This document shows positions 1 to 64,000 of a DNA stretch of 64,000 bases, in pieces. The stretch is taken from IMG/VR virus record IMGVR_UViG_3300025880_000012, positions 12,928 through 76,927 of that record; one strand, given 5' to 3'. A program made the translations under genes and the position numbers. This DNA is from a virus. The notes beneath the pieces are model-generated. The model saw nothing but the letters and a program-made list of their open reading frames with translations, had not been told where the DNA came from and did not search any database. Each line of letters begins with the position of its first letter. Positions within the stretch are counted from its first letter, which is position 1.

Positions 1-510
1 AAGATAACTAACACTGGAAACCCAAGCGTAGTAGATAAAGACGGGATTAATGCTATTCATCCTACTTATCTTGACCTAAATCAAAATAGTATGTCTGAAG
101 ATGGAAACATAATAACTCTACCTGGAGTAGGTGTTTACTATTATAATAGCTCAAACGATACTTGGAATTTAATGGGGAATAATATTAATACCAATATAAA
201 TTTAATGAGCTCAGATGGATCAATTATAGGAACCGAGGATGGTATTGTTAGAGAGATTTACTTTACTCAAGTTCCTCGCACAAACACTAGCCTTTATAAC
301 AATTCAGTACACATTGAAGAATCAACGTACAAGTGGGGGATTTTTAATGGTGACCAGTCGATTAATATCACAGCATCAGAAAGTGCTGGTTGCACGTTCA
401 GCGAGTGGACAACTGCTGATATTTCTATACTTGGAAACATTAACAGCAATCAAACAACGGCATTAATAAGTCAAGATACATCAATAACAGGTGTATTTAA
501 CTGCGGATAA
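1..510 (+). CDS. 5'-truncated fibre/adhesin paralog (class B): beta-propeller-like insert followed by the conserved C-terminal module
   Basis: Frame is open from base 1 (KITNTGNPSVV...), so the 91 start is internal. Contains MSxDGxII propeller-like repeats and ends VHIEESTYKWGIF...C.F.EW...SITGVFNC like 2673..4655 and 6104..7561. Confidence 0.8.
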   Translation, partial: KITNTGNPSVVDKDGINAIHPTYLDLNQNSMSEDGNIITLPGVGVYYYNSSNDTWNLMGNNINTNINLMSSDGSIIGTEDGIVREIYFTQVPRTNTSLYNNSVHIEESTYKWGIFNGDQSINITASESAGCTFSEWTTADISILGNINSNQTTALISQDTSITGVFNCG

Positions 511-512
511 TT

Positions 513-2657
513 ATGAGTATACAAGATAGGTTAAACTCAGCTAAGTTGATTGGGCAAACAATTGACCAAAGATTATATATTACTGGCTTACACGACACCC
601 CAACAGGCTATCTCGGCCACAGCGGAGATTATCTCGTAGTAAACGATGGTGAAAGCGGCGTACATTTCACAGGTATCGAAAAGATCGCGGCTGATTTAGT
701 AGATTATGGATTTACTGGAGAAAGCTCAACGATACCGAGTTACACAGATCTTCCAGATGTCACAGAAAACGATGGTAAAATAGTAGCCTCTGGATGCGAT
801 CTTTATCATTCATGCAATGGAACATGGAATAAAATCGGTGGTGAATCGATACCTCCACCAGCCGAAGCTCCAGGATGTGTAACGAATCTCGAAGAATATA
901 ACCAATACCAAGAGTACAAAGATGATTTTTTAGCGGATAATCTAGGTAACACATTTGATCAAATGTTAAACTCGAATAATGATATTAGCAATCTAATCTT
1001 TGATGTCTGTTTGTTTCCTGAATCAAACCTAGAGAACGAAAGAAATACGGTAGTTATTGATGAAACTACTTACAAGTGGGGAATGTTTGCGGGCCCGCAA
1101 ACAATAAACCTTTCTGCAGAGGGATATTCTGACGGTCAAGGAAACGATTGTGTATTTAGCGAGTGGACGAGTAGCAATGCAAATTTTGGAGATTCTAGTA
1201 GTGCGAATACTACTGTTTTTGTGGATACTGATTTGTCGATCACTGGAAGTTTTGAGTGTTTGATTGCTCCTAGTCAACCAAGTTGTGATCGAGTAGTTTT
1301 ACACCTTCAACCAACTGCTGGAGAAACTATCACCGACAAGAGTAGCGACGAACATGCGATCACTGTGGTTGGCGATACAACAGTAGACAACACCAAAACA
1401 TTGTTTGGTGAAGACACAATGCATTTTGATGGTAATGGAGATGGAGTGAGTGTTGGTGACACAAGCACATTCAAATTTTTACATGACGCTAGCACCGATT
1501 ACACAGTTGAGTGTTGGGTAAATTTCTCAACACTCTCAGCCCTGGTTAATCCAATAATCGGAACTGCAGGGAATAGCCATACAACTGGATTTAGCATTTA
1601 TTATGCTGGTAGCAACAACGACAACAATGAATGGAGAGCGTTAATATGGAGAGGAAGTCAAGATGTACCAGTTGCTCGTGTAGATATTTCGGATGTACCA
1701 GAAACAAACAGATGGTATCATGTGGCTGCAGTACACACGAACAACACATTGTATTTTTATATTGATGGTGTTTTGGGTGGCTCAAGTTCTGGAGTAAATT
1801 ATTCTAGCAACGATTGTTGGAGAGAATTGAGGGTGGGTAGCGCTGAAGCTGAAGCAGGTGATAATCGATATTCAGACTGCCAAATCCAAGACGTGCGCAT
1901 CAGCAAAAAAGCAGTTTACACTGGCAACTTCACCCCGCCAACAAATTTGCTCGCTAACCTTTGCCCCGAACAACCAAGTTGTGAAGATGTAGCTTTACAT
2001 CTTCAACCTGACACAGGAGAAACTATCACTGATAAGAGTGGTAACGAGCATGTGATCACAACTGTTGGTGATACAGTTGTAGACGACACTACCACACTAT
2101 TTGGTGGCGACACAATCAATTTTGATGGTAACGGAGATTATTTGACGGTCAATCAAACCAGCACATTGAACCTGGGTGGTAATTTCACCATGGAAGGTTG
2201 GTTTTATATAAAAGATCAATGGGGTGTAAACGGTGTGAATTGCTTGGTATCACAATGGACTGACAATAGTGAATGCGGTACAAATTGGTCATTAAATATC
2301 AGGCAGTCCACAAAGAACTTGGAGTTTGCTAGAAAAACAACTAGTTGTACATCAGGTGTAGTGTTGACCGGTGGATTTGAATACAACACGTGGACTCATG
2401 TGGCTGTGGTTGGCGAAACAACCGAGAACACCATCAAGATGTATGTGAACGGCGGGCAAGCACAACAGTCAATAACAGACAAAGACACCCGGAGCGAAAA
2501 TTTAACATATCCAATATACATAGGAACCAGAAAATTTGCGAACAATGGTGACCCAATGGACTTCGCTGGCCATATTCAAGACTTTCGTATCAGCAAACAT
2601 GTGGTATACACAAGCAACTTCACCCCGCCAACAAATTTGTTAAACAACCCCTGTTAA
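513..2657 (+). CDS. Fibre/adhesin paralog (class A) with two LamG/ConA-like domains
   Basis: N-terminal DTPTGYxGHSGDYLVVNDGE module. Two domains with LHL...FDGNGD, T(V/M)ExW, WxHVAxV, YxxG, IQDxRISK..VYTxNFTPP, typical of phage LamG-3. Confidence 0.8.
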   Translation: MSIQDRLNSAKLIGQTIDQRLYITGLHDTPTGYLGHSGDYLVVNDGESGVHFTGIEKIAADLVDYGFTGESSTIPSYTDLPDVTENDGKIVASGCDLYHSCNGTWNKIGGESIPPPAEAPGCVTNLEEYNQYQEYKDDFLADNLGNTFDQMLNSNNDISNLIFDVCLFPESNLENERNTVVIDETTYKWGMFAGPQTINLSAEGYSDGQGNDCVFSEWTSSNANFGDSSSANTTVFVDTDLSITGSFECLIAPSQPSCDRVVLHLQPTAGETITDKSSDEHAITVVGDTTVDNTKTLFGEDTMHFDGNGDGVSVGDTSTFKFLHDASTDYTVECWVNFSTLSALVNPIIGTAGNSHTTGFSIYYAGSNNDNNEWRALIWRGSQDVPVARVDISDVPETNRWYHVAAVHTNNTLYFYIDGVLGGSSSGVNYSSNDCWRELRVGSAEAEAGDNRYSDCQIQDVRISKKAVYTGNFTPPTNLLANLCPEQPSCEDVALHLQPDTGETITDKSGNEHVITTVGDTVVDDTTTLFGGDTINFDGNGDYLTVNQTSTLNLGGNFTMEGWFYIKDQWGVNGVNCLVSQWTDNSECGTNWSLNIRQSTKNLEFARKTTSCTSGVVLTGGFEYNTWTHVAVVGETTENTIKMYVNGGQAQQSITDKDTRSENLTYPIYIGTRKFANNGDPMDFAGHIQDFRISKHVVYTSNFTPPTNLLNNPC

Positions 2658-2658
2658 A

Positions 2659-2663
2659 GTGTA
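2659..2663 (+). promoter_or_regulatory. GTGTA motif, putative late promoter, 9 nt before ATG 2673
   Basis: GTGTA ATAAATATC ATG; recurs with the same spacing at many gene starts; no SD sequence. Confidence 0.6.
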
Positions 2664-2672
2664 ATAAATATC

Positions 2673-4655
2673 ATGTCAGAATCAACACAAAAAATGCTAT
2701 CAGGAATAGCTGAGATGGCTAGATCGATACAAACTTATGTACCAACAGGGCTTTTTCAATTAAAAGACACCCCAACAGGCTACCAAGGACACAGTGGCGA
2801 TTACCTTGTAGTCAATGACGGTGAAACTGGCATACATTTCACAGGTATCGAAAAGATAGCGGCTGACCTTACAGATTATGGATTTGGTGGTACCACTTTA
2901 AATATACCAAAATATACCACCTTGCCAGACCCAATAACTAACGATGGTAAAATTGTAGCTAGTAGTTGTGATTTATATTATTCTTGTGATGGTGAGTGGG
3001 AAAAAATAATTCAGTTTAGTGAAGATGTCATACCAGAAACATATCCAGTGTGCGTAAAAACACAATTAGAAATGATAGAGTACGATGCCTACAAGGACGA
3101 AATAGCAAACCAGCAAATGGAGTCGGCATTTGTCGACTCTCTTAATGGAGAAAGTAACAGTTTGGAGGTAAGAAATGTATGTTTACTCAAAAAAGAACCC
3201 ACTAGCTCTATAAGTATCAACCCAGACGAAGCTTGGAATGAGATTGCGTCATTTGAGATATCGAGGGCTCCAGTTGTGATGAATTATCAAAAAAATACAT
3301 ATATAATAAATGATGCTAAAGATAAATTCTTAATTCCATGGCTAAGAGTTCCAACTACTGATCAATATTCTGTAAGAATTGTCAATGAACAGGGAGAAAC
3401 ACTTTTTAATTTTTCTGGCTTTGGGCGTTATACTTTTGTTTCTATAACTTCTGACTTTAAATATATAGCTCATATGACAGAGATATCTAGCCAGAATAAC
3501 GACAAAGAAATTAATTTATATAAATTCAATGAATCAAATAATTCATATGAATCCTATGGAAAAATAGAGCACAGTGTATTTACTGGCAATAGAGATGGAT
3601 TTAGAATTAGTGAAAATGGTCAAAAAATAGCTTGCAGTGGATCCGGAAAAATTGGAATTTTTGAGGAAAATGGTGGTAACTGGGAACTTGTAAATGAAAT
3701 GACATTTTCCCCCCATCTTCGTACAACTTCAAACATACCTCATATTTCATATAGTCCAGATTTAAGTAAATTTGTAATCGAAGCAAATATATTAGATACA
3801 GGTTCTGAGTATATGGAATTTGGGGGACTTAAATTCTATGAGATTGACTATGTTAATAATATAGTTAGTAAATATATGCAGATAGAATGGGATTCTAATG
3901 ATTCAGTTACATCTTGGGTACTTAATGATAATTTCGACACTTTAGTTGTTATGAGAACTATTCCAGGCCAAGGGTCAACTCATCAGTTGGCGGACTATAT
4001 ATCTGTATACAAATATATTCAATCATCTAATTCTTGGGTGATAACCAATCAATCAAACTCTAACAGTTTATTTCAAGGTGTAGCAGGCAAACATACGATA
4101 AATTCTGAACCCCTTGCAATTACTGAGTATGCTTTATCCCCTAATGGAGATTTTATTGTTTTAAGTCTTGGAGAGTATGAAGACACTAGCTCGAGCTATA
4201 ATGTACCTCAGGACGGCGAAACTATAACTTATTACTACGATAAAGATATTGACCAATGGATACAGTATGGTATTGATCCAATTATTGGGTCTGCATCTCC
4301 ATTAGCTATATCTAATGATGGATCTACCATAGTTAGTTCAAATCAAAAATATAATATCTCGAAGCAAGCACTATATAGGTATTTTTTTATTAATAAAATG
4401 TTTTTTGATGAAAGCTCTTTGACATCGTTTAGTAGTAAGAGTTATAATAATAGTATTTTCATTGAAGAATCTACATACAAATGGGGAATTTTTCTACCTG
4501 AAACGACAATTAATTTAAATGGCTCCATTGACCCAGATTGCTCATTTATTCAATGGCAATCTAGTGATGCTGTAATTAATCAACCCAATACGTTTAACAC
4601 ATCAGTTATTATCAATAACGATTCCTCAATTACAGGTGTATTTAATTGTACATAA
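2673..4655 (+). CDS. Fibre/adhesin paralog (class B) with inserted beta-propeller-like domain
   Basis: Same N-terminal module. About 400 aa insert with ISENG, LSPNGD and ISNDGS blade-like motifs. Conserved EESTYKWG...SITGVFNC end. Confidence 0.75.
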   Translation: MSESTQKMLSGIAEMARSIQTYVPTGLFQLKDTPTGYQGHSGDYLVVNDGETGIHFTGIEKIAADLTDYGFGGTTLNIPKYTTLPDPITNDGKIVASSCDLYYSCDGEWEKIIQFSEDVIPETYPVCVKTQLEMIEYDAYKDEIANQQMESAFVDSLNGESNSLEVRNVCLLKKEPTSSISINPDEAWNEIASFEISRAPVVMNYQKNTYIINDAKDKFLIPWLRVPTTDQYSVRIVNEQGETLFNFSGFGRYTFVSITSDFKYIAHMTEISSQNNDKEINLYKFNESNNSYESYGKIEHSVFTGNRDGFRISENGQKIACSGSGKIGIFEENGGNWELVNEMTFSPHLRTTSNIPHISYSPDLSKFVIEANILDTGSEYMEFGGLKFYEIDYVNNIVSKYMQIEWDSNDSVTSWVLNDNFDTLVVMRTIPGQGSTHQLADYISVYKYIQSSNSWVITNQSNSNSLFQGVAGKHTINSEPLAITEYALSPNGDFIVLSLGEYEDTSSSYNVPQDGETITYYYDKDIDQWIQYGIDPIIGSASPLAISNDGSTIVSSNQKYNISKQALYRYFFINKMFFDESSLTSFSSKSYNNSIFIEESTYKWGIFLPETTINLNGSIDPDCSFIQWQSSDAVINQPNTFNTSVIINNDSSITGVFNCT

Positions 4656-4657
4656 TA

Positions 4658-6088
4658 ATGAGTTACGACAAAGTTCAATTTATCTATAATGCATTCCAAA
4701 AAATGGGTGCAGCCATATCGACAAAACTTAACATAACTGGTTTAAACGATACCCCAACAGGCTACCAAGGACACAGTGGAGATTACCTCATAGTTAACGA
4801 TAACGAAAGCGGCATACATTTCACAGGTATCGAAAAAATCGCGGCTGATCTAACAGATTATGGATTTGGTGGAGGAAGTTCAACCATACCGAGTTACACA
4901 GATCTTCCAGATGTCACAGAAAACGATGGTAAAATTGTAGCTAGGGGTTGTGATTTATATTATAGTTGCGATGGCGAATGGAAAAAGATTGGTGCAGATT
5001 CTATACCTCCCCCAGAAGACGTACCAGGTTGCATAAGTAACCTTGAAGAATACAATGAATATCAAGAATATAAAGAGCGATTTTTGGCAGATAATATGGG
5101 GAGTGCTGCGGAATCTATTTTAAACAATGGAACAAAACTTTCTGATCTAGTCTTAGATGTATGCTTATTCCCAGAATCAAACCTAGAAAATGAAAAAAAC
5201 ACCGTAGTCATTGATGAAACCGAATACAAGTGGGGAATATTTGAGAGTCCGCAAACGATAAACCTTTCTGCAGTAGGATATTCTGATCAAATAGTTAGTT
5301 GTGTATTTAGAGAGTGGACGAGTAGCAATGTTACTTTTGAAGATTCTACCAGCGCAAATACTTCTGTTTTTGTGGATACAGATTCGTCAATCACTGGAAG
5401 TTTTGACTGTTTCTTTCCTCCTGGTCAACCGAGTTGTTCTGAAATTTTATTTCACCTTCAATCAAACAACGATCAACCAATAGATAAATCAACACATCAA
5501 AGACCTATAGAAAATGCAAATAATGTCGTGTCATCTAACGATCAACAATTATTCGGAGGGTCAACTTTTGATTTTACTTCAGCGCAAGGAGCAATCGTAA
5601 CTGAATTAGTTGACATATCATCTCCTGAAATAAATGGGTTTGAAGCTATAACCACTGAGGTTTGGATAAACTTAAATGATTTAGGTTTAAATCAGGGCTC
5701 GAGTCAAACCGTTTTTGAATTTGCTGGAATAGATCGATTAAGAATAAATGGCTCCACAAACAATCCGCGTCCGATAGGGTCTTTATTTTGGGAAAGAGGA
5801 AACAAATCTCATTTCTTTCCTGCCGATATTTCACCTTTAAATATCAACCAATGGTATCATATTGCGGTTGTATATACTAAAAGCAATCAAACCCTTAAAG
5901 TCTATTTAGATGGAATACAAATTGCACTAATTGAACCTATAAGCTTTTTACTTCTTGATGGACATTGGAGAGTTGGTGGGCCTAGTGGATTCATAAAAGG
6001 ATACTTGCAAGATTTTAGAGTTTCAAAGAAAGAAGTCTATACAAGCAACTTTACCCCACCAAATAGTTTATTAAGTAACCCCTGTTAA
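4658..6088 (+). CDS. Fibre/adhesin paralog (class A) with one LamG-like domain
   Basis: ATG 4658 (TAA-TA-ATG after the upstream stop) preferred over TTG 4646. First ~260 aa align with 513..2657; WYHIAVV...YLDG...LQDFRVSK..VYTSNFTPP. Confidence 0.8.
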   Translation: MSYDKVQFIYNAFQKMGAAISTKLNITGLNDTPTGYQGHSGDYLIVNDNESGIHFTGIEKIAADLTDYGFGGGSSTIPSYTDLPDVTENDGKIVARGCDLYYSCDGEWKKIGADSIPPPEDVPGCISNLEEYNEYQEYKERFLADNMGSAAESILNNGTKLSDLVLDVCLFPESNLENEKNTVVIDETEYKWGIFESPQTINLSAVGYSDQIVSCVFREWTSSNVTFEDSTSANTSVFVDTDSSITGSFDCFFPPGQPSCSEILFHLQSNNDQPIDKSTHQRPIENANNVVSSNDQQLFGGSTFDFTSAQGAIVTELVDISSPEINGFEAITTEVWINLNDLGLNQGSSQTVFEFAGIDRLRINGSTNNPRPIGSLFWERGNKSHFFPADISPLNINQWYHIAVVYTKSNQTLKVYLDGIQIALIEPISFLLLDGHWRVGGPSGFIKGYLQDFRVSKKEVYTSNFTPPNSLLSNPC

Positions 6089-6089
6089 A

Positions 6090-6094
6090 GTGTA
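6090..6094 (+). promoter_or_regulatory. GTGTA motif 9 nt before ATG 6104
   Basis: GTGTA ATAAATATT ATG; junction nearly identical to 2650-2678. Confidence 0.6.
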
Positions 6095-6103
6095 ATAAAT
6101 ATT

Positions 6104-7561
6104 ATGTCATCAGCCAAACAAAGCTTATCAGGAATCGAAGATCTACTTTTCGCAGTAAAAGATTATGTGCCAACAGGACTTTTTGAATTAAAAGATACCC
6201 CAACAGGCTACCTTGGACACAGTGGCGATTACCTTGTAGTCAATGACGGTGAAACTGGCATACATTTTACGGGTGTCGCAAAAATTGCTCAAGATCTTAC
6301 AGATTATGGATTTGGTGGAGATGGAGGAAGTTCAACCATACCAAGCTACACAGACCTTCCAGATGTCACGGAAAACGATGGTAAAATAGTAGCATCTGGT
6401 TGTAATTTATATTATGCTTGCGAAGGAGAATGGAAGAAGGTGGGTGCAGATACTACAGCCCCTCCAGAGAACATTGAAATACCTGATTGCATTTCAAATT
6501 TAGAAGAGTATAATCAATATCAAGATTATGTAGATAATGTAATAAATAGTAATATTGATATAGCTTTTGATATTGGGTTTAGGAATTTAACTGTAGATAA
6601 TTTTTTTAATAATGTTTGTCTTTTTGGAAACAATTTAAATGTGCCTGAAAATTTAAATTTAATTACTCAAGCACCAAGCAGTACTCAAGCACCAAGCAGT
6701 ACTCAAGCACCAAGCAGTACTCAAGCACCAAGCAGTAATGCTAACCACATAAATAATAAATACCCAGAAGCTGGTTCTTACGATGTTCTTTGGACAGGTG
6801 GAAGCATTAACAATAGTGCCGCTATATCTTATAACAGTTCATTGCCAACTATTACACATGGCACAGATAATCAAGGTAACAGCAACAATACGGTTGTTTT
6901 TTGGCAAAAAGCTGGGGGGCATATGGGGTGGGTTTTACCTGAACAATATACTTATGTAAAGACTGGGCAAAAGTTTCAAATATCAATGTGGGGCGGTGCA
7001 GATCGTGCAAGTGGCTCAAGGTGGTCAAAAGTTGGTCACTCATCGCATCCTTCATCATGGACAACTGATTACATTTCAAGTGTGTCTTCCAATCAATCGG
7101 GGGAAATCACCATTGAGTATTCTTTTAATAAACTTGTAAATAGTTCAGCTCCGACATGGCATTACAATAATCTATTGCTAGTAGCTGTATTTAATTATGG
7201 AACCGAGTACGCTTCGTGGTATAAACTAAGTTTTGGTACGTACCTTAATCAAAACCTATTGATTAACATGAGCGAGACAGCAGTTTTAGATCAACCTGTT
7301 TTTAATTCGCCTGCGAACACCCCAATACTCGCACCCGGCGAAACTTTGGGGTCAGTGCGAGTAACTGAATCAAATTACAAGTGGGCATTAGTACCAAAAG
7401 ATAACCCTACAGTAAACATACAGGCGGATCCAGGTAGGTGTCAGTTTGTTGGTTGGCAGACAAGCGATAATTCTATACTAGGTAATCCAAATGATGCATC
7501 CACAACCGCTTTAATTAACCAAGACACATCAATAACGGGTGTGTTTGATTGTACACCATAA
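6104..7561 (+). CDS. Fibre/adhesin paralog (class B) with an unrecognised inserted beta-rich domain
   Basis: YVPTGLFxLKDTPTGY start shared with 2673..4655; insert after VCLF; ends VTESNYKW...SITGVFDC. Confidence 0.75.
   Translation: MSSAKQSLSGIEDLLFAVKDYVPTGLFELKDTPTGYLGHSGDYLVVNDGETGIHFTGVAKIAQDLTDYGFGGDGGSSTIPSYTDLPDVTENDGKIVASGCNLYYACEGEWKKVGADTTAPPENIEIPDCISNLEEYNQYQDYVDNVINSNIDIAFDIGFRNLTVDNFFNNVCLFGNNLNVPENLNLITQAPSSTQAPSSTQAPSSTQAPSSNANHINNKYPEAGSYDVLWTGGSINNSAAISYNSSLPTITHGTDNQGNSNNTVVFWQKAGGHMGWVLPEQYTYVKTGQKFQISMWGGADRASGSRWSKVGHSSHPSSWTTDYISSVSSNQSGEITIEYSFNKLVNSSAPTWHYNNLLLVAVFNYGTEYASWYKLSFGTYLNQNLLINMSETAVLDQPVFNSPANTPILAPGETLGSVRVTESNYKWALVPKDNPTVNIQADPGRCQFVGWQTSDNSILGNPNDASTTALINQDTSITGVFDCTP
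6665..6736 (+). repeat. 4 perfect copies of 18-nt ACTCAAGCACCAAGCAGT (TQAPSS linker)
   Basis: Directly visible tandem repeat. Confidence 0.95.
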
Positions 7562-10500
7562 TGAATAAGGCAAACGATTTTCTGAACGGGATCAAGGGTA
7601 TAGGTAAATATATCTCTGATAGATACTACTTAACTTTACTGAAGGACACCCCAACAGGCTACCAAGGTCACAGTGGAGATTACCTTGTAGTCAATGACGG
7701 TGAAACTGGCATACATTTTACTGGTATCGAAAAGATCGCAAGTGATCTTACAGATTATGGATTTCTTGATGGAGTTGGTGGTGGCGGCGGCGGAGGCGGA
7801 TCTAATTCTTTTGGGATAATTGCGTCCAAAATGGACGGAATAAATTTTACAGGTGAACTGCCAGACATCATTTTTCAAAAAGATGAGAATGGCCTAGAGG
7901 CTGCTTTAATATTACATAATGTAAACAAAACTTTAAATAAAATACAATATGCAGCCAATACCGCAGGTACCAATCGTATACTTCGTTTTGATAACTCAGC
8001 AACTGCGGGAAACATGACGAACAACGGAACTTGGACTCTAGGCAGCAATTCTCCTGGACCAGTTTCGGTTCAACATTTTATTGATACGGATAAAGCGGCC
8101 TATCTGGGCGGCGGCGGTTCTTCAAGCTCTGGAGGTGGTTTTCAATCCAATCAAATCACCAAAGATAATTTCGCTGGAGACTTTGCATTACCAGATGCTC
8201 TATATGTGCCATTAATCAGAGCTGGTGAGCTACATTTACGACCATTTTATTTTAATGGTTTCTATGGTACTACTGAAAATGCTTTTGCTTACATTCAGTA
8301 TGAATGGATTATTGGACTGAATGAGAGATTTACGATTAATTTCTCGAACAATACCCATGGTGGTTTTGCCAATACCACAAATTTTGAATCAACCACCACA
8401 ACATTCAATTTATCAACCATTCCATCCACAACAACTAACCAGCCAAGCATAAAAGAATTCATAGCCGATGATAGAGCTTTGTATTTTGGTGGCGGAGGCG
8501 GTTCAAGCAGCTCGACAACTTTTAACTCTCTGACAGATACCCCAACAGGATATCAAAGTGGATATTATTTACAAAGCGCCGAATCTGGCGTTGATTATGT
8601 ATCAATTAGTGGGTTAGCTCAAGATCTTACAGATTATGGATTTCTTGATGGAGTTGGTGGCGGTGGTTCAAGTTCAACCATAAGTACCATCAATCAAATC
8701 CAAGATAACATAGATAACATACCACTTATTGGTAGCGGAGTGCAGATACCAGATGCAATTTTAGTAAAAGACGTAAATGCAACAACTATCAACGGGTATG
8801 ACAATTTAATTCAGCTGGATTATCATGGTTGGTCACAAGGCTACGACGCTAATGGAAATAAAACTAGTGATAATCAACATTTTTGGTATGAAACAAACAA
8901 TAGTGTTGGCACAAGATGGTATATACGATTTGATCTTGTGGATGGATCTTACGAGCAACATAGCGAGGACCAACGCGTCAAAAAAGAATACGGTTCAATA
9001 CAAGAATACATATCCGGCGGCAGAGCTTTGTATTTTGGCGGAGGCGGAAGTAGCTCTACTGCTGGTGGAGGTTTTATTCATGCAGTATTCAATGGAAATG
9101 CTAATATTGTATCAAAATCAAGCGACTGGGATACTCATGTGAATAGTATTACATTTCCACAAGGTGGAACTTTCAATGGCTATGCTCGCATAAATTATAA
9201 AAATGCATTCACATCTTTGCCTAATGTGCAAGTAACTGCAGATCATATAGACTCAGCTACCATTCCTCATGTTTTTGGACAAGTCCAGGCTCAGCAATTA
9301 GATAGATGCGATATCGTTATTGGAGATTCCGATAATACACAAGCACAAGCGGGATTTTCCGTGACTATTTTCAGCGACGAAATAGCTGGCGGTGCAGGCG
9401 GAAGCACCACACCTCAATTTTCTAGAGCTAAAGTTTCATCAAGTTCAAGCATTAGTCATTTCGATGCATATGTCGATTTAGACGCTAACCAATTAGCAAC
9501 TGATTCTCAAAATTGGATAAGCACACATGCAACTCTAAACACAGTCGGAATATTAGTACCAGAGGATGGTTTGTATGATATATCATTTAATATACGTCCA
9601 GTAGAATATAATAATACTAACTGGATGAATAATGTAAGCTTGCTTGGTACAAAATTACGAATCGTTAAGGCTGACGGTACCAATGTATTGGTGCAAGAAA
9701 CTACAGACTCGAAAAATACAGGCAATGGAACAACATTAAATAATCATTTATATCTTGACAATTTATCTCTGGATCAAGGTGATTTTCTTTGTTTGAGTTG
9801 TAGAGTATACTCTAGCAATACAAGTCTGTCATGGGCAGTGGATGATAGGTTTAGCTTTTTATCTGTGTCAAAGTCTGTAGAGGGAGGCGGCGGTGGAGGC
9901 ACAACAAACACTCAAGAATTAACCGAACAAATCTCTCAAACTATAGTCAATGACAATTTAATTGTATTAGACACAGATTATTCATTTCAAACTAAATATT
10001 TAAATGGATCTATTTCTTCTGATAGTAATATTACAGATTTGGAATTTACAAATTTAACAATTGGAGATACTTATCGATTGAGTTCTACGGTGTCTATTAA
10101 TAGTGATGGTACTGCGGGCGATAAAATTAAAGTAAATTATTATCATGATGGAAATAAAATCGCCGCAGTTTATAGCGATAATATTAGCCAATCAGTAAGT
10201 ACGTCTGTGTTGTTTAATGCTACAAGTAATAGCTTATTAGTTTCTGGACAAAATTTAGATGCCAATAATTATATAGAAGGAAATCCAAACGAAATAACTT
10301 TCACTCAGATAGAAAAAATTAGTAATAACATGGTCGCGCCAGAGATTATTGCTATCACCGATGGATCAACTCAAACATTTGATGGTGCCACAATGGCTGA
10401 TAACAATTACATCAAAATAGAAGGCGAAAATGTTTCAGCTACTATAGAAATTGACGGAGATTCATTTGTTGTTGCTCAAAGTGGAGATCAAATGGTTTGG

Positions 10501-11217
10501 GATCAAGGAGGAACTGGAGAGACCGCTTTAAGCTTGGGAGACTCTATTAATGTAACACTTTCCAATGGTAGAGTTATAGAAATTAAATTCTATAGATCGG
10601 GCTCTTTATACTTTGCAATTAATAAAAAATCTGAGCCAGCAATCTCACAATGTATATCATCACCCGTTACAATAACAGTCGAATCTGAATATGATAGTGA
10701 AACAAGTACTAGCACTTTTAATTATATAACTAGTGATTCAAGCGGTAATGGTGGTTTATTTGGATGCATTGATGTTAATCGCGGAGAAACATTAACGATA
10801 TTTGTTACCGGTGATGAACCAAACCTCTTATCTCATCCGCTTAAGATAACTAATTATAACGACTTAGGTCAAGCTATGGCTCCACTCTCTGGAGTAGTAA
10901 AAACAGATTTAACTGAGGGTACATATGAAGATCATACATACTCCTTAACATGGCAAGTGCCTTGCGATGAAGCAATTGACAAGTATCAATATCAGTGCGA
11001 AAATCATGCAGGTATGCGCGGTACTATCAATGTGTTAGGAGTATGCCCATCTCCCACTCCAACTCCAACAGCAACAGTTACCCCGACACCAAGCATAACA
11101 CCAACTATAACACCAACTATAACACCAACCCCTAGTGTTAGTGCAGGTTCTACGGGGGATTACTTTGACACATTTAATTCAAATGAAGAAATGTTTTTAC
11201 CGATTACTTTAGAATAA
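7561..11217 (+). CDS. Long mosaic tail-fibre-like protein (class A N-terminus; Gly-linked modules including C1q-like, H-lectin-like and cupredoxin-like domains; Pro-Thr tail)
   Basis: ATG 7561 overlaps the upstream stop (TAATG). Two DTPTGY modules, three xPD...AxYxGGGGSSS modules, VPEDGLYDISF (C1q-like), SHP...YQCENHAGMRGTINV, and PTPTPT repeats. Confidence 0.75.
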   Translation: MNKANDFLNGIKGIGKYISDRYYLTLLKDTPTGYQGHSGDYLVVNDGETGIHFTGIEKIASDLTDYGFLDGVGGGGGGGGSNSFGIIASKMDGINFTGELPDIIFQKDENGLEAALILHNVNKTLNKIQYAANTAGTNRILRFDNSATAGNMTNNGTWTLGSNSPGPVSVQHFIDTDKAAYLGGGGSSSSGGGFQSNQITKDNFAGDFALPDALYVPLIRAGELHLRPFYFNGFYGTTENAFAYIQYEWIIGLNERFTINFSNNTHGGFANTTNFESTTTTFNLSTIPSTTTNQPSIKEFIADDRALYFGGGGGSSSSTTFNSLTDTPTGYQSGYYLQSAESGVDYVSISGLAQDLTDYGFLDGVGGGGSSSTISTINQIQDNIDNIPLIGSGVQIPDAILVKDVNATTINGYDNLIQLDYHGWSQGYDANGNKTSDNQHFWYETNNSVGTRWYIRFDLVDGSYEQHSEDQRVKKEYGSIQEYISGGRALYFGGGGSSSTAGGGFIHAVFNGNANIVSKSSDWDTHVNSITFPQGGTFNGYARINYKNAFTSLPNVQVTADHIDSATIPHVFGQVQAQQLDRCDIVIGDSDNTQAQAGFSVTIFSDEIAGGAGGSTTPQFSRAKVSSSSSISHFDAYVDLDANQLATDSQNWISTHATLNTVGILVPEDGLYDISFNIRPVEYNNTNWMNNVSLLGTKLRIVKADGTNVLVQETTDSKNTGNGTTLNNHLYLDNLSLDQGDFLCLSCRVYSSNTSLSWAVDDRFSFLSVSKSVEGGGGGGTTNTQELTEQISQTIVNDNLIVLDTDYSFQTKYLNGSISSDSNITDLEFTNLTIGDTYRLSSTVSINSDGTAGDKIKVNYYHDGNKIAAVYSDNISQSVSTSVLFNATSNSLLVSGQNLDANNYIEGNPNEITFTQIEKISNNMVAPEIIAITDGSTQTFDGATMADNNYIKIEGENVSATIEIDGDSFVVAQSGDQMVWDQGGTGETALSLGDSINVTLSNGRVIEIKFYRSGSLYFAINKKSEPAISQCISSPVTITVESEYDSETSTSTFNYITSDSSGNGGLFGCIDVNRGETLTIFVTGDEPNLLSHPLKITNYNDLGQAMAPLSGVVKTDLTEGTYEDHTYSLTWQVPCDEAIDKYQYQCENHAGMRGTINVLGVCPSPTPTPTATVTPTPSITPTITPTITPTPSVSAGSTGDYFDTFNSNEEMFLPITLE

Positions 11218-11220
11218 TTG

Positions 11221-11225
11221 GTGTA
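11221..11225 (+). promoter_or_regulatory. GTGTA motif 9 nt before ATG 11235
   Basis: GTGTA TATTACTTC ATG. Confidence 0.6.
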
Positions 11226-11234
11226 TATTACTTC

Positions 11235-11828
11235 ATGGATTGGTCTATTATATTATCATCTTGTATAGTTGCTGGAACTACAATAATCAGCATCTTTATT
11301 AAAGAGCTTGTTCAAGCTAAAAAAAATAAACAAAATGCCTGTGTTGTAAAATACACAAAGCAAAACGAAAACGTTCAAAAAGCACTAGATTTCACCAGAA
11401 ACGAGACTGCTGCTGATCGAGCATACATATTTGAGTTTCATAACGGTGATCATTTTTACAGTGGAAACCACCAACAGAAATTTAGCTGTACATATGAATC
11501 CTTGAATTCAGGAGTTAGCTCTGAGTCGATGAGGTTGCAAGATTTAAGAGTTAGCACATTTAATTCATTTATTAAAGATGTATTGGGTATTCATGGAGAT
11601 AAATCTTTCACACTTGAGGATATTGAGGGTATTGATAGCCCATTATTACGCAATTGGCTAGAAGAACGTGGAGTACGATCTTCTTATGCATTCCCCATAG
11701 AAACATTAAATCATGGCGTAGTAGGAATTATATGTATAGACTTTACAAAAAAGAAAACAGAGATATACAAAAAAGATATTGATTTAATAGAGAATCAAGC
11801 AAAAATAATTAGCGGTTATTTAATTTAA
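11235..11828 (+). CDS. Single-TM GAF-domain protein, candidate holin
   Basis: Hydrophobic N-terminal helix, then ADRAYIFEFHNG...GVRSSYAFPI...VGIICIDF (GAF pattern). Confidence 0.6.
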   Translation: MDWSIILSSCIVAGTTIISIFIKELVQAKKNKQNACVVKYTKQNENVQKALDFTRNETAADRAYIFEFHNGDHFYSGNHQQKFSCTYESLNSGVSSESMRLQDLRVSTFNSFIKDVLGIHGDKSFTLEDIEGIDSPLLRNWLEERGVRSSYAFPIETLNHGVVGIICIDFTKKKTEIYKKDIDLIENQAKIISGYLI

Positions 11829-11870
11829 TTTTAATTGGAATTAATGTAAATATGTTTTTACTATGATAGT

Positions 11871-12209
11871 ATGTTATCAACATATTGTCAACACTGTGGT
11901 GGAAAAAACGAATACACTATAACTAAACCTAAATTTTGTTCTAGCTGTGGAACTCCATTAGATCAAGGTTTAAGTCAGGCTAGAGGAGCTACACCATTAA
12001 AGCAAAAATCTTTGCGAGCGCAACCAATCCAAAAAGAAGTGCACGATGAAGACGGTACTGACATTTATGAAGTTCCTGATATATCAAATTTAGAGTATGA
12101 GATAGAAGTTTCTAACACCAACTTTACACTGGGCTCAATTATGCCTAGAGAGCTAGAGAAGAACGAACCAACCAGACGTAAAAGGGGTAGGCCTAGAAAA
12201 AATGGGTAG
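11871..12209 (+). CDS. Zinc-ribbon protein with C-terminal AT-hook-like motif
   Basis: CQHCG...FCSSCG and RRKRGRPRK. Confidence 0.75.
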   Translation: MLSTYCQHCGGKNEYTITKPKFCSSCGTPLDQGLSQARGATPLKQKSLRAQPIQKEVHDEDGTDIYEVPDISNLEYEIEVSNTNFTLGSIMPRELEKNEPTRRKRGRPRKNG

Positions 12210-12900
12210 ACCTAAAAAACTTATATTCGAAGATCAAATTGAAGTAATCAATCAAGAAATTCGTAAAAGAAAAAATAAGTGGTTTTTGGATTCTATGCCA
12301 TGGATTTCTTTTGAAGATGTTGAGCAAATAATAAGAGTACATATTTATCAAAAATGGGATAAATGGGATCAAGAAAGAGAATTAAAGCCTTGGATAAATA
12401 AAATTATAAGTAATCAATTCAAAAATATTTTAAGGAATTATTATTTAAACTTTGCAAAACCATGTAGTAATTGCCCTTTTGATACATCTATTGGTGGAGA
12501 AAATTTATGTTCATTCACGAAGAGTGGATCGCAAGACAGTAGTTGCCCGCTGTATAAAAAATGGGAAAAAAGCAAAAAAAGCGCTCACGATGTTAAGATA
12601 CCATTAAGGTTAGACGCTCAAGAGTATGAATCTAGTATTTTTTCGGTCAACTCGTTTAACGTGGATACAGCTATAGTTAAAGTGCAAGAACACTTAAAGA
12701 ACGAACTCTCCGAACGTCATTATAATATATATGTTATGTTATTCGTGGAAAATAGAAGTGAATCAGAAGTTGCCGAAAAACTAGGATACAAAACTAATGA
12801 GCAAGGCAGAAAGGCTGGTTACAAGCAAATCAAAAATATGCGAAAATTATTCAAAGAAAAAGTAATGAAAATTATCAAAAACCAAGATATTGTGATATGA
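12202..12900 (+). CDS. Sigma-70/ECF-like RNA polymerase sigma factor (putative late sigma)
   Basis: Region-2-like EDVEQ...KWD...WINKIISNQFKNILR; region-4-like LSERH...SESEVAEKLG; four-Cys insert between them. Confidence 0.6.
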   Translation: MGRPKKLIFEDQIEVINQEIRKRKNKWFLDSMPWISFEDVEQIIRVHIYQKWDKWDQERELKPWINKIISNQFKNILRNYYLNFAKPCSNCPFDTSIGGENLCSFTKSGSQDSSCPLYKKWEKSKKSAHDVKIPLRLDAQEYESSIFSVNSFNVDTAIVKVQEHLKNELSERHYNIYVMLFVENRSESEVAEKLGYKTNEQGRKAGYKQIKNMRKLFKEKVMKIIKNQDIVI

Positions 12901-13943
12901 AATTAACTGAAGAACATAAAAAGTTTATAGACGAAAATTTCCAAAGAATGCCAGATTTAATTGAATTGACTCGAGCAACATTTAAAGATGGAACAATTGA
13001 TGGTAGGTCGAAGCAGGGAAGAGCGGTAAGAGCTTACCTTGCATCAAAGGAAATTAAATATAAAACATCTGAACATGAAATAGTTAAACCAATTGTATTA
13101 TCAGAAGAGCAGAAAAATTTCATTGAACAATATTCTCAAGATGGAATGAGTAGCTACCAAATTGCACAGCTATTATTTCCTGATGATGAGGTCAAAAAAT
13201 TGGGTAGAGAACAAAGGGCTGTAGGCAATTACCTAGAGGCAGTAAAAAAAAGAAAAAGAGAAGAAAATCGAGCCGCACGCAACAAATACGATGAACCTAA
13301 AAATATAGCTGAATGCTTAGAAAAGGTCAACCTATATACTGATGCAGGACTAAGAGAAGGAGAAATGAAAGCAATGGAAAAAAAATCAATTGAATCTTTA
13401 TTTCGTTTTTTAAAATCTCCAAGATTTACTCAGATTATAAGTAATTACCATAAAGAAGAAGATCAAGATTTATTTGAAGCGGAATTTATTCGAGCTACTT
13501 GGGATAAGCCTGATTTAACTACTGATGAAGTTAATTTGTATGTAAATGTATGTGTTGATTATATAAACTTAAAAAATATATCTTCACACATGGAGAAGTT
13601 AAATAGAATGTTTGATGAAGCAGACGAACAGCAAGAGCTGACGGTAAGGTTATCGGAACTACTAAAAACCAAAAGTGAAGAGTATAACCAATGCGAAAAA
13701 CGACAGGAGTCTTTAATACAAAGACTTGCTGGAGACAGATCAAAAAGGATATCCCAACGTCAAGATCAAAACGCATCAATACTTTCATTAGTCGAAAGCT
13801 TTCAAAACGAAGAAGAGCGAAAACTAATGGTAAAGATGGCAAACATGCAAAAGAAGGCCATCAAGGAAGAAGCTGATAATTTGGAATCTATGAATTCTTG
13901 GAAGTCAAGAATATTAGGCATATCTAAAAGCGATGTCATCTAG
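12897..13943 (+). CDS. HTH and coiled-coil protein of the packaging operon (possible terminase small subunit)
   Basis: LSEEQK...GMSSYQIAQLLF HTH-like segment; helical C-terminus; lies upstream of TerL. Confidence 0.4.
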   Translation: MKLTEEHKKFIDENFQRMPDLIELTRATFKDGTIDGRSKQGRAVRAYLASKEIKYKTSEHEIVKPIVLSEEQKNFIEQYSQDGMSSYQIAQLLFPDDEVKKLGREQRAVGNYLEAVKKRKREENRAARNKYDEPKNIAECLEKVNLYTDAGLREGEMKAMEKKSIESLFRFLKSPRFTQIISNYHKEEDQDLFEAEFIRATWDKPDLTTDEVNLYVNVCVDYINLKNISSHMEKLNRMFDEADEQQELTVRLSELLKTKSEEYNQCEKRQESLIQRLAGDRSKRISQRQDQNASILSLVESFQNEEERKLMVKMANMQKKAIKEEADNLESMNSWKSRILGISKSDVI

Positions 13944-14865
13944 TTTTAAATGTCAAGTGTGTCACGAAGAGTTTGACACAGAAAAGGGGCTTCATATACA
14001 CCTCAAGAAGCACAAGATGGATTTAGCTACTTACTATACTACATTTTATCCACGTAATAATTTATTAACAGGAAAACCATTACCTTTCAAAAAGAAAGAT
14101 GATTACTTTAATAATGACTTTTCTACTCGCAGTCAATTAATAAAATGGTGCATGTCTCAAGATAAAGAGACGGCTGCAGAATACGCATTAAAGAAATTAA
14201 AACAAAGAATAGAATTAAAGGGTCTTAAGTACGCTCCAAACCATTTAGAGTTAAAGATCAACAAGTTGCCAGACATAGATGTCTACAAATATGCTTTTGG
14301 TTCGTATGGAGCAGCATGTAAAGCGGCTGGAGTAAGACCGCTACATGGTAGTGCGATTGATGAAAACTTTTTTAAGGAAGATGAGCATTTTGAGAATTTG
14401 AAGATTTTTGTTGACACAAGAGAGCAAAAACCATTAACCTTTAATGTGTCTGAAGATCTAAAGTTAGACTTCGGAGATTATACGGTTGGGGGCGATGATT
14501 ATAACTATACTTATGTAGATAGAAAATCTGATTCTGATTTTAAGGGCACCCTTTCGGGAGGTTTAGCTAGGTTCAAAAGAGAGCTTCAGAGAGTGCAAGA
14601 TTTTGACTCATACTTATTTATAGTTGTGGAAAGCGATCTTAATAGGTTATATAAAAATAATGCTTTCGGCCCACACAAATCAAATTTAGAATTCATATAC
14701 CACAACATGAGATTAATATCTCACGAGTTTGCTGGAAGTTGTCAATTTGTTTTTACAGGTACTCGAACAAACTCTCAATCAGTCATCCCTAAGATTTTAA
14801 CTTTAGGTAAGAAATTATGGGATGTTGATTTACAATATTATATAGATAAAAATGGCTTGGGATGA
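13933..14865 (+). CDS. C2H2 zinc finger plus ERCC4/XPF-family nuclease
   Basis: CQVC...HLKKH; VDTREQ, GDY, DRKSxxDF, RFxRE and IVVE motifs of ERCC4. Confidence 0.75.
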   Translation: MSSSFKCQVCHEEFDTEKGLHIHLKKHKMDLATYYTTFYPRNNLLTGKPLPFKKKDDYFNNDFSTRSQLIKWCMSQDKETAAEYALKKLKQRIELKGLKYAPNHLELKINKLPDIDVYKYAFGSYGAACKAAGVRPLHGSAIDENFFKEDEHFENLKIFVDTREQKPLTFNVSEDLKLDFGDYTVGGDDYNYTYVDRKSDSDFKGTLSGGLARFKRELQRVQDFDSYLFIVVESDLNRLYKNNAFGPHKSNLEFIYHNMRLISHEFAGSCQFVFTGTRTNSQSVIPKILTLGKKLWDVDLQYYIDKNGLG

Positions 14866-16720
14866 AGGAAATCAAACTCGTCGACCTAAGGAAGACGTCA
14901 ATCAAGAAATTCTTAATTTAGAAGGTTTCCTCGATGAAAATGAGGCAAAGCAAAATCTTTATAAATTCTTAAAAGATAATATTACCTTTACTACTAGTTT
15001 AGTAGGTGGAGTAGATTTATTTCCTTTTCAACACATGGCTATCAAAGCTATGTTTGAGACTGATTATTTCATGGGGGTATGGAGTCGTGGTATGAGTAAA
15101 TCTTTTACTACTGGTGTATACGCTTTCCTTGATGCTATAATGCATCAGGGTGTTGAAATTGGAATATTGGCTGCATCATTTAGACAGTCAAAACAAATAT
15201 TTAAAAAAATTGAAGACATCGCCGCAAAGCCTGAAGCTAGAATGCTAGCGAATTGTATAACTAAAAAATCAAAAAGCAATGATGAATGGTTAATGGAAAT
15301 TGGGAGAAGTAGGATTAGAGCCTTGCCATTAGGAGATGGATCCAAGCTTCGGGGATTTAGGTTTCATAGAATTATTATTGATGAGTTCCTATTGATGCCG
15401 GAAAGAATCTACAATGAAGTTATTGTCCCCTTTCTTTCTGTAGTAGAAAATCCAACTCAAAGAGAAGACTTGTATAATTTAGAGACTAAGTTGATTGATC
15501 AAGGCAAAATGAAAGAGGAAGATAGATATGTATGGCCGAACAATAAATTAATTATGTTGTCTTCCGCTAGTTACAAATTTGAATACATGTATAAGCTTTA
15601 CAGTCAATTTGAAAACTTAATTCAAGGTAAAGATGTTGATCAAGATAAAGCTACTAGGTGTATCATGCAGTTTTCTTATGATTGTGCACCTAAGCAGCTT
15701 TACGACCAAAACCTCATAACTCAAGCTAAGGCTACAATGAGTCAGTCCCAGTTTGAGCGTGAGTTTGGAGCGTTATTTACAGATGACAGTTCTGGATACT
15801 TCAAAACGTCTAGAATGGCATCATGTACTATACAAGACGGAGAAGATCCTCATGTTGAAATTAAGGGTCAGCCTGAGGATGAATACATATTAGCTTTCGA
15901 CCCATCTTGGTCAGAAAGTGAAAGTAGTGATGATTTTGCTATGCATGTATTAAAGTATCATAAAAGCACAGGCACTTCAACATTAGTACATTCTTATGCA
16001 ATGTCTGGAACTCCACTTCGAGAACATATTTTTTATTTTCATTATCTTATCAAAAACTTTAATATCATTGCTATAGTTGGAGATTATAATGGAGGAGTTC
16101 AATTTATCAATGCAGTTAATGAGAGTGAGTTATTTAAAACTAGCAATATAAAAATAAAAGGTGTTGACGGCGATTTCGATAAAATGGAAAATTATAAAGA
16201 TGAATTAAGAACTGCGAAAATGCAGTACAATAAAAAAGATTATAAGTATTTATTCCTAAGAAAGCCTACATCTGATTGGATCAGAAAAGCTAATGAGTTA
16301 TTGCAAGCAAATTTTGATCATAAACGTATTTGGTTTGGTTCTAGAGCGATTGATGAAGCTTACAATAAACAAAGAGCTAAAAAAATACCAATCAATAAAT
16401 TAAAATTTCTTAGATTGTCTGAAGAAGAGTTAAAGCAAAGTGGTCAAGCAAAAATGATAGACTTTATAGAACATCAATACGACATGATTAACATGACAAA
16501 AAATCAATGTGCATTAATTCAGATCACAACTTCACCTCAAGGAACGCAGACTTTTGGGTTACCTCCAGAGCTTAGAAGGCAGACTGGACCTGATAAAGCA
16601 AGGAAGGATTCGTACTCAGCCTTAGTTCTTGGGAGTTGGATGGTTAAGGTATTTCATGACATGAATAACTCCAAGGCTCAGCAAGCCCATTCTACATTTG
16701 CTCCAATGTTTATAAGTTAA
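14852..16720 (+). CDS. terL: Terminase large subunit
   Basis: PFQ motif, SRGMSKS Walker A variant, LRGFR..IIIDE Walker B, LSSA motif III, LAFDPS...DDFA and KDSYSA nuclease motifs. Confidence 0.85.
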   Translation: MAWDEGNQTRRPKEDVNQEILNLEGFLDENEAKQNLYKFLKDNITFTTSLVGGVDLFPFQHMAIKAMFETDYFMGVWSRGMSKSFTTGVYAFLDAIMHQGVEIGILAASFRQSKQIFKKIEDIAAKPEARMLANCITKKSKSNDEWLMEIGRSRIRALPLGDGSKLRGFRFHRIIIDEFLLMPERIYNEVIVPFLSVVENPTQREDLYNLETKLIDQGKMKEEDRYVWPNNKLIMLSSASYKFEYMYKLYSQFENLIQGKDVDQDKATRCIMQFSYDCAPKQLYDQNLITQAKATMSQSQFEREFGALFTDDSSGYFKTSRMASCTIQDGEDPHVEIKGQPEDEYILAFDPSWSESESSDDFAMHVLKYHKSTGTSTLVHSYAMSGTPLREHIFYFHYLIKNFNIIAIVGDYNGGVQFINAVNESELFKTSNIKIKGVDGDFDKMENYKDELRTAKMQYNKKDYKYLFLRKPTSDWIRKANELLQANFDHKRIWFGSRAIDEAYNKQRAKKIPINKLKFLRLSEEELKQSGQAKMIDFIEHQYDMINMTKNQCALIQITTSPQGTQTFGLPPELRRQTGPDKARKDSYSALVLGSWMVKVFHDMNNSKAQQAHSTFAPMFIS

Positions 16721-16753
16721 CTTTTAACTTTTATAGACTTTTAGTTAGACTTT

Positions 16754-16758
16754 GTGTA
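16754..16758 (+). promoter_or_regulatory. GTGTA motif 9 nt before GTG 16768, preceded by ACTTT direct repeats
   Basis: GTGTA TTATGTATT GTG. Confidence 0.55.
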
Positions 16759-16767
16759 TTATGTATT

Positions 16768-18840
16768 GTGAAAGAAAAAAGAAAGTATACAAAAAGATCT
16801 GATTATTGGAGCCAATTTTCAAAGCAGGATAAACCTATAGATGATATATTAAAATTGAATGAAGCTATAGGAACATTACCAGAAACAGCTGGAGACAGTT
16901 TTTATGTTCAGTCTGCTGCGGCAAGCACTTCAAACAGAAGAGTTCAATATGGAGATCATACAACTTCTAGAAAAAATGCCATACACCACAACAATAAAGA
17001 AGATAAATATGTCAATATTAGGAATGGTATGCTTCCTTATGATTACTCTGGCGATGGAGTTAATGTTAGAGATGCTATAGAGCTATGCCAAAAAGCTTAT
17101 GCTAACATTTCAATTTTTAGAAATGCTATAGATATAATGGCTGAATTTTCTAATTCCCCTATATACCTTGAGGGTGAGAATGACCGATCCAAAAAGTTCA
17201 TTGAGGGATGGATGAAAAAAATAGGCATATGGAAATTAAAAGATCAATATTTCAGAGAGTATTATAGATCAGGGAATATATTTTTTTATAGAGTAGATGG
17301 TAAGTTTTCCAACGAAGACTTAATGAAGATGAATTATGTATACGCATCTCAGACATTAAAACCTGGAGAGATACCAGTTCGATACATGTTACTTAATCCT
17401 TATGACATTGTTGCAGATAAAGCTACCGCATTTCAAGATGGAATATATAAAAAAGTATTATCCGACTATGAGCTTGAAAAATTAAGAGAACCAAAAACAG
17501 AAGAAGATAAAAAAGTATTTGATTCATTAGACCCTGAAACAAAAAAGAAAATTAAAGATGGATCATTTACTCGTGATGGTTTAAAAATTAAATTAGATTC
17601 AGAAAAATTAATTTATTCATTTTATAAAAAACAAGATTATGAACCTTTTGCTGTTCCTTTTGGCTTTCCTGTATTAGATGATATTAATTGGAAGTTAGAG
17701 TTAAAGAAGATTGATCAAGCTATATGTAGAACCGTAGAGAATGTAATACTTTTAATTACAATGGGAGCAGAGCCAGATAAAGGAGGAGTAAACCCAAACA
17801 ATTTAAAAGCCATGCAAGAGCTATTTAAAAATGAGAGTGTTGGCAGAGCATTAATTGCAGATTACACAACTAAAGCTCAATTTGTTATTCCTGACCTTAA
17901 TAAAGTTCTTGGTTCTGAAAAATACAAAATAGTAAATGAAGACATTAAAGAAGGTCTACAAAATATTATTGTGGGTAGTGAAAAGTTCTCAAACACACAA
18001 GTTAAAGCTGAAATATTCTTAGAGAGATTAAAAGAATCTCGTAATGCATTTTTAAATGATTTTTTACAGCCGCAAATTAAAGAGGTTTGTCAGAACATGG
18101 GATTAAAGTCTTATCCCACAGCTAAATTTGAAGAGATTGACATTAAAGATGAAGTTCAGTTTCATAGAGTTATTACTAGATTGTTGGAAATTGGTATACT
18201 TACTCCAGAGCAAGGCATCAAATCCATGCAAACTGGACTGTATCCAAATCCACGCGAATTATCTCAAGTTCAAGAAAAGTATGTTGAGCAACGTGAAAAA
18301 GGTTATTACAATCCTTTGGTTGGTGGTATACCAATGATTGAAAGTGTTCAGTCTGAAAAAGATCGAGAAATTGCAGAAGAACAACTAGAAATCCAAAAAG
18401 AAGGCGCGCAGAACCAAAAACAAGCTGTTCAGCAAAAAAGTAAAGAAACACAAAATAAAACTAAAAAATCTCCTGGACGACCAAATGGAACAAATCAAAT
18501 TCCATTACAAGCCGCAGATTATTATGGAAAAGATAATGTTCAACAAACAATATATGATATAGAAGATTTACAATCTTATGCTATTGCTAATTTCCAAAAA
18601 TATAAAAATTTAAAAGAATTGAATGACAACCATAAAGATTTAATTGTTAAGTTGTGCGAATCAGTTGTTTGCGCTAAAGAACAAAAGCAGTGGAAGCGTA
18701 CATTATTGTCTTGCGTTAAGAACATCGATAATATTCAAAAGTTAGATGTTATGCCTGACATATTGGAGGTGTCCGCAAAGCATGAACTGTCCGATTACCC
18801 TTCAGCTATATTATATCATAGCAAAAATCACAAAAAATAG
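16768..18840 (+). CDS. Portal protein
   Basis: Follows TerL; AY...IFRNAIDIMAEF and YYRSGNIFFY portal-like motifs; C-terminal PGRP. Confidence 0.75.
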   Translation: MKEKRKYTKRSDYWSQFSKQDKPIDDILKLNEAIGTLPETAGDSFYVQSAAASTSNRRVQYGDHTTSRKNAIHHNNKEDKYVNIRNGMLPYDYSGDGVNVRDAIELCQKAYANISIFRNAIDIMAEFSNSPIYLEGENDRSKKFIEGWMKKIGIWKLKDQYFREYYRSGNIFFYRVDGKFSNEDLMKMNYVYASQTLKPGEIPVRYMLLNPYDIVADKATAFQDGIYKKVLSDYELEKLREPKTEEDKKVFDSLDPETKKKIKDGSFTRDGLKIKLDSEKLIYSFYKKQDYEPFAVPFGFPVLDDINWKLELKKIDQAICRTVENVILLITMGAEPDKGGVNPNNLKAMQELFKNESVGRALIADYTTKAQFVIPDLNKVLGSEKYKIVNEDIKEGLQNIIVGSEKFSNTQVKAEIFLERLKESRNAFLNDFLQPQIKEVCQNMGLKSYPTAKFEEIDIKDEVQFHRVITRLLEIGILTPEQGIKSMQTGLYPNPRELSQVQEKYVEQREKGYYNPLVGGIPMIESVQSEKDREIAEEQLEIQKEGAQNQKQAVQQKSKETQNKTKKSPGRPNGTNQIPLQAADYYGKDNVQQTIYDIEDLQSYAIANFQKYKNLKELNDNHKDLIVKLCESVVCAKEQKQWKRTLLSCVKNIDNIQKLDVMPDILEVSAKHELSDYPSAILYHSKNHKK

Positions 18841-18844
18841 TGTA
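18840..18844 (+). promoter_or_regulatory. GTGTA motif 10 nt before ATG 18855
   Basis: GTGTA CTTAAAATAG ATG. Confidence 0.55.
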
Positions 18845-18854
18845 CTTAAAATAG

Positions 18855-20384
18855 ATGAGCAAAAAATTTAAATACACTACAAATTTTTCAAATATAATTT
18901 TAGCGTCTGGAGATGTTGATTCGCCAGACCTTAATATCAGTAAAGCTTCACTTGAGTCATTAAAGGAAATCATACCGACAGATGTCGATCTTGAAAAAAA
19001 TATGGATTTACTCGCTGTGGCATTTAATGGAGCAGTAGTTAATGCATTTAATAAGAACGGTGATGGAATTGACTCTAAATCAGCGATAAACATTCTTGAC
19101 CAATTTAAACATAAGCCAACTAATATTGAACATCAAAAGGAAAAGATAGTTGGACATATAGTTTCTGCAAGCTTTTCTAGCTTTATGGATAATGAGATTC
19201 TATCTTCGGAAGAAGTAGAGAATACAAACGAACCATTTAATATTGCTCTAGCTTCTCTTATATATAGAATGATCAATCCTCAATTTGCAAATTTAGTCGA
19301 ACAATCTGTAGATCCAGAAAGTGAGCTTTACCATAAAGTCTCAGCTAGTTGGGAAATTGGTTTTAATGATTTTGTATTGGCTGTTGGCAGTAATGACTTG
19401 AAAAACGCCGAAATTATCGATGATGAGAATATGATTGATGAGTTAAAAGGTAATTTAAAAGCTCTTGGTGGCGAAGGAAAGATGAAAGATGGCTCACCAA
19501 TTCACCGATTAATTGTTGGAGAAATTTTTCCTCTCGGAATTGGCTTCACCTCGAATCCCGCCGCTAATGTAAAGGGATTAGTAGTTAGTTCAAAAACAGA
19601 ACAAACACCAACTACAGAAAAAAAGGAAAAAAATATTTCACAAAACATCAATTCTGATGTAAATAACAAAAAAAGTATTATTATGGACAATAACGAAATT
19701 TTAAATAATCTAGTGTCAGCTCTTGAAGAAAAAGTTTCTGAAAAGAAATTCTCTGAAGAAGCAGTGGCTACTGTATCTAAAATTATTAATGACGCAATTC
19801 TTGAACGCAACGATTCGTTCGTACAAGAAAAAGAGCAACTTGAGACTGAAAAAGCTGAGTTAACTCAAGCCGCAGAAAAAACTGCAGCTGAAGTTAAGAA
19901 GCTTAGTGAAGAGCTTACAGTTGCTACTGACCGTGTTACAGAATTAGAGCAGCAGCATAAACAACAGGAGGCAGTTGCTCGTTTTGATGCGAGAATGTCC
20001 GTAATCGAAGATGCTTATGAGCTCGACGAAGATAGCCGTAGGGTTGTCGCTCACGAACTTAAAGATCTTGAAGAGTCTGAAGAAGCATTTGCAACTTTCC
20101 AAGAGAAATTGCAAGTTGTACTTAAACATCAGAACAAAGAATTTATCGCTAAGCAAGAAGAAGAATTTAATGCTAAGCTCGCTGAAGCAGTTGAAAAACG
20201 TTTGGCAGAACTTAAAAGCACTGATTCTTCAGAGGAAGAAGTTGTTGAAGAAGCAATGGACAAGGTGGAAGCCGAAGAAGAAGTTGTCGCTAACAACAAT
20301 GCAGAATCCTCAGAGCAAGAAGTTTCCCTGAAGCAAAAATTTGAAAAAGCTTTCTCGGAAGACAATTTAACCATAAACTACTAA
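18855..20384 (+). CDS. Prohead protease-scaffold protein
   Basis: Between portal and capsid genes. NKNGDG, KPxNIEH..IVGH, SASWE and GxTxNPA protease-like motifs; acidic coiled-coil C-terminal half. Confidence 0.7.
   Translation: MSKKFKYTTNFSNIILASGDVDSPDLNISKASLESLKEIIPTDVDLEKNMDLLAVAFNGAVVNAFNKNGDGIDSKSAINILDQFKHKPTNIEHQKEKIVGHIVSASFSSFMDNEILSSEEVENTNEPFNIALASLIYRMINPQFANLVEQSVDPESELYHKVSASWEIGFNDFVLAVGSNDLKNAEIIDDENMIDELKGNLKALGGEGKMKDGSPIHRLIVGEIFPLGIGFTSNPAANVKGLVVSSKTEQTPTTEKKEKNISQNINSDVNNKKSIIMDNNEILNNLVSALEEKVSEKKFSEEAVATVSKIINDAILERNDSFVQEKEQLETEKAELTQAAEKTAAEVKKLSEELTVATDRVTELEQQHKQQEAVARFDARMSVIEDAYELDEDSRRVVAHELKDLEESEEAFATFQEKLQVVLKHQNKEFIAKQEEEFNAKLAEAVEKRLAELKSTDSSEEEVVEEAMDKVEAEEEVVANNNAESSEQEVSLKQKFEKAFSEDNLTINY
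19683..20384 (+). CDS. Nested in-frame scaffold protein (internal start)
   Basis: In-frame ATG (MDNNE) at the protease/coiled-coil boundary, preceded by TTTCACAAAA-N11-ATGTA; analogous to lambda C/Nu3. Confidence 0.55.
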   Translation: MDNNEILNNLVSALEEKVSEKKFSEEAVATVSKIINDAILERNDSFVQEKEQLETEKAELTQAAEKTAAEVKKLSEELTVATDRVTELEQQHKQQEAVARFDARMSVIEDAYELDEDSRRVVAHELKDLEESEEAFATFQEKLQVVLKHQNKEFIAKQEEEFNAKLAEAVEKRLAELKSTDSSEEEVVEEAMDKVEAEEEVVANNNAESSEQEVSLKQKFEKAFSEDNLTINY

Positions 20385-20405
20385 AATATAAAGGAATAAA
20401 ATAAA

Positions 20406-21113
20406 ATGGCTATTAGACTATTACCGTTTCGTGATTACGATGAACATGATGTCGTAAATCTCTTCAAAAGTGCTGGAACTCTCGAACAATTCATCGATCT
20501 TTCCCACGCTGACCGCCGCTCAACCGCTCAAGGTGATGCTGGTGTATTCGTGAAAGTTTCGAATGGCTCTCTTAATGCAGAGGGTACAAGTTGGGATCCA
20601 ATTGATATCGACGCTCAAGCTGGAGCAACTTCTCTGCTTGGAAAAACAGATTATCCAAATGTTGCAAAGAATTTTTATCCAGAAGCGACACTGAGCTTTG
20701 CTCCTATCGCAACTGCCGAAGATGAATGTATTGGAATTACACTTCGTCAAACTGTTGCTCGTGATGAGCTTGGAGAAAACCTTCTTTACAATCAAATCAA
20801 GAAAGACGAACTTTTTGGAGTTCTTCCTGGTGAAGTTGTACCTGTTCTTTCGAAAGGTATGATTTCTATTACTTCTGATGCTTTTGAAGGTGGTACTGTT
20901 GGTACAGCTGGACAAGTTCTTATTGGAGCAGCTGACGGACAAGTTACAGCTGTAGCACGTACCGATGTTACAGTTGGTCAAAAAATCCTTGGAACCATTC
21001 TTGCAGCTGGTTATCGTGATGACGAAGCTGGAACTCTTGGTGGAACCAATGTATTTGGTAAAGCAGGATTAATGAAAGGTGGCTACGCTATCGTAAAAAT
21101 CGATTGCGCATAA
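20406..21113 (+). CDS. Capsid decoration/cement protein
   Basis: Directly upstream of MCP; Gly-rich beta pattern IGITL...GEVVPVLSKG...GQVL; AAGGA SD; high-expression codon usage. Confidence 0.6.
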   Translation: MAIRLLPFRDYDEHDVVNLFKSAGTLEQFIDLSHADRRSTAQGDAGVFVKVSNGSLNAEGTSWDPIDIDAQAGATSLLGKTDYPNVAKNFYPEATLSFAPIATAEDECIGITLRQTVARDELGENLLYNQIKKDELFGVLPGEVVPVLSKGMISITSDAFEGGTVGTAGQVLIGAADGQVTAVARTDVTVGQKILGTILAAGYRDDEAGTLGGTNVFGKAGLMKGGYAIVKIDCA

Positions 21114-21141
21114 CATTTAATAAAGAAAGGTAAAATTTAAA

Positions 21142-22275
21142 ATGAAAATTACATTAAAAAGAACACCCGAACAAATTGAGCTCGTTAAAGCAATGGCTTC
21201 TAAAAACCGCGATGTCGCGTATGAAGCTCAAGTTGCATTAGCAGAATTTATTGGACCTGTATTGGCTAAGGTTATCAACCAAGCTCCTACACTCAGTAAC
21301 TTATTCTCAAATTTCGCATTTAGCGCTGATGAAAGCCCAAGTATCCCAATGGATCTTTACTATGACGTAACTGATGAAGATTATGTCACTGTTTGGAGTC
21401 AAGCCGTACCTGGTGGCCTTCCTACTAACACAGTAACACCTATCGGTGGTGAAATGAAATTCACAACCTATCGTCTTGATAGTGCTATTGATTTCGATAA
21501 GCGTTATGCTCAACGCTCCCGTATGGATGTTATTAGTAAGTCTTTCTCTCGTATTGCTCAAGAAGTTCTTCTCAAGCAAGAACGTAATTCTGCCACTCTT
21601 CTTCTTGGAGCTTTGGCTGAGGCTAAAACAAAAGGACGCAACCATGTGATCAAAGCTGCCAACAGCGGACGTTTGATTCTTGACGATTTCAATCGTCTTC
21701 TTACACTTGGCAAACGCATCAATACTGCTTGGACTGGTGGTACACCTGAAGGTGGTATCGGAGGCCGTGGAGTAACTGATCTTATCGTTTCTCCAGAAGT
21801 TGTACAAGGTCTTCGCGAAATGGCTTACAACCCAATTAATACCAAGGGTAACAACACTGATATCGCTGCTACTGATAGTATGCGTGAAGCTGTATACTCT
21901 AACGGTGGAATTCCTGAATTCTATGGTATCAATATCATGGAGCTTCAAGAAATGGGTAAAGGTCAACGTTTCAATACTTTGTTTTCTACCCTTGTCAACG
22001 ATAAAGATAATGACATTGGCTTTAAAGGCGATGATCAAGATCCAGAAGGGTTCACATTTGGTGACACTAACGATTCTGAAATCGTTATTGGTCTTGATAA
22101 GCGTGTTGAGTCTATGCTTCGTGCAGTTGCTACCGATTCTGAAACTGGTTCCGAGTTCTCCTTGGTTGCTGATGATCAATACAGTGTTCGTCAATCCAAG
22201 ATTGGATACTATGGTTCTATCGAAGAAGGTCGCATGATCCTCGACAACCGAGCCCTCTTTGGACTTGTAGTGTAA
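21142..22275 (+). CDS. Major capsid protein (HK97 fold, putative)
   Basis: 377 aa after scaffold and decoration genes; DLIVSPE and EFYGINI motifs; strong codon bias; followed by a terminator. Confidence 0.8.
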   Translation: MKITLKRTPEQIELVKAMASKNRDVAYEAQVALAEFIGPVLAKVINQAPTLSNLFSNFAFSADESPSIPMDLYYDVTDEDYVTVWSQAVPGGLPTNTVTPIGGEMKFTTYRLDSAIDFDKRYAQRSRMDVISKSFSRIAQEVLLKQERNSATLLLGALAEAKTKGRNHVIKAANSGRLILDDFNRLLTLGKRINTAWTGGTPEGGIGGRGVTDLIVSPEVVQGLREMAYNPINTKGNNTDIAATDSMREAVYSNGGIPEFYGINIMELQEMGKGQRFNTLFSTLVNDKDNDIGFKGDDQDPEGFTFGDTNDSEIVIGLDKRVESMLRAVATDSETGSEFSLVADDQYSVRQSKIGYYGSIEEGRMILDNRALFGLVV

Positions 22276-22301
22276 GATATTGTTCTACAATATTCTTTAT
22301 C

Positions 22302-22330
22302 AAAAAATCCACCTTTATGGTGGATTTTTT
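22302..22330 (+). terminator. Intrinsic terminator after MCP (potentially bidirectional)
   Basis: AAAAAATCCACC-TTTAT-GGTGGATTTTTT. Confidence 0.85.
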
Positions 22331-22350
22331 GTTTATTAGAGTTATTATAT

Positions 22351-22355
22351 GTGTA
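22351..22355 (+). promoter_or_regulatory. GTGTA motif restarting transcription after the MCP terminator
   Basis: Lies between the terminator and ATG 22382 (26 nt upstream). Confidence 0.5.
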
Positions 22356-22381
22356 TAAAACTTTAAATTATAGAAATTATT

Positions 22382-22783
22382 ATGGCCACAAACAAAAGAA
22401 AAACAACTAAAAAAACAACAACAAAGCCTTCAGCCAAAAAGAAACCAATGCAGTATGCAGATGGTAAAGTAGCTGATAATAGACAAGATCTAGCAAAAAC
22501 TGTAGAAGAGTTAATGGGTGTCAAAAGCAGGGATCCATTCAAGTTGGCTAGTGGAGAACGTTTCGACGAAGCTGTAGCTAGTATGAGTTTATCACAACTT
22601 CAAGAAATTGCGGTTGAAGCTGGAGTGTTTCCATCTGGAACCAAAACTACATTAAAAAACAAATTAATGAAGGAGTATGAAAACCGTACTCATGGTAGGT
22701 ATGGAGCGAGTACAAATAGTAAGCCAATTGTTGATCCAAAATCTCAAAGAGCTAAAGATATTCTTAGAATTATAAACGAATAA
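22382..22783 (+). CDS. Basic protein with a Rho-N/HeH-like helical motif, head-associated locus
   Basis: MSLSQLQEIAVEAGV...LKNKLMKEY; Lys-rich N-terminus. Confidence 0.5.
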   Translation: MATNKRKTTKKTTTKPSAKKKPMQYADGKVADNRQDLAKTVEELMGVKSRDPFKLASGERFDEAVASMSLSQLQEIAVEAGVFPSGTKTTLKNKLMKEYENRTHGRYGASTNSKPIVDPKSQRAKDILRIINE

Positions 22784-23727
22784 TGAATCAGTTGGGCGAG
22801 CTTGGATATCATATTTGGGATATTGAATTTGGAGATCATTCTACAGCTTTAGAAAGAGAGCGTAATGCTTTATTAATTTCTGGGTATTTAGAAGCTAATA
22901 TAGGTCAGTTAAATACATTAATTAACACTGACTTTTATGTTAATGAAGAGCAAGATTCAGTGGTCCCAGAACTAAAGTATGAAGAGAAAGCTATATTCAC
23001 TCAATTATACTTGAAAGATTATATGAACAAGCAAGCTCGCAATATTTTAAGAAATGCAGCGAGTAGCTCTTCTTCTACAAATACTAGTAGCACGACCACT
23101 ACTGATGGTGTAACAGACTGGATAGAGTTGAGAGAAGGTGATACCTCTATCCGAAGATCCGTCGCTACATCAACCAGCAAGAATACATCAGCACAAATAC
23201 TTCAAAAATCCGCAGCAGAAGCTAATCAACTATTAAAAGAGTTAGTTCATTCCTACAACATGTATGGATCAGTACCATTACAAGTTGCTGGAATTGATGG
23301 TGGAGAAGTCGAGAGTACATATGTAAGATCTAGCGAACCAAACTTAACCAAAGAGCTTGATAAATTAAAAACTCAATTTAAGTTACTAAGTGAAGCATTC
23401 GTAAAAACTAACGAATCTACTCAAGAAGAGCTAAATAGTGTGAGGAATCAAATTACATCTCAAGCTATAGAAGGTTTTGCTAAAACTATACCTATACCCA
23501 AAGATAGCGAAGAATTATTTATTGATTGGTCTACAGAATTTTTTCCTCCATTTACTCCTACCGTACTAGCTACTCTAAGAAGTTTAGATGCTGAAGATCC
23601 AATTGTTGCGTACAGAATTGAAGGTGGAGTATCTTTGGGAGGTGTGAGATTTGCATTTTCATCAAAAATACCTAGTCATTCATACGCTTTAGAAGTTGCG
23701 GCATTTATTATAGATAATACTAATTAA
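22783..23727 (+). CDS. Putative head-tail adaptor with C-terminal coiled coil and fibre-tip-like domain
   Basis: Position after MCP; helical N-terminus with ELREGDTSIRR hairpin; C-terminal ~80 aa similar to the ends of 24450..25451, 25491..26615 and 31641..34418. Confidence 0.55.
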   Translation: MNQLGELGYHIWDIEFGDHSTALERERNALLISGYLEANIGQLNTLINTDFYVNEEQDSVVPELKYEEKAIFTQLYLKDYMNKQARNILRNAASSSSSTNTSSTTTTDGVTDWIELREGDTSIRRSVATSTSKNTSAQILQKSAAEANQLLKELVHSYNMYGSVPLQVAGIDGGEVESTYVRSSEPNLTKELDKLKTQFKLLSEAFVKTNESTQEELNSVRNQITSQAIEGFAKTIPIPKDSEELFIDWSTEFFPPFTPTVLATLRSLDAEDPIVAYRIEGGVSLGGVRFAFSSKIPSHSYALEVAAFIIDNTN

Positions 23728-24380
23728 CCAGCAATTTGTTCAAAAATATTAAGCTGGCTATCAGGATCAGCGTAGTACCATTTATACATTATATCTTTTT
23801 GTATGGTTGATATTTTGTCTTCCATTTTTTTAATTTCGCGCTCAATAGTTTCTAGTAGATCAGGATTAATTTCCTGAATGTCTATATCTAGATCAAGTGC
23901 TACTTTTAGTATTTTATTGAAATCGCCCGATAGTTTTCCAGAAGTTGCTTGCTGGTAGAGTTCGGCGCGCGACTCTATTTCTTCTTCTGATAGCCCAGTC
24001 GTTTTATCGGGATGTGTTTGTTTCACTATTTCTCGATACAGTTCTTTTACTTGTTTTTTGTCTTTTAGTTTTTGCTTTTGTTGTTCTGGTTCTTTTTTAA
24101 ATGGGGGCTCGATTCCTTTGCGCGAACAATAGTCAAACATTGTAGATATGAATGTTTGTTTGGCATGTTGGAAAATATCAGAAATTTCTTCGTATTCTAT
24201 ATTGAGATAAGATATTTTGTGTTTTAGTTTTTCAAATTTTTTTGCAAGAAGCTTGCGATATTCTTCTTCGTTAGCTTCGGTAGATAGATCGTCTTTATGT
24301 ATGAACTTTTTGTTTTCTGGAATATACGCTCCAAGTTCATCTTTCTTGTGTTTTTTAAATAGATCTGTCCAGTCTTCCAT
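23724..24380 (-). CDS. J-domain (DnaJ-like) co-chaperone
   Basis: VKELYREIVKQTHPDK, with HPD motif. Confidence 0.75.
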   Translation of the reverse strand: MEDWTDLFKKHKKDELGAYIPENKKFIHKDDLSTEANEEEYRKLLAKKFEKLKHKISYLNIEYEEISDIFQHAKQTFISTMFDYCSRKGIEPPFKKEPEQQKQKLKDKKQVKELYREIVKQTHPDKTTGLSEEEIESRAELYQQATSGKLSGDFNKILKVALDLDIDIQEINPDLLETIEREIKKMEDKISTIQKDIMYKWYYADPDSQLNIFEQIAG

Positions 24381-24389
24381 GATGGTATT

Positions 24390-24394
24390 TACAC
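24390..24394 (-). promoter_or_regulatory. GTGTA motif 9 nt before ATG 24380
   Basis: Minus strand GTGTA AATACCATC ATG, directly after a terminator. Confidence 0.6.
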
Positions 24395-24396
24395 AT

Positions 24397-24424
24397 AAAA
24401 AAGACGACCCCCGAAGGGGTCGTC
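24397..24424 (-). terminator. Intrinsic terminator with cUUCGg tetraloop
   Basis: Minus strand GACGACCCC-TTCG-GGGGTCGTC-TTTTTT. Confidence 0.9.
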
Positions 24425-24449
24425 CAGGTTAAGGGTTAAGATTAATCGA

Positions 24450-25451
24450 TTATACAGATGCTAAAACATCAATTTTATATCCTGTGGATGGAATTTCATC
24501 CGAGAACATAAATACTGCACTGCTTGTTGACGGATCTCCACTAAGTTGTACGCCAATGATAGGATCATCAGCAACATAACTAGTAAGACTTCCTACAACT
24601 GCAGGAGCAGAAGCGAATCCAACACTACTATAATCAATAGTGACAGATATAGAGTTTTCACTTACATCTTCTTGAACAGCATATACATCGTTAGTGCTAA
24701 CTAACAGCGCTAAGCTATCGATGTCATCTGCTACTGCGGTTTTGTTATCGCTGTCTTGAGTGTTCAAGCTTAATACATCAGAATCTAGAACGGTAACATT
24801 ACCAGCGTGTAGAGTTGACAAGCTATCGATGTTATCTGCTACTGCGGTTTTGTTATCGCTGTCTTGAGTATTCAAGCTTAATACATCAGAATCCAGAACG
24901 GTAACATTACCAGCGTGTAGAGTTGACAAGCTATCGATGTTATCTGCTACTGCGGTTTTGTTATCGCTGTCTTGAGTGTTCAAGCTAGATACATCAGAAT
25001 CCAGAACGGTAACATTACCAGCATGTAGAGTTGACAAGCTATCGATGTCATCTGCTACTGCGGTTTTGTTATCGCTGTCTTGAGTGTTCAAGCTTAATAC
25101 ATCAGAATCCAGAACGGTAACATTACCAGCATGTAGAGTTGACAAGCTATCGATGTCATCTGCTACTGCGGTTTTGTTGGTGTTGTCTTGATTGTGTAAG
25201 CTTAGTACATCAGCATCAAGATTAGCATCATCGCCAGCGTGAAGAGTTGACAAACTAGTGATGTCAGTTTCTACAGCGGTTTTGTTGGTGCTATCTTGAA
25301 GGTTTAAGCTAGACACATCAGATTCAATGCCTGCACGACTAATTAATACGTTGGAGCCATCTGTAATTTCAAATGCTCCAGCTTCACTAGACTCAATGCG
25401 AACCTGATCGCCGTTGAGTGCCAATTTTTCGGTTGAGAATATTTTTGCCAT
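24450..25451 (-). CDS. Acidic coiled-coil fibre protein, ~5.5 x 36-aa repeats
   Basis: SLNTQDSDNKTAVADDIDSLSTLHAGNVTVLDSDVL repeats; paralog of 25491..26615. Confidence 0.75.
   Translation of the reverse strand: MAKIFSTEKLALNGDQVRIESSEAGAFEITDGSNVLISRAGIESDVSSLNLQDSTNKTAVETDITSLSTLHAGDDANLDADVLSLHNQDNTNKTAVADDIDSLSTLHAGNVTVLDSDVLSLNTQDSDNKTAVADDIDSLSTLHAGNVTVLDSDVSSLNTQDSDNKTAVADNIDSLSTLHAGNVTVLDSDVLSLNTQDSDNKTAVADNIDSLSTLHAGNVTVLDSDVLSLNTQDSDNKTAVADDIDSLALLVSTNDVYAVQEDVSENSISVTIDYSSVGFASAPAVVGSLTSYVADDPIIGVQLSGDPSTSSAVFMFSDEIPSTGYKIDVLASV
24710..25315 (-). repeat. 108-nt tandem repeat, ~5.5 copies
   Basis: AAGCTATCGATG recurs every 108 nt. Confidence 0.9.
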
Positions 25452-25490
25452 ACCAATATTTATTTTAGGTTAGGAACCACATTCAACCAA

Positions 25491-26615
25491 TTAGATAGAC
25501 GCCAATACGTCGAATGTATAATTATCCGAAGGAATTGAGTCAGAGAATACAAACGTTGCACTAGTTGTGCTAGGAGCCCCACTAAGTTGAGCACCAATGA
25601 TAGGATCATTAGCTCCTGTGCTTCTGAGAGTTCCAACAACTGCAGGTGCACTAGTGAATCCAGCACTAGTGTAATCTACAGTGATAGATGCGATACCAGC
25701 TTGCATTCCATCGGTAGATGTAAGATTGTCAGCATATACATCATTTGTACTAATGATTGCTGACAAGCTAGCGATACTACTGTCAAGAGTACTTTTGTTA
25801 GTGGAATCTTGAGTGTCGAGACTTCCGACTTGACTATCAAGACTGCTAACATTTGTGCTTTCAACGGTAGCTAAACTAGCGATACTGCTGTCGAGAGAAC
25901 TCAGGTTAGCGGAATCTTGAGTGTCGAGACTTCCGACTTGACTATCAAGGCTGCTAACGTTTGTGCTTTCAACGGTAGCTAAACTAGCGATACTGCTGTC
26001 GAGAGAACTCAGGTTAGCGGAATCTTGAGTGTCGAGACTTCCGACTTGACTATCAAGACTGCTAACATTTGTGCTTTCAACGGTAGCTAAACTAGCGATG
26101 CTGCTATCAAGAGAGCTCAGGTTAGCGGAATCTTGAGTGTCGAGACTTCCGACTTGACTATCAAGGCTGCTAACATTTGTGCTTTCAACGGTAGCTAAAC
26201 TAGCGATGCTGCTATCAAGAGAACTCAGGTTAGCGGAATCTTGAGTGTCGAGACTTCCGACTTGACTATCAAGGCTGCTAACATTTGTGCTTTCAACAGA
26301 AGCTAAACTAGCGATACTGCTGTCGAGAGAACTCAGGTTAGCGGAATCTTGAGTGTCGAGACTTCCGACTTGACTATCAAGGCTGCTAACATTTGTGCTT
26401 TCAACGGTAGCTAAACTAGCGATACTGCTGTCGAGAGAACTCAGGTTAGCGGAATCTTGAGTGTTCAAGCTTCCGATGTCAGATTCAATCGTAGCACGAC
26501 TAATTAGTACATTGTCATTAGCGTCTGTAATTTCAAACGCTCCAGCTGTACTCGACTTAATGCGGATACTATCCTCATTAATTGATAATTTCTCGGTTGA
26601 GAATATCTTTGCCAT
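25491..26615 (-). CDS. Ser-rich coiled-coil fibre protein, ~6.5 x 36-aa repeats
   Basis: SLDTQDSANLSSLDSSIASLATVESTNVSSLDSQVG repeats; MAKIFSTEKL N-terminus shared with its paralog. Confidence 0.75.
   Translation of the reverse strand: MAKIFSTEKLSINEDSIRIKSSTAGAFEITDANDNVLISRATIESDIGSLNTQDSANLSSLDSSIASLATVESTNVSSLDSQVGSLDTQDSANLSSLDSSIASLASVESTNVSSLDSQVGSLDTQDSANLSSLDSSIASLATVESTNVSSLDSQVGSLDTQDSANLSSLDSSIASLATVESTNVSSLDSQVGSLDTQDSANLSSLDSSIASLATVESTNVSSLDSQVGSLDTQDSANLSSLDSSIASLATVESTNVSSLDSQVGSLDTQDSTNKSTLDSSIASLSAIISTNDVYADNLTSTDGMQAGIASITVDYTSAGFTSAPAVVGTLRSTGANDPIIGAQLSGAPSTTSATFVFSDSIPSDNYTFDVLASI
25765..26476 (-). repeat. 108-nt tandem repeat, ~6.5 copies
   Basis: TTTGTGCTTTCAAC at about 25852, 25960, 26068, 26176, 26284 and 26392. 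Confidence 0.9.
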
Positions 26616-26624
26616 ACCTTTATG

Positions 26625-26650
26625 TACAGCTAATTATCTATTTTGTGAAA
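26625..26650 (-). promoter_or_regulatory. TTTCACAAAA-N11-CTGTA motif, 9 nt before ATG 26615
   Basis: Same upstream element and spacing as 19636-19661. Confidence 0.55.
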
Positions 26651-26661
26651 TTTTTTTTTGA

Positions 26662-29058
26662 CTATTTTGAGCCCCAATACCGCATAAACACTGACTTTAA
26701 GCTATTTCCGTAAGCCATAAAGTGCATAATAAAAGTTTCATTATCAACAAACCTTGGATCGGTATTAAATTTACTCATTGGGAATATTTTTCTATTATTT
26801 CCATGAGGGTCAGATCGTTTAAGGATATCACAAAACACTTCTTGATCTCCTCCGCTAGAATACAGTTCACTTTTATTTCCATGGAAATCTTTCCATTTTT
26901 TTATTAGGTTTTTTGTATACTTGTGATTTTTAAAAATTACAACTCCACTATTTAACATAGAATTATATCCAATATCCTCACAAGCAATTATTTTTTTAAT
27001 TGGAACACACTCACTTAAAATATTTTCAAACTTTTGATTTGGGTTAAAAATGATAGTATCAGAATCCATCCATACAATTGTTTCGTGGTTATCGAAATGA
27101 TTGAGGATAGCATGTGATTTAGACCAGTTTGGGTGAGATTCTTTATCTAGCCTGTCTCTATAAACGTGAAATGTATATCCTTGCTTGAAAGCATAATCGC
27201 GGATACTAATTTCGGATTCAATTGCGTATTCTGATATTTCAGGAGTATATAATGAAACGATACCTATTTTTTGTCCAGGGTTATAGCAAGTGTATTTCTC
27301 TTGAGGCACTTCTCTCTTTGGTAAATTTTTAGCTACAAAATCAAGAAAATTATATTTTTGAAATTTTTGCCATTCATTTTTTAATTTAATGAATTCTTTT
27401 TGCTTAGATGTAACATCATCAAATGATCTGATAATGGGGTAAAAAATACTAAACTTCCTCCAAAATTCAGAACCCAAACAATCACTATTCCAGGGTTTAT
27501 CTTTTCCGATAAAATGTAATACTCCTTGAGTATGTTCCACTACACCATCCCTTTTTAATAAATGAACCCCATTTTCTTGGAGTGTAATGCAGTGCTCTAA
27601 TTTAAAAAGGTTATTGGAGGCACCCTTCAGTTGATCAGGAACGAGTATATTTAATTCGTCGGGCAGTACATCAAAATTACATTTGCAGAATAGATTTATT
27701 ACATCTTGATCTCCTCCAGTCGTTGGAATTTGATAATTATTTTGTCTTTTTTCGTTCAAGCAAAAATCTGTAAATTTTTCTTTTCGAAGTCTTTCTAAAT
27801 TTAAAACAATAACTCCACAATTCCCGAGCACTCGATCTCCAAAACTAAGTGGATTTTTATTCTCAGTCACGGTTCCTTTAGAACCGTTAAATGTTCGCCA
27901 GCCATTCTTAATCTCTGGCCTCAGCGCAATTCCAGAAATATCTGTTTTTATATTATCAAATGCACTTAAATTAACATAAGGAATTGTATCTATATCAAAG
28001 TATATAACCCTATTAACGTCTTGAAGTATCTCCGGCATTTGTAATTTTAAATTTGCCGAGCTTGATATATGACTTATAGATTTCCATGATTGATCGCACT
28101 CAATTATTAACTCTTTCTGCATGTATTTCTTGAAAGTGATATTGTGCTTGTTTACTAAAAATTGCTCTATAAAAGTTAAGTCAGATTCTTCTCCAGAATA
28201 AATAAAATGAATATTAATGTTATTATTTGTATTTTGTTGACACAATGCATTAATTGGATTTATTGCGTACTCTATTAAATTAGAATCGCAACAAAAGCAC
28301 ACATCATAAGTAGAATTAGTTTCTTCAGTAAATTTATCTTCATCAAACCTAATATCGGAATTTTTATCTAATTCTATATTATCATTCTCTTCGTGTAACT
28401 GTCTAGCCATTAATGGATTAAGGTGAAATAATTTATTTGGCGCGGAGAATAATTTATTTTTATTTACAAAATTAATCATAAAGAAATCCAGGGCGCCATC
28501 AAATCCTCTTTGTTCAACCCATTGACACATTAAAGAGGCACATTGTTTCGATATAACGTAAGAGGAAGCATTCATGTGCCAATAGTGATCATCCTTAATG
28601 AAGAAGTCTTGCTTTTTAATATTATTAAAATAATTATTGTATGGTTGTAACACTTTGTGATAACTAGGCTTATTATATGGTTGACAGCCGCCGAGATATA
28701 TCAAGGAGTAATCGCTAGGCATAGAGTGCGACCATACACTATTCCAGAATTTAGTAAAACCTTCCTCAAACACTACATCATCTTCTAATATTAAATAATT
28801 ATCTGCATTTTGATCTTCTACTAACTGCTTCCATAATCTATAATGACTAATTGCACATGCTATTTCTGATTTTTTCTTTTTTAAATATAAATCATCAGGA
28901 AATAGTTTTTTAATTTCCTCCGTGAGCTCTAGGGATTTAGAGTCAATAGCAGGAAACCTTTCTGTAAAAAATGGAGTATTTTTATATATATGATCTAACC
29001 GATCAGTTCGTCTATCGAGATTGATAAAAAAAGATTTAGATATTTTATTTAATTTCAC
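26662..29058 (-). CDS. Triple glycosyltransferase fusion (GT25-GT8-GT34-like)
   Basis: GT25: INLDRRTDR, CAISH, ILEDD. GT8: YFDID, NCGV, DQDVIN, HFIG.KPW. GT34: WSK, WMDSD, LNSGV, DQ, HF. Confidence 0.8.
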   Translation of the reverse strand: MKLNKISKSFFINLDRRTDRLDHIYKNTPFFTERFPAIDSKSLELTEEIKKLFPDDLYLKKKKSEIACAISHYRLWKQLVEDQNADNYLILEDDVVFEEGFTKFWNSVWSHSMPSDYSLIYLGGCQPYNKPSYHKVLQPYNNYFNNIKKQDFFIKDDHYWHMNASSYVISKQCASLMCQWVEQRGFDGALDFFMINFVNKNKLFSAPNKLFHLNPLMARQLHEENDNIELDKNSDIRFDEDKFTEETNSTYDVCFCCDSNLIEYAINPINALCQQNTNNNINIHFIYSGEESDLTFIEQFLVNKHNITFKKYMQKELIIECDQSWKSISHISSSANLKLQMPEILQDVNRVIYFDIDTIPYVNLSAFDNIKTDISGIALRPEIKNGWRTFNGSKGTVTENKNPLSFGDRVLGNCGVIVLNLERLRKEKFTDFCLNEKRQNNYQIPTTGGDQDVINLFCKCNFDVLPDELNILVPDQLKGASNNLFKLEHCITLQENGVHLLKRDGVVEHTQGVLHFIGKDKPWNSDCLGSEFWRKFSIFYPIIRSFDDVTSKQKEFIKLKNEWQKFQKYNFLDFVAKNLPKREVPQEKYTCYNPGQKIGIVSLYTPEISEYAIESEISIRDYAFKQGYTFHVYRDRLDKESHPNWSKSHAILNHFDNHETIVWMDSDTIIFNPNQKFENILSECVPIKKIIACEDIGYNSMLNSGVVIFKNHKYTKNLIKKWKDFHGNKSELYSSGGDQEVFCDILKRSDPHGNNRKIFPMSKFNTDPRFVDNETFIMHFMAYGNSLKSVFMRYWGSK

Positions 29059-30158
29059 TTATTCTCTAACAACAATTGATATTGATTCAATATAGAAGTT
29101 TGATACGGACTGTATTTAGCGACAAACTCCCTACCTCTTTGTGTATATTCATCATGGACTTTTTCATGATTTAGTATTGCATTCTTTAACTGTTTAGCTC
29201 CCATATCCACATTAAAGTCAGGATAATAGTAACCTTCATTCATTAATGTTTTTGAGTTATGTACGAGAGGTAGCCCCATATAAAGAGCCTCAAAATGCGC
29301 ATAATTTAAATCGTTATCATACTGATGAGAGACAATTGTTCCGCCGAATTTAGAAAAAGCATCTAGACTGCACCAGCGATTATTAAAGAAAGTGAATTGT
29401 CCCCTGCTGACAATTTCATATCTTGACATATGAACCTTGAAAAAAGTATTCTCTCTAACTTTTTCTGTGCAATAAATATTGACTTTTGACAATTCGTTAG
29501 GAAAGAGTGTTTCAAATTTTTGGGCAATACAAAAAGGAATCAGGAAATGCTTATTAACTAATGTATTCGATTCAAAGATTTGAACAGAATTTACTGTTTC
29601 AGGTTTAAAAAATGGGTCGCCCCCTCGCTTTTTTATCTCGTCAATTTTATCTTGAATAAAGTATGTGTCCCACACATATGGAGCAACTTTAACATTTTCA
29701 TTATCATAATGAACCTTAACATACTCTGAACCAAAATCATGGTGAGGAGATACCCAAATCGCATCTAAAACTTTACCAATATCAGTCGAATTAGCTTCCA
29801 CATTATCGTCTTCTGGAGGATGTAAGATTCCTCTCAAGTCAAACATTACCTTATTGCCTAATTGTAATAAAAATATTTTTGAATTTTTTCTCCTTCTCTT
29901 TAATTCAATTAAGGTTTTAGTGTGAACTTCAAATCCAGCCAAAATAATAACATCAAAACTTTCAGATTGGTCGTTTACGACATCCGAAAGCATCATATAT
30001 TTATGATTAAAATTTAATTTTCTGTTTGGTTTTTCTCTCGTTAAATAATAGACTTCGTGCCCCAATCTAAAAAATATATCATAAATAAACTTAACATTCT
30101 GATTAAGTCCATTAGACCAAAAACTATTAGCTAGATTAAGAGTGATTCCAATTTTCAT
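29055..30158 (-). CDS. DUF2827-like protein (putative glycosyltransferase)
   Basis: FWSNGLNQN, WVSPH, PYVW, IVSHQ..NDLNY..EALY.GLPLVHNS...GYYYP. Confidence 0.65.
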   Translation of the reverse strand: MKIGITLNLANSFWSNGLNQNVKFIYDIFFRLGHEVYYLTREKPNRKLNFNHKYMMLSDVVNDQSESFDVIILAGFEVHTKTLIELKRRRKNSKIFLLQLGNKVMFDLRGILHPPEDDNVEANSTDIGKVLDAIWVSPHHDFGSEYVKVHYDNENVKVAPYVWDTYFIQDKIDEIKKRGGDPFFKPETVNSVQIFESNTLVNKHFLIPFCIAQKFETLFPNELSKVNIYCTEKVRENTFFKVHMSRYEIVSRGQFTFFNNRWCSLDAFSKFGGTIVSHQYDNDLNYAHFEALYMGLPLVHNSKTLMNEGYYYPDFNVDMGAKQLKNAILNHEKVHDEYTQRGREFVAKYSPYQTSILNQYQLLLENK

Positions 30159-31192
30159 GAAAGCAACTTTCTATATTGCTCTCGAACACGGTCATTGTCA
30201 GGAGAAAATTTATGTAATACGTTTTTAGCTGCCGACCTATATGTATCTATATTGTCGTCGTGAAATTTTAAAGCTCTAATTAATTGTTCTGCGCCAGTAT
30301 TAATATCATAACCAGGGTAAAAATAACCAACCTCTTTAATGTCAAAAGAATTATGTATGAGAGGTATATCTAAATATAAAGCCTCAAGGTATACATAATT
30401 TAAAGAATTTAAAATTTGATGGGAAACGATAACATTAGATGTATCAAATATATCTTTCATTGAAATTCTATCGCCAAAAAATGATTTATTGTGCTTGACT
30501 ATATCTAGTTTTGACATCAAACTTCTAAAGTATAACTTTTCTCTAAATTTAGCAGAACAATAAACTTGTAGATTATGTATTAAGTGGGGTTCTTGTTTGT
30601 AGGTCGCCTCGACTAGATAGATAGGAATTAAACAATTTTTAGTCATGTTAAGATTGGGCTCCATGATGCCAATGTTTTTGTCTTGACCGGGTTGATATCT
30701 TTGCGACGAATCCATGTATTTAGGGCTCCATATATAAGGAATATTGAAGACTTTTTGTGTATTGTAAAAAGTTTGTAAATACGGTATAGAAAAAGAATAA
30801 TGAGGAGACACCCAAACTTCGTCAATATTATCTGTATTTAATGCAACTTTATCCGTCGAGTCACAAAACTCGATATCAGTCATCAATCTATTACCATAAT
30901 GCACATGAACATGCCTACATCTTGGATTTTTACTTTTTGCGATATCAATCGTTTCTTTTTTTAATAACGATCCAGTTTGTAATACATAATCAAATTCATA
31001 GTCACCAATTTCATGTTCCTCCATGATTAAAATATCCAAAGGAGGGTCGACACATTCTTCTACATCATGATTCACGCAAATAGAAACATTATAACCCATA
31101 TCCTTGAGCATCTCCGCCAAGAATACTATATTTTGATTTAATCCATTTACGAACAAACTTCTATTAAAAGTCGCAGTTAATAATATATTCAT
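30155..31192 (-). CDS. DUF2827-like protein, paralog 2
   Basis: Same motifs. Start placed at ATG 31192 (MNILL), which aligns with MKIGI of its paralog and lies 10 nt from a GTGTA motif. Confidence 0.65.
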   Translation of the reverse strand: MNILLTATFNRSLFVNGLNQNIVFLAEMLKDMGYNVSICVNHDVEECVDPPLDILIMEEHEIGDYEFDYVLQTGSLLKKETIDIAKSKNPRCRHVHVHYGNRLMTDIEFCDSTDKVALNTDNIDEVWVSPHYSFSIPYLQTFYNTQKVFNIPYIWSPKYMDSSQRYQPGQDKNIGIMEPNLNMTKNCLIPIYLVEATYKQEPHLIHNLQVYCSAKFREKLYFRSLMSKLDIVKHNKSFFGDRISMKDIFDTSNVIVSHQILNSLNYVYLEALYLDIPLIHNSFDIKEVGYFYPGYDINTGAEQLIRALKFHDDNIDTYRSAAKNVLHKFSPDNDRVREQYRKLLS

Positions 31193-31202
31193 TAGTATAA
31201 TA

Positions 31203-31207
31203 TACAC
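31203..31207 (-). promoter_or_regulatory. GTGTA motif 10 nt before ATG 31192
   Basis: Minus strand AAAATATTTCCCCCC-ATCATTCATTG-GTGTA TATTATACTA ATG. Confidence 0.55.
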
Positions 31208-31231
31208 CAATGAATGATGGGGGGAAATATT

Positions 31232-31633
31232 TTAGAAATTATTTATATCTTCTTGCTTTTGCCATTCGTTGAATTTATGTTTTAATTCGAAATATTTATT
31301 TTGAACATATTGAAAGTAACCTAATTCGCTAAAATCACATTGATCTACCATTTTTTGCAATGTATGTTCGACTACATTTAATATTGAAATTTTAGTTTGA
31401 TGTCTAGATTCAAATGATTGAATGTTTGAATATATACCCTGAATGTGTTTTTTAATTAAATTAATATCATTGTTTAATTCTGGATGCTCCTTTTGAATAA
31501 ATTTAGCAAATATCTGCAGAGACCCCTCTTCTAGTTCTGAAATATTACCAAGAAGTTCCTTTAAGAATTTTTGTTCTTGTAGATAAGTGAAGTATATATT
31601 TTTATGGGAAGTTTGATTTAACTCTTTAAACAT
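31232..31633 (-). CDS. Hypothetical helical protein
   Basis: Fills the gap in the operon; no motif recognised; start uncertain (31633 or 31639). Confidence 0.55.
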   Translation of the reverse strand: MFKELNQTSHKNIYFTYLQEQKFLKELLGNISELEEGSLQIFAKFIQKEHPELNNDINLIKKHIQGIYSNIQSFESRHQTKISILNVVEHTLQKMVDQCDFSELGYFQYVQNKYFELKHKFNEWQKQEDINNF

Positions 31634-31640
31634 AATCAAT

Positions 31641-34418
31641 TTAATTAGGAGTAACTGTAGGTGTTAAACTAGAGGTTGGCGTGATGCTGGTTGTTATTGA
31701 TGGTGTAACTGTAGGTGTTAAACTAGAGGTTGGCGTGATACTGGTTGTTATTGATGGTGTAACTGTAGGTGTTAAACTAGAGGTTGGCGTGATGCTGGTT
31801 GTTATTGATGGTGTAACTGTAGGTGTTAAACTAGAGGTTGGCGTGATGCTGGTTGTTATTGATGGTGTAACTGTAGGTGTTAAACTAGAGGTTGGCGTGA
31901 TGCTGGTTGTTATTGATGGTGTAACTGTAGGTGTTAAACTAGAGGTTGGCGTGATACTGGTTGTTATTGATGGTGTAACTGTAGGTGTAGGAGTAGGACT
32001 AGGACTAGGACTAGGACTTGGTTGAATCGATAAAACTTTTTTGTCTGTATCTGTAATCATTAAATCTAGAAAGTATCCAGATTGCGGGATAACATTTGAA
32101 AATTTAACATGGACCTGATTACTGGTTGGTACGGAATATATGCTGGCGGTAATAAAATTACTATCTATATTGGGAAGAATAATAGATGGATCAACGAAAG
32201 GAGAGCCAGTAAAATTTAAACTAGCATAATCAATAGATACATTATCCATTCCAGAGCTAAGAGGTAATCGAGACGTATAAATCTTTTGAGAGTTTAACTG
32301 ATCTAAAATATTATTGTAAGTATAATCTACGTAACTAACAGTTGACGCATGATCTTGAGAACCCGAATGGTCGTATAAAATAACCTTATGACCACTAGTT
32401 ACATAAATATCGCTATCAAATGTTTTTTGGCCAAAAATAGTTTGAGTGGTATTAGTATTAACTAATTCATTTTCTAATAAATAATTTATGTCATTTACAT
32501 TTCCTTCGATCACATCTTGGCGATGTACGTCTACATTTACAATAGAATCATTATTAAAATGAAATAACTCAAAAACTCCGGAGCCGGTCTGAAAAGCATT
32601 ATAAGGTTCAAAATGATACATATAATACTGACCACTAATATAAGATCCTGAATAATCGTTTCCTTCAACATTGTAACGTTGATTTCTCTGAATGGTGTCG
32701 TCTGTATATAAAAGATGATTACCCAGGGTAGTCTCTCGATGAGGGTAGCTTTTGTATTCACTAAAAGAGAAGTTTGAGTTTATTGAAGAGCTAAAATTAC
32801 CAGAAATAGGAACTGCTACACCTTTATGTCTCTCCCTAATTCCAACTATATTATGTACAAGATTTGAATTTTTAAGAGTATAAGAAATTGTGTCTTGAGG
32901 GGAAACTTCTACATTAAAATTAATGTTTAACTCAGGAGGTAAAACTTCACCTTCAATATTTCCAGATTCGTAAATAATAGATTCATCTAATGCATTGACA
33001 AATTTAAAATCGTAATTAGCATAACCTGAGTAAGCTATTATACTATCTCCATGATAGTCAAGAAAGCTAGTATCATTTTGGCCTGAGTAAATTAATTTGA
33101 CTAACCCGGTATTTTCAATACTGGGTGAAGTTTCGAAAGAAAGTTCTGAGTAACCATGGAAGTAATCAAAAGTTAAATTTTTCTCAGATATGCTTGGTAG
33201 AGGTATTGTGATCTGGCGAGTTAAATAATCTTCAAGAGAATTCGATCCACTTTCATGCAATGCAATAGTAGAATAAAATATATCATGTTCTCCAGTTCTA
33301 TTATGGAAAAATTCAAATTCGAGGCTACTTAATGAATCAAGTGTTCCAGTAAAATAAGAGTGTTCTGAAAAAGCTAAAGATTTATCTGAGTCAATTGATA
33401 TTAATCCATATGAACCTATATCATTCAAATTAGAAAAAGTAAAGTTATTATAAATATATTGATCGTCGCTAGATAATGTAAAATTAGTTATATGATTTGA
33501 CTGGCCAGCAGAGTCAATGCTAACTTGGTTTACATAGTATAAAGATTTATTATATGCATAATTTAGCCCACTGCCATTCCAATTATAGGGAGTTACTTCA
33601 AGAAAGCCAGATTGACCTGTGGGGTAATCTATATTGAATTTTTTTGTAGTTGATATGCCAGTAATGAAAGGGTTAGTATGATCAACATTATCGCTAACAC
33701 TGTAGAGATAACCGGAAACATTGTTTAATGAAGTTGATAAAGAAATAGATAGATCCACATAGCCATCACTATAACCCTCAAAACTGTGAGCACAACTTTC
33801 AATAAATGGAGGATAATTATTAAATTGAATAAATCCAGTAGTCGAATGATTGTGAACATCCTTCAGAATAAATTCACCAGATATAAAGTGCTCAGAATAA
33901 ATGTTCTCAAAATCAATTTCATTACCAAAAGATACTCCAGAAAACAAAGTTTGATCATTAGCAATAAAACGATAATCAATCGACGTAAATAAAGGTTCTT
34001 CATTCAAGTTTTCAATAATTTCGCCATCTCTGACATTTTTAATGGATAGAGATATATTATTCAGTCTATTTAAGTAATCTATCTCACTGTAATAATATAA
34101 TCCATTTTTATAAAAACTTACAGGAGAGTCATTAAAGTCAAAACCAACAAAGACATCGAAATTATTAAGTTCGCCGAAATTTGATACAGGCACAGACTTA
34201 ATCTCACTAGAATAGTGTGCAGGGGTAATCAGAAAATCATCAATATAACCATAAACATTAACATACATACTATCACCCTCAGACAAACCTGATCCAGTAT
34301 AATAGTTATTATATGATGTTATATTTTGATATATAGAATCATTAAGGTAGCTTTGAATATTATACCTAGAGTAAGGTTCAGGGGGCCATGTGAAGCTAAT
34401 ATATCCAGTGGGTTCCAT
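31641..34418 (-). CDS. Tail-tip-associated protein: FN3/Ig-like domains, fibre motif, shared tip domain and Pro-Thr-Ser tail
   Basis: Follows J; YISFTW..RYNI FN3-like start; EVTPYN..GSG; QTIFGQKTF; C-terminal [18 protein letters not shown] x6. Confidence 0.6.
31651..31988 (-). repeat. 54-nt tandem repeat, 6 near-perfect copies plus a partial (mucin-like 18-aa unit)
   Basis: GTAACTGTAGGTGTTAAACTAGAGGTTGGCGTGAT... at 31651, 31705, 31759, 31813, 31867 and 31921. Confidence 0.95.
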
Positions 34419-34433
34419 GATGATATTATAAAA

Positions 34434-37400
34434 CTATACTTCAATTAAATCAAATTTATCAGGATTGTATTCAATTGCAATCACTTCAAACTTTAGGCCA
34501 TTAATTTCTTTCAAATTTTTGATTTGATATTGCATTGGAGCAATTTCAGAATTGTTAACTTCTTTGATCATCCAGGTGAATCCAGGTCGAATACTGCTGT
34601 CAATTGCATTCTTCAAATTAATACTAAAAACAGAACTAGTAGATTGTACTTCATGATTTTCGAACTGTGGTGATCTATCATCAGCCATTTCTCCTTCGTC
34701 TGTTAAACATTGAATAGATAAAGATTTCAACCCACTCGGCAGAGTAGAAACAGGGATGTCAATTTCGATTGTTTTTCTATTCGAGCTAATTTTTAATATT
34801 TTACCAGAAGATTGCTTAGGGAGTTTGTTATTATCAATTACATTAATAACATCGCCAATTCTTAAATAAGATGCAGGTAAACCAGTTTCAAACTGAATTA
34901 TTTCTTTTTGCATGTGAGTCGTTAATACTTTGCTTCTAGCCAAACGCAGAGCTTCTCCTTTTCGAGTGATAGAAATACCAGCAAGTTTAACGTGCACATA
35001 ACCTACTTCAGAGATACTTTCATTGTCTTCAAAGTACTCACTTTTCAACCTATACTCATCACGTTCATCTAGATAATCTACCGTACAAGCCGAAAGTCTT
35101 TCTGTTTTAGGTGTACTCGAGTAACTAAAGCCAGATTCAGTGACATTTGAATTGTTGAATATCATAATGGGATCTCTTTTTAAATCATCAGATATATAAA
35201 TTTTCCCACCACTAAAGTTTAGTGTAGCATTATATAGATTTAGTAAACTTTTAATATACTCATAAGCTGGTTTTTGTTGGTCAATATATAGGTTGCACAT
35301 AAACCTTCTTTCTTTATAAGTCCTACTTTCCAAAGTAGTTGTAACTGGTTCATCAGCTAATTTTGAAAAACGTAAAAAAGAAAACTCGTCAATATCTTCT
35401 TTCTTGATTCCATATTTACCTAATCCATAAATTGGATTAATTAATAAATCATATATAACCCATGCTGGGTTACTAGTCCATTCTAGTGAATCTTTGAAGA
35501 AGTCAGTGTCATCAACATGAATTCCATATGTGCCAGTGCTTGCATCATAAAACGAAGGAATATTGACAAGTTTACCTTTTACAACAAATTCTCTTTTAGG
35601 TATGTCTGGTAAGTCTTTAGAGTTAGTTCTCATTGCAAATAATGCTGTATTGGGATATGAGAAATACCCTCCTATATATTCAGTTGCAGCAAATAATTCA
35701 GTATCCATCTTAAATCGAGCTTCCATTATTCCATATTGAACAGGGTCCATCTCCCTGGTAAGCCTATAAACTTTGATAACTCTTTTTTTAATATTTTTGG
35801 GATCACTTTTGTGATCTAATTCTGGGAAGTTTTTAATATATACATCTTTTATAAAGGGGGATGTTGAACATCCAGATGCAGTAAATGTATAGCTTTTCCA
35901 ATTCTCGGGAGGATCTCCTTCTATACCGTATTCTATTTTGAACATTATTTTAGCAGGCCAAATTTCACCGCTGTTTTTAATTATGTTACCAACCTTAAAG
36001 CATAAAAAGCTAGGACAAGGAACTTTACTAGCTATAGCAAAGCCAAGTACTCCCCCAATTAACTGCAAGCCAAATGCCATAAGTTCACCAGCAAATTCAG
36101 AAGTTTTAGATATCTTGCTAGCATGAGATAAACTTGGTGCATTAACTCCAAAACCAGGTCCACCAGTTACAGCTGTACCACAAGCGGGACCAGTGTTACC
36201 CGCATTCGTTTGAGCTTGAGGGTCAGGAGCTAAACCTCCAAGCATTTCGATTAACTTGCCAGTACCAATATAACCCAAAATAGCTCCAATTATTGGCATT
36301 AAATTTAAGGTTACTATTTCTTCATCTCCTTCATAAATATAATGCAATTCATTAATTTTAAATGACAAAGCCACCATAGATATATCAGGGTTAGAGACTG
36401 TATGAGTATAGTAGTAGTCGCGCTCCCCATGATTTCTAGGGCCATACAAAGGGTAGTTTATTACTTTAGTTTGTGCGGGCAGCCTAAATTCTTCATTTTC
36501 TAATAATGGTTTTTTAAGCTGTTCGGGTAATGCAGCTAACACTGTGCTGTTCAAATTATTAATGTCAGACATTTTACTTTGATTGCCATTTTGAAAGAAA
36601 CCGCACGAAATATTAAAATCTAGTTTTGAAAAATTAAATCTTCCAGTATGATCTCTAATAGGTGTGTCATTGAGAAACACACTGTACGCCCAAGAAAAAG
36701 AATCAAGTTCAGTAGAAGTGTCAGCCGTAATAGAATTGGAAGTAATTCGAGTAGTAAATGAGAGGTCTATATCTTTATCTTCTATACCGTATCCGGAAGC
36801 AGTATGATTTGGGTCAATAGTTAACTTGGTTATTGCTCCATCTGAATTTGTAGATATAAAAAACCTAATTTCACTAGACTCATCTTCAAATGGCAAATCA
36901 TCAAAAAGATTACCAATCTCAAAATCCCTCGAAAAACCCATCCCTGGGCGTAGCATCTGAATTCTAGAGAGCTTGCCGAAATTATCACCTTTAAGAGAAT
37001 CGGCGGAGATATTAAGAATGAGATCTTGCTTCATCATATTGCATCCTGGCCAAAGAAGGCGTGAGTCATTATTAGGAGCTGAATTGGAAAATGATAGATC
37101 GGATTCGTTAAAAAAACCTAATTGAGCATTTGCTCGGTATTTAGTCCTAGATGAAAACCCAGAAGAATAATTCAACTGCGCAGAAGTTACAGCTCCTATA
37201 TTTGTGTCCTGAAATAGAACTCCATTTAATAAAGATAATTCTGACTGAGCCATAATTAAATGAACACATAATTCATCTTGATCATGAGTAATATCATTAA
37301 ATGAAGCTAACTGGTAACCTGGGTCAACAACTTTAATTGAATCAATAGCACCCAGTTCATCAGTAAGAACCAGTGCTTTAAAGCAGCTTAATTCTAATTG

Positions 37401-40400
37401 TGAGAAGAAGCCAGATCTTCTAGTAGAAGCGTTTCTGTCAAATGCATTATTAAAATTACTATTAGTCCTCCACCATGATTCCTGGGCGGATGTGCTGGTA
37501 AAATTTGGAGGAACTTTTTGTAGTTGCTCTGGAGACTTACCAGTCTTTGCAATAAATCCATATATATAAAATGCACTTTTAGGTTGATAGCCTCGATTAG
37601 ATCCAGACCCAAGGGAAGATAAAGTGATGCTTTGTACTCCCATTAATTTATTGAAAACTTTAATTCTTGAACGATTAAAAACTTGTTCTCCTTTTTTAGT
37701 GAAATAACCCGCACCTGCTGCACCACGTGTTGCACCTGTTATTCTTCCTGTAAAAAAACCAGAGTTACTTACAGCTATAGAGTTAATAGAAGTAGTATAG
37801 CGGCCTGAAGAATTTAGAGATATAAATTCAGGTGTAAAATCTATTCTAGCTTTACTAGAAGGTTCTGCGAGTTGATCGTTGTTTGATAGATCTTTTCTGT
37901 CTACAGATAAAGAAAATTTGCTTCGACCATTAACTATATTATTAGGCATAATGCCTTGAGCAACTTTTTGAGTAGCTCCTCTGGATAAATTCGGTCGCGA
38001 TTGATTTCTAACATATGTTGCATAGTTACTATGAATATCGTCTGGAAAGACTTGTTTGAGATCTCCACTAGAACTAAACTCAATGAGCACATCTTGATAC
38101 TGATTACTGGAATCAATTTTCAATAAAATGCCGAAATCTTGATAAGAAGGACTATTGACTTTTACACTGTTTTGTTCGGATGAATTAGATAAATTAAAGG
38201 GAGCTGGGCGTTCATGAGTAAATGGGTGAATAGGTGTCCACATACCTTCGCCTTCATTTCCATTAGGATCCCACACTGGGTTATCTGGTACATTGGTAAT
38301 AAAAATTTTATCAATTCTTCCTAAATCTGATATAGCACAAAAACAATCTATTCGAGATAGGCAATATTGAGGTAGGGTTGTATCAGCAAAGCCTATATTA
38401 TATAACCTAAAGACCATAACTTCAGCTCGGTAGAGTAAGTTATTATTATAAAAGCCACGGCTATATCTATCCACATTAGCTCCAATACTAGAGAAAAAAT
38501 CAGATGCATCAATATCAATAAACTCAATTACATCGTCATCTAGTAAAGTATGCTCTAAGGTATTGATGCCGTCATCTATGATTGTTAAGTTGTCAAGTTT
38601 CCACGCATCGCGTTTATTATACATATATGCGGGAGAACCGTTAATTGCATTACTTAATGTGGAACCAACTCCTGGTATTATTTTGATCTGTCGAGGTGAA
38701 TGGTTGGCTCCTTCGGCATCTTTAGTTGTAGTGATGGTTGCTCGCTCAAATGAAAAGTTTGGTTTATTTAATTGACTGCGAATAAGTTCTTGAGCTTTGT
38801 TTATAAAATCATTAGCAAACGATGCATTGCGTAAAAATAATGAAACGGGGGCAGTTTTATTTCCGAAGCCAATATTTGTAGTTGTTGATGTATTGCCAGG
38901 GTCATCAGTTAAGTTAAATGTATTATTTCCAGCGAACACACTAAAAGCATTAATTTTAGCAAATAAACCACCAATTTGTTCGCCCGAGCTATCGAAGCCT
39001 CGTTGAGGATAATCAATCATGTAACTATATCGATTAGATAAAAAGCTAGTAGGTCTTGCATTATCTGGAGTAAAAATATCGCCAAAGCTATCAGTGAAAT
39101 TAACAGCCGTATTATTTACATTCGAAAATCTATTAAAGCAATTACTATGAATATTTTCTCTCGTACCAAATACAGTAGTAGTACTAATGGTGATTGTTTT
39201 TTGATAAAGTAATGCAGACAATGGAACTTCCAAAAAAACTACGGTACGCATTTTTTGTCGAGATAGAAATTGTCTAGTACAACGACGAGAGAAAAAAGAG
39301 CTAAAGTCTTGATGCCAGGTAGGTTCACTACTTAAATCACTGAAACTACCATTGAGGTTTTGTACCCTCCATTTAAGATCTCCAGTCCACAACACCATAG
39401 TAATAGTTATACTATTAATATCTGATGCAGTTAAAGAGTCCCCTCGAATATCAGCATAAGGTCGAAGCATACCCTTCAATTTACTAGAGGTAAATCTATT
39501 ATCATTATTTAAAGAATCAATAATAAAATCAATATCATCATCCATGTAAGTTTGGAGGGCGGGGTCTGTGTGAGCAGAAACAGAGGTTGCAAATCCAAAA
39601 TCCAAGCAGTAAGGTGCAGAAGACCTTTGTCTTTCTGCATTCGATATAGCTTCTTGTTCACGAAATTTAAAATCTAAGTGAGGCGGAGAATTATCGGGAG
39701 TAATATTAATTCGAATATCCTCATCTATAGAGGAACTCAAAGAATTACCAAGGTTGATTAAGTTTTTAAACTCTTCACTATTAGACATAGATTCTATGTC
39801 TAGCTCTAATGGGTTTTCAGTTTCCACGCGTAACAATTGAGACCATTTGTGAAACCTTTCGACAGTTAAGCCAAAATCTCGACTGAATTGAGCTATTTCA
39901 TTTGGTTCAGTGGGCATAGAATAAAAATTTTCTAAGTCAAAAACTGGAATGTGTTGATATACTGAATTTCCATTTGTGTCTATAAAGTTAGAAGGTAGCC
40001 CAACATTAGAGCCTCCAGCCCAATTAGGGAATGATGAGCCATTACTTCTAAATTGATTTAAGGATAGAACTCCAAGATGAGGAATGCCTGCGACTAAAGG
40101 AGTCCTAATCGTAAAACCAGATTCTATTGCGCCTGAAGTCATTAAGAGAGAGCTTATACTGCTCGCAGGTATACCCGGATTTGCTGTTAAAAATAGTTGC
40201 TTCGTTGTCTCCCAAGCATTAGATAACTGATGTACATAAAAACTGAAGTTAACTCTATTGTGAGCATAATATTTATCAATCATATTAAAGGTATCTGTTG
40301 AGTTGTTATGTTTATGCTCTAGTAATACATAAGTTTTTTCTTTTGATGTAATCGATGCAACTCCTAACGAAGCACTATCAAGAACCAGATCAGGGTCTGC

Positions 40401-41894
40401 AGAAGGGTCTATAGAGCTTTCTGAGAAAGATGCATTTTCAACAGATAAAGGTTCATCAAATAAAATTTCTAAATCCTGAGAATTATTGCTAGCAGGTTCA
40501 TTACCTATAATTACATGATTATTGAGATTAGCAGGATAGGTAGATCCAGTCTCATTGATCCCAATGTCGAAAGAAGGATTATCTTTATTAATTTCAGATG
40601 TAGGTAGCAATTTGTTATGTTTTTTTGAAAAACTTATAGTTTTGAAATTTGCAGAATTATCAACAGATGATAATAATTGAGCATTAGTGCTATAACCTAA
40701 GCATATTTCTCCATGATCATTAGAGAATGCGAGTGTAGTAGAATCAAAGCTAGAGTCTTTAGTTACTGGGAGAGCTAAACCAGCAATAGGTCCTTCAGAT
40801 ATAATATCTAAATTTCTATAAATACCTATTGATTCTAATTTAGTGTAATTTCCTCGAGAGCCAATTCTAGAGCGTGTAATTCTTGGGTCTTCGCTTGGGT
40901 TACCATCATCAACTAAAGCAAAACAAGACTCACTAGAAGATTGAGGCCTCAAAAAAGAATCTAGATCACCATCATTAGGAAAGATGTAAGGTTTTGATCC
41001 ATCATTACTACCATTATCGAGATAACTTTGAGTTGAACCATAAGTAGAAGCTTTTGATGAAGATGGTCCTAGAGATAATTTTCCTCCACCTTTAGATGGT
41101 TCAGAAGAATAATGGGAATTATAACTATCATTACCTTGATCAGATTTAAACATTTTTGCGGCAGCTCCAGCGATGGAGTGTGACAATAGAGATCTCTTAC
41201 TGGGATCATCAGGATTATTACTGGGTTTGATTATTTGATCATTAGATACTTCATCTGTATCTAGAATTGAAAAATTATTAACGGTTGATAATTGATGAAT
41301 GTTTTTATCAAAGTTAAAAGTTTTACTAGGATTATCGGTGAAAATATTAGCATTAATTTTTGGAGGTTTCAAAATAGTAGCCGAGTCATAATCAAACTCA
41401 AAATTAGAAATGTTAGAATTAATTACTAAGCTACCAACTTTTAATTGACCGTAAATAATAGGAATGGGAATACCTTGCTCAGTGCGATTTTCATTAGAAG
41501 AATATAGCCACGAATTGGTTGTAATAATTTCATACTCTTTACCACTTGATTTGACTGGGTTTAATTTATTGGCTAACTTTTGCATACCATAGCCCATCAA
41601 TGCATTCATGGCGAAGCCCAGGATTGGGCCGCCAGCTTGACCTTCTAATTTAGGGTATACATGATAAGAGTTTTGATTTAAAATCAAATCAGAACAATAA
41701 GCATCTAAATGATTTTTTTTATCATCAATAAAAATGAAATTACCACCTTTATATATCTTATTAATAAAGTATTTTCTAAATTCAGGAAATTTACCAAAGC
41801 AGTACTCGAAAAAACTTCTTACACTATAACAATCTACATCAACTGTATGACCAATGTAACGAGCTAATTCCCCATGAATAATAAATTTTTTCAT
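34434..41894 (-). CDS. Tail-tip protein: lambda gpI-like domain fused to a gpJ-like central tip protein
   Basis: gpI-like HGEL...YPKLEG.AGG and QGIPIPIIYGQLKVGS; gpJ-like ISEGPI, SVFLNDTPI, YPNTAL, WTSNPAW..YDLL...YGLG, RFMCN, FSYS. Confidence 0.8.
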   Translation of the reverse strand: MKKFIIHGELARYIGHTVDVDCYSVRSFFEYCFGKFPEFRKYFINKIYKGGNFIFIDDKKNHLDAYCSDLILNQNSYHVYPKLEGQAGGPILGFAMNALMGYGMQKLANKLNPVKSSGKEYEIITTNSWLYSSNENRTEQGIPIPIIYGQLKVGSLVINSNISNFEFDYDSATILKPPKINANIFTDNPSKTFNFDKNIHQLSTVNNFSILDTDEVSNDQIIKPSNNPDDPSKRSLLSHSIAGAAAKMFKSDQGNDSYNSHYSSEPSKGGGKLSLGPSSSKASTYGSTQSYLDNGSNDGSKPYIFPNDGDLDSFLRPQSSSESCFALVDDGNPSEDPRITRSRIGSRGNYTKLESIGIYRNLDIISEGPIAGLALPVTKDSSFDSTTLAFSNDHGEICLGYSTNAQLLSSVDNSANFKTISFSKKHNKLLPTSEINKDNPSFDIGINETGSTYPANLNNHVIIGNEPASNNSQDLEILFDEPLSVENASFSESSIDPSADPDLVLDSASLGVASITSKEKTYVLLEHKHNNSTDTFNMIDKYYAHNRVNFSFYVHQLSNAWETTKQLFLTANPGIPASSISSLLMTSGAIESGFTIRTPLVAGIPHLGVLSLNQFRSNGSSFPNWAGGSNVGLPSNFIDTNGNSVYQHIPVFDLENFYSMPTEPNEIAQFSRDFGLTVERFHKWSQLLRVETENPLELDIESMSNSEEFKNLINLGNSLSSSIDEDIRINITPDNSPPHLDFKFREQEAISNAERQRSSAPYCLDFGFATSVSAHTDPALQTYMDDDIDFIIDSLNNDNRFTSSKLKGMLRPYADIRGDSLTASDINSITITMVLWTGDLKWRVQNLNGSFSDLSSEPTWHQDFSSFFSRRCTRQFLSRQKMRTVVFLEVPLSALLYQKTITISTTTVFGTRENIHSNCFNRFSNVNNTAVNFTDSFGDIFTPDNARPTSFLSNRYSYMIDYPQRGFDSSGEQIGGLFAKINAFSVFAGNNTFNLTDDPGNTSTTTNIGFGNKTAPVSLFLRNASFANDFINKAQELIRSQLNKPNFSFERATITTTKDAEGANHSPRQIKIIPGVGSTLSNAINGSPAYMYNKRDAWKLDNLTIIDDGINTLEHTLLDDDVIEFIDIDASDFFSSIGANVDRYSRGFYNNNLLYRAEVMVFRLYNIGFADTTLPQYCLSRIDCFCAISDLGRIDKIFITNVPDNPVWDPNGNEGEGMWTPIHPFTHERPAPFNLSNSSEQNSVKVNSPSYQDFGILLKIDSSNQYQDVLIEFSSSGDLKQVFPDDIHSNYATYVRNQSRPNLSRGATQKVAQGIMPNNIVNGRSKFSLSVDRKDLSNNDQLAEPSSKARIDFTPEFISLNSSGRYTTSINSIAVSNSGFFTGRITGATRGAAGAGYFTKKGEQVFNRSRIKVFNKLMGVQSITLSSLGSGSNRGYQPKSAFYIYGFIAKTGKSPEQLQKVPPNFTSTSAQESWWRTNSNFNNAFDRNASTRRSGFFSQLELSCFKALVLTDELGAIDSIKVVDPGYQLASFNDITHDQDELCVHLIMAQSELSLLNGVLFQDTNIGAVTSAQLNYSSGFSSRTKYRANAQLGFFNESDLSFSNSAPNNDSRLLWPGCNMMKQDLILNISADSLKGDNFGKLSRIQMLRPGMGFSRDFEIGNLFDDLPFEDESSEIRFFISTNSDGAITKLTIDPNHTASGYGIEDKDIDLSFTTRITSNSITADTSTELDSFSWAYSVFLNDTPIRDHTGRFNFSKLDFNISCGFFQNGNQSKMSDINNLNSTVLAALPEQLKKPLLENEEFRLPAQTKVINYPLYGPRNHGERDYYYTHTVSNPDISMVALSFKINELHYIYEGDEEIVTLNLMPIIGAILGYIGTGKLIEMLGGLAPDPQAQTNAGNTGPACGTAVTGGPGFGVNAPSLSHASKISKTSEFAGELMAFGLQLIGGVLGFAIASKVPCPSFLCFKVGNIIKNSGEIWPAKIMFKIEYGIEGDPPENWKSYTFTASGCSTSPFIKDVYIKNFPELDHKSDPKNIKKRVIKVYRLTREMDPVQYGIMEARFKMDTELFAATEYIGGYFSYPNTALFAMRTNSKDLPDIPKREFVVKGKLVNIPSFYDASTGTYGIHVDDTDFFKDSLEWTSNPAWVIYDLLINPIYGLGKYGIKKEDIDEFSFLRFSKLADEPVTTTLESRTYKERRFMCNLYIDQQKPAYEYIKSLLNLYNATLNFSGGKIYISDDLKRDPIMIFNNSNVTESGFSYSSTPKTERLSACTVDYLDERDEYRLKSEYFEDNESISEVGYVHVKLAGISITRKGEALRLARSKVLTTHMQKEIIQFETGLPASYLRIGDVINVIDNNKLPKQSSGKILKISSNRKTIEIDIPVSTLPSGLKSLSIQCLTDEGEMADDRSPQFENHEVQSTSSVFSINLKNAIDSSIRPGFTWMIKEVNNSEIAPMQYQIKNLKEINGLKFEVIAIEYNPDKFDLIEV

Positions 41895-42625
41895 AAATCC
41901 TTGTACCTATATACTTTATACACTTTATTTAAAAGTTCAGGGCTAATAAATTCAGAAATTGGGTATCCATAGACTGGGTGATGAAAGACTAAACTATCGT
42001 CAACAATACCTATATGAGGATAAATAGAAACATTGGGCTGAAAAACTAATAAATCGCCATTCTGGACATTTTTAATAGAAGATTCGACGAAGTATTCATC
42101 GAGATGAAAAATAAGTTGATTTAATGAATTTGATTCATTTCTAGACCAATTAATATTATAACCCTGTAAATTGATATTAAATTTATTCAAAAGATAATCT
42201 TTTACATATATAATACAATCTTGAAAGTAAGGAATAAACTGTCTACTTTTTAAATCTGTTGGCTCATAGTTATTAGGGTAATATAAAAATCTATGGCGGT
42301 TACTGACATTAAAAATAAAAGAAGGTAAATTAAAAGAATTAGCTGACTCTATATCTAGCTCACTGGGATAATTATCTTTTATATGACTATGAAAAAGAGA
42401 GACAACTAGATTTTCTGAATACATAGTGTAAAAAGATGGATCAGAACTCGTGAATGAATGTGGGTCAATTAAGTTTTCATTAGCTACTTTAGAAAAGCAT
42501 AGGTTTGAATCTTGTGAATTTAAATAAAAAAAACCACATACTTCAGTATCGGGAGAAGATAAAGCATAACGAAAGCACTGTTGAAATGCTTGTTTATGCT
42601 GGCCAAGATCCAGGAAATCCTCCAA
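41891..42625 (-). CDS. Tail assembly protein K-like (JAB/MPN plus NlpC/P60)
   Basis: EVCG...HSH....PSELD JAMM motif; DC...GDLLVF...HIGI...HH. Confidence 0.8.
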   Translation of the reverse strand: MEDFLDLGQHKQAFQQCFRYALSSPDTEVCGFFYLNSQDSNLCFSKVANENLIDPHSFTSSDPSFYTMYSENLVVSLFHSHIKDNYPSELDIESANSFNLPSFIFNVSNRHRFLYYPNNYEPTDLKSRQFIPYFQDCIIYVKDYLLNKFNINLQGYNINWSRNESNSLNQLIFHLDEYFVESSIKNVQNGDLLVFQPNVSIYPHIGIVDDSLVFHHPVYGYPISEFISPELLNKVYKVYRYKDL

Positions 42626-43487
42626 AAGGTAACCCTCTATTCAATTCTGTATTACTAAACCTAAGCCGACAACCTTTTAAGTTTTTTGAACATGCATCTT
42701 TTACCCATTTTTTAGGGTGAGTAATCGGACTTTCTCCAGCTGTCGTGTTTGAGGTGCAAACGAAGATTTTTTTTTCAGCAGCACCATTATCTATAAAAAC
42801 ATAATCCCTAACGGCATATGTTCTGGTGTCTAAATAAGCTCCTTGATTATTGAGGTTTGTAAATTGATTAGTATTATTTGATTCATCTGCAACAGGAGCA
42901 CCACCGTAACCACATCCATGCTCACTCCTATATTTCCACTGACATACATTGTAAACTATTTTGCGAGCTGGAATAAGTCCACCCTCCTTCTCAAAAGCGG
43001 AGACAAGCTCAAATTCAATGGTTTGAGTATTCTCTACATTTTTTTTGTTTATAATGTATGTCTCTTGAGGGTAAGAAGATTCATTACCAGAGCCAAAAGG
43101 GTTCACTCCATTAGGGAAATTAGATCCATCGAGAAAGCGCACAAAAGTTTTGATACGTACTATCTTAAAGCCAGTAAAATTATCAAAGTGATTCGAGCGT
43201 AAACTAAAATAGCTGTCAGAATTATCAAATCTTAATGTTGGTCGAGGTAAAGTTTCATCAACATAATCAAAACCTGATGCAGACAAAGGTACATAAAGGT
43301 ATTCATCTTTATTGCTTGAGGTGCCACCATAACGTATATTGTGTTTGTATCCGTTCTCTCCACCGTGAAATTTATAAAAACCTATAGAACTACCATTTTT
43401 ATCTTTTAACTCTAAATTATATAAGCTAATCGGAGTAGATGGATCTACATCCATAATCGCTTGCTTTATATCTTCATTGAAAGCCAT
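42594..43487 (-). CDS. Minor tail protein L-like
   Basis: PRPTL, FELVS, CQWKYR..CGY, DACSK..GCRLRF, LPFGGFPG (four conserved Cys). Confidence 0.85.
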   Translation of the reverse strand: MAFNEDIKQAIMDVDPSTPISLYNLELKDKNGSSIGFYKFHGGENGYKHNIRYGGTSSNKDEYLYVPLSASGFDYVDETLPRPTLRFDNSDSYFSLRSNHFDNFTGFKIVRIKTFVRFLDGSNFPNGVNPFGSGNESSYPQETYIINKKNVENTQTIEFELVSAFEKEGGLIPARKIVYNVCQWKYRSEHGCGYGGAPVADESNNTNQFTNLNNQGAYLDTRTYAVRDYVFIDNGAAEKKIFVCTSNTTAGESPITHPKKWVKDACSKNLKGCRLRFSNTELNRGLPFGGFPGSWPA

Positions 43488-43504
43488 GATATATTATATG
43501 CGAA

Positions 43505-44755
43505 TTAAGATAAACATTCTATAAATGTTACATTAATATTGTGATTATTATAATAATTGAAGGTATGTGTCCATTCCGGGCAATAAAAATATAGTATTTT
43601 ATTTTTATGATCTGAGTTATAATTAGGATTATTGTTAGATATGTAATCGCTATTTACATGGAAGGCAAATTTTTTGTAGCCTAAATGATGTTCTAGAAAT
43701 AACAAGATACGCTTGGCTTCTATATTTGACCTATTGTTAAATTGAAGATTTAAATTGCATAAATTGGGATTAAAGCCATATTTTGTGTATCGTTGAGAAG
43801 TTTCATCAAGATTTGCATTTTTATATTTTGGAGAAAAATCTATTGTAGTGGAGTAACTAGGATTAAAATCGAAGATTTTATTATCTAAATACTCACTCGC
43901 AACCCTAGGGGCATAAGGATAGAAAGAGCATTCATTAGGGTTATCAATAAAAATTGAATGTCGGTGTTGATTGTTTTCAATTAAACCATCACTATAACTA
44001 TAGCTTGAAGGGTGCTCGCTTGTGGATTGTATGCTGGCTATTGATGTCGAATTATTATTGATAGTTAATGAAGAATCATTTACTTTAAAAGATCTATATG
44101 TGTCTTTTTCATATAAATAGTTGCCCTTTTGTAAAGATATAGCAAGTCGCACATCATCCGTAGATGTATTTTTAACAGTAAAAATATGTTTTCCATCTTC
44201 AGTAGAATCTGAATGATGTCCATGCAAACTTGAAATGTCGCCAGGAATAGTCTCAATACAATTTAATTTATATTCAGACATAAGTTGTCTAGATCGAGTA
44301 GTAAAAACATTCGGGTCAATAGAATCTAAGATTGTATTATTTACAGAAATAAATTCAGCTGAAACATCATTGACATTAAAGTTATTAGTACTCGAAGAGT
44401 ACCGCAAGCAATTAAAGTGATTTGTTTTATATGGATAAAATGGAGAGTATAAAAATGCATCTAAGCGTTTATTATCAAATGTAGGTCTACCTTGACTATC
44501 ATTAGTAGTTGATTGAGCTTCATATTGAAATTGATTTTCAATAAAAGAAATTAATTCTCTTGATTCAATATTAGTTAACTGAGGGAAATTTAAATTCAAC
44601 TTCATAGTTAATGAATTAATACCTTTAGGTAAAACTTGTTTGAAGTTATTGGCAAAAGTTATAGACTCATTAACAGAACTAAAAGATGCAGTACAACCAA
44701 AAGAAGGAAGGAGGTTTGGAAAACTAGAATTATTGCTTGGATTTTTTACATTCAT
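43505..44755 (-). CDS. Minor tail protein M-like / distal tail protein with a duplicated domain
   Basis: Two copies of PS...G(I/F)N...LxF...E...FxE; upstream of L. Confidence 0.6.
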   Translation of the reverse strand: MNVKNPSNNSSFPNLLPSFGCTASFSSVNESITFANNFKQVLPKGINSLTMKLNLNFPQLTNIESRELISFIENQFQYEAQSTTNDSQGRPTFDNKRLDAFLYSPFYPYKTNHFNCLRYSSSTNNFNVNDVSAEFISVNNTILDSIDPNVFTTRSRQLMSEYKLNCIETIPGDISSLHGHHSDSTEDGKHIFTVKNTSTDDVRLAISLQKGNYLYEKDTYRSFKVNDSSLTINNNSTSIASIQSTSEHPSSYSYSDGLIENNQHRHSIFIDNPNECSFYPYAPRVASEYLDNKIFDFNPSYSTTIDFSPKYKNANLDETSQRYTKYGFNPNLCNLNLQFNNRSNIEAKRILLFLEHHLGYKKFAFHVNSDYISNNNPNYNSDHKNKILYFYCPEWTHTFNYYNNHNINVTFIECLS

Positions 44756-45948
44756 TATCGTAATGTTTGGGATGCACTCATTGACCCAACCAAATAACCT
44801 TGAGAATCAACACTCAATGATTTGGAGGTAATTGGGCCAAAGCAGCTAAATGTTTGAATAAGGCCGTCAGAATTGTCGGAAAAGTTATCATACTCTAAAT
44901 CTTTTAGTAAGATTTTTAAATTTGCATGTTGGGATCCATTTTCTTCAGAAATAATCGATGGATCAAGGTGCTCACCCTCAATACTAACATTGATAACTGT
45001 ATTGGTATTAGAAACCCTTTTAGGAATATTCATGAGATTTCTTTCAGAATCTATATTGCTAGAATCAGGAACTTGAAATGTAGCTGATCGATTGGAGGAT
45101 ATAGAATAAGAGCATGAAATCGGGTGTTCCATATCAAATTCCGTAGTACCTACAATCTTACTATTCTGGCCATGAGCAATGGATTTGTGGTTCCTGTAAT
45201 GAAACTGAGCATCACTAAAATATGATTCAGTTAAACTAGTATCATGGTCGATCTGACCATATATATCAAAATTAGCAGTAGCTTGAGATAAAGAATTAGG
45301 AGCAAGAGAAAAAGATAGGTTGTTTAAGTAAGCTCTACTAAAAGAAAAATCGCCTAAATTACCATGAACATTACGCTCGTTGATTGGAGGGTGATCATTA
45401 ACATTAAACATTCCAGTTAAATTAAAAAAACTATTTAAATTAGATGAATTGAAATAAAAATTAACATCTAAAGATCCAAATGCAGGGCCTGTCGGTATGC
45501 TTTTAAAAATTGGATCAATATATCCATTTTGTATACTCGTTTCAGGAAGGGAAGTATTATCTTTACAGTATAATTCAACTACATAATTATGTCCATCTGG
45601 AAAAACATCATGCTTAAAAAATAACTTTTTATTATTAGGAAAAATAATAGGAGTATCTTTAGGTATTTTATGTATTGATGAAGCTAAAGGTTTAGGAGGT
45701 CCATTAGTTGGGCCCAAAACAGCAGAATAAGTTCTATCGGGGAATAATGTAAATGAAGTATAGGATAGCTCTGTAGACGTAGAGTTCGATTCTTGTAGCC
45801 TACAAATTTGAATTAAGTTATCATTTAACTGTCGCGCAGTCTCTGTTGGCTGATTAACTGATAAATTTGCGCTTTCAGCTAACAAATACTCTGTTTGAGA
45901 TCCATTTGATAAGCGAATTGGGACATCTTCGTATGGTATAAATTTCAT
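44755..45948 (-). CDS. Putative tail structural protein (tube/hub-like)
   Basis: Between TMP and M; beta-rich; AYLNNLSFSL...ATANFDIYG is similar to the neighbour's GFLTEYSLSA...ANASIVVYG. Confidence 0.5.
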   Translation of the reverse strand: MKFIPYEDVPIRLSNGSQTEYLLAESANLSVNQPTETARQLNDNLIQICRLQESNSTSTELSYTSFTLFPDRTYSAVLGPTNGPPKPLASSIHKIPKDTPIIFPNNKKLFFKHDVFPDGHNYVVELYCKDNTSLPETSIQNGYIDPIFKSIPTGPAFGSLDVNFYFNSSNLNSFFNLTGMFNVNDHPPINERNVHGNLGDFSFSRAYLNNLSFSLAPNSLSQATANFDIYGQIDHDTSLTESYFSDAQFHYRNHKSIAHGQNSKIVGTTEFDMEHPISCSYSISSNRSATFQVPDSSNIDSERNLMNIPKRVSNTNTVINVSIEGEHLDPSIISEENGSQHANLKILLKDLEYDNFSDNSDGLIQTFSCFGPITSKSLSVDSQGYLVGSMSASQTLR

Positions 45949-45952
45949 TATT

Positions 45953-46765
45953 TTATATTCTATCCGATCTATTAATGTAACCTTTATAAGATAACTGCAA
46001 TTTTAAGGATTCATTACTGCTACTTTGAATAGATTGACTTAACAGTCTGGCATTCTTGATTGTTATAGATTCAATTAATTGGTCATTAATAGGGTTACTT
46101 AAGGAAATTTCAACATCCTTCATTATAGGGGATTCTAAGTAGCTTGAAATTTTAGGCACTTCGTAGTTGTCGATATCAATACTAACATTTAATTCTTGAT
46201 ATATCGGGAAGTCCGTATGTACTTGAACGGGAAAAGGTTCACTAACTTTATAAATAGGTTCTCTATTGATACGTATAGAATAATCAAAGCTAGATACTCT
46301 ATTAGTATTGAAGCCATGAACATCAAGAAGTATTGAGCCTTGGTTTGGTATTTGTATGGGTGGGTGAGCTAAATTACCTTGATCTTTGAGGCCTTCACCA
46401 ATATCTCCATAGACCACAATAGATGCATTAGCTGTGGGAATTTGACCAATACCTGCAGATAGAGAATATTCAGTTAAAAATCCACTCAAGAAACCAAAAC
46501 TAGAATCTCCGTAATTAATGCTACCACTAATCGGTTGATCTCCAGTGTAATCAAGTAACTTTTCCTCACCAATGTAATATTTAGAAATGTTAAAATTGCC
46601 AACTAAAGAACCTTGCCTTACAGGAAAAGTGTGACCTTTACCGATGATGTTAATGGGAGATTCATCAATACTATAACCACCATCTATACTAACTACCCCC
46701 GACAATTGACACCCATCAAGAAAGAATTCCTGATCATAGTTAAAATGGGCATTTTTAAATGCCAC
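45953..46765 (-). CDS. Putative tail structural protein (tube/hub-like)
   Basis: Immediately downstream of the TMP; beta-rich; distant paralog of 44755..45948. Confidence 0.5.
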   Translation of the reverse strand: MAFKNAHFNYDQEFFLDGCQLSGVVSIDGGYSIDESPINIIGKGHTFPVRQGSLVGNFNISKYYIGEEKLLDYTGDQPISGSINYGDSSFGFLSGFLTEYSLSAGIGQIPTANASIVVYGDIGEGLKDQGNLAHPPIQIPNQGSILLDVHGFNTNRVSSFDYSIRINREPIYKVSEPFPVQVHTDFPIYQELNVSIDIDNYEVPKISSYLESPIMKDVEISLSNPINDQLIESITIKNARLLSQSIQSSSNESLKLQLSYKGYINRSDRI

Positions 46766-49700
46766 TCAGTACGCCTCCTATTTTTTGTTCTTGAGAAATA
46801 ACATTAACGACTGCATCTTTGATTCGCGATGCAAATTCTTGCTCATTTGGGCCACCTCCTTCAGTAGATACAGATCCGTTAGGTGAAACATTAATGTTAA
46901 CAGTCACATTACTAGAATTAGTTTGGTTTTCACTTTGAGTATTTACAGTTTCAGTTTTTTTACTTTCAGGACTATCTACTATACCACCCTGATTCATTTT
47001 AATAGTGTTTAATTTGTTGAAAAATCCTGGATACTTCTTTTCAACTTTCTGTACACTTGAAGCCTTAACAACATATTCACCTTTATCAAGCATCACTGGC
47101 CCAACTTTGTCAATCCCACCAGGACCGTGAACCTTGCCACCTTTACTCATGTACATTGTTTTATTTTGGTGAGACTGATCTCTAAAGTAGTTACTTTTAT
47201 TGTCAAAAGAAGAATTTTGGTTTTGATAGCTAACATTATTTATGGGGCGAGATAAATTCATATTAGAATGACTATTGATAGTATTGCGATTTATGGAAGA
47301 TACATTATTAGAGCGATCACCATCTCTAGGCGCGGAGAAAGGGTTATTAGATTTAGGTAAGTTAGTAAAAGCTGATTGATTATTATAAGAACTCATAGAG
47401 TTGATCACACTTTGATTTCTGGAGTTACCAGCATAAGAATTGAATGATTGATTTGCATTGCTATTTTTGCTATTGTGATAACGAGATTGTTTTGAATTAT
47501 CTTCATGAGAATTAAAAACTGACCCTCCATTATTGAATTGAGAATATTTATTAATAGAATGACTGGAAACACTACCGCCTTGATTAAAATTAGAGTAAGG
47601 GGATCTGCTGGAGTCAGTATTAAATACCGAGCCTCCCTGATTAAAATATGAGTGTGGATTATTAGAAGAATAATTATTACTCACAGACCCTCCTTGGTTG
47701 AAGAAAGATTGACGGGAAGAATTTGAACGTGAATTAGACGTAGAGCCTCCCTGATTAAAATATGAGTGTGGATTATTAGATGAGTAACTACTACTTACAG
47801 ATCCCCCTTGATTAAAGAGAGATTGACGGGAATCGTTTGATTGCGAATCAATGACTGATCCACCTTGATTAAAGTATGAATACGGATTACTAGAGGAAGT
47901 GGTGTTTACTGAGCCTCCTCTATTGTAATATGAATAAGCTGATGAGCTAGGAGATGAATGACTAATTAGCCCTCCACTGTAATTGCCATCAACAACACTA
48001 CATACACCTCCACTGCATTGTTGTAAACTAGACAGTTCGGATTGTAAGCCTTCCTTGGAAAAATTGTAATTTTTATATGTATCTTTATCTAATAAATACT
48101 GGATACTTTTAGTTTTCTTTGCATTGTCTACTGGTGTCAAGTCTTCATTTGACATTTTACTCAATGCATTAAGGTTGTCTGCAGCTTTGTCAGATTTATA
48201 AGCAGTAGTTACTTTATTAAAACCTTTTGAAAGCATGTTAGCTCCAAATGACATAGCTAGCCCAGTTGTTAAGTTTCCAAGCATTTGAGCTTTCTCTTGA
48301 ACTTTTTGATTTTTTTTGTCAACATCATATTGATATTTTGCGAGAAGGTATTCACCGTATTGCTTTGAATAGTCATCTTTCTTGCGAAATCTAGCACTCA
48401 TCATATTACCAGTAGGATCAATATCTAAAGCAGATTTAGTGTTTAGGCGTTGGTATGCCTTGGGTGCTTCGGGGCCACTATACTCTTCTGGTTCGCGATC
48501 TTCTTTATTGGCAAAAGATTGACCTACTAAAGTGCCGCCACCTTTAGCTATTTTCGTTAAGGCACTATCACTACCTTTACTGGATAGAGCATTTTTAGTT
48601 TTGTCCCATGCTCTCGATACCCAACTACCCTGATTAAGCTTTAATACAGTGGAATCTAATTTATCAATTGATCCAGAAAGCCTATTAATTGGACTAGAAT
48701 AATCAGCATTATCTGTTTCAAAAATAGAATTAGGTATAGCAGAATTTTCATCAGAATTTGATTGAGAGCTATTAGATTGCAATAAACTTTTAGCCATAAG
48801 TCCACCGTCGGACATTGGAGTCAAGATAGGCATTGGACCCGCACCCTCTGTAGATACATCAAACGACTCTTGGTTGGGCTGATTAAACAAGTCATCTAGG
48901 GAGCCACTTTCATTTATATTATCTAAGGCCGAAACTCCGAGTCGATCAACAATTTTCTTTTTAACGACATACTCACCAGAAGTCAACATGGAGGGAACTT
49001 TATTCGAGTTACCAACAGTACCACCCGATGCATAACCTTGTATTAAGCCACCTTGATATTTACCTCCAAAACCATCCATTAAATCAAATATTCCGCTCGT
49101 GATTTGTTTGGCAGCTCGTTCTGTCAATGCATTACTTATTGAACTTGCGATACCGCCAGCAAACTGAAGAAATGAATCGCTCATACTTTTTGTGCCATCA
49201 CCCATATTTTTCACTAAATCTTTAAAGCCATTCTCAACAGCATCAAAGGTAGTATTAGCCATAGTTTCTCCAAACTTTTCAAGAGCTAAATTGTTTTCTT
49301 TTATACGTTCTGTTATAGTATCTCTAAACAAAGTTTCTTTGCCAAGCTCGATGTTCATTTCTTTTTGCTTCTTGGCAATTTCTACATCGATCTCTGCCGT
49401 CTTAAGGGTGTTACCTTGGCTAGCATAAACTCCTTGCTTACCTTTTAATTCCTCCATATCAGCCGTCAAATTAGTTCTAACCGCTTCGTTTTCAGCTTCC
49501 CAACCAGTTAAACCCGTATTAGCTCCAGATTCAATGACGCGAGATTTGCCCTGTATGGTTTGCAATCTCTGGTCTGCCTCAGATGTTGAGAGGTCGGATT
49601 GCATTAATCCAATGTTTGCAAAATGACCTTCCGCTAATTTAACTCTGATGTCAGCAATAGTTTTTTCAAGATCTTGGCTTTCCTTAGTGATACTATTGAG

Positions 49701-52700
49701 ACTTTCTTGCAAATGTACACCTGCTTCTCTGTCAGCTTTAAATTGTTCGGTTAGATTGCCTGATTCATTTATGAGTTGATCAAATTTTACTTTCGATTCG
49801 GCTTGAAATCCAGTCATACCCTGAAATGGAGACTCAGAATCAGTGATCACTTCACGTTTTTTGGATATCGCTTGAGATTCACCTTGCGTAGAAATGTTGT
49901 CTAATTCAATTTTCTCTAAGGCTTTTTTACCAAAATCATTGCTATCCAACCTTGCTCGAGCTTCAATTAAACTTTTAGAAAAATTTATAGACTCTTCCGT
50001 CATACTTCTTGAAGCTTCCGCTTCATATTTTTTAAATTGAATATTAGCTTTATGTTGATCGGTTAAATTATTGGTTTCAGTAATCAAATCTTCAGTAGCT
50101 CCTTTTGCCTGCACTTGAAATCCAGTTAATCCAACAAGTTCGTTTTGTATATCTGGTGAGCTTGTGCCGGAAAAGTCATCTCTTGTGATTTTTTTAAGCA
50201 TGCCTTCTCTAGCTTGAGATTTACCTACAACATTACCATATTCCGTGATTGTGGATTGCTTGGCTTTTGTTGCAAAATCATTATCATCCAGTCTTTGCTG
50301 GAAATCGTTTACAGACTTAACCCAAGATCTACCTTCTTCGTCCATTGTATTTAAAGTTTCCTGCAAATGAACTCCAGCTGTTTTATCAGCTGCAAATTGT
50401 GCGGCAAGCTCTTTGCCGGCATTGGTAACCTCTGTAAGATTTAAATCTGCTTTACCTTCAAAAAATGTTTTTCCGGTATCTGGGTCGACTTCAAATTTTG
50501 TATTAGTCTCTGTGTTTGAATCTCGCATTTTTTTACCAAAGCCAGATCGCTCGTTGCGTATCCTTTCTTGTATTGTTTGTGCGGCAAGCTCTTGTAATTT
50601 TGTATTTTTTTCTTCCGCTGCAATTCGAGCTCTTTGCTTTGCGAGAGCTTCAAGTTCGTTTGTGTATTCTTCGTCGAGAGTTACGGCTAAAGATTCTGTA
50701 AGTTTAGAGATGTAATCTGAGTTTTGTAAGTAACTTCTTTTAAACCCATTAACTTCTTTTGAAATTTGTCCATTAATTATAACAGCATCAACTTCTTCTA
50801 ACATAGCTTTATTTACTTCTTGCTGCATGCCTCCTTGAATAGCAAGAAATTTTTTCAATTCATTATATCTATCTACTCGCTGCCTAGCTGCACCTACCCC
50901 ATTTTTATTAAGCTGAAATTCTTTACGTAATTGACCAAGATTGTTTTCTGCCATGGATTTTTCTTTATTCGCTACCCTTAATTGTTCATCTTTAGATTGG
51001 TTAATGGATTCAAGTTTGCTATTTAAGCCTTCACTAGAAACAACATTCATTTCTTGAAGTTTAGATAACTGCTTGGATTTCTCTGCTGAGTCGTTTAAAT
51101 TTTTAAGGTAATCTAAAGATCTAGCGTTAGCTTCTTCTGCAGATCTAACACCTTTAAGCTTAGCGGATAGCTCTGACATGCCCGCATCTGTGAGTTGTTT
51201 TTGTAATTTTTTGAGATTACCCTGAAATGCTTCTTCGGGATTTTCGCTAGCTTTTACTGTTTGAGTTCCAGCAAGAAAATGCGGTTTAGACAAGTCTTTA
51301 GTTTCCTGCATATTTGAGTCTTTGTATATATTTTTTTCGTAATCTCCCTTTAAAGTAGAGAAATTCATGCCAGTATTCTTTTTACTCCCAGCAAAAAGAT
51401 CTGCAGCTAATTTATTTTGTGCAGCAACAGCCTCGTCGTTTGCTTTTTTCTTTTTGTTTAAATATTCATTATCTATTTTTTTCTGTTCTATTGCAATTTT
51501 TTCGTTATTCTCTGTTCCTTCCGAAAGAAAACCTAGGGACTCTGTGAGTTTGGCTTGGTGGTTCATTCTTTGTATGGCATAATTTTGCTCGTCTTTAAGT
51601 AACTTGAGGTTGTTGTTTGCCATGGTAGCCTGTAGAGATATAGCGTTTAATAGCTTTCTTTTTTGAGCATTAACTTCTTTAGATATGGAGGCTTGTATTT
51701 CATTCTCTTTAGAAATCTTTTCTCCTTCATTGGCTATTTTTTGATATATGGGATTGATTAAAGATAAAGTAGTTCTAATATGTTCAGCACCTTTTCCTGA
51801 TGCCATTAATTGTAAAACAAACTCAGATAATGGTTGATTAACGTCAGCTATTTCATTAGCATAAGATTCCATCAAATCAAGATCTTTTCCATTATCTCCA
51901 TTGTTCATTCTTTGAAATTTACTCATTTGACCGAGAGCATCTTGCTTTTCTACCCCAGCAATATTCATAGTGTTAGATAAATTAAGTGCACCACTTCTAA
52001 AGTTTATGCGATCTTTTCGATCAAAATTTTCTTGAAAGATTTCTTCGTTACTTTTTCTTCTATACTTCATCCCTCCAGCCCCGAATTCACCTGTGAATCT
52101 TGAGTCAGCCAGAGTACCGAAATCTTTAGACACAAGACCAAGAGAATCTTTGCGCTCCATGCTTGTAGCAGCAGCAGTAACTGCTTGACGTATTGTAAGT
52201 TTAGTCATAGCTTCTTGCAGCTTCTCCATTCCTTGAGCTGTACCCGAAGTCATAGCTTGCAACTCATCTCCAGATAAATTTAGCTCTTTAGCTAATGTTA
52301 CAGCTGATTGTTGAAGTGCATTTTGATTTTTTATTAATGTGCTATTGAGAGACATTAATTTCATTTGCCCTTGATATGTATTAGCTTGACCAGAGTTGGT
52401 TAAGTCTGTTATTTGTTTTTGTGTTTCCTGGACAGATGTTGTAGCTTCCATTGCACTTCCAACGGCCTCAATACTTTTTGCTGTCTTTTTTGCGGATTTA
52501 TTGAGTGTATCTAAACCACTATCAAACCATTCTGTATTTTCTTTTAAAGCTGAAAATATGGGGATAACTCCAGCTACAACGCTACCAATTAAAGGTAAAC
52601 TCTTTGCCGCTCCACCTAAACTCTTTACAAAAGTACCCATTACACCTTTACTTTTCCCAAGAAACCCAGAGGTTCCTTGCAAGCTGCTTCCCCATTTTGT

Positions 52701-55700
52701 AAGCTTATCAGATAAACCTGAAGCCATTGGACTTAAAGCCTCAAAAGTTAAAGCTGCTTGGCTAGCACCTTGAGCAATACCAGTAAAAGTTTTTACCACT
52801 TGACCGGTAGTGCCCTCCATATCAGAAAATGCTCCTTCTAGCATATATGTAATGGTGGTCAAACCAAACAAACGACCTGTTAGATCAGTAGTTGCGTCGC
52901 TACCTTCGTTTGCTGATTTTGTGAGATTATTTATAGCTTCTTTACTTTGAATATACTCATTTTGGACATCTTCGGGAACTCCTTGCTTAAATTTTATCTT
53001 TCCAATTTTTGCGGGACCACTCTCATCTCCAAAATTAGGAATCAACCCACTACTAGCACCATGAGTTTTAGGATCTATGCCCATTTCCCTAGCTCTCTGG
53101 ATGCCTTGCTTTACTCCAGCAGGCTCATCACGAGTATTGGTAACAGCCAATCCCATAGGGTTTAACCGAGACTTTAAACTATCGTCTTGATCAACACGAA
53201 TCATTGATTCAGATATACCCGCAGATTTTTCACGAGCAATCGATTCAGCTAAAGGATTAGCGAAATTAGGAATTAACCCTCTATTCAAAAACATTAAGTC
53301 GGACCTAACTTCGGGGCTATTTTTCCATTCATTTATCAGAGCCTCCATTTTATCTTTTTTGATAAAAAGTTTTGTGTTGGGGTCTGTAATGTTTAAGTTC
53401 ATTTTCTGTTCGCCAGGTAAAGGTCTGCCGCTGGTGGCTTTAGTACCATAAAGACCTCTACGAGAAGATGATGAACTGTTGCCTGATTTTACTGATTTGT
53501 ATTGATCTCGATAACTTTTTTCGTAAGAATCTTTATCTTTAGTAAATTGACCCTTAAGTTTTTGCATCTGTTGTGGTGGCAGTTTTTTATTGGTCTCTAG
53601 CCACTTAACAAATTGATTCATATGGTTGCCGGTTCCTCCAAGGCCAGTATACCAGTCTTTTCCTCCATCGCGTCGATAAGCAAAACTTCTTTTAGCGAAA
53701 ACGTTTGGGGCAAAGTTAGGAATTAATCCCCTGTTAAAAATTTGCATAACCTCTCGTTCACGAGGGCTAATTTGATTTGTTCCATTAGGATTACGTCCAA
53801 TATCTGATTGAGGTACAATCTGATTCATTTGTTTATCGTAGAAATCATATTCTTTTCTACCATATTCTGTTTTATAATGTTTTAATAATGAAGGGTCATT
53901 TCTTCTGCCAGCAACATTAAGGTAGACACCGCCATTTTTTTTGGCCCACTCTTGTATGGCTCCGCTAGCCATAGCTTTTTTAAATTCTTCTACTTTAGGA
54001 TAGTATCCTTTTTTAGGGTCAGCTCCCTTACTTAGTATTCTCAATAACTTCTTTTTATTGAATACATTTTTTTCTGGAACAGTTTTAGACAGTACCTGGC
54101 CATCAGTCACTGGTTGTCCAGGAGTAATACTACCAGCAAAATTTTTAGCTACTGTTTTCGAAGTGCTAAAAGATGTAGCCCCAGAAGGCATTACATTGTT
54201 AGATTCACCTATATCCCTATAACCAGACATAGGCCCACTCACATGAGACTTAGCAAAATTTTGTATAATTTTAACAACATCTTCAGGAGTCTTAACTCCA
54301 GAAAAAGATGGCATATTTTTACCAATCGTAGGCTTATCAATTGTTGACCTTGATTTGCTTTGGCCTCTATATAAATTTAAGTTCGCAAAGTTAGGAATTA
54401 ATCCTCCAGAAGCATTTAATTCTTTAAGTTTTTCTTTGATATTTGGCTCAGCTCCTCCATCTTTAATTTGATCAAGAATCGAAGCAGCTTGGTCACCCAC
54501 ATTAACATAATCTCTAGCGTAAGTGAAAGCAATTTTAGAACCGTCGGGAATTCGCTCCCCAAGTGCGGGCTTAATTTTAGCTGAGGGGCCTTCTCGACTA
54601 TCTGAGGTGAGCTTATTTTTGTTTTCTGTAACAACATGCTTGCCAATTTTCTTGCCTCGCCTTTGGTCTGGCATGCCTATCATATCAGCTATTTTTGTTC
54701 CGTAGTTAAAACTATAAGTTTTAGTGGAATTAGATGCGGATTTACCTTTCATTGCAACTGGACGAGCCTTACTCTTGGGCTGTTTGAATCTAGAAAAGTT
54801 AAATAAACCTTGATTCATTATTTTCTTTAGTATTTTGGCGGGCCCATGACCATAATCATTTTGAGACCATATAGTATCTCCGTATGTATATGGACCCTGT
54901 ATGTCAAACAATTTGCGAAGTTTTGGGTCAGAAGATTGACTAGATATATTCTCTAAGTCAAAAGGCTTACTATCTTTACTGTATGATTTATTAAAAGCTT
55001 CCTCAACAATATACTTTTCAAAAGCATTCCCCTTGATAAATTGTTTACCTTGACCTGAACCTAGATTATTCAGTTCATTAATTTTCTTTTGGAAATTTTT
55101 TATTTCTTTTTCGTTTAAATGATACGTTAGACCTGGATGAAGAGGTGCATTTTTATTAAATAATTGAGATTCATTTAAATAATTCTTTGGAATATTTACA
55201 TCCTTGGCATATTCATCAATAGACTTGTATTGTTTAGATTGAAGTTTTGAGTATGCATTTTTATAATTGTAACTAGTAGTAAGTGGTTTATATTTTTGTT
55301 TTAATTTTTCATGCTCAGACTTACCTGCATCAAGAGCTATTTTATCTAAGTTTTTGCTGAAGGGGGTAATTAATTGTTTTTCTTTTGGGTTTGTTTTTTG
55401 CTTTTGAATTTGATTAAAAAATTTAGTAGCACTACTTAAGGATGGATCGATTGTATATTTACCTGATTCCTTCATAGAATCAAATCCTAAATTTCGAATA
55501 AATGAATTTGACTCTTTAGAGCCTGATAAAAATATATGAGAAGCTTGCAACTTAGTTAGCCCACTAGCCTTGAGAAAATCATCAATAGTACTCGAATTAT
55601 TTAATGAAGATTTAATTTTTCGATAATCTTTAACAAAGTTAGGAATCAAGCCTGAAGATAAATTATATTGTTTTATTAGTTTAGCTTGCTCTTTTAAAGA

Positions 55701-58571
55701 TAAAGATTCTGTATCGATACCAGATTGAGATAAAACATTTAAGGAGTCAGAAAAGTTTTCCTGTTGAAAAGATTGACCTTCTTTGGTTAAACCTCTTCTA
55801 CGTAGAAAATCAGAAATGCTTTTATCGCTATATAACCTAATACTCTTTGCGATTAAATTAGCTTGTTCAATTTTATTGTATTTAGATTCAATTGGAGTTA
55901 AGCCTTTACCTATTTGATCAACCTTAGCTTGATCGTGGGTCATTTTGTAACCCAGGGCTCCTGTGTATTTTTTATTAATTGCTTTATCGTACTTATCACC
56001 CACAGCTTTAGTGCTAGGAGCTCGCCTACCTTTTTTTCCTTTAGAAAAATTTTCAGTTTCTCCAATTGCACTAACCTTCCTATCTTTTCTGTTTTGTGGA
56101 TTATCATAGCTAGAGAAAAATACATCTCTAGATAAAACATTGACTCCTGATTGCTGTAATGCAAGAAGCTCTTTTTGTTGGGACTTGATATGACCAGCTA
56201 CAGTACTAACTGGAGCTTCTAATTTATGCAAGCCAGTTTTCTTGTTGCCTCTATAATCAGCGACACTAGTTTCTACTTGCATTTTAGCTTTTGGCAATTG
56301 AAGAATGTTGGTGCCAGGTATAATAGTAGCTTCATTGGCAAAGTTGGGAATGTAACCGCCATAATATACTGGAGTTCCATTTAGAGAAACAGAATGGCCT
56401 GATTGATACTTTGATCTTAAGGTTCTTAATTTGTCTAGCTGATCTTGACTGTAACCGTTTACCTTGCTAAGCCGATCTAAATATAAACTTCCACTACCTA
56501 GCTTTTGTTTTAAAAATGTTTCAACAAACCTTCTTTCGTTAGAATTATTAAGTTGAAAGTTTATGCTCTTCCCGGCTTTCTTGTTTTTAAATTTAATACC
56601 TTTATTGGCTGGATCGTTTAATGTGTCATTAATTTTTTGAGATCGAGTCCTGGGATCAATAAAATTCGGAATTAAGCCATCGAATTTATATGGGTCGAAG
56701 CCATGTTTATCTTGAAAAGTTGATTGGTATTGCTTGCCAGCTTGACTTTTTTGTGGAGGCAAAATAGCTTCTTGAGAAAACCCATCGAATTTTTTAACTG
56801 TTTCTGCATCGTTATACACGACATCGCCAACTCCTTTTATTTTAGTTTTCTTAATCTTACCAGGTTTATAACCTGCCTGTTTGGCTCCACCGGACTCAAC
56901 TACAGCTTCCATATTAGAGACCGAGGAATCTTTAGGGATAAGTCCAGAAGATGCAGTTTTGGGTTTACTTTGGGTTAGGCCAGGTGTAACTCCAGACCTT
57001 AATAATCCAGGAGCTAATGAAGCAGCTAATTGAGCTTGCCTTTCTAGGAATTTAGTTTGATCTGCAATTACTCCAAGCATAATTTGCTCTTGTTTAAGTT
57101 TGTCACCAGCATACTTATTTAATTCTAGAGCTAATTGCTTATTGTTACCTAAAGCCATAACAATAGATTCTTGAATTTTCCGTTCTTTGTCTTTAGCTGA
57201 AACTATTCCAAGAATATCTTTAAGAGAACTTTTAGCGAATTTTAAGGCATTAAAAAACAACTTACCAAATATACCGAATGCAACGACTAAACCTGGACCA
57301 GTTAAAACACTTCCTATTCCTCGAACCAAACCTTTAGCGAAATCCGAGCCCAAGGATTCTGAATCTGAGCCAAATAAATCATTTAAAGCTCCACCAGCCG
57401 AATTAATAGCATCCAATATATTTGAAATACCTGGAGCTAAAGCTAGCTCTCCTATGTTGGCAGATAATTCTTGAATGGTGAGTGAGGTTTGTTTCGCTAA
57501 AGAGGATATTGTTTGCTGGAGCTGAGCGTTTTTTTGCTGTGCTTGGTCGGTAGCACTAGCTGATATATTAGTCGCTTGCGCATACAGAGAATTCTCTCTG
57601 TTTAAATCTTTCAAAGCAGCCTTTAAGACATTAATTTGAAAAACACCACCGACTTGCTCTGCAACTGCAGCTTTCGTTGAAGATCCTAAAGTATCATAAG
57701 TTTTAGATAAACTAGTCAAGACTGTTAAAGCTGGTAGAGTGTTGCCTCTAATATCTCGAACGGCCACCCCGAGTTCTTCTAACCTATCCAAAGTACTACT
57801 TCGTTGTATACGAGTAAATATTGTTTTAAAACTATTACCAATAACAGCACCACCACGAGCTGTAATTTGTTGCGCAGAAGTTACTGCTCCTACCAACTGA
57901 TCAAAGCTTACCCCAGCATCTTGAGCTACAGCTCCAGATCGAGCTAGAGCATTAATTAAATCGTCCGCACTAACAGCAAACTTAACGTCTACTGCAGCCA
58001 ATTTATTAATTATAGAGGTAGTAGTTAGGCCAGCATCAGCAAAACCATTGACGGCAGCAGTCAAACCAGAAACTGCAGCCGCTGCATCGATTCCAGTTAG
58101 TCGAGTTAATATCAATGCATCATTGGTTCGACGTAATGTTTCCTCCATGGATAGACCTTGACGAGAGAATTCTAAAGCTGCTTCCGCAGCTATTTCTAAG
58201 CCTTGAGATGTGTTGCGAGCTACATCAAATAAGTCTCGACCAAATTTTTCTAAATTAGGCAAACTCGTACCTAATACAACATTAATGTCTGTTAAAAGTT
58301 TTTCAACTTTAATCGCTTGTATTACAACTTGAGAGAATGCTGTTGCTACACTACCTATAATGGCCGCTGATGCTCCAAATGCAATCACACGAGCGTTAGA
58401 TGCTTCTAAAGATTTAGAAAACTCATCAGCTTTTTGAGTTATTCTACCCAAAGGTTGTGTGTAATCTGATGCGCGAATTTTAACACTCAAGCCTCTACGA
58501 TTAACTCGATTGACGATATCTTGAATAGATTCGTCTAACCCTACTACTCTTCCTTTAATGTTTAATGCCAT
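46755..58571 (-). CDS. Tape measure protein (TP901-like N-terminal core) with internal cassette array
   Basis: EFSRQG, LARSGAVA..AGVSFDQL, GGAVIGNSFKTIF core; long Ala/Leu/Glu/Lys helical tracts; two GG...MLxxGEYVV motifs; located between chaperones and M/L/K/I/J. Confidence 0.9.
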   Translation of the reverse strand: MALNIKGRVVGLDESIQDIVNRVNRRGLSVKIRASDYTQPLGRITQKADEFSKSLEASNARVIAFGASAAIIGSVATAFSQVVIQAIKVEKLLTDINVVLGTSLPNLEKFGRDLFDVARNTSQGLEIAAEAALEFSRQGLSMEETLRRTNDALILTRLTGIDAAAAVSGLTAAVNGFADAGLTTTSIINKLAAVDVKFAVSADDLINALARSGAVAQDAGVSFDQLVGAVTSAQQITARGGAVIGNSFKTIFTRIQRSSTLDRLEELGVAVRDIRGNTLPALTVLTSLSKTYDTLGSSTKAAVAEQVGGVFQINVLKAALKDLNRENSLYAQATNISASATDQAQQKNAQLQQTISSLAKQTSLTIQELSANIGELALAPGISNILDAINSAGGALNDLFGSDSESLGSDFAKGLVRGIGSVLTGPGLVVAFGIFGKLFFNALKFAKSSLKDILGIVSAKDKERKIQESIVMALGNNKQLALELNKYAGDKLKQEQIMLGVIADQTKFLERQAQLAASLAPGLLRSGVTPGLTQSKPKTASSGLIPKDSSVSNMEAVVESGGAKQAGYKPGKIKKTKIKGVGDVVYNDAETVKKFDGFSQEAILPPQKSQAGKQYQSTFQDKHGFDPYKFDGLIPNFIDPRTRSQKINDTLNDPANKGIKFKNKKAGKSINFQLNNSNERRFVETFLKQKLGSGSLYLDRLSKVNGYSQDQLDKLRTLRSKYQSGHSVSLNGTPVYYGGYIPNFANEATIIPGTNILQLPKAKMQVETSVADYRGNKKTGLHKLEAPVSTVAGHIKSQQKELLALQQSGVNVLSRDVFFSSYDNPQNRKDRKVSAIGETENFSKGKKGRRAPSTKAVGDKYDKAINKKYTGALGYKMTHDQAKVDQIGKGLTPIESKYNKIEQANLIAKSIRLYSDKSISDFLRRRGLTKEGQSFQQENFSDSLNVLSQSGIDTESLSLKEQAKLIKQYNLSSGLIPNFVKDYRKIKSSLNNSSTIDDFLKASGLTKLQASHIFLSGSKESNSFIRNLGFDSMKESGKYTIDPSLSSATKFFNQIQKQKTNPKEKQLITPFSKNLDKIALDAGKSEHEKLKQKYKPLTTSYNYKNAYSKLQSKQYKSIDEYAKDVNIPKNYLNESQLFNKNAPLHPGLTYHLNEKEIKNFQKKINELNNLGSGQGKQFIKGNAFEKYIVEEAFNKSYSKDSKPFDLENISSQSSDPKLRKLFDIQGPYTYGDTIWSQNDYGHGPAKILKKIMNQGLFNFSRFKQPKSKARPVAMKGKSASNSTKTYSFNYGTKIADMIGMPDQRRGKKIGKHVVTENKNKLTSDSREGPSAKIKPALGERIPDGSKIAFTYARDYVNVGDQAASILDQIKDGGAEPNIKEKLKELNASGGLIPNFANLNLYRGQSKSRSTIDKPTIGKNMPSFSGVKTPEDVVKIIQNFAKSHVSGPMSGYRDIGESNNVMPSGATSFSTSKTVAKNFAGSITPGQPVTDGQVLSKTVPEKNVFNKKKLLRILSKGADPKKGYYPKVEEFKKAMASGAIQEWAKKNGGVYLNVAGRRNDPSLLKHYKTEYGRKEYDFYDKQMNQIVPQSDIGRNPNGTNQISPREREVMQIFNRGLIPNFAPNVFAKRSFAYRRDGGKDWYTGLGGTGNHMNQFVKWLETNKKLPPQQMQKLKGQFTKDKDSYEKSYRDQYKSVKSGNSSSSSRRGLYGTKATSGRPLPGEQKMNLNITDPNTKLFIKKDKMEALINEWKNSPEVRSDLMFLNRGLIPNFANPLAESIAREKSAGISESMIRVDQDDSLKSRLNPMGLAVTNTRDEPAGVKQGIQRAREMGIDPKTHGASSGLIPNFGDESGPAKIGKIKFKQGVPEDVQNEYIQSKEAINNLTKSANEGSDATTDLTGRLFGLTTITYMLEGAFSDMEGTTGQVVKTFTGIAQGASQAALTFEALSPMASGLSDKLTKWGSSLQGTSGFLGKSKGVMGTFVKSLGGAAKSLPLIGSVVAGVIPIFSALKENTEWFDSGLDTLNKSAKKTAKSIEAVGSAMEATTSVQETQKQITDLTNSGQANTYQGQMKLMSLNSTLIKNQNALQQSAVTLAKELNLSGDELQAMTSGTAQGMEKLQEAMTKLTIRQAVTAAATSMERKDSLGLVSKDFGTLADSRFTGEFGAGGMKYRRKSNEEIFQENFDRKDRINFRSGALNLSNTMNIAGVEKQDALGQMSKFQRMNNGDNGKDLDLMESYANEIADVNQPLSEFVLQLMASGKGAEHIRTTLSLINPIYQKIANEGEKISKENEIQASISKEVNAQKRKLLNAISLQATMANNNLKLLKDEQNYAIQRMNHQAKLTESLGFLSEGTENNEKIAIEQKKIDNEYLNKKKKANDEAVAAQNKLAADLFAGSKKNTGMNFSTLKGDYEKNIYKDSNMQETKDLSKPHFLAGTQTVKASENPEEAFQGNLKKLQKQLTDAGMSELSAKLKGVRSAEEANARSLDYLKNLNDSAEKSKQLSKLQEMNVVSSEGLNSKLESINQSKDEQLRVANKEKSMAENNLGQLRKEFQLNKNGVGAARQRVDRYNELKKFLAIQGGMQQEVNKAMLEEVDAVIINGQISKEVNGFKRSYLQNSDYISKLTESLAVTLDEEYTNELEALAKQRARIAAEEKNTKLQELAAQTIQERIRNERSGFGKKMRDSNTETNTKFEVDPDTGKTFFEGKADLNLTEVTNAGKELAAQFAADKTAGVHLQETLNTMDEEGRSWVKSVNDFQQRLDDNDFATKAKQSTITEYGNVVGKSQAREGMLKKITRDDFSGTSSPDIQNELVGLTGFQVQAKGATEDLITETNNLTDQHKANIQFKKYEAEASRSMTEESINFSKSLIEARARLDSNDFGKKALEKIELDNISTQGESQAISKKREVITDSESPFQGMTGFQAESKVKFDQLINESGNLTEQFKADREAGVHLQESLNSITKESQDLEKTIADIRVKLAEGHFANIGLMQSDLSTSEADQRLQTIQGKSRVIESGANTGLTGWEAENEAVRTNLTADMEELKGKQGVYASQGNTLKTAEIDVEIAKKQKEMNIELGKETLFRDTITERIKENNLALEKFGETMANTTFDAVENGFKDLVKNMGDGTKSMSDSFLQFAGGIASSISNALTERAAKQITSGIFDLMDGFGGKYQGGLIQGYASGGTVGNSNKVPSMLTSGEYVVKKKIVDRLGVSALDNINESGSLDDLFNQPNQESFDVSTEGAGPMPILTPMSDGGLMAKSLLQSNSSQSNSDENSAIPNSIFETDNADYSSPINRLSGSIDKLDSTVLKLNQGSWVSRAWDKTKNALSSKGSDSALTKIAKGGGTLVGQSFANKEDREPEEYSGPEAPKAYQRLNTKSALDIDPTGNMMSARFRKKDDYSKQYGEYLLAKYQYDVDKKNQKVQEKAQMLGNLTTGLAMSFGANMLSKGFNKVTTAYKSDKAADNLNALSKMSNEDLTPVDNAKKTKSIQYLLDKDTYKNYNFSKEGLQSELSSLQQCSGGVCSVVDGNYSGGLISHSSPSSSAYSYYNRGGSVNTTSSSNPYSYFNQGGSVIDSQSNDSRQSLFNQGGSVSSSYSSNNPHSYFNQGGSTSNSRSNSSRQSFFNQGGSVSNNYSSNNPHSYFNQGGSVFNTDSSRSPYSNFNQGGSVSSHSINKYSQFNNGGSVFNSHEDNSKQSRYHNSKNSNANQSFNSYAGNSRNQSVINSMSSYNNQSAFTNLPKSNNPFSAPRDGDRSNNVSSINRNTINSHSNMNLSRPINNVSYQNQNSSFDNKSNYFRDQSHQNKTMYMSKGGKVHGPGGIDKVGPVMLDKGEYVVKASSVQKVEKKYPGFFNKLNTIKMNQGGIVDSPESKKTETVNTQSENQTNSSNVTVNINVSPNGSVSTEGGGPNEQEFASRIKDAVVNVISQEQKIGGVLSGI
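47515..47985 (-). repeat. Eight ~19-aa (F/Y)N(Q/R/N)GGS(V/T) repeats within the TMP
   Basis: Visible in translation; partial nucleotide identity (GAGCCTCCCTGATTAAAATATGAGTGTGGATTATTAGA twice). Confidence 0.9.
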
Positions 58572-58596
58572 GCCTTATAATTCCTCTCGATATAAG

Positions 58597-58601
58597 TACA
58601 C
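58597..58601 (-). promoter_or_regulatory. GTGTA motif 25 nt before the TMP start, with GAGAGGA SD in between
   Basis: Minus strand GTGTA CTTATATC GAGAGGA ATTATAAGGC ATG. Confidence 0.55.
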
Positions 58602-58606
58602 GTTTT

Positions 58607-59608
58607 TTATTTTGTGTAACCACTTAATTCCATTAAATCCTCCATAGAAAGCGAACCCCCCTTCTTCTCAGCAGCTTCATGAAGTGATACTTTAGCTCCA
58701 GAATCAGGAGATTCAATACCAGCATATTCATAATCTTCTTTAGTTGCTCCAACAATCGTGCTACCATCTTTCGCATTATCAAGCTGCTTTTGCATTTTTT
58801 CTTTTGCCTCACTAGAGATACTGCCATAATCTAATAAAGCTTGAGGGTCTTTCTTTATTTTTTCTGGAATATGAGAATTTTGTTCAAATATATTTTTGAA
58901 AATTTTGGTATAAACAATTAACTTGAGTTGATTATATGTTAAATGACATACTGGATTACCAAAAAAGCCAACCGTATCATCACTAAATGGAAAATAAATA
59001 TAATAAAAATCCTGAAGAATCATTTCTTGTATTTTCAACTCTTCGAACATTGCAAAGATTGAATTATAGACCTGAATGAATTGAGTTACTTCATCAGAAT
59101 ATAGATCATTAAAGTCAGACTCATCAGTAAAAACAGGATCTTTTAATTTTTCATCGTTGAAGAAACTTTTTATTATATAGTAGTCATTAGACCTTTTGTC
59201 GGCATAATCTTCAGCATTAACTCCAAGCAAGGATTTCTTTTTGTCAAACAATTGAGATATTTCTTTTTTGATTTTTTTAATCTCTTCATTTTGTTGATCG
59301 ATTTGAGACTTTAGAACTAATTGAGATTTAGCTGTATTTAAAGAAGATAAATAGTTTTCCTTTGAGGTAATTTCACTCTCATCTGATTCCGACCAAATGC
59401 CGTCAGACTTTAAACTCTCAAGCAATTCTTTTTGTTGGGGTATACCTCTATCTATCGCTTGTCGATAATAAGATTCTCGAATATCATCTATATCTACTTG
59501 ATCTAAAGCACTTAGATGTTTGATATAAAATTTTTGCCCGCCAATAAAAGATATTGACTTACCTTTAACTATGTCTCTGAATGTTTTTCTGTATGATGTT
59601 TGATCCAC
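58607..59608 (-). CDS. Putative tail assembly chaperone 2
   Basis: Directly upstream of the TMP; helical; FFG.PV..LTYNQ. Confidence 0.5.
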   Translation of the reverse strand: MDQTSYRKTFRDIVKGKSISFIGGQKFYIKHLSALDQVDIDDIRESYYRQAIDRGIPQQKELLESLKSDGIWSESDESEITSKENYLSSLNTAKSQLVLKSQIDQQNEEIKKIKKEISQLFDKKKSLLGVNAEDYADKRSNDYYIIKSFFNDEKLKDPVFTDESDFNDLYSDEVTQFIQVYNSIFAMFEELKIQEMILQDFYYIYFPFSDDTVGFFGNPVCHLTYNQLKLIVYTKIFKNIFEQNSHIPEKIKKDPQALLDYGSISSEAKEKMQKQLDNAKDGSTIVGATKEDYEYAGIESPDSGAKVSLHEAAEKKGGSLSMEDLMELSGYTK

Positions 59609-59609
59609 A

Positions 59610-60461
59610 TCACAAGCTGCCTTCGTCTATATCTTGCTCGAGCTCTTTAAAGTCAGATTCAGATGCAGCTGCACTAAAATACCAGAAACTAATAAAAGCG
59701 GTAAGTTTATCATAAACAATTGATAGGAGATTATTTTCCTGTTCCTCCATTGTATAGAGTGCGGCTTTCTTCTCTTCAAATGTTGAGCCTGGAAAAAAAC
59801 CTACCAAATCTTTATTTTCTTCCGTGTAAGTTAAATTGAGTAAATACCAGCTAATAACTTTAGTTTGAGCTTTGTTGTCTGCCGTATGATTAAGTAAGGC
59901 GCTAAAATTCGTTTCTGCAACCGCAATAGCTTTTCTTAGTACGGCCATTTTTTCTCCAATAGATTTTCTCTTTTCTTCGTTAGTTTGATTGTTGGCAGAC
60001 TGCATGGTCAATTGAGTGATTTCTGTTTGAAGTTGACCAAGTTCTCCATACATGCTAGAAAGTTTTTCCGCATCAGATTCACTAAGCATTCCACCGGTAT
60101 CAGAATATTTGTTCATTAACATGGCTTTTGTAAGAATGCCGTTCTTGACACAACGACTCATCTCTATACTGTATTCCATGTCAGCCTCTTCCATTTGACG
60201 TCGAGTGGGCTGCTTGATAACAAAAGTATGCTCCTTATTAATTGTTTCAGTACGAGTTTCTTTAACTATCTGCTTTTCCTTGACCTTACGTTTTTCAATG
60301 TCTTTATATTTTTCATCTTCGCCGTTTTCATTTTTTCGAGTTTTTTCAACCTCAATTTCTTTTTCGACTTGGACTTCTTTTTCGACATCTACTTCTTTTT
60401 CTTCTTCAATATCTTCGAAGACTTTAAAACGATATATTTCTTTATTTGATTTTGTATACAT
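59610..60461 (-). CDS. Putative tail assembly chaperone 1
   Basis: Acidic and helical; IKQPTRR motif; two genes upstream of the TMP; AAAGGA SD. Confidence 0.5.
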   Translation of the reverse strand: MYTKSNKEIYRFKVFEDIEEEKEVDVEKEVQVEKEIEVEKTRKNENGEDEKYKDIEKRKVKEKQIVKETRTETINKEHTFVIKQPTRRQMEEADMEYSIEMSRCVKNGILTKAMLMNKYSDTGGMLSESDAEKLSSMYGELGQLQTEITQLTMQSANNQTNEEKRKSIGEKMAVLRKAIAVAETNFSALLNHTADNKAQTKVISWYLLNLTYTEENKDLVGFFPGSTFEEKKAALYTMEEQENNLLSIVYDKLTAFISFWYFSAAASESDFKELEQDIDEGSL

Positions 60462-60492
60462 GACCTTGTTCCTTTAGTTGTTATATATTATA

Positions 60493-60777
60493 TTACTTAA
60501 AATTAAATTTTACAGTAAATTTTTCTAAATCATTTTGAGAGTCCCTAATTGACTCATTGCCCATGTCTAGAATTTTTTTACGAAGATATTGCATCTTATC
60601 TTCGTCGAAATAATTTGCCTGATCCAATAAATCGGAATGTTCGGGCAGATGATTTTTTAATTTATGAAAACAGATCTGGTTTTCAGTGTATAGATCCTCC
60701 ATGAGAACTAAGAAACTTTTAAATAAGCTTTTAGTGCTTCCGTTAAACCTTTCGGATAGAAAATCTTTTGCTTCCAT
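60493..60777 (-). CDS. Hypothetical protein
   Basis: ATG 60777 has an AAAGGT SD; the listed GTG 60804 start is the GTGTA motif itself. Confidence 0.6.
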   Translation of the reverse strand: MEAKDFLSERFNGSTKSLFKSFLVLMEDLYTENQICFHKLKNHLPEHSDLLDQANYFDEDKMQYLRKKILDMGNESIRDSQNDLEKFTVKFNFK

Positions 60778-60799
60778 AAAACCTTTTACCAATAAATAA

Positions 60800-60824
60800 T
60801 ACACATATTATTGGTTTATGTGTA
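60800..60824. promoter_or_regulatory. Back-to-back GTGTA motifs at the divergence point
   Basis: TACAC (60800-04) and GTGTA (60820-24, 9 nt before ATG 60834). Confidence 0.65.
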
Positions 60825-60833
60825 AAAAAAACT

Positions 60834-61292
60834 ATGGGTTCATTAATTAGTGATAGTGATAAAGAGAGATTTCAGGCGGTTTTCGAGAACTTGCATGATA
60901 CATTCGCTCGTGATATTAAGTTTATAAAAGATGCAAAGCGCGTCATTTTAAGTACCGACCCGAATTATAATTATTTATACAATAATGTAAGGGGGAATGT
61001 TGCTTCTGTGAAGTACAAAATTACAGAAAAAATATTTAAAGCCAGAATATTATATATAGGAAGGCAGAATGAAGATATATTTGATGGCGATGCAGGAGCT
61101 CAAATTAAAGTCGATAAACATATAGGAGAAGTGAGAATCAAGGTAGACAAGGAAGGCTATTCGTATTTAAAAGATACAAAAAGATGCGAGTTTGATGGAA
61201 GAAAGTTTTCAATAATCAGTGATGAAATGCCTCACGGACTATTTGAGCCACATTTTTATACGTTTTATTTAAAAGCTGTAGATGAGGGTTGA
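60834..61292 (+). CDS. Putative head-closure (stopper) protein
   Basis: 152 aa; HDTFAR.I, FKARI and EFDGRKF pattern typical of head-tail joining beta-barrels. Confidence 0.5.
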   Translation: MGSLISDSDKERFQAVFENLHDTFARDIKFIKDAKRVILSTDPNYNYLYNNVRGNVASVKYKITEKIFKARILYIGRQNEDIFDGDAGAQIKVDKHIGEVRIKVDKEGYSYLKDTKRCEFDGRKFSIISDEMPHGLFEPHFYTFYLKAVDEG

Positions 61293-61897
61293 TGATGATA
61301 GTCCGAAGAACAACAGCTCGAGGAATAAATAAATTAATAGATTTAAGACGTTCCCCTGAATACATAGATTCAGTAAATAAAATTGTAGAAATTGAATTTG
61401 CAAAAATTAAAAATAAATTAATTTCAGATTTTAAAAGACATCCAGTTACTAGAGAAATAGAAGCAGGAGTTAATGGTAATAATATATCTAAAACTTTAGG
61501 GGGTTATGGTAATTTATTTACTTACATAGGTTTTGAATCTAGCTCAAAGCCAATCAAGCCAATATTAAGAGAATTAAATGATATACGTTTAACTAAAATA
61601 ATTTTTAGTAAAAATGGAAACTTTAATGTATTAGCAATCTATCCAAGTATTAGGCAGATTTTCGATATAACGCCACTGCCTTGGGCAGAAGGTAGGAGTT
61701 GGGCTGAGGGAATCGAAAAAGGTATTTCTGGATTAGGTTCATATTTAAATAAAAGTAATGAAAAGAGTAGATCAGGTAAAGGATTGCAAACTGAAGGTGA
61801 AATTAGAAAGTCTGGTTTTTCCCCCACTCCATATATATCGAGCATGATAAAGTCTTTTGAATTGAATGTTATTCAACTAAACAGAATTAAAATTTAA
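61292..61897 (+). CDS. Putative neck/tail-completion protein
   Basis: Basic; HPVT, GNLF, IEKG and PTPYI motifs; TGATG coupling; canonical position. Confidence 0.45.
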   Translation: MMIVRRTTARGINKLIDLRRSPEYIDSVNKIVEIEFAKIKNKLISDFKRHPVTREIEAGVNGNNISKTLGGYGNLFTYIGFESSSKPIKPILRELNDIRLTKIIFSKNGNFNVLAIYPSIRQIFDITPLPWAEGRSWAEGIEKGISGLGSYLNKSNEKSRSGKGLQTEGEIRKSGFSPTPYISSMIKSFELNVIQLNRIKI

Positions 61898-62994
61898 TGA
61901 AACCGCAGTTCCAGCACCAAGTAATTACAAGTTTTTCCCTATGGATAGACCACACAATATTAACCAGGGGGGAAGCATATCAAAATATCGATGCCACATT
62001 TTATTATCAAGACGATAGTCGACTAGACCCAGAGTTTATAGCTTTTGCATCGCCACACAAACAATGGGTAACTGATTCATCAGTAGGTGGAGCAGAAGTG
62101 ATACAAGGTATAACTTTGGATGGTAGATATATTGAAAAAAATCAACAAGGAATAAGGTATGACTATAATAATGGCAGGGTAGTTATACCTAGATTAATAG
62201 CAAATGAATCATCTAATGTTGAGGGTATTTATTCTGTTAAAGATTTTAATATATATATTACCGATCAAACAGAAGAAGAATTATTGATTGAAACTAAATT
62301 TGATACTAATAGTAGATTTGATCAAGAGATAAGCGGTGGAGTAAAGCCTTACGATCAAGTAGTTCCAGCTATATTTATATCATATGAGCAAGGATACAAT
62401 TCTCCGTTTGCATTTGGTGGTCAAGATATTACTCACTCAAGTATTAGATGTGTAGTGTTTGCTGAAAGCTCATATCAACTAGATGGGGTATTTTCTATAT
62501 TGAAAGATTTAAATAATATTGCAATATCTAATGTTGGATTCAATGAACATCCATTAAATGAATTTGGGGACTTGAAGTATGGAATATACGATTACAAGGA
62601 CTTGAGTGAAAGGTATTACAATGTAAAAAATAGCGATAGTGTTTTTCATATAGAGAATGTTAATGTTTCTAAATTGAACGATAAAATTGCAAAGAAAAGC
62701 CACCCAGGACTTTATATAGGATTTATTGATTTTCAAGTTAATGCTTATAGGTTTCCGAGAGCTGAGTTGGTTGAGCCGATTGCTACTAGACCTCCAAATG
62801 TACTGCAGGCACCTGTATCTCCATTCGAATTAGCGTTAGGACCTCAATTGCCAATGAGTCCAGTAGAATTGACATTAAATGAAGAACCTTTAGCTCCAGA
62901 AAAATTGCAATTTAACGATATACCGTTAAACCCAAAAGGCTTGACATTGAACGATACGTCTCTTGCTCCGGAAAATTTAACTTTAGTAGAATAA
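61897..62994 (+). CDS. Putative tail-terminator/neck protein with five C-terminal PxxPxxLxL repeats
   Basis: PAIFI...FAFGG...IRCVVFA terminator-like pattern; repeats at 62812-62991. Confidence 0.5.
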   Translation: MKPQFQHQVITSFSLWIDHTILTRGEAYQNIDATFYYQDDSRLDPEFIAFASPHKQWVTDSSVGGAEVIQGITLDGRYIEKNQQGIRYDYNNGRVVIPRLIANESSNVEGIYSVKDFNIYITDQTEEELLIETKFDTNSRFDQEISGGVKPYDQVVPAIFISYEQGYNSPFAFGGQDITHSSIRCVVFAESSYQLDGVFSILKDLNNIAISNVGFNEHPLNEFGDLKYGIYDYKDLSERYYNVKNSDSVFHIENVNVSKLNDKIAKKSHPGLYIGFIDFQVNAYRFPRAELVEPIATRPPNVLQAPVSPFELALGPQLPMSPVELTLNEEPLAPEKLQFNDIPLNPKGLTLNDTSLAPENLTLVE

Positions 62995-63020
62995 AAAAAA
63001 AATATTATTATTATAAAAAG

Positions 63021-63025
63021 GTGTA
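63021..63025 (+). promoter_or_regulatory. GTGTA motif 14 nt before ATG 63040
   Basis: GTGTA ATATATAAAATATC ATG. Confidence 0.55.
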
Positions 63026-63039
63026 ATATATAAAATATC

Positions 63040-64000
63040 ATGGACGAAGACGAGTTAAAATCAACAAATTTCGAAGTACTGTATAGCTTTAAGCACGTTA
63101 ATCAATTCCCCCATTTAGCAGATTACTATAAGGTTTATAGGCAAGATGGCGCTGGAGAGGCGTTCATGCACATAAATACTATTCAAGCCACTGGTTTATC
63201 AGAAAATGACATACCAATCGAAATAACTGGCAGAGATGTTGTTCCTAATTGTGGTGTTTTGTATAATTATAAAGTTAGTGCTTATAATAATAGGGGAGAA
63301 ATTGATTGTATTAATCCAACTGTTTCAGGTATTGATTTTATATGCCCAACACCAAGCTCATCTGTGACGCCAACAGCAACAGCAACACCAACGAGCACAC
63401 CAAGCGTTACACCAACTAATACAGTCACTCCAACAAATACAGTTACCCCAACTGCTAGTTCTACTCCAGCAGAGTCACCTAGTGTAACCCCAACAATTAC
63501 TCCGACAACAACTCCAAGTAATAGTGTAACTCCAAGTAACACGGTTACTCCAACTGCTAGCACAACTCCTCCAGAATCACCTAGTGCGACTCCAACAGTT
63601 ACTCCAAGTAATACAGTTACTCCAAGTAATACAGTTACTCCAAGTAATACAGTTACTCCAACAGTTACACAAACACCTGGAGCATCCACATCTCCAACTC
63701 CAACAATTACTCCAAGTAATACAGTGACACCAAGCAACACGGTTACTCCAACTGCTAGCACAACTCCTCCAGAATCACCTAGTGTGACTCCAACAATTAC
63801 TCCAAGTAATACAGTTACTCCAACAGTTACTCCAAGTAATACAGTTACTCCAACAGTTACACAAACACCTGGAGCATCCACATCTCCAACTCCAACAATT
63901 ACTCCAAGTAATACAGTGACACCAAGTAACACGGTTACTCCAACTGCTAGCACAACTCCTCCAGAATCACCTAGTGTGACTCCAACAATTACTCCAAGTA
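63040..64000 (+). CDS. 3'-truncated FN3-like domain plus long Pro-Thr-Ser (mucin-like) repeat protein; absent from the ORF track
   Basis: Open frame [17 protein letters not shown]...ADYYKVYR...[13 protein letters not shown]...[12 protein letters not shown]... to the window end. Confidence 0.85.
63345..64000 (+). repeat. Hierarchical [10 protein letters not shown] repeats with larger duplicated blocks
   Basis: ACTCCAAGTAATACAGTT units; ACACAAACACCTGGAGCATCCACATCTCCAACTCCA at about 63667 and 63859. Confidence 0.9.

Follow-up and report, generated by a model that had tools for sequence, protein, structure and literature searches.

The tape measure protein (TMP) encoded in the 64,000-nucleotide stretch of viral DNA analysed here (the window) contains a modular array of cassettes, and among related proteins these modules are exchanged exactly at a repeated hexapeptide. 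Codon comparisons indicate that the constraint on this junction acts on the peptide and not on the DNA. One cassette is a credible ADP-ribosyltransferase (ART) by predicted fold and residues, and a second has a nuclease-like sequence signature. We judge the chances to be a little better than even that the array is TMP-borne, fast-evolving, multi-enzyme cargo that is ejected ahead of the DNA.

The tape measure protein and its cassette array

The features of the locus are collected in Table 1. The gene encodes a TP901-type TMP, its PF10145 match scoring 73.8 bits against a gathering cut-off of 33.2, and a PHROG search matched it to two TMP families, phrog_4211 and phrog_28. Its place is within a tail module, with lambda-like tip genes downstream, where the ORFs have matches in the minor tail protein families phrog_14, phrog_18 and phrog_30. 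The best matches of the N-terminal domain, TMPs from Bacillus phages and Lactococcus 949-like phages, reach 24–29% identity. The junction motif is absent from the phage 949 TMP, and no match to the cassette region was found among cultured phages. Matches in GTDB genomes were limited to aquatic MAG contigs, and therefore no host can be assigned; the carrier is an uncultured aquatic siphovirus lineage.

The initial annotation, made from the letters of the window and their open reading frames, had recorded eight motif copies bracketing seven mutually unrelated segments between hydrophobic flanks. All of this stood. Seven copies are exact (G[LY]IPNF) and one is degenerate, the positions given earlier were right to within a few bases, and the hydrophobic peaks at aa 414-447 and 1985-2012 agree with those described; for the exact copies, the higher coordinate of each interval in Table 1 is the first base of the G codon. 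From composition, 1.5e-4 copies of G[LY]IPNF would be expected against the seven observed, and even one IPNF was present in only 328 of 20,000 shuffles. Neither the other six-frame ORFs of the window (21,587 aa) nor the non-TMP ORFs at related loci (342,872 aa) contain a copy of the motif. All four motif copies that were modelled fall in predicted low-confidence (low-pLDDT) linkers. The segments span 71–410 aa and belong to seven different similarity families. Their reported richness in Lys holds for cassettes 1–6 (pI 9.1–10.1) but not for cassette 7, with a pI of 6.8; the helical ruler has a pI of 5.5.

Table 1. Coordinates of the TMP gene, its motif copies and cassettes, and neighbouring features within the window
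Feature	Coordinates	Strand	Remarks
Conserved 333-aa upstream neighbour, candidate tail assembly chaperone by position only	58607..59608	(-)	Syntenic homologues in 38 related loci
TMP gene P0001	46755..58571	(-)	Single open frame, 3938 aa; PF10145 2.2e-20, phrog_4211 4e-40
PhageMin_Tail domain, aa 125-309	57645..58199	(-)	Pfam PF10145
Hydrophobic segment 1, aa 414-447, upstream flank of array	57231..57332	(-)	Kyte-Doolittle 19-aa window up to 1.77
Motif copy 0, degenerate GLIPKD, aa 543-548	56928..56945	(-)	Full G-F-I-P-N-F here in relatives
Cassette 1, 83 aa	56679..56927	(-)	Core family L-fam1 / P-fam3, 47-51 members; first in most relatives
Motif copy 1, GLIPNF, aa 632-637	56661..56678	(-)	
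Cassette 2, 101 aa	56358..56660	(-)	P-fam2, 54 members; precedes or follows the family of cassette 3, depending on relative
Motif copy 2, GYIPNF, aa 739-744	56340..56357	(-)	
Cassette 3, 229 aa, PD-(D/E)xK-like signature	55653..56339	(-)	Invariant residues in alignment A5
Motif copy 3, GLIPNF, aa 974-979	55635..55652	(-)	Collinear HSPs end most often here
Cassette 4, 410 aa, rare family	54405..55634	(-)	7 members among motif-family proteins
Motif copy 4, GLIPNF, aa 1390-1395	54387..54404	(-)	
Cassette 5, 219 aa, predicted ART fold, R-S-E signature	53730..54386	(-)	AF2 model and invariants
Motif copy 5, GLIPNF, aa 1615-1620	53712..53729	(-)	Stretch with pLDDT <50
Cassette 6, 144 aa, predicted helical hairpin, modest confidence	53280..53711	(-)	Model H264-277, H282-311, pLDDT 52-72, noisy alignment
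Motif copy 6, GLIPNF, aa 1765-1770	53262..53279	(-)	Low-pLDDT linker
Cassette 7, 71 aa, predicted terminal alpha-beta-beta-alpha mini-domain	53049..53261	(-)	pLDDT 79-86
Motif copy 7, GLIPNF, aa 1842-1847	53031..53048	(-)	
Hydrophobic Gly-rich region 2, aa 1890-2012, downstream flank of array	52536..52904	(-)	Kyte-Doolittle peak 1.97 at aa 1985-2012

The 333-aa upstream neighbour had no PHROG match and no significant Pfam match (E 0.064 or weaker), and hhalign found it unrelated to the 'recombinase' gene upstream of the phage 949 TMP. A predicted complex of this protein with the terminal cassette and two motif copies scored 0.01, which speaks neither for nor against an interaction. Asp and Glu are abundant in its sequence.

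Cassette turnover among relatives

The motif family is represented on at least 528 IMG/VR contigs and in 400 proteins, its family-wide core being G-hydrophobic-[IV]-P-N-[FY]. When a logo was made from both flanks of the terminal cassette, without use of the motif pattern, G, P, N and F/Y were each recovered at 84–90% and V/I at about 80%. HSPs started at a motif in 204 of 262 cases and ended at one in 210 of 298, compared with an expectation of 11–13%. Alignment of the relatives' TMPs confirmed the proposed turnover: cassettes are gained, lost, duplicated, replaced and reordered precisely at the motif. The closest relative, P0003, has one additional cassette and one replaced cassette, both bounded by motifs.

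Diversity within the array is extensive. The 750 cassettes represent 124 families, and the 64 ordered arrays include 54 different ones. Pairs of families seen in both orders number 28, and tandem duplicates are present. Even when N-terminal domains are at least 95% identical, the same array was found in only 8 of 56 pairs. Arrays contain from 3 to 16 or more modules, and their length shows no correlation with that of the remaining protein (r = 0.09). In every case the first motif is located at aa 538-653, and the first and last cassettes form a conserved core that is present even in minimal TMPs of ~2000 aa. The family of cassette 7 supplies the final cassette in 53 of 64 arrays and is retained even in distant GC-rich members.

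Predicted activities of individual cassettes

Cassette 5 is a credible ART of the R-S-E, cholera-toxin-like superfamily, as judged by predicted fold and residues. An ART site is expected to have an Arg on strand 1, S-x-S/T at a strand-helix step and E-x-E before the last strand. In the AF2 model (pLDDT mostly >80, with dips to 62) these elements are placed at E13-21, E82-85 plus H88-95, and E223-228. The signature, an invariant R followed by S-x-S-T and E-x-E, involves R1402, S1463, S1467, S1469, T1470, E1605 and E1607; R1402, S1463, E1605 and E1607 are invariant and S1467 is at least 90% conserved (alignment A9, 23 rows). The best structural matches were TreX/TreTu (Z 6.5-6.6, rmsd 3.3-3.4, 103-104 of ~130 residues), followed by cholera toxin A1 (Z 5.2), TccC3 (5.1), EcPltA (5.0), LT (4.8) and many other ARTs; these scores are moderate, with Z at most 6.6, and residues 10-237 have no competing fold. 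An earlier model built from 12 sequences, now superseded, had a pLDDT of 57, a VIA Z of at most 3.0 and no Foldseek match, yet its matches were enriched in ARTs.

Sequence searches did not place cassette 5 in a named family. Twelve members matched no Pfam ART family at E up to 5, and an HMM search returned no PDB ART chain at E up to 10. A profile of the cassette run against 1.84 billion representatives gave 21 matches, mostly long TMP-sized proteins and short pieces, with no link to a named ART family and no relatives outside TMPs. Since membership of a curated ART family was not found by sequence, we describe cassette 5 as a predicted ART fold with an ART-like active site and not as a member of a named family.

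Cassette 3 has a PD-(D/E)xK-like signature, which suggests a nuclease. The E ... D ... (D/E)-x-K motif of PD-(D/E)xK nucleases is represented by E129, D152, E162 and K164 (TMP aa about 862, 885, 895 and 897). Over 25 sequences of 20-62% identity, D152, E162 and K164, and also K176 and S177, are invariant, and E129 is at least 90% conserved (alignment A5). One family member gave a weak CDI_toxin_EC869-like match (E 0.029); the cassette itself had no Pfam match and retrieved nothing in a PDB profile search. Invariant residues were also found in cassette 4 (F211, E212, D232, G258, D259, G268, H269 and K277; alignment A12) and in cassette 7 (R-E, N-P-x-G-L and N..D-E-P; alignment A11). The models are consistent with the expectation that segments fold independently, at least two being predicted to form domains of their own.

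Homology searches otherwise returned little. Nothing significant was found for cassettes 3, 5 and 7 in PDB and Pfam sequence searches, the ESM Atlas gave no usable match for cassettes 3 and 4, a BFVD fold search gave no significant match, and scans of viral contigs with single proteins of cassettes 4 and 6 matched only a near-identical contig. SNase or HTH cassettes are present in some relatives, and ~19,000 aa of other cassette arrays (17 related arrays) had almost no Pfam match. Because the arrays are almost without Pfam matches and the ART cassette has no relatives outside TMPs, most cassettes cannot be called effectors. The suggestion that the TMP is a swappable magazine of effectors is thus reasonable with respect to modular exchange and to one ART-fold and one nuclease-like cassette; it does not extend to most cassettes, which match no known effector family.

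Possible functions of the array

In the reading that we favour, the TMP would provide a fixed insertion site, ~90 residues past the first membrane-like segment and ahead of the second hydrophobic region, occupied by cargo domains that fold independently, are strongly basic and together make up a hypervariable array. Flexible linkers with G-hydrophobic-[IV]-P-N-[FY] would connect neighbouring domains. TMPs exit the tail before DNA, and membrane-like segments flank the array on both sides; the modules would accordingly reach the host before phage gene expression, and inside the host they would target host components or nucleic acids in takeover or counter-defence. The hexapeptide would most likely be recognised by one common trans-acting factor needed by every module. 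This factor could be a protease that processes the protein, or else a chaperone or a docking site in the tube lumen, either of which would keep non-helical cargo in a threadable state. Because each junction encodes the same in-frame peptide, recombinants joined at the motif would stay functional, which would explain cassette turnover.

Further points count against the cargo reading. The fused TMP of Thermus phage P23-45, gp96, remains full-length in virions (PMC10770324), and by this precedent cleavage is not required. In addition, three copies of folded 25-45 kDa domains would fit the tail tube lumen poorly, and the cargo would need to pass it unfolded or compacted. A more far-reaching possibility, which we regard as doubtful, is that the hexapeptide is a programmed release signal and the TMP a virion polyprotein. 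Junctions would be cut after ejection, either through Asn-dependent self-cleavage or by a protease of phage or host origin, and a strain-specific enzyme cocktail (ART, nucleases and dozens of unknown folds) would be freed before phage transcription. Such an array, evolving by motif-guided exchange, would be a phage counterpart of MARTX and polymorphic toxins. Neither a protease candidate nor an immunity gene was found, the peptidase search having consisted of Pfam over the TMP and related arrays, from which divergent proteases could escape.

A structural or assembly role is rather unlikely in our estimation. The basic modules would then not be effectors; they might occupy or seal the part of the tail lumen nearest the head, retain the end of the DNA, or attach to a chaperone or to an acidic wall of the tube, with the hexapeptide serving as a docking peptide for tube or chaperone. 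Turnover would stem from weak constraint or from evasion of host sensors for TMPs. This would fit the basic pI of six of six accessory cassettes, whatever their family, beside an acidic ruler, the restriction of the motif to TMPs, the retention of core first and last cassettes in minimal TMPs, the syntenic conservation of an Asp/Glu-rich upstream neighbour, and the scarcity of enzyme family matches. Filler, however, needs no catalytic residues, and the ART-like and nuclease-like residues are invariant across 20-87% identity; nor would a pure spacer need more than 100 unrelated folds, and some relatives contain a recognisable SNase domain. Embedded muralytic domains are classical TMP add-ons, and the cassettes could also be envelope-breaching enzymes acting in the periplasm or cell wall during penetration, like known TMP lysin or peptidase domains, which we consider highly improbable. 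The two membrane-like flanks, and a metallopeptidase domain in P23-45 gp96 (PMC10770324), would be in keeping with such a role. Nevertheless, Pfam identified no lysozyme, transglycosylase, amidase or peptidase family in the window TMP and 17 related arrays, and the activities identified or suspected (ART, PD-(D/E)xK, SNase, HTH) have cytoplasmic or nucleic-acid substrates.

It had also been proposed that the motif is an 18-nt recombination joint, GGnTTrATTCCTAAyTTT. In the strict form of this reading, the homology would drive shuffling and the peptide would have no function of its own. This pattern fits just 4 of the 8 copies in the window. Among 332 unique motif copies, ATT and CCT codons are mildly enriched, but G, L, N and F codons are at background usage and synonymous variation occurs at every position, which weakens the case for a DNA joint. 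Furthermore, the peptide is retained between TMPs that are only 45-55% identical, and its P-N-F core in the distant GC-rich clade. Tandem cassette duplications are in keeping with a joint, and a fourfold-site identity somewhat higher in the ART cassette (0.44-0.50) than in the N-terminal domain (0.29-0.37) suggests exchange; 18 imperfect bases are very short for homologous exchange, and we give a joint of this kind little credence. The choice of I or V and of L or F within proteins is over-dispersed relative to shuffles, a comparison confounded by GC content and shared ancestry.

Parallels to the proposed cargo array exist in several systems. P23-45 gp96, an experimental precedent, is a 5002-aa TMP, the N-terminal portion of which works on injected DNA as a virion RNA polymerase; the polymerase is found in virions and on phage DNA 5 min after infection, and membrane segments lie nearby (PMC10770324). 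Both are giant siphovirus TMPs with an N-terminal non-ruler part, which in gp96 is a cytoplasm-acting enzyme. Cassette turnover and a repeated junction motif are both missing from gp96, whose one enzyme is fixed, whereas the present arrays hold 3 to 16 or more exchangeable, putative cargo modules with G-x-[IV]-P-N-[FY] at their borders. Polyvalent proteins (Iyer et al. 2017) are single polypeptides with 2-15 conflict-related domains, among them ART, nucleases and peptidases, that enter with invading DNA, either head-packaged (e.g. as MuF fusions) or moved by type IV secretion, and processing into separate domains has been proposed for them (PMC5512222). The present TMP resembles these phage and conjugative-element proteins in having several unrelated, putative conflict-type domains in one polypeptide. 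It differs in that the carrier is a TMP and most cassettes match none of the domain families in PMC5512222, which includes no tape measure proteins and no common junction peptide. Sle1-type effectors of actinobacterial contractile injection systems have a TMP-like scaffold that is loaded in a tail-like particle and ejected, with a functional domain that varies between species and is experimentally exchangeable (PMC13277306). An exchangeable domain on an ejected TMP-like scaffold is the feature in common, ejection of the cassettes being our proposal; in Sle1 the functional domain is single and C-terminal, the particle is a bacterial nanomachine and not a phage, and no repeated junction motif is reported.

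Short peptides at module borders and modules in series are also features of bacterial secreted toxins. In CdiA (VENN) and Rhs (DPxGL) a short conserved peptide borders a constant scaffold and swappable toxin modules and marks a point of recombination or processing, and MARTX toxins carry several effectors in series. Cognate immunity genes accompany these toxins, and MARTX and Rhs proteins include a protease of their own. Here the modules are carried on a tail protein of the virion, and neither an immunity gene nor a protease domain was found.

Should the modules indeed be delivered, TMPs would be a general and quickly reprogrammable carrier for pre-made effectors, adding a third route to those offered by early genes and by internal proteins packaged in the head. 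The >100 unannotated cassette families, basic and mostly without Pfam matches, would then amount to a large and unexploited reservoir of functions in host takeover or anti-defence. The array also poses a physical question, that of the storage and passage of 3 x 1300 non-helical residues in a narrow tail lumen. The hexapeptide could serve as a design rule for inserting cargo into phage tails, and it provides an exact rule for locating module borders in sequence data.

A cassette array within a giant tape measure protein

The tape measure protein (TMP) of this virus, recorded in IMG/VR as a viral contig of 76.9 kb with about 54% completeness, is matched by TMP PHROGs, and lambda-like tip genes lie downstream of its gene. 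The two ORFs immediately upstream keep their synteny in 38 related loci; they gave no PHROG match and Pfam E values of 0.064 or weaker, and their position makes them candidate tail chaperone or tube genes. PHROG function is missing for most head-region ORFs of the window.

Features of the window and of the TMP
Feature	Window	Strand	TMP aa	Remarks
ORF before terminase	13933-14865	plus		matches ERCC4-type nuclease
Large terminase subunit	14852-16720	plus		phrog_2
TMP ORF	46755-58571	minus		3938 aa, single frame
PhageMin_Tail domain			125-309	
Hydrophobic segments on either side of array			414-447; 1985-2012	
Degenerate motif copy, GLIPKD			543 (start)	
Exact G[LY]IPNF, seven copies			632, 739, 974, 1390, 1615, 1765, 1842 (starts)	
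Cassettes 1-7				83, 101, 229, 410, 219, 144, 71 aa
Cassette 5			1396-1614	
Terminal cassette (7)	53049-53261	minus		universal mini-domain; invariant R-E, N-P-x-G-L, N..D-E-P
TMP C-terminal part	46975-49065	minus		about eight (F/Y)-N-Q-G-G-S-V units within Ser/Asn-rich spacers; two G-G-x-V ... P-x-M-L-x-x-G-E-Y-V-V motifs
Upstream ORF, 333 aa	58607-59608	minus		
Upstream ORF, 283 aa	59610-60461	minus		

All eight motif copies that the initial annotation had located were recovered at its coordinates, seven exact and one degenerate, as were the hydrophobic segments it had placed on either side of the cassette block. Composition predicts 1.5e-4 copies of G[LY]IPNF in place of the seven found, and the motif occurs in no other ORF of the window, nor in 342,872 aa of non-TMP ORFs from related loci. 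The seven segments had been described as mutually unrelated and mostly Lys-rich; by cassette family all seven are indeed distinct, and six are Lys-rich with a pI of 9.1-10.1, while the helical ruler has a pI of 5.5. In the C-terminal part of the TMP, the front half of the repeated (F/Y)-N-Q-G-G-S-V unit is similar to the residues ahead of the array motif (F-N-R-G-L-I), and the two motifs may share an origin.

Cassette turnover among relatives

A protein search with aa 530-1860 as query found 400 giant TMPs (2200-5750 aa), and a scan with the TMP N-terminal domain found at least 528 IMG/VR contigs. The family has no cultured phage among its members; in the N-terminal domain the best matches reach 24-29% identity, and the TMP of phage 949 (3277 aa) lacks the motif. 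In GTDB, the TMP is present only on aquatic-MAG contigs.

The initial annotation had proposed aligning the TMPs of relatives for segments gained or lost at the motif, and gain and replacement were found to be bounded by it. In BLASTP comparisons with 119 relatives, 204 of 262 segment starts and 210 of 298 segment ends fell at the motif, against an expected 11-13%, an excess partly aided by the motif serving as a conserved anchor. P0003, the TMP of the closest relative, is 95.6% identical in the N-terminal domain and has one cassette extra and one replaced, each between motif copies. Cutting at the motif yielded 124 families from 750 cassettes in the protein set and 104 families from 351 cassettes in 80 viral loci. 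Ordered composition was distinct in 54 of 64 complete arrays, 28 family pairs were seen in both orders, and tandem duplicates were present. Only 8 of 56 pairs with N-terminal domains at least 95% identical had the same array, a count that the database's clustering at 90% identity biases towards pairs with differing arrays.

In every case the first motif is found at aa 538-653, the terminal cassette closes 53 of 64 arrays, and the array's length shows no correlation with that of the remaining protein (r = 0.09). In minimal relatives, which are about 2000 aa long, the array comprises no more than a first, one variable and the terminal cassette. The array consists of independent domains at a fixed site, turning over fast.

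The largest array seen, with 17 motif copies, is in a related locus (L010:1148-20674, IMGVR_UViG_3300023109_000014) whose TMP frame stays open over more than 6509 aa and reaches the edge of the sequence examined.

Predicted folds of the cassettes

Sequence searches with cassette 5 retrieved no ADP-ribosyltransferase (ART) family, and its profile gave 21 matches among 1.84 billion representatives, none linking it to a named one. We built a structure model of 476 residues (aa 1385-1860) from a 23-row alignment, with pLDDT mostly above 80 in cassette 5 and 79-86 in the terminal cassette. Foldseek matches were weak and nearly all to ART-fold proteins. VIA-align, which scored model residues of about 7-247, returned no rival fold for cassette 5 and aligned it with the Rhs toxins TreX and TreTu (Z 6.5-6.6; rmsd 3.3-3.4 over 103-104 of about 130 residues), cholera toxin A1 (Z 5.2), TccC3 (5.1), EcPltA (5.0), LT (4.8), typhoid toxin PltA (4.6), CARDS toxin (4.3), and diphtheria toxin and PARP (3.2-3.5). 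Among relatives 31-87% identical, R1402, S1463, E1605 and E1607 are invariant and S1467 is at least 90% conserved, and the conserved residues map to the strands expected for ART. On the strength of these structural matches and residue positions, cassette 5 very probably adopts the ART fold, with its R-S-E site intact, and belongs to no named family. At least one cassette has an enzyme-type fold with conserved catalytic residues. Fourfold-site identity is somewhat higher in the ART cassette (0.44-0.50) than in the N-terminal domain (0.29-0.37), a hint that the cassette may have been exchanged among lineages.

Cassette 3 has a PD-(D/E)xK-like sequence signature, in which D, E-x-K and K-S are invariant and an upstream E nearly so across 25 sequences of 20-62% identity. 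The terminal cassette has no sequence relative in the PDB and is confidently modelled as alpha-beta-beta-alpha. Pfam matched essentially nothing in the arrays of 17 further loci, together about 19,000 aa; within a cassette, some relatives contain either a CI-type HTH or an SNase domain, whose PF00565 match passes the Pfam cut-off. Cassettes of another locus (L027:11621-16765) gave matches to GNAT acetyltransferase (E 8e-4) and to PGDYG (E 1e-3), both weak and under Pfam cut-offs.

The junction motif and a proposed route for delivery

Nearly all family members carry G-[LFYH]-[IV]-P-N-[FY] at 2-17 copies, usually with Ala/aromatic-Ser-x before and Ala after. A logo of both flanks of the terminal cassette, built without use of the motif pattern, shows G, P, N and F/Y each at 84-90% and V/I at about 80%, and around the same cassette a degenerate x-V-P-N-F ... 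P-N-F persists in distant members that are GC-rich. In a GC-richer clade (viral contigs L048, L051 and L056), TMPs of about 2000-2200 aa have degenerate copies only (E/G-V-P-N-F, x-P-N-F-S-P, N-L-P-N-F), which enclose the terminal mini-domain and a single variable segment about 370 aa long; this clade may be near the ancestral state.

The four motif copies within the model all lie in low-confidence stretches separating confident domains, a placement that fits a short linear motif within a flexible linker rather than a structural element of the cassette domains. The initial annotation had also read it as an 18-nt recombination joint (GGnTTrATTCCTAAyTTT). That pattern fits only 4 of the 8 window copies, and among 332 unique copies codon usage is near background, with a mild ATT/CCT excess, and synonymous variation occurs at every motif position, which puts the constraint on the peptide. 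The junction motif is a peptide-level one. It could be recognised by one common partner, whether protease, chaperone, tube lumen or host prolyl isomerase, or could be partly a by-product of recombination at the shared peptide, since in-frame joints there would give viable recombinants.

TMPs leave the tail before the DNA. Polymorphic and MARTX toxins carry swappable toxin modules bordered by short junction motifs, and the array resembles them in this respect. A precedent for delivery is gp96 of Thermus phage P23-45, a TMP of 5002 aa with a virion RNA polymerase as its N-terminal part; it is full-length in virions and is on the DNA of the phage 5 min into infection (PMC10770324), which makes cassette delivery plausible and cleavage not obligatory. 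From this precedent and the early exit of TMPs, we infer that the cassette domains would enter the host along with the TMP and act there. Our literature search found no paper joining IPNF with tape measure; among the nearest concepts are TMP-related effectors of the Sle1 type, from contractile injection systems (PMC13277306). The account of polyvalent proteins (PMC5512222) never mentions TMPs, whereas the cargo carrier here is the TMP; and gp96 has a single fixed enzyme and no motif (PMC10770324), whereas this TMP has a multi-cassette array with one.

What the first reader, a model, noticed from the sequence alone, without database searches (positions are those of the whole stretch)
62812..63345. 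Orphan FN3 A-strands next to an FN3 domain lacking its A-strand: possible donor-strand docking of fibres
Seen: the neck protein ends with five units, PVSPFELAL, PMSPVELTL, PLAPEKLQF, PLNPKGLTL and SLAPENLTL. The next gene starts with an FN3-like domain ([26 protein letters not shown]) with no PxxPxxL strand, followed by a mucin-like stalk. Gene 31641..34418 also begins at a B-strand ([11 protein letters not shown]) and has a Pro-Thr tail. Known: P-x-aP-x-nL-x-v is the FN3 first-strand consensus, and donor-strand complementation builds chaperone-usher pili. Inference: each repeat completes an incomplete FN3 in trans, docking up to five stalked proteins per neck subunit.
Basis: inference. Interest (0 to 1): 0.8.

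Follow-up and report, generated by a model that had tools for sequence, protein, structure and literature searches.

The report
Split FN3 joint at phage neck
An uncultured marine phage's tail-terminator protein ends in five copies of the first strand of an FN3 domain, and the next gene encodes a long mucin-like fibre whose FN3 domain lacks that strand, so the fibre is probably plugged onto the neck by strand donation, a joint not described for phages.

Summary
ORF 61897..62994 ends in five P-x-x-P-x-x-L-x-L units. ORF 63040.. opens with an FN3-fold domain with only ten residues ahead of its B strand, followed by a Pro/Thr stalk.

New here:
- The "neck protein" has a tail-terminator fold (Z about 11 to Mu, T5 p142 and T4 gp15).
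- The two ORFs are separate genes, with no recoding.
- All ~30 homologous fibre genes lack the A strand.
- Among 107 distinct loci, terminators with repeats are followed by this fibre gene wherever a next ORF is present. The 73 terminators without repeats never are.
- Natural fusions exist from at least two independent events. In the one modelled, the repeat is the A strand of a complete FN3.
- A tethered AlphaFold model puts repeat 1 in the A-strand slot, but at pLDDT about 50.

Not supported:
- Five fibres docked per subunit. No relative searched holds more than one such gene, one of them a complete genome.
- A strand-less FN3 at the start of gene 31641..34418.

Verdict: trans strand complementation between terminator tail and fibre is the best reading, at about 50%. 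It is unproven because no multimer model or experiment was possible. It would be a new variant of donor-strand complementation. I found no phage precedent.

The parts
61897..62994 (+). Tail terminator protein gene (365 aa): core of about 290 aa plus a C-terminal tail of about 75 aa
   Evidence: The fold of the homologous core (P0063 model) matches the Mu terminator (Z 11.1), T5 p142 (Z 11.0, 143 of 159 residues) and T4 gp15 (Z 10.6). In relatives the gene lies directly upstream of the major-tail-protein-like gene.
62812..62838 (+). Repeat 1, PVSPFELAL. Present in all tail-bearing homologues and orthologous to the cis A strand of the fused forms
   Evidence: Alignment A1; P0063 model; the read-through model places it at the A-strand position.
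62851..62877 (+). Repeat 2, PMSPVELTL
62887..62913 (+). Repeat 3, PLAPEKLQF
62923..62949 (+). Repeat 4, PLNPKGLTL
62959..62985 (+). Repeat 5, SLAPENLTL, followed by VE and the stop codon
62995..63039 (.). A/T-rich intergenic spacer of 45 nt with stops in all three frames and AAGGTG upstream of the ATG; no terminator
   Evidence: Sequence. In 28 homologous loci the gap is 22-61 nt and the frame relation is random. No terminator-like site.
63040..63345 (+). N-terminal FN3-fold domain of the fibre, strands B, C, C', E, F and G only. The ten residues before strand B are not a strand
   Evidence: AF2 pLDDT 80-89 with six strands. Z 9.3-10.6 and rmsd about 2.1-3 A to FN3 structures. Homologues start 1-21 residues before strand B.
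63346..64000 (+). Pro/Thr/Ser-rich mucin-like stalk of the fibre, cut by the contig end
   Evidence: Translation; 192-nt DNA repeat at 94% identity. Complete homologues are 454-975 aa with a C-terminal globular domain of about 170-200 aa.

Best explanation
The 365-aa protein is the tail terminator, the ring that caps the tail tube under the head. Its C-terminal tail carries one to five copies, five here, of a nine-residue segment with the sequence pattern of an FN3 A strand. The next gene encodes a fibre with three parts: an N-terminal FN3 domain made without its A strand, a long and probably O-glycosylated Pro/Thr stalk, and a distal globular domain. I propose that at least one tail repeat, most likely repeat 1, inserts beside strand B of the fibre's FN3 and completes the sandwich in trans. 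That would plug the fibres onto the neck as whiskers.

Shown: the two genes, their folds, the missing strand, their co-occurrence, and the cis fusions.

Inferred: the trans insertion itself, its stoichiometry, and the neck location on the virion.
For: 1. The fibre's FN3 has six strands and a disordered N-terminus in the AF2 model. Maximal ORFs of about 30 homologues leave 1-21 residues before strand B, often just two, e.g. MAYKVYYSF.

2. The repeat consensus is P-l-A-P-y-n-L-t-L. This is the pattern at the start of canonical FN3 domains that appeared among the domain's distant hits, e.g. PAQPANLTA.

3. In the natural fusion P0063 the single repeat forms a strand (317-324), six residues before strand B (331-338). 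Residues 311-428 superpose on whole FN3 domains: 88 of 88 residues of 3wih_A, 97 of 100 of 6x39, Z about 10.

4. Among 107 distinct terminators, 73 without a tail are followed by the major-tail-protein-like gene and never by the FN3 gene. 27 with repeats are followed by the A-less FN3 gene. The one fused form with context (L129) is followed directly by the tail-protein gene.

5. In the core tree the fused clade P0060-P0070 is sister to the split clade, and the fused P0049 is nested inside the tail clade. That gives at least two fusion or fission events exactly at the A/B boundary.

6. A tethered model was made by reading the natural intergenic spacer through with TAA=G and using six paired rows. 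All 50 best FN3 matches begin at model residues 11-26, where repeat 1 lies, and DSSP calls a strand at 28-30.

7. In two loci every repeat carries a Cys (P..P.CL.L). Only there does the FN3 carry an extra Cys at the end of strand B (YSFCH).

8. The genes are adjacent with no terminator between them.
Against: - The docked repeat has pLDDT of only about 50, and repeats 2-5 score 39-47. I had no coordinates, no PAE and no multimer run.
- All tail-bearing forms are one clade (98 support), so the co-occurrence may reflect a single acquisition.
- A six-stranded FN3 could be stable alone and bind elsewhere.
- Repeat number (1-5) does not match the single fibre gene per genome, so most repeats have no assigned role.
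- The Cys co-variation may be one evolutionary event. Both partners then have even Cys counts, so internal disulfides are possible, and a naive A/B register puts the two Cys one position out of phase.
- No Pfam FN3 hit for any of these proteins.
Confidence: 0.5

Rival explanations
1. There is no strand donation. The repeats are a proline-rich spacer or display arm on the terminator. In relatives this arm carries cis domains: FN3, the 'VYVPC' domain, or Big_13/Ig_J domains. The fibre's FN3 would be a self-sufficient six-stranded domain that binds the virion through an ordinary surface, or serves only as decoration.
For: - AF2 folds the FN3 body confidently without a confident A strand.
- Terminator tails in relatives do carry cis domains after the repeats.
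- Co-occurrence is confined to one clade.
- Ig-like decoration of phage structural proteins is common (general knowledge; Fraser et al. 2006, from memory).
Against: - It does not explain why every separate fibre gene lacks exactly the A strand, while every fused form has a repeat at exactly that place.
- It does not explain why P1, P4, L7 and L9 are conserved over 205 repeats.
- It does not explain the Cys co-variation.
Confidence: 0.3
2. The repeats pair with something else. They might pair with each other across the six terminator subunits to form a beta collar, or with the Ig-like domains of the tail tube proteins. The fibre's exposed B edge would then be satisfied by self-association of fibres.
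For: - The repeats have beta propensity: strands at 28-30 and 77-80 in the model.
- There are several repeats per tail but one fibre gene per genome.
- The second tail-protein paralogue has a weak Calx-beta-like match (E 0.00015, 22.2 bits, below Pfam's 27-bit cutoff).
Against: - No data point to such partners.
- In core-only phages the same tail proteins exist without any repeats.
- The fused forms show that the repeat's cis partner is the FN3.
Confidence: 0.12
3. It is one gene: the FN3 is joined to the terminator by read-through, by frameshifting on the A-run at the stop codon, or the split is an assembly error.
For: - The two ORFs are in the same frame in this window, and a run of ten A follows the stop codon.
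- Ig-like domains are often added to phage tail proteins by frameshifting (general knowledge).
Against: - All three frames carry stops in the 45-nt spacer, and there are two in-frame TAA.
- In 28 distinct loci the gap is 22-61 nt, and only 8 of 28 share a frame, as chance predicts.
Confidence: 0.02

Closest known systems
Donor-strand complementation/exchange of chaperone-usher pili (PapD/FimC systems)
   Same: An incomplete immunoglobulin-type sandwich is completed by a beta strand supplied by another polypeptide. The donor is a short extension with alternating hydrophobic residues.
   Different: - The fold here is FN3, and the missing strand is the N-terminal A strand, not the C-terminal G strand.
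- The donor is a C-terminal tail with several tandem copies.
- No chaperone or usher is present.
- The result would be hetero-docking of a fibre on a ring, not polymerisation.
- The context is a phage virion.
- Nothing has been shown experimentally.
Phage tail terminator proteins (lambda gpU, T5 p142, T4 gp15, Mu terminator)
   Same: The core fold matches (Z 10.6-11.1), and in relatives the gene lies directly upstream of the major tail protein gene.
   Different: - The core is about 290 aa rather than 130-270 aa, so it carries inserted material.
- It has a C-terminal tail of FN3 A-strand repeats, or cis FN3, VYVPC or Ig-like domains in relatives. I found no such terminator tail in four literature searches.
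Ig-like/FN3 decoration domains on phage structural proteins (e.g. lambda gpV C-terminus, SPP1 gp17.1*, T4 Hoc; from memory)
   Same: An FN3/Ig-like domain is associated with the C-terminus of a tail protein. The fused relatives (P0060-P0070, P0049) are ordinary examples.
   Different: Here the domain is split between strands A and B across two genes, without recoding. The B-G part has become the N-terminal anchor of a long fibre.
Neck whiskers and collar fibres (T4 fibritin; neck passage structure of lactococcal P335 phages; from memory)
   Same: The proposed product is a set of fibres attached at the head-tail junction, with a distal globular domain.
   Different: There is no sequence or fold relation. 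Attachment would be by fold complementation, and the stalk is mucin-like Pro/Thr rather than a coiled coil.
Engineered split domains (SpyTag/SpyCatcher from CnaB2; FN3 fragment complementation; anastellin; from memory)
   Same: A single strand peptide reconstitutes an Ig-like or FN3 sandwich. Removing N-terminal strands of FN3 exposes a reactive edge.
   Different: Those are man-made or proteolytic products. This would be a natural, genetically encoded split, and no isopeptide chemistry is indicated.

Membership tests
Fibronectin type III fold (fibre N-terminal domain) | Seven-strand sandwich (A-B-E / C'-C-F-G) superposable on solved FN3 domains | tested here: met
   The body superposes with Z 9.3-10.6 and rmsd about 2.1-3 A over 83-107 residues on monobodies, tencon, titin and integrin beta4 FN3. 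The chain's own residues supply only six strands, B to G.
Fibronectin type III fold (fibre N-terminal domain) | Own N-terminal A strand (P-x-x-P-x-x-L-x-V) preceding strand B | tested here: not met
   Ten polar residues precede strand B and form no strand. An in-frame stop at 63031 forbids extension. Homologues have 1-21 residues there.
Fibronectin type III fold (fibre N-terminal domain) | Match to Pfam fn3 (PF00041) | tested here: not met
   No Pfam hit at E <= 1 or E <= 10 for the fused and read-through forms. There is only weak phmmer similarity to canonical FN3 proteins, E about 1e-6.
Tail terminator protein (gpU/gp15/p142 type) | Terminator fold | tested here: met
   9lj8_A Z 11.1; 8bcp_A Z 11.0 (143 of 159 residues aligned); 4huh_B Z 10.6; also pyocin and diffocin collars and the SaPI1 neck. 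This was measured on the homologue P0063 (53% identical core), not on the window protein itself.
Tail terminator protein (gpU/gp15/p142 type) | Gene immediately upstream of the major tail protein gene | tested here: met
   In 73 core-only loci the next gene is the NRVIYQSEALF protein, which in several loci is followed directly by the tape measure gene. In this window the contig ends before that gene.
Tail terminator protein (gpU/gp15/p142 type) | Hexameric ring capping the tail tube in the virion | not testable with these tools
   Needs cryo-EM or a multimer model.
Donor-strand complementation (chaperone-usher type) | Acceptor domain lacks one edge strand, leaving a groove | tested here: met
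   The A strand is missing in all homologues. Here it is strand A of an FN3, whereas pilins lack strand G.
Donor-strand complementation (chaperone-usher type) | The strand from another polypeptide occupies the groove | tested here: inconclusive
   The tethered AF2 model puts repeat 1 at the A position, but at pLDDT about 50. No multimer prediction was available.
Donor-strand complementation (chaperone-usher type) | Dedicated periplasmic chaperone and usher | tested here: not met
   No such families appeared in the Pfam and PHROG scans of about 25 of the window's ORFs, not all of them. They are not expected for a cytoplasmically assembled virion.

The most novel reading that the evidence does not exclude
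The terminator tail is a multivalent socket strip. Every repeat, two to five per subunit, captures one copy of the fibre by donating its A strand. A hexameric terminator would then carry up to 30 glycosylated mucin-like whiskers, and in some lineages each joint would be locked by a disulfide (P..P.CL.L with YSFCH). This would be a natural, modular 'strand-tag / catcher' system used for virion assembly.
Probability: 0.15. Interest if true: 0.85.

Novelty: new variant of a known kind. Interest (0 to 1): 0.62.

Why it matters
If confirmed, this would be the first natural case I know of with these three features:
- An FN3 domain genetically split between strands A and B and reassembled from two virion proteins.
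- Donor-strand complementation used to build a phage.
- A tail terminator serving as the socket for neck fibres.

It would explain how a widespread group of uncultured marine phages attaches long mucin-like fibres. The group has hundreds of terminator homologues in metagenomes and none in the cultured-phage collection. The fibres are probably glycosylated.

It would also provide a small, natural peptide/domain docking pair of nine residues plus about 95 residues, with several sequence variants, of possible use as a protein-assembly tag.

The genomic evidence makes the idea directly testable with two short constructs.

Tried and rejected
- The contigs of the fused forms P0049 and P0060-P0068, and of the Cys-bearing tails P0006, P0010, P0015 and P0018, could not be fetched. 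The search for related loci in viral and metagenome contigs did not return them either.
- **Family searches.** Pfam and PHROGs on the terminator, the fibre and their neighbours gave nothing useful. tblastn of the terminator against 50,697 phage records found no match. A profile search of PDB sequences gave only noise.
- **Alignment problems.** Full-length read-through alignments (A2, A3) were misaligned by global MAFFT and discarded. The shorter A4 was used instead.
- **Recoding** (read-through or frameshift) was rejected.
- **Second A-less FN3 in this genome.** Gene 31641..34418 and all other ORFs of the 77-kb contig gave no hit to the FN3 profile even with filters off, and no Pfam hit.
- **More than one A-less FN3 gene per genome.** Four relatives have exactly one each, including a genome rated 100% complete.
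- **The 'VYVPC' domain** that follows the last repeat in some relatives showed no detectable relation to the FN3 (hhalign probability 0.9%) or to any PDB sequence.
- **Other look-ups.** The ESM Atlas gave nothing usable. Four literature searches found no precedent.
- **Longer fusions.** A search for the terminator fused to a whole fibre found only the ~760-aa forms with Big_13/Ig_J domains.

Full report
**Observation**

The window is the last 64 kb of a 76,927-bp IMG/VR virus contig, and the window end is the contig end. ORF 61897..62994 (365 aa) ends with five units:
- PVSPFELAL (62812-62838)
- PMSPVELTL (62851-62877)
- PLAPEKLQF (62887-62913)
- PLNPKGLTL (62923-62949)
- SLAPENLTL (62959-62985)

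After a 45-nt A/T-rich spacer, ORF 63040.. begins [17 protein letters not shown]. It continues with [22 protein letters not shown] and GIDFICP, then becomes a Pro/Thr/Ser stalk that runs off the contig.

The motif P..P..[LIVMF].[LIVMF] occurs two or more times in no other ORF of at least 100 aa on the contig. The five units are not a DNA-level tandem repeat, whereas the stalk is a 192-nt repeat at 94% identity, which explains the assembly break.

**Two genes, not one**

All three frames have stops in the spacer, and two in-frame TAA separate the ORFs. In 28 distinct homologous loci the gap is 22-61 nt. Only 8 of the 28 pairs share a frame, as chance predicts. No terminator-like site lies between the genes. 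Read-through, frameshifting and assembly error are therefore rejected.

**What the first protein is**

It has no Pfam or PHROG hit and no match in 50,697 phage records. It does have 647 homologues in metagenomes. These come in four lengths:
- core only, 281-303 aa, ending at RFPR;
- core plus 1-5 repeats, 329-388 aa;
- core plus repeats plus a ~120-aa domain ending VYVPC, about 452-466 aa; the 760-aa forms add Big_13/Ig_J domains;
- core plus repeat plus an FN3-like domain, 417-500 aa.

I modelled the fused homologue P0063 with AF2 (mean pLDDT 77). Its residues 3-297 superpose on tail terminators:

| Structure | Chain | Z | Aligned |
|---|---|---|---|
| Phage Mu terminator | 9lj8_A | 11.1 | 132 of 176 |
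| T5 p142 | 8bcp_A | 11.0 | 143 of 159 |
| T4 gp15 | 4huh_B | 10.6 | 162 of 202 |

Pyocin and diffocin collars and the SaPI1 neck also match.

In 73 core-only loci the next gene is a protein starting ..NRVIYQSEALF. In several of those loci the tape measure gene follows it directly, so it is the likely major tail protein.

**What the second protein is**

Complete homologues are 454-975 aa. They consist of:
- the ~95-aa N-terminal domain;
- 250-650 aa of Pro/Thr/Ser stalk;
- a conserved C-terminal globular domain of about 170-200 aa.

The N-terminal domain was modelled at pLDDT 80-89. Its six strands are B 108-116, C 126-133, C' 140-146, E 157-165, F 171-180 and G 191-196, in the numbering of the 202-aa construct. 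It superposes on FN3 domains with Z 9.3-10.6 and rmsd about 2.1-3 A. Pfam fn3 does not hit it, and phmmer reaches canonical FN3 proteins only at E about 1e-6.

The ten residues before strand B form no strand. The stop at 63031 excludes a longer N-terminus. In about 30 homologues the maximal ORF leaves 1-21 residues, often two (MAYKVYYSF), before strand B. The absence of the A strand is therefore a conserved property of the separate gene.

**The repeats are A strands**

The consensus over 205 repeats is P-l-A-P-y-n-L-t-L, with P1, P4, L7 and L9 nearly invariant. Canonical FN3 domains retrieved as distant hits open the same way, e.g. PAQPANLTA.

In the fused P0063 the single repeat, orthologous to repeat 1 here, forms a strand (YGLTLTKD, 317-324) six residues before strand B (YDVNWEFN, 331-338). 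Residues 311-428 cover whole FN3 structures: 88 of 88 residues of 3wih_A and 97 of 100 of 6x39. So in cis the repeat is the A strand of a complete FN3.

**Genomic linkage**

I collected 107 distinct terminators with context from viral and metagenome contigs.
- The 73 core-only forms are followed by the tail-protein gene and never by the FN3 gene.
- All 27 forms with repeats that have a next ORF are followed by the A-less FN3 fibre gene (23 with tail only, 4 with VYVPC).
- The single fused form with context (L129) is followed directly by the tail-protein gene.

A quick maximum-likelihood tree of the core shows the following:
- All extended forms make one clade (support 98).
- The fused clade P0060-P0070 is sister to the split clade.
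- The fused P0049 is nested within the tail-only clade (support 99).

So fusion or fission at exactly the A/B boundary happened at least twice. Because the extended forms are one clade, the co-occurrence itself counts as roughly one evolutionary event.

**Proxy for the complex**

No multimer tool was available. I translated window:62749-63354 with TAA read as Gly, so that the natural spacer acts as a 16-residue tether between the tail and the FN3. I aligned it with five equivalent read-through rows from other loci and 15 FN3-only rows (A4).

In the best AF2 model, repeats 2-5 and the tether have pLDDT 39-47. Residues 27-33 (repeat 1) rise just above 50, and 28-30 are called strand. All 50 best structural matches to complete FN3 domains start at model residues 11-26 and end at 196-202. 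For example, 88 of the 89 residues of monobody 7jw7_B are aligned, with trimming of low-confidence stretches turned off.

So the model places repeat 1 where the A strand belongs, while the domain's own N-terminus is not used. This is suggestive only. Confidence is low, only ranges were visible to me, and repeat 1 is also the repeat best covered by the alignment.

**Cysteine co-variation**

In two loci (L147, L151) the repeats read P..P.CL.L, in three or four repeats per tail. Only in these two does the FN3 read YSFCH at the end of strand B, where the other 26 have L, K, E or D. The first half of strand A and the end of strand B are neighbours in an FN3.

This hints at a direct, possibly disulfide-locked contact, and at equivalence of the repeats. 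The caveats are these:
- The two FN3s belong to one subgroup, so this may be a single event.
- Both partners have even Cys counts.
- A naive register puts the two Cys one position out of phase.

**What is not supported**

- Gene 31641..34418 gives no hit to the FN3 profile with filters off or to Pfam.
- Each of four relatives, including a genome rated 100% complete (146 kb), has exactly one A-less FN3 gene. If several repeats dock, they must dock copies of the same fibre. Nothing tested here speaks to stoichiometry.
- The VYVPC domain, which the last repeat runs into, has no detectable relation to FN3 or to PDB sequences.

**Mechanism proposed (about 50%)**

The terminator ring projects six C-terminal tails. 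At least repeat 1 of each tail inserts antiparallel to strand B of a fibre's N-terminal FN3 and completes the sandwich. This anchors mucin-like fibres at the head-tail junction. The distal domain and the stalk would mediate reversible adhesion. The stalk is probably glycosylated, since GT25-GT8-GT34 and DUF2827 genes lie elsewhere in the window.

Rivals:
- The repeats are only a display arm and the six-strand FN3 is self-sufficient (about 30%).
- The repeats pair with other partners (about 12%).
- Recoding joins the two ORFs (about 2%).

**Comparison and novelty**

The principle matches donor-strand complementation of chaperone-usher pili, but the following differ:
- the fold (FN3);
- the strand (N-terminal A, not C-terminal G);
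- the donor (a tandem C-terminal tail);
- the machinery (no chaperone or usher);
- the outcome (hetero-docking, not polymerisation).

The fused relatives are ordinary cases of Ig-like decoration of phage tail proteins. Four full-text searches found no report of strand complementation in phage tails, or of terminators carrying such tails. I rate it a new variant of a known kind. It is well grounded genomically and unproven structurally.

**Limits**

- The terminator fold was measured on a homologue with a 53% identical core.
- The tree is the quick version.

Noticed in passing
window 26662..31210 (-) and 31641..34418 (-): A 798-aa GT25+GT8+GT34-like triple glycosyltransferase and two DUF2827 proteins lie next to a 925-aa protein with a perfect Pro/Thr/Ser C-terminal repeat. 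Together with the Pro/Thr stalk of ORF 63040, this suggests phage-encoded O-glycosylation of mucin-like virion fibres. Other first-stage notes on this window say the same.
   Followed up: partly
L147:1753-2384 and L151:6570-7168: Tails whose repeats all carry Cys (PFCLEL, PECLDL...; PFCLTL, PTCLSL, PECLTL, PTCLTL) are paired with fibre FN3 domains that have an extra Cys (YSFCH). No other pair has either feature.
   Followed up: partly
L003:9006-9359, L010:9000-9356, L008:8001-10280: In some relatives the last repeat (PYAPYGLFLT) runs straight into a ~120-aa all-beta-looking domain ending VYVPC. The 760-aa forms add Big_13/Ig_J-like domains. The VYVPC domain has no detectable relatives.
   Followed up: partly
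L011:9046-11829 (fibre residues ~200-310) and L143:1088-4012 (residues ~275-385): Some fibres carry an internal globular insert within the stalk, with the motifs HPFWIKT / HPFLIKT and C-x-[VI]-HS-x-M-SG. This is reminiscent of a type-1 copper (cupredoxin) site. It was seen only by eye.
   Followed up: no
L002, L003, L004, L007, L009, L012 and the window end: Many contigs of this phage group end about 0.7-2.5 kb after the terminator gene, inside the repetitive Pro/Thr stalk. The stalk systematically breaks assemblies, so fibre genes of this kind are under-represented as complete ORFs.
   Followed up: no
L153:9115-9495, L155, L135: In one subgroup the fibre starts with a 20-aa Pro/Thr-rich leader (MDPTPSVTQSVTPSAEVQYLN) before strand B, and the terminator tail ends in a different C-terminal peptide (..DYIKAWRETFDPGYKDK) after two repeats.
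   Followed up: no
window 46755..58571 (-): The tape measure protein is 3938 aa. It is on the opposite strand to the terminator and fibre genes, whereas in core-only relatives terminator, tail protein and tape measure are collinear on one strand.
   Followed up: no
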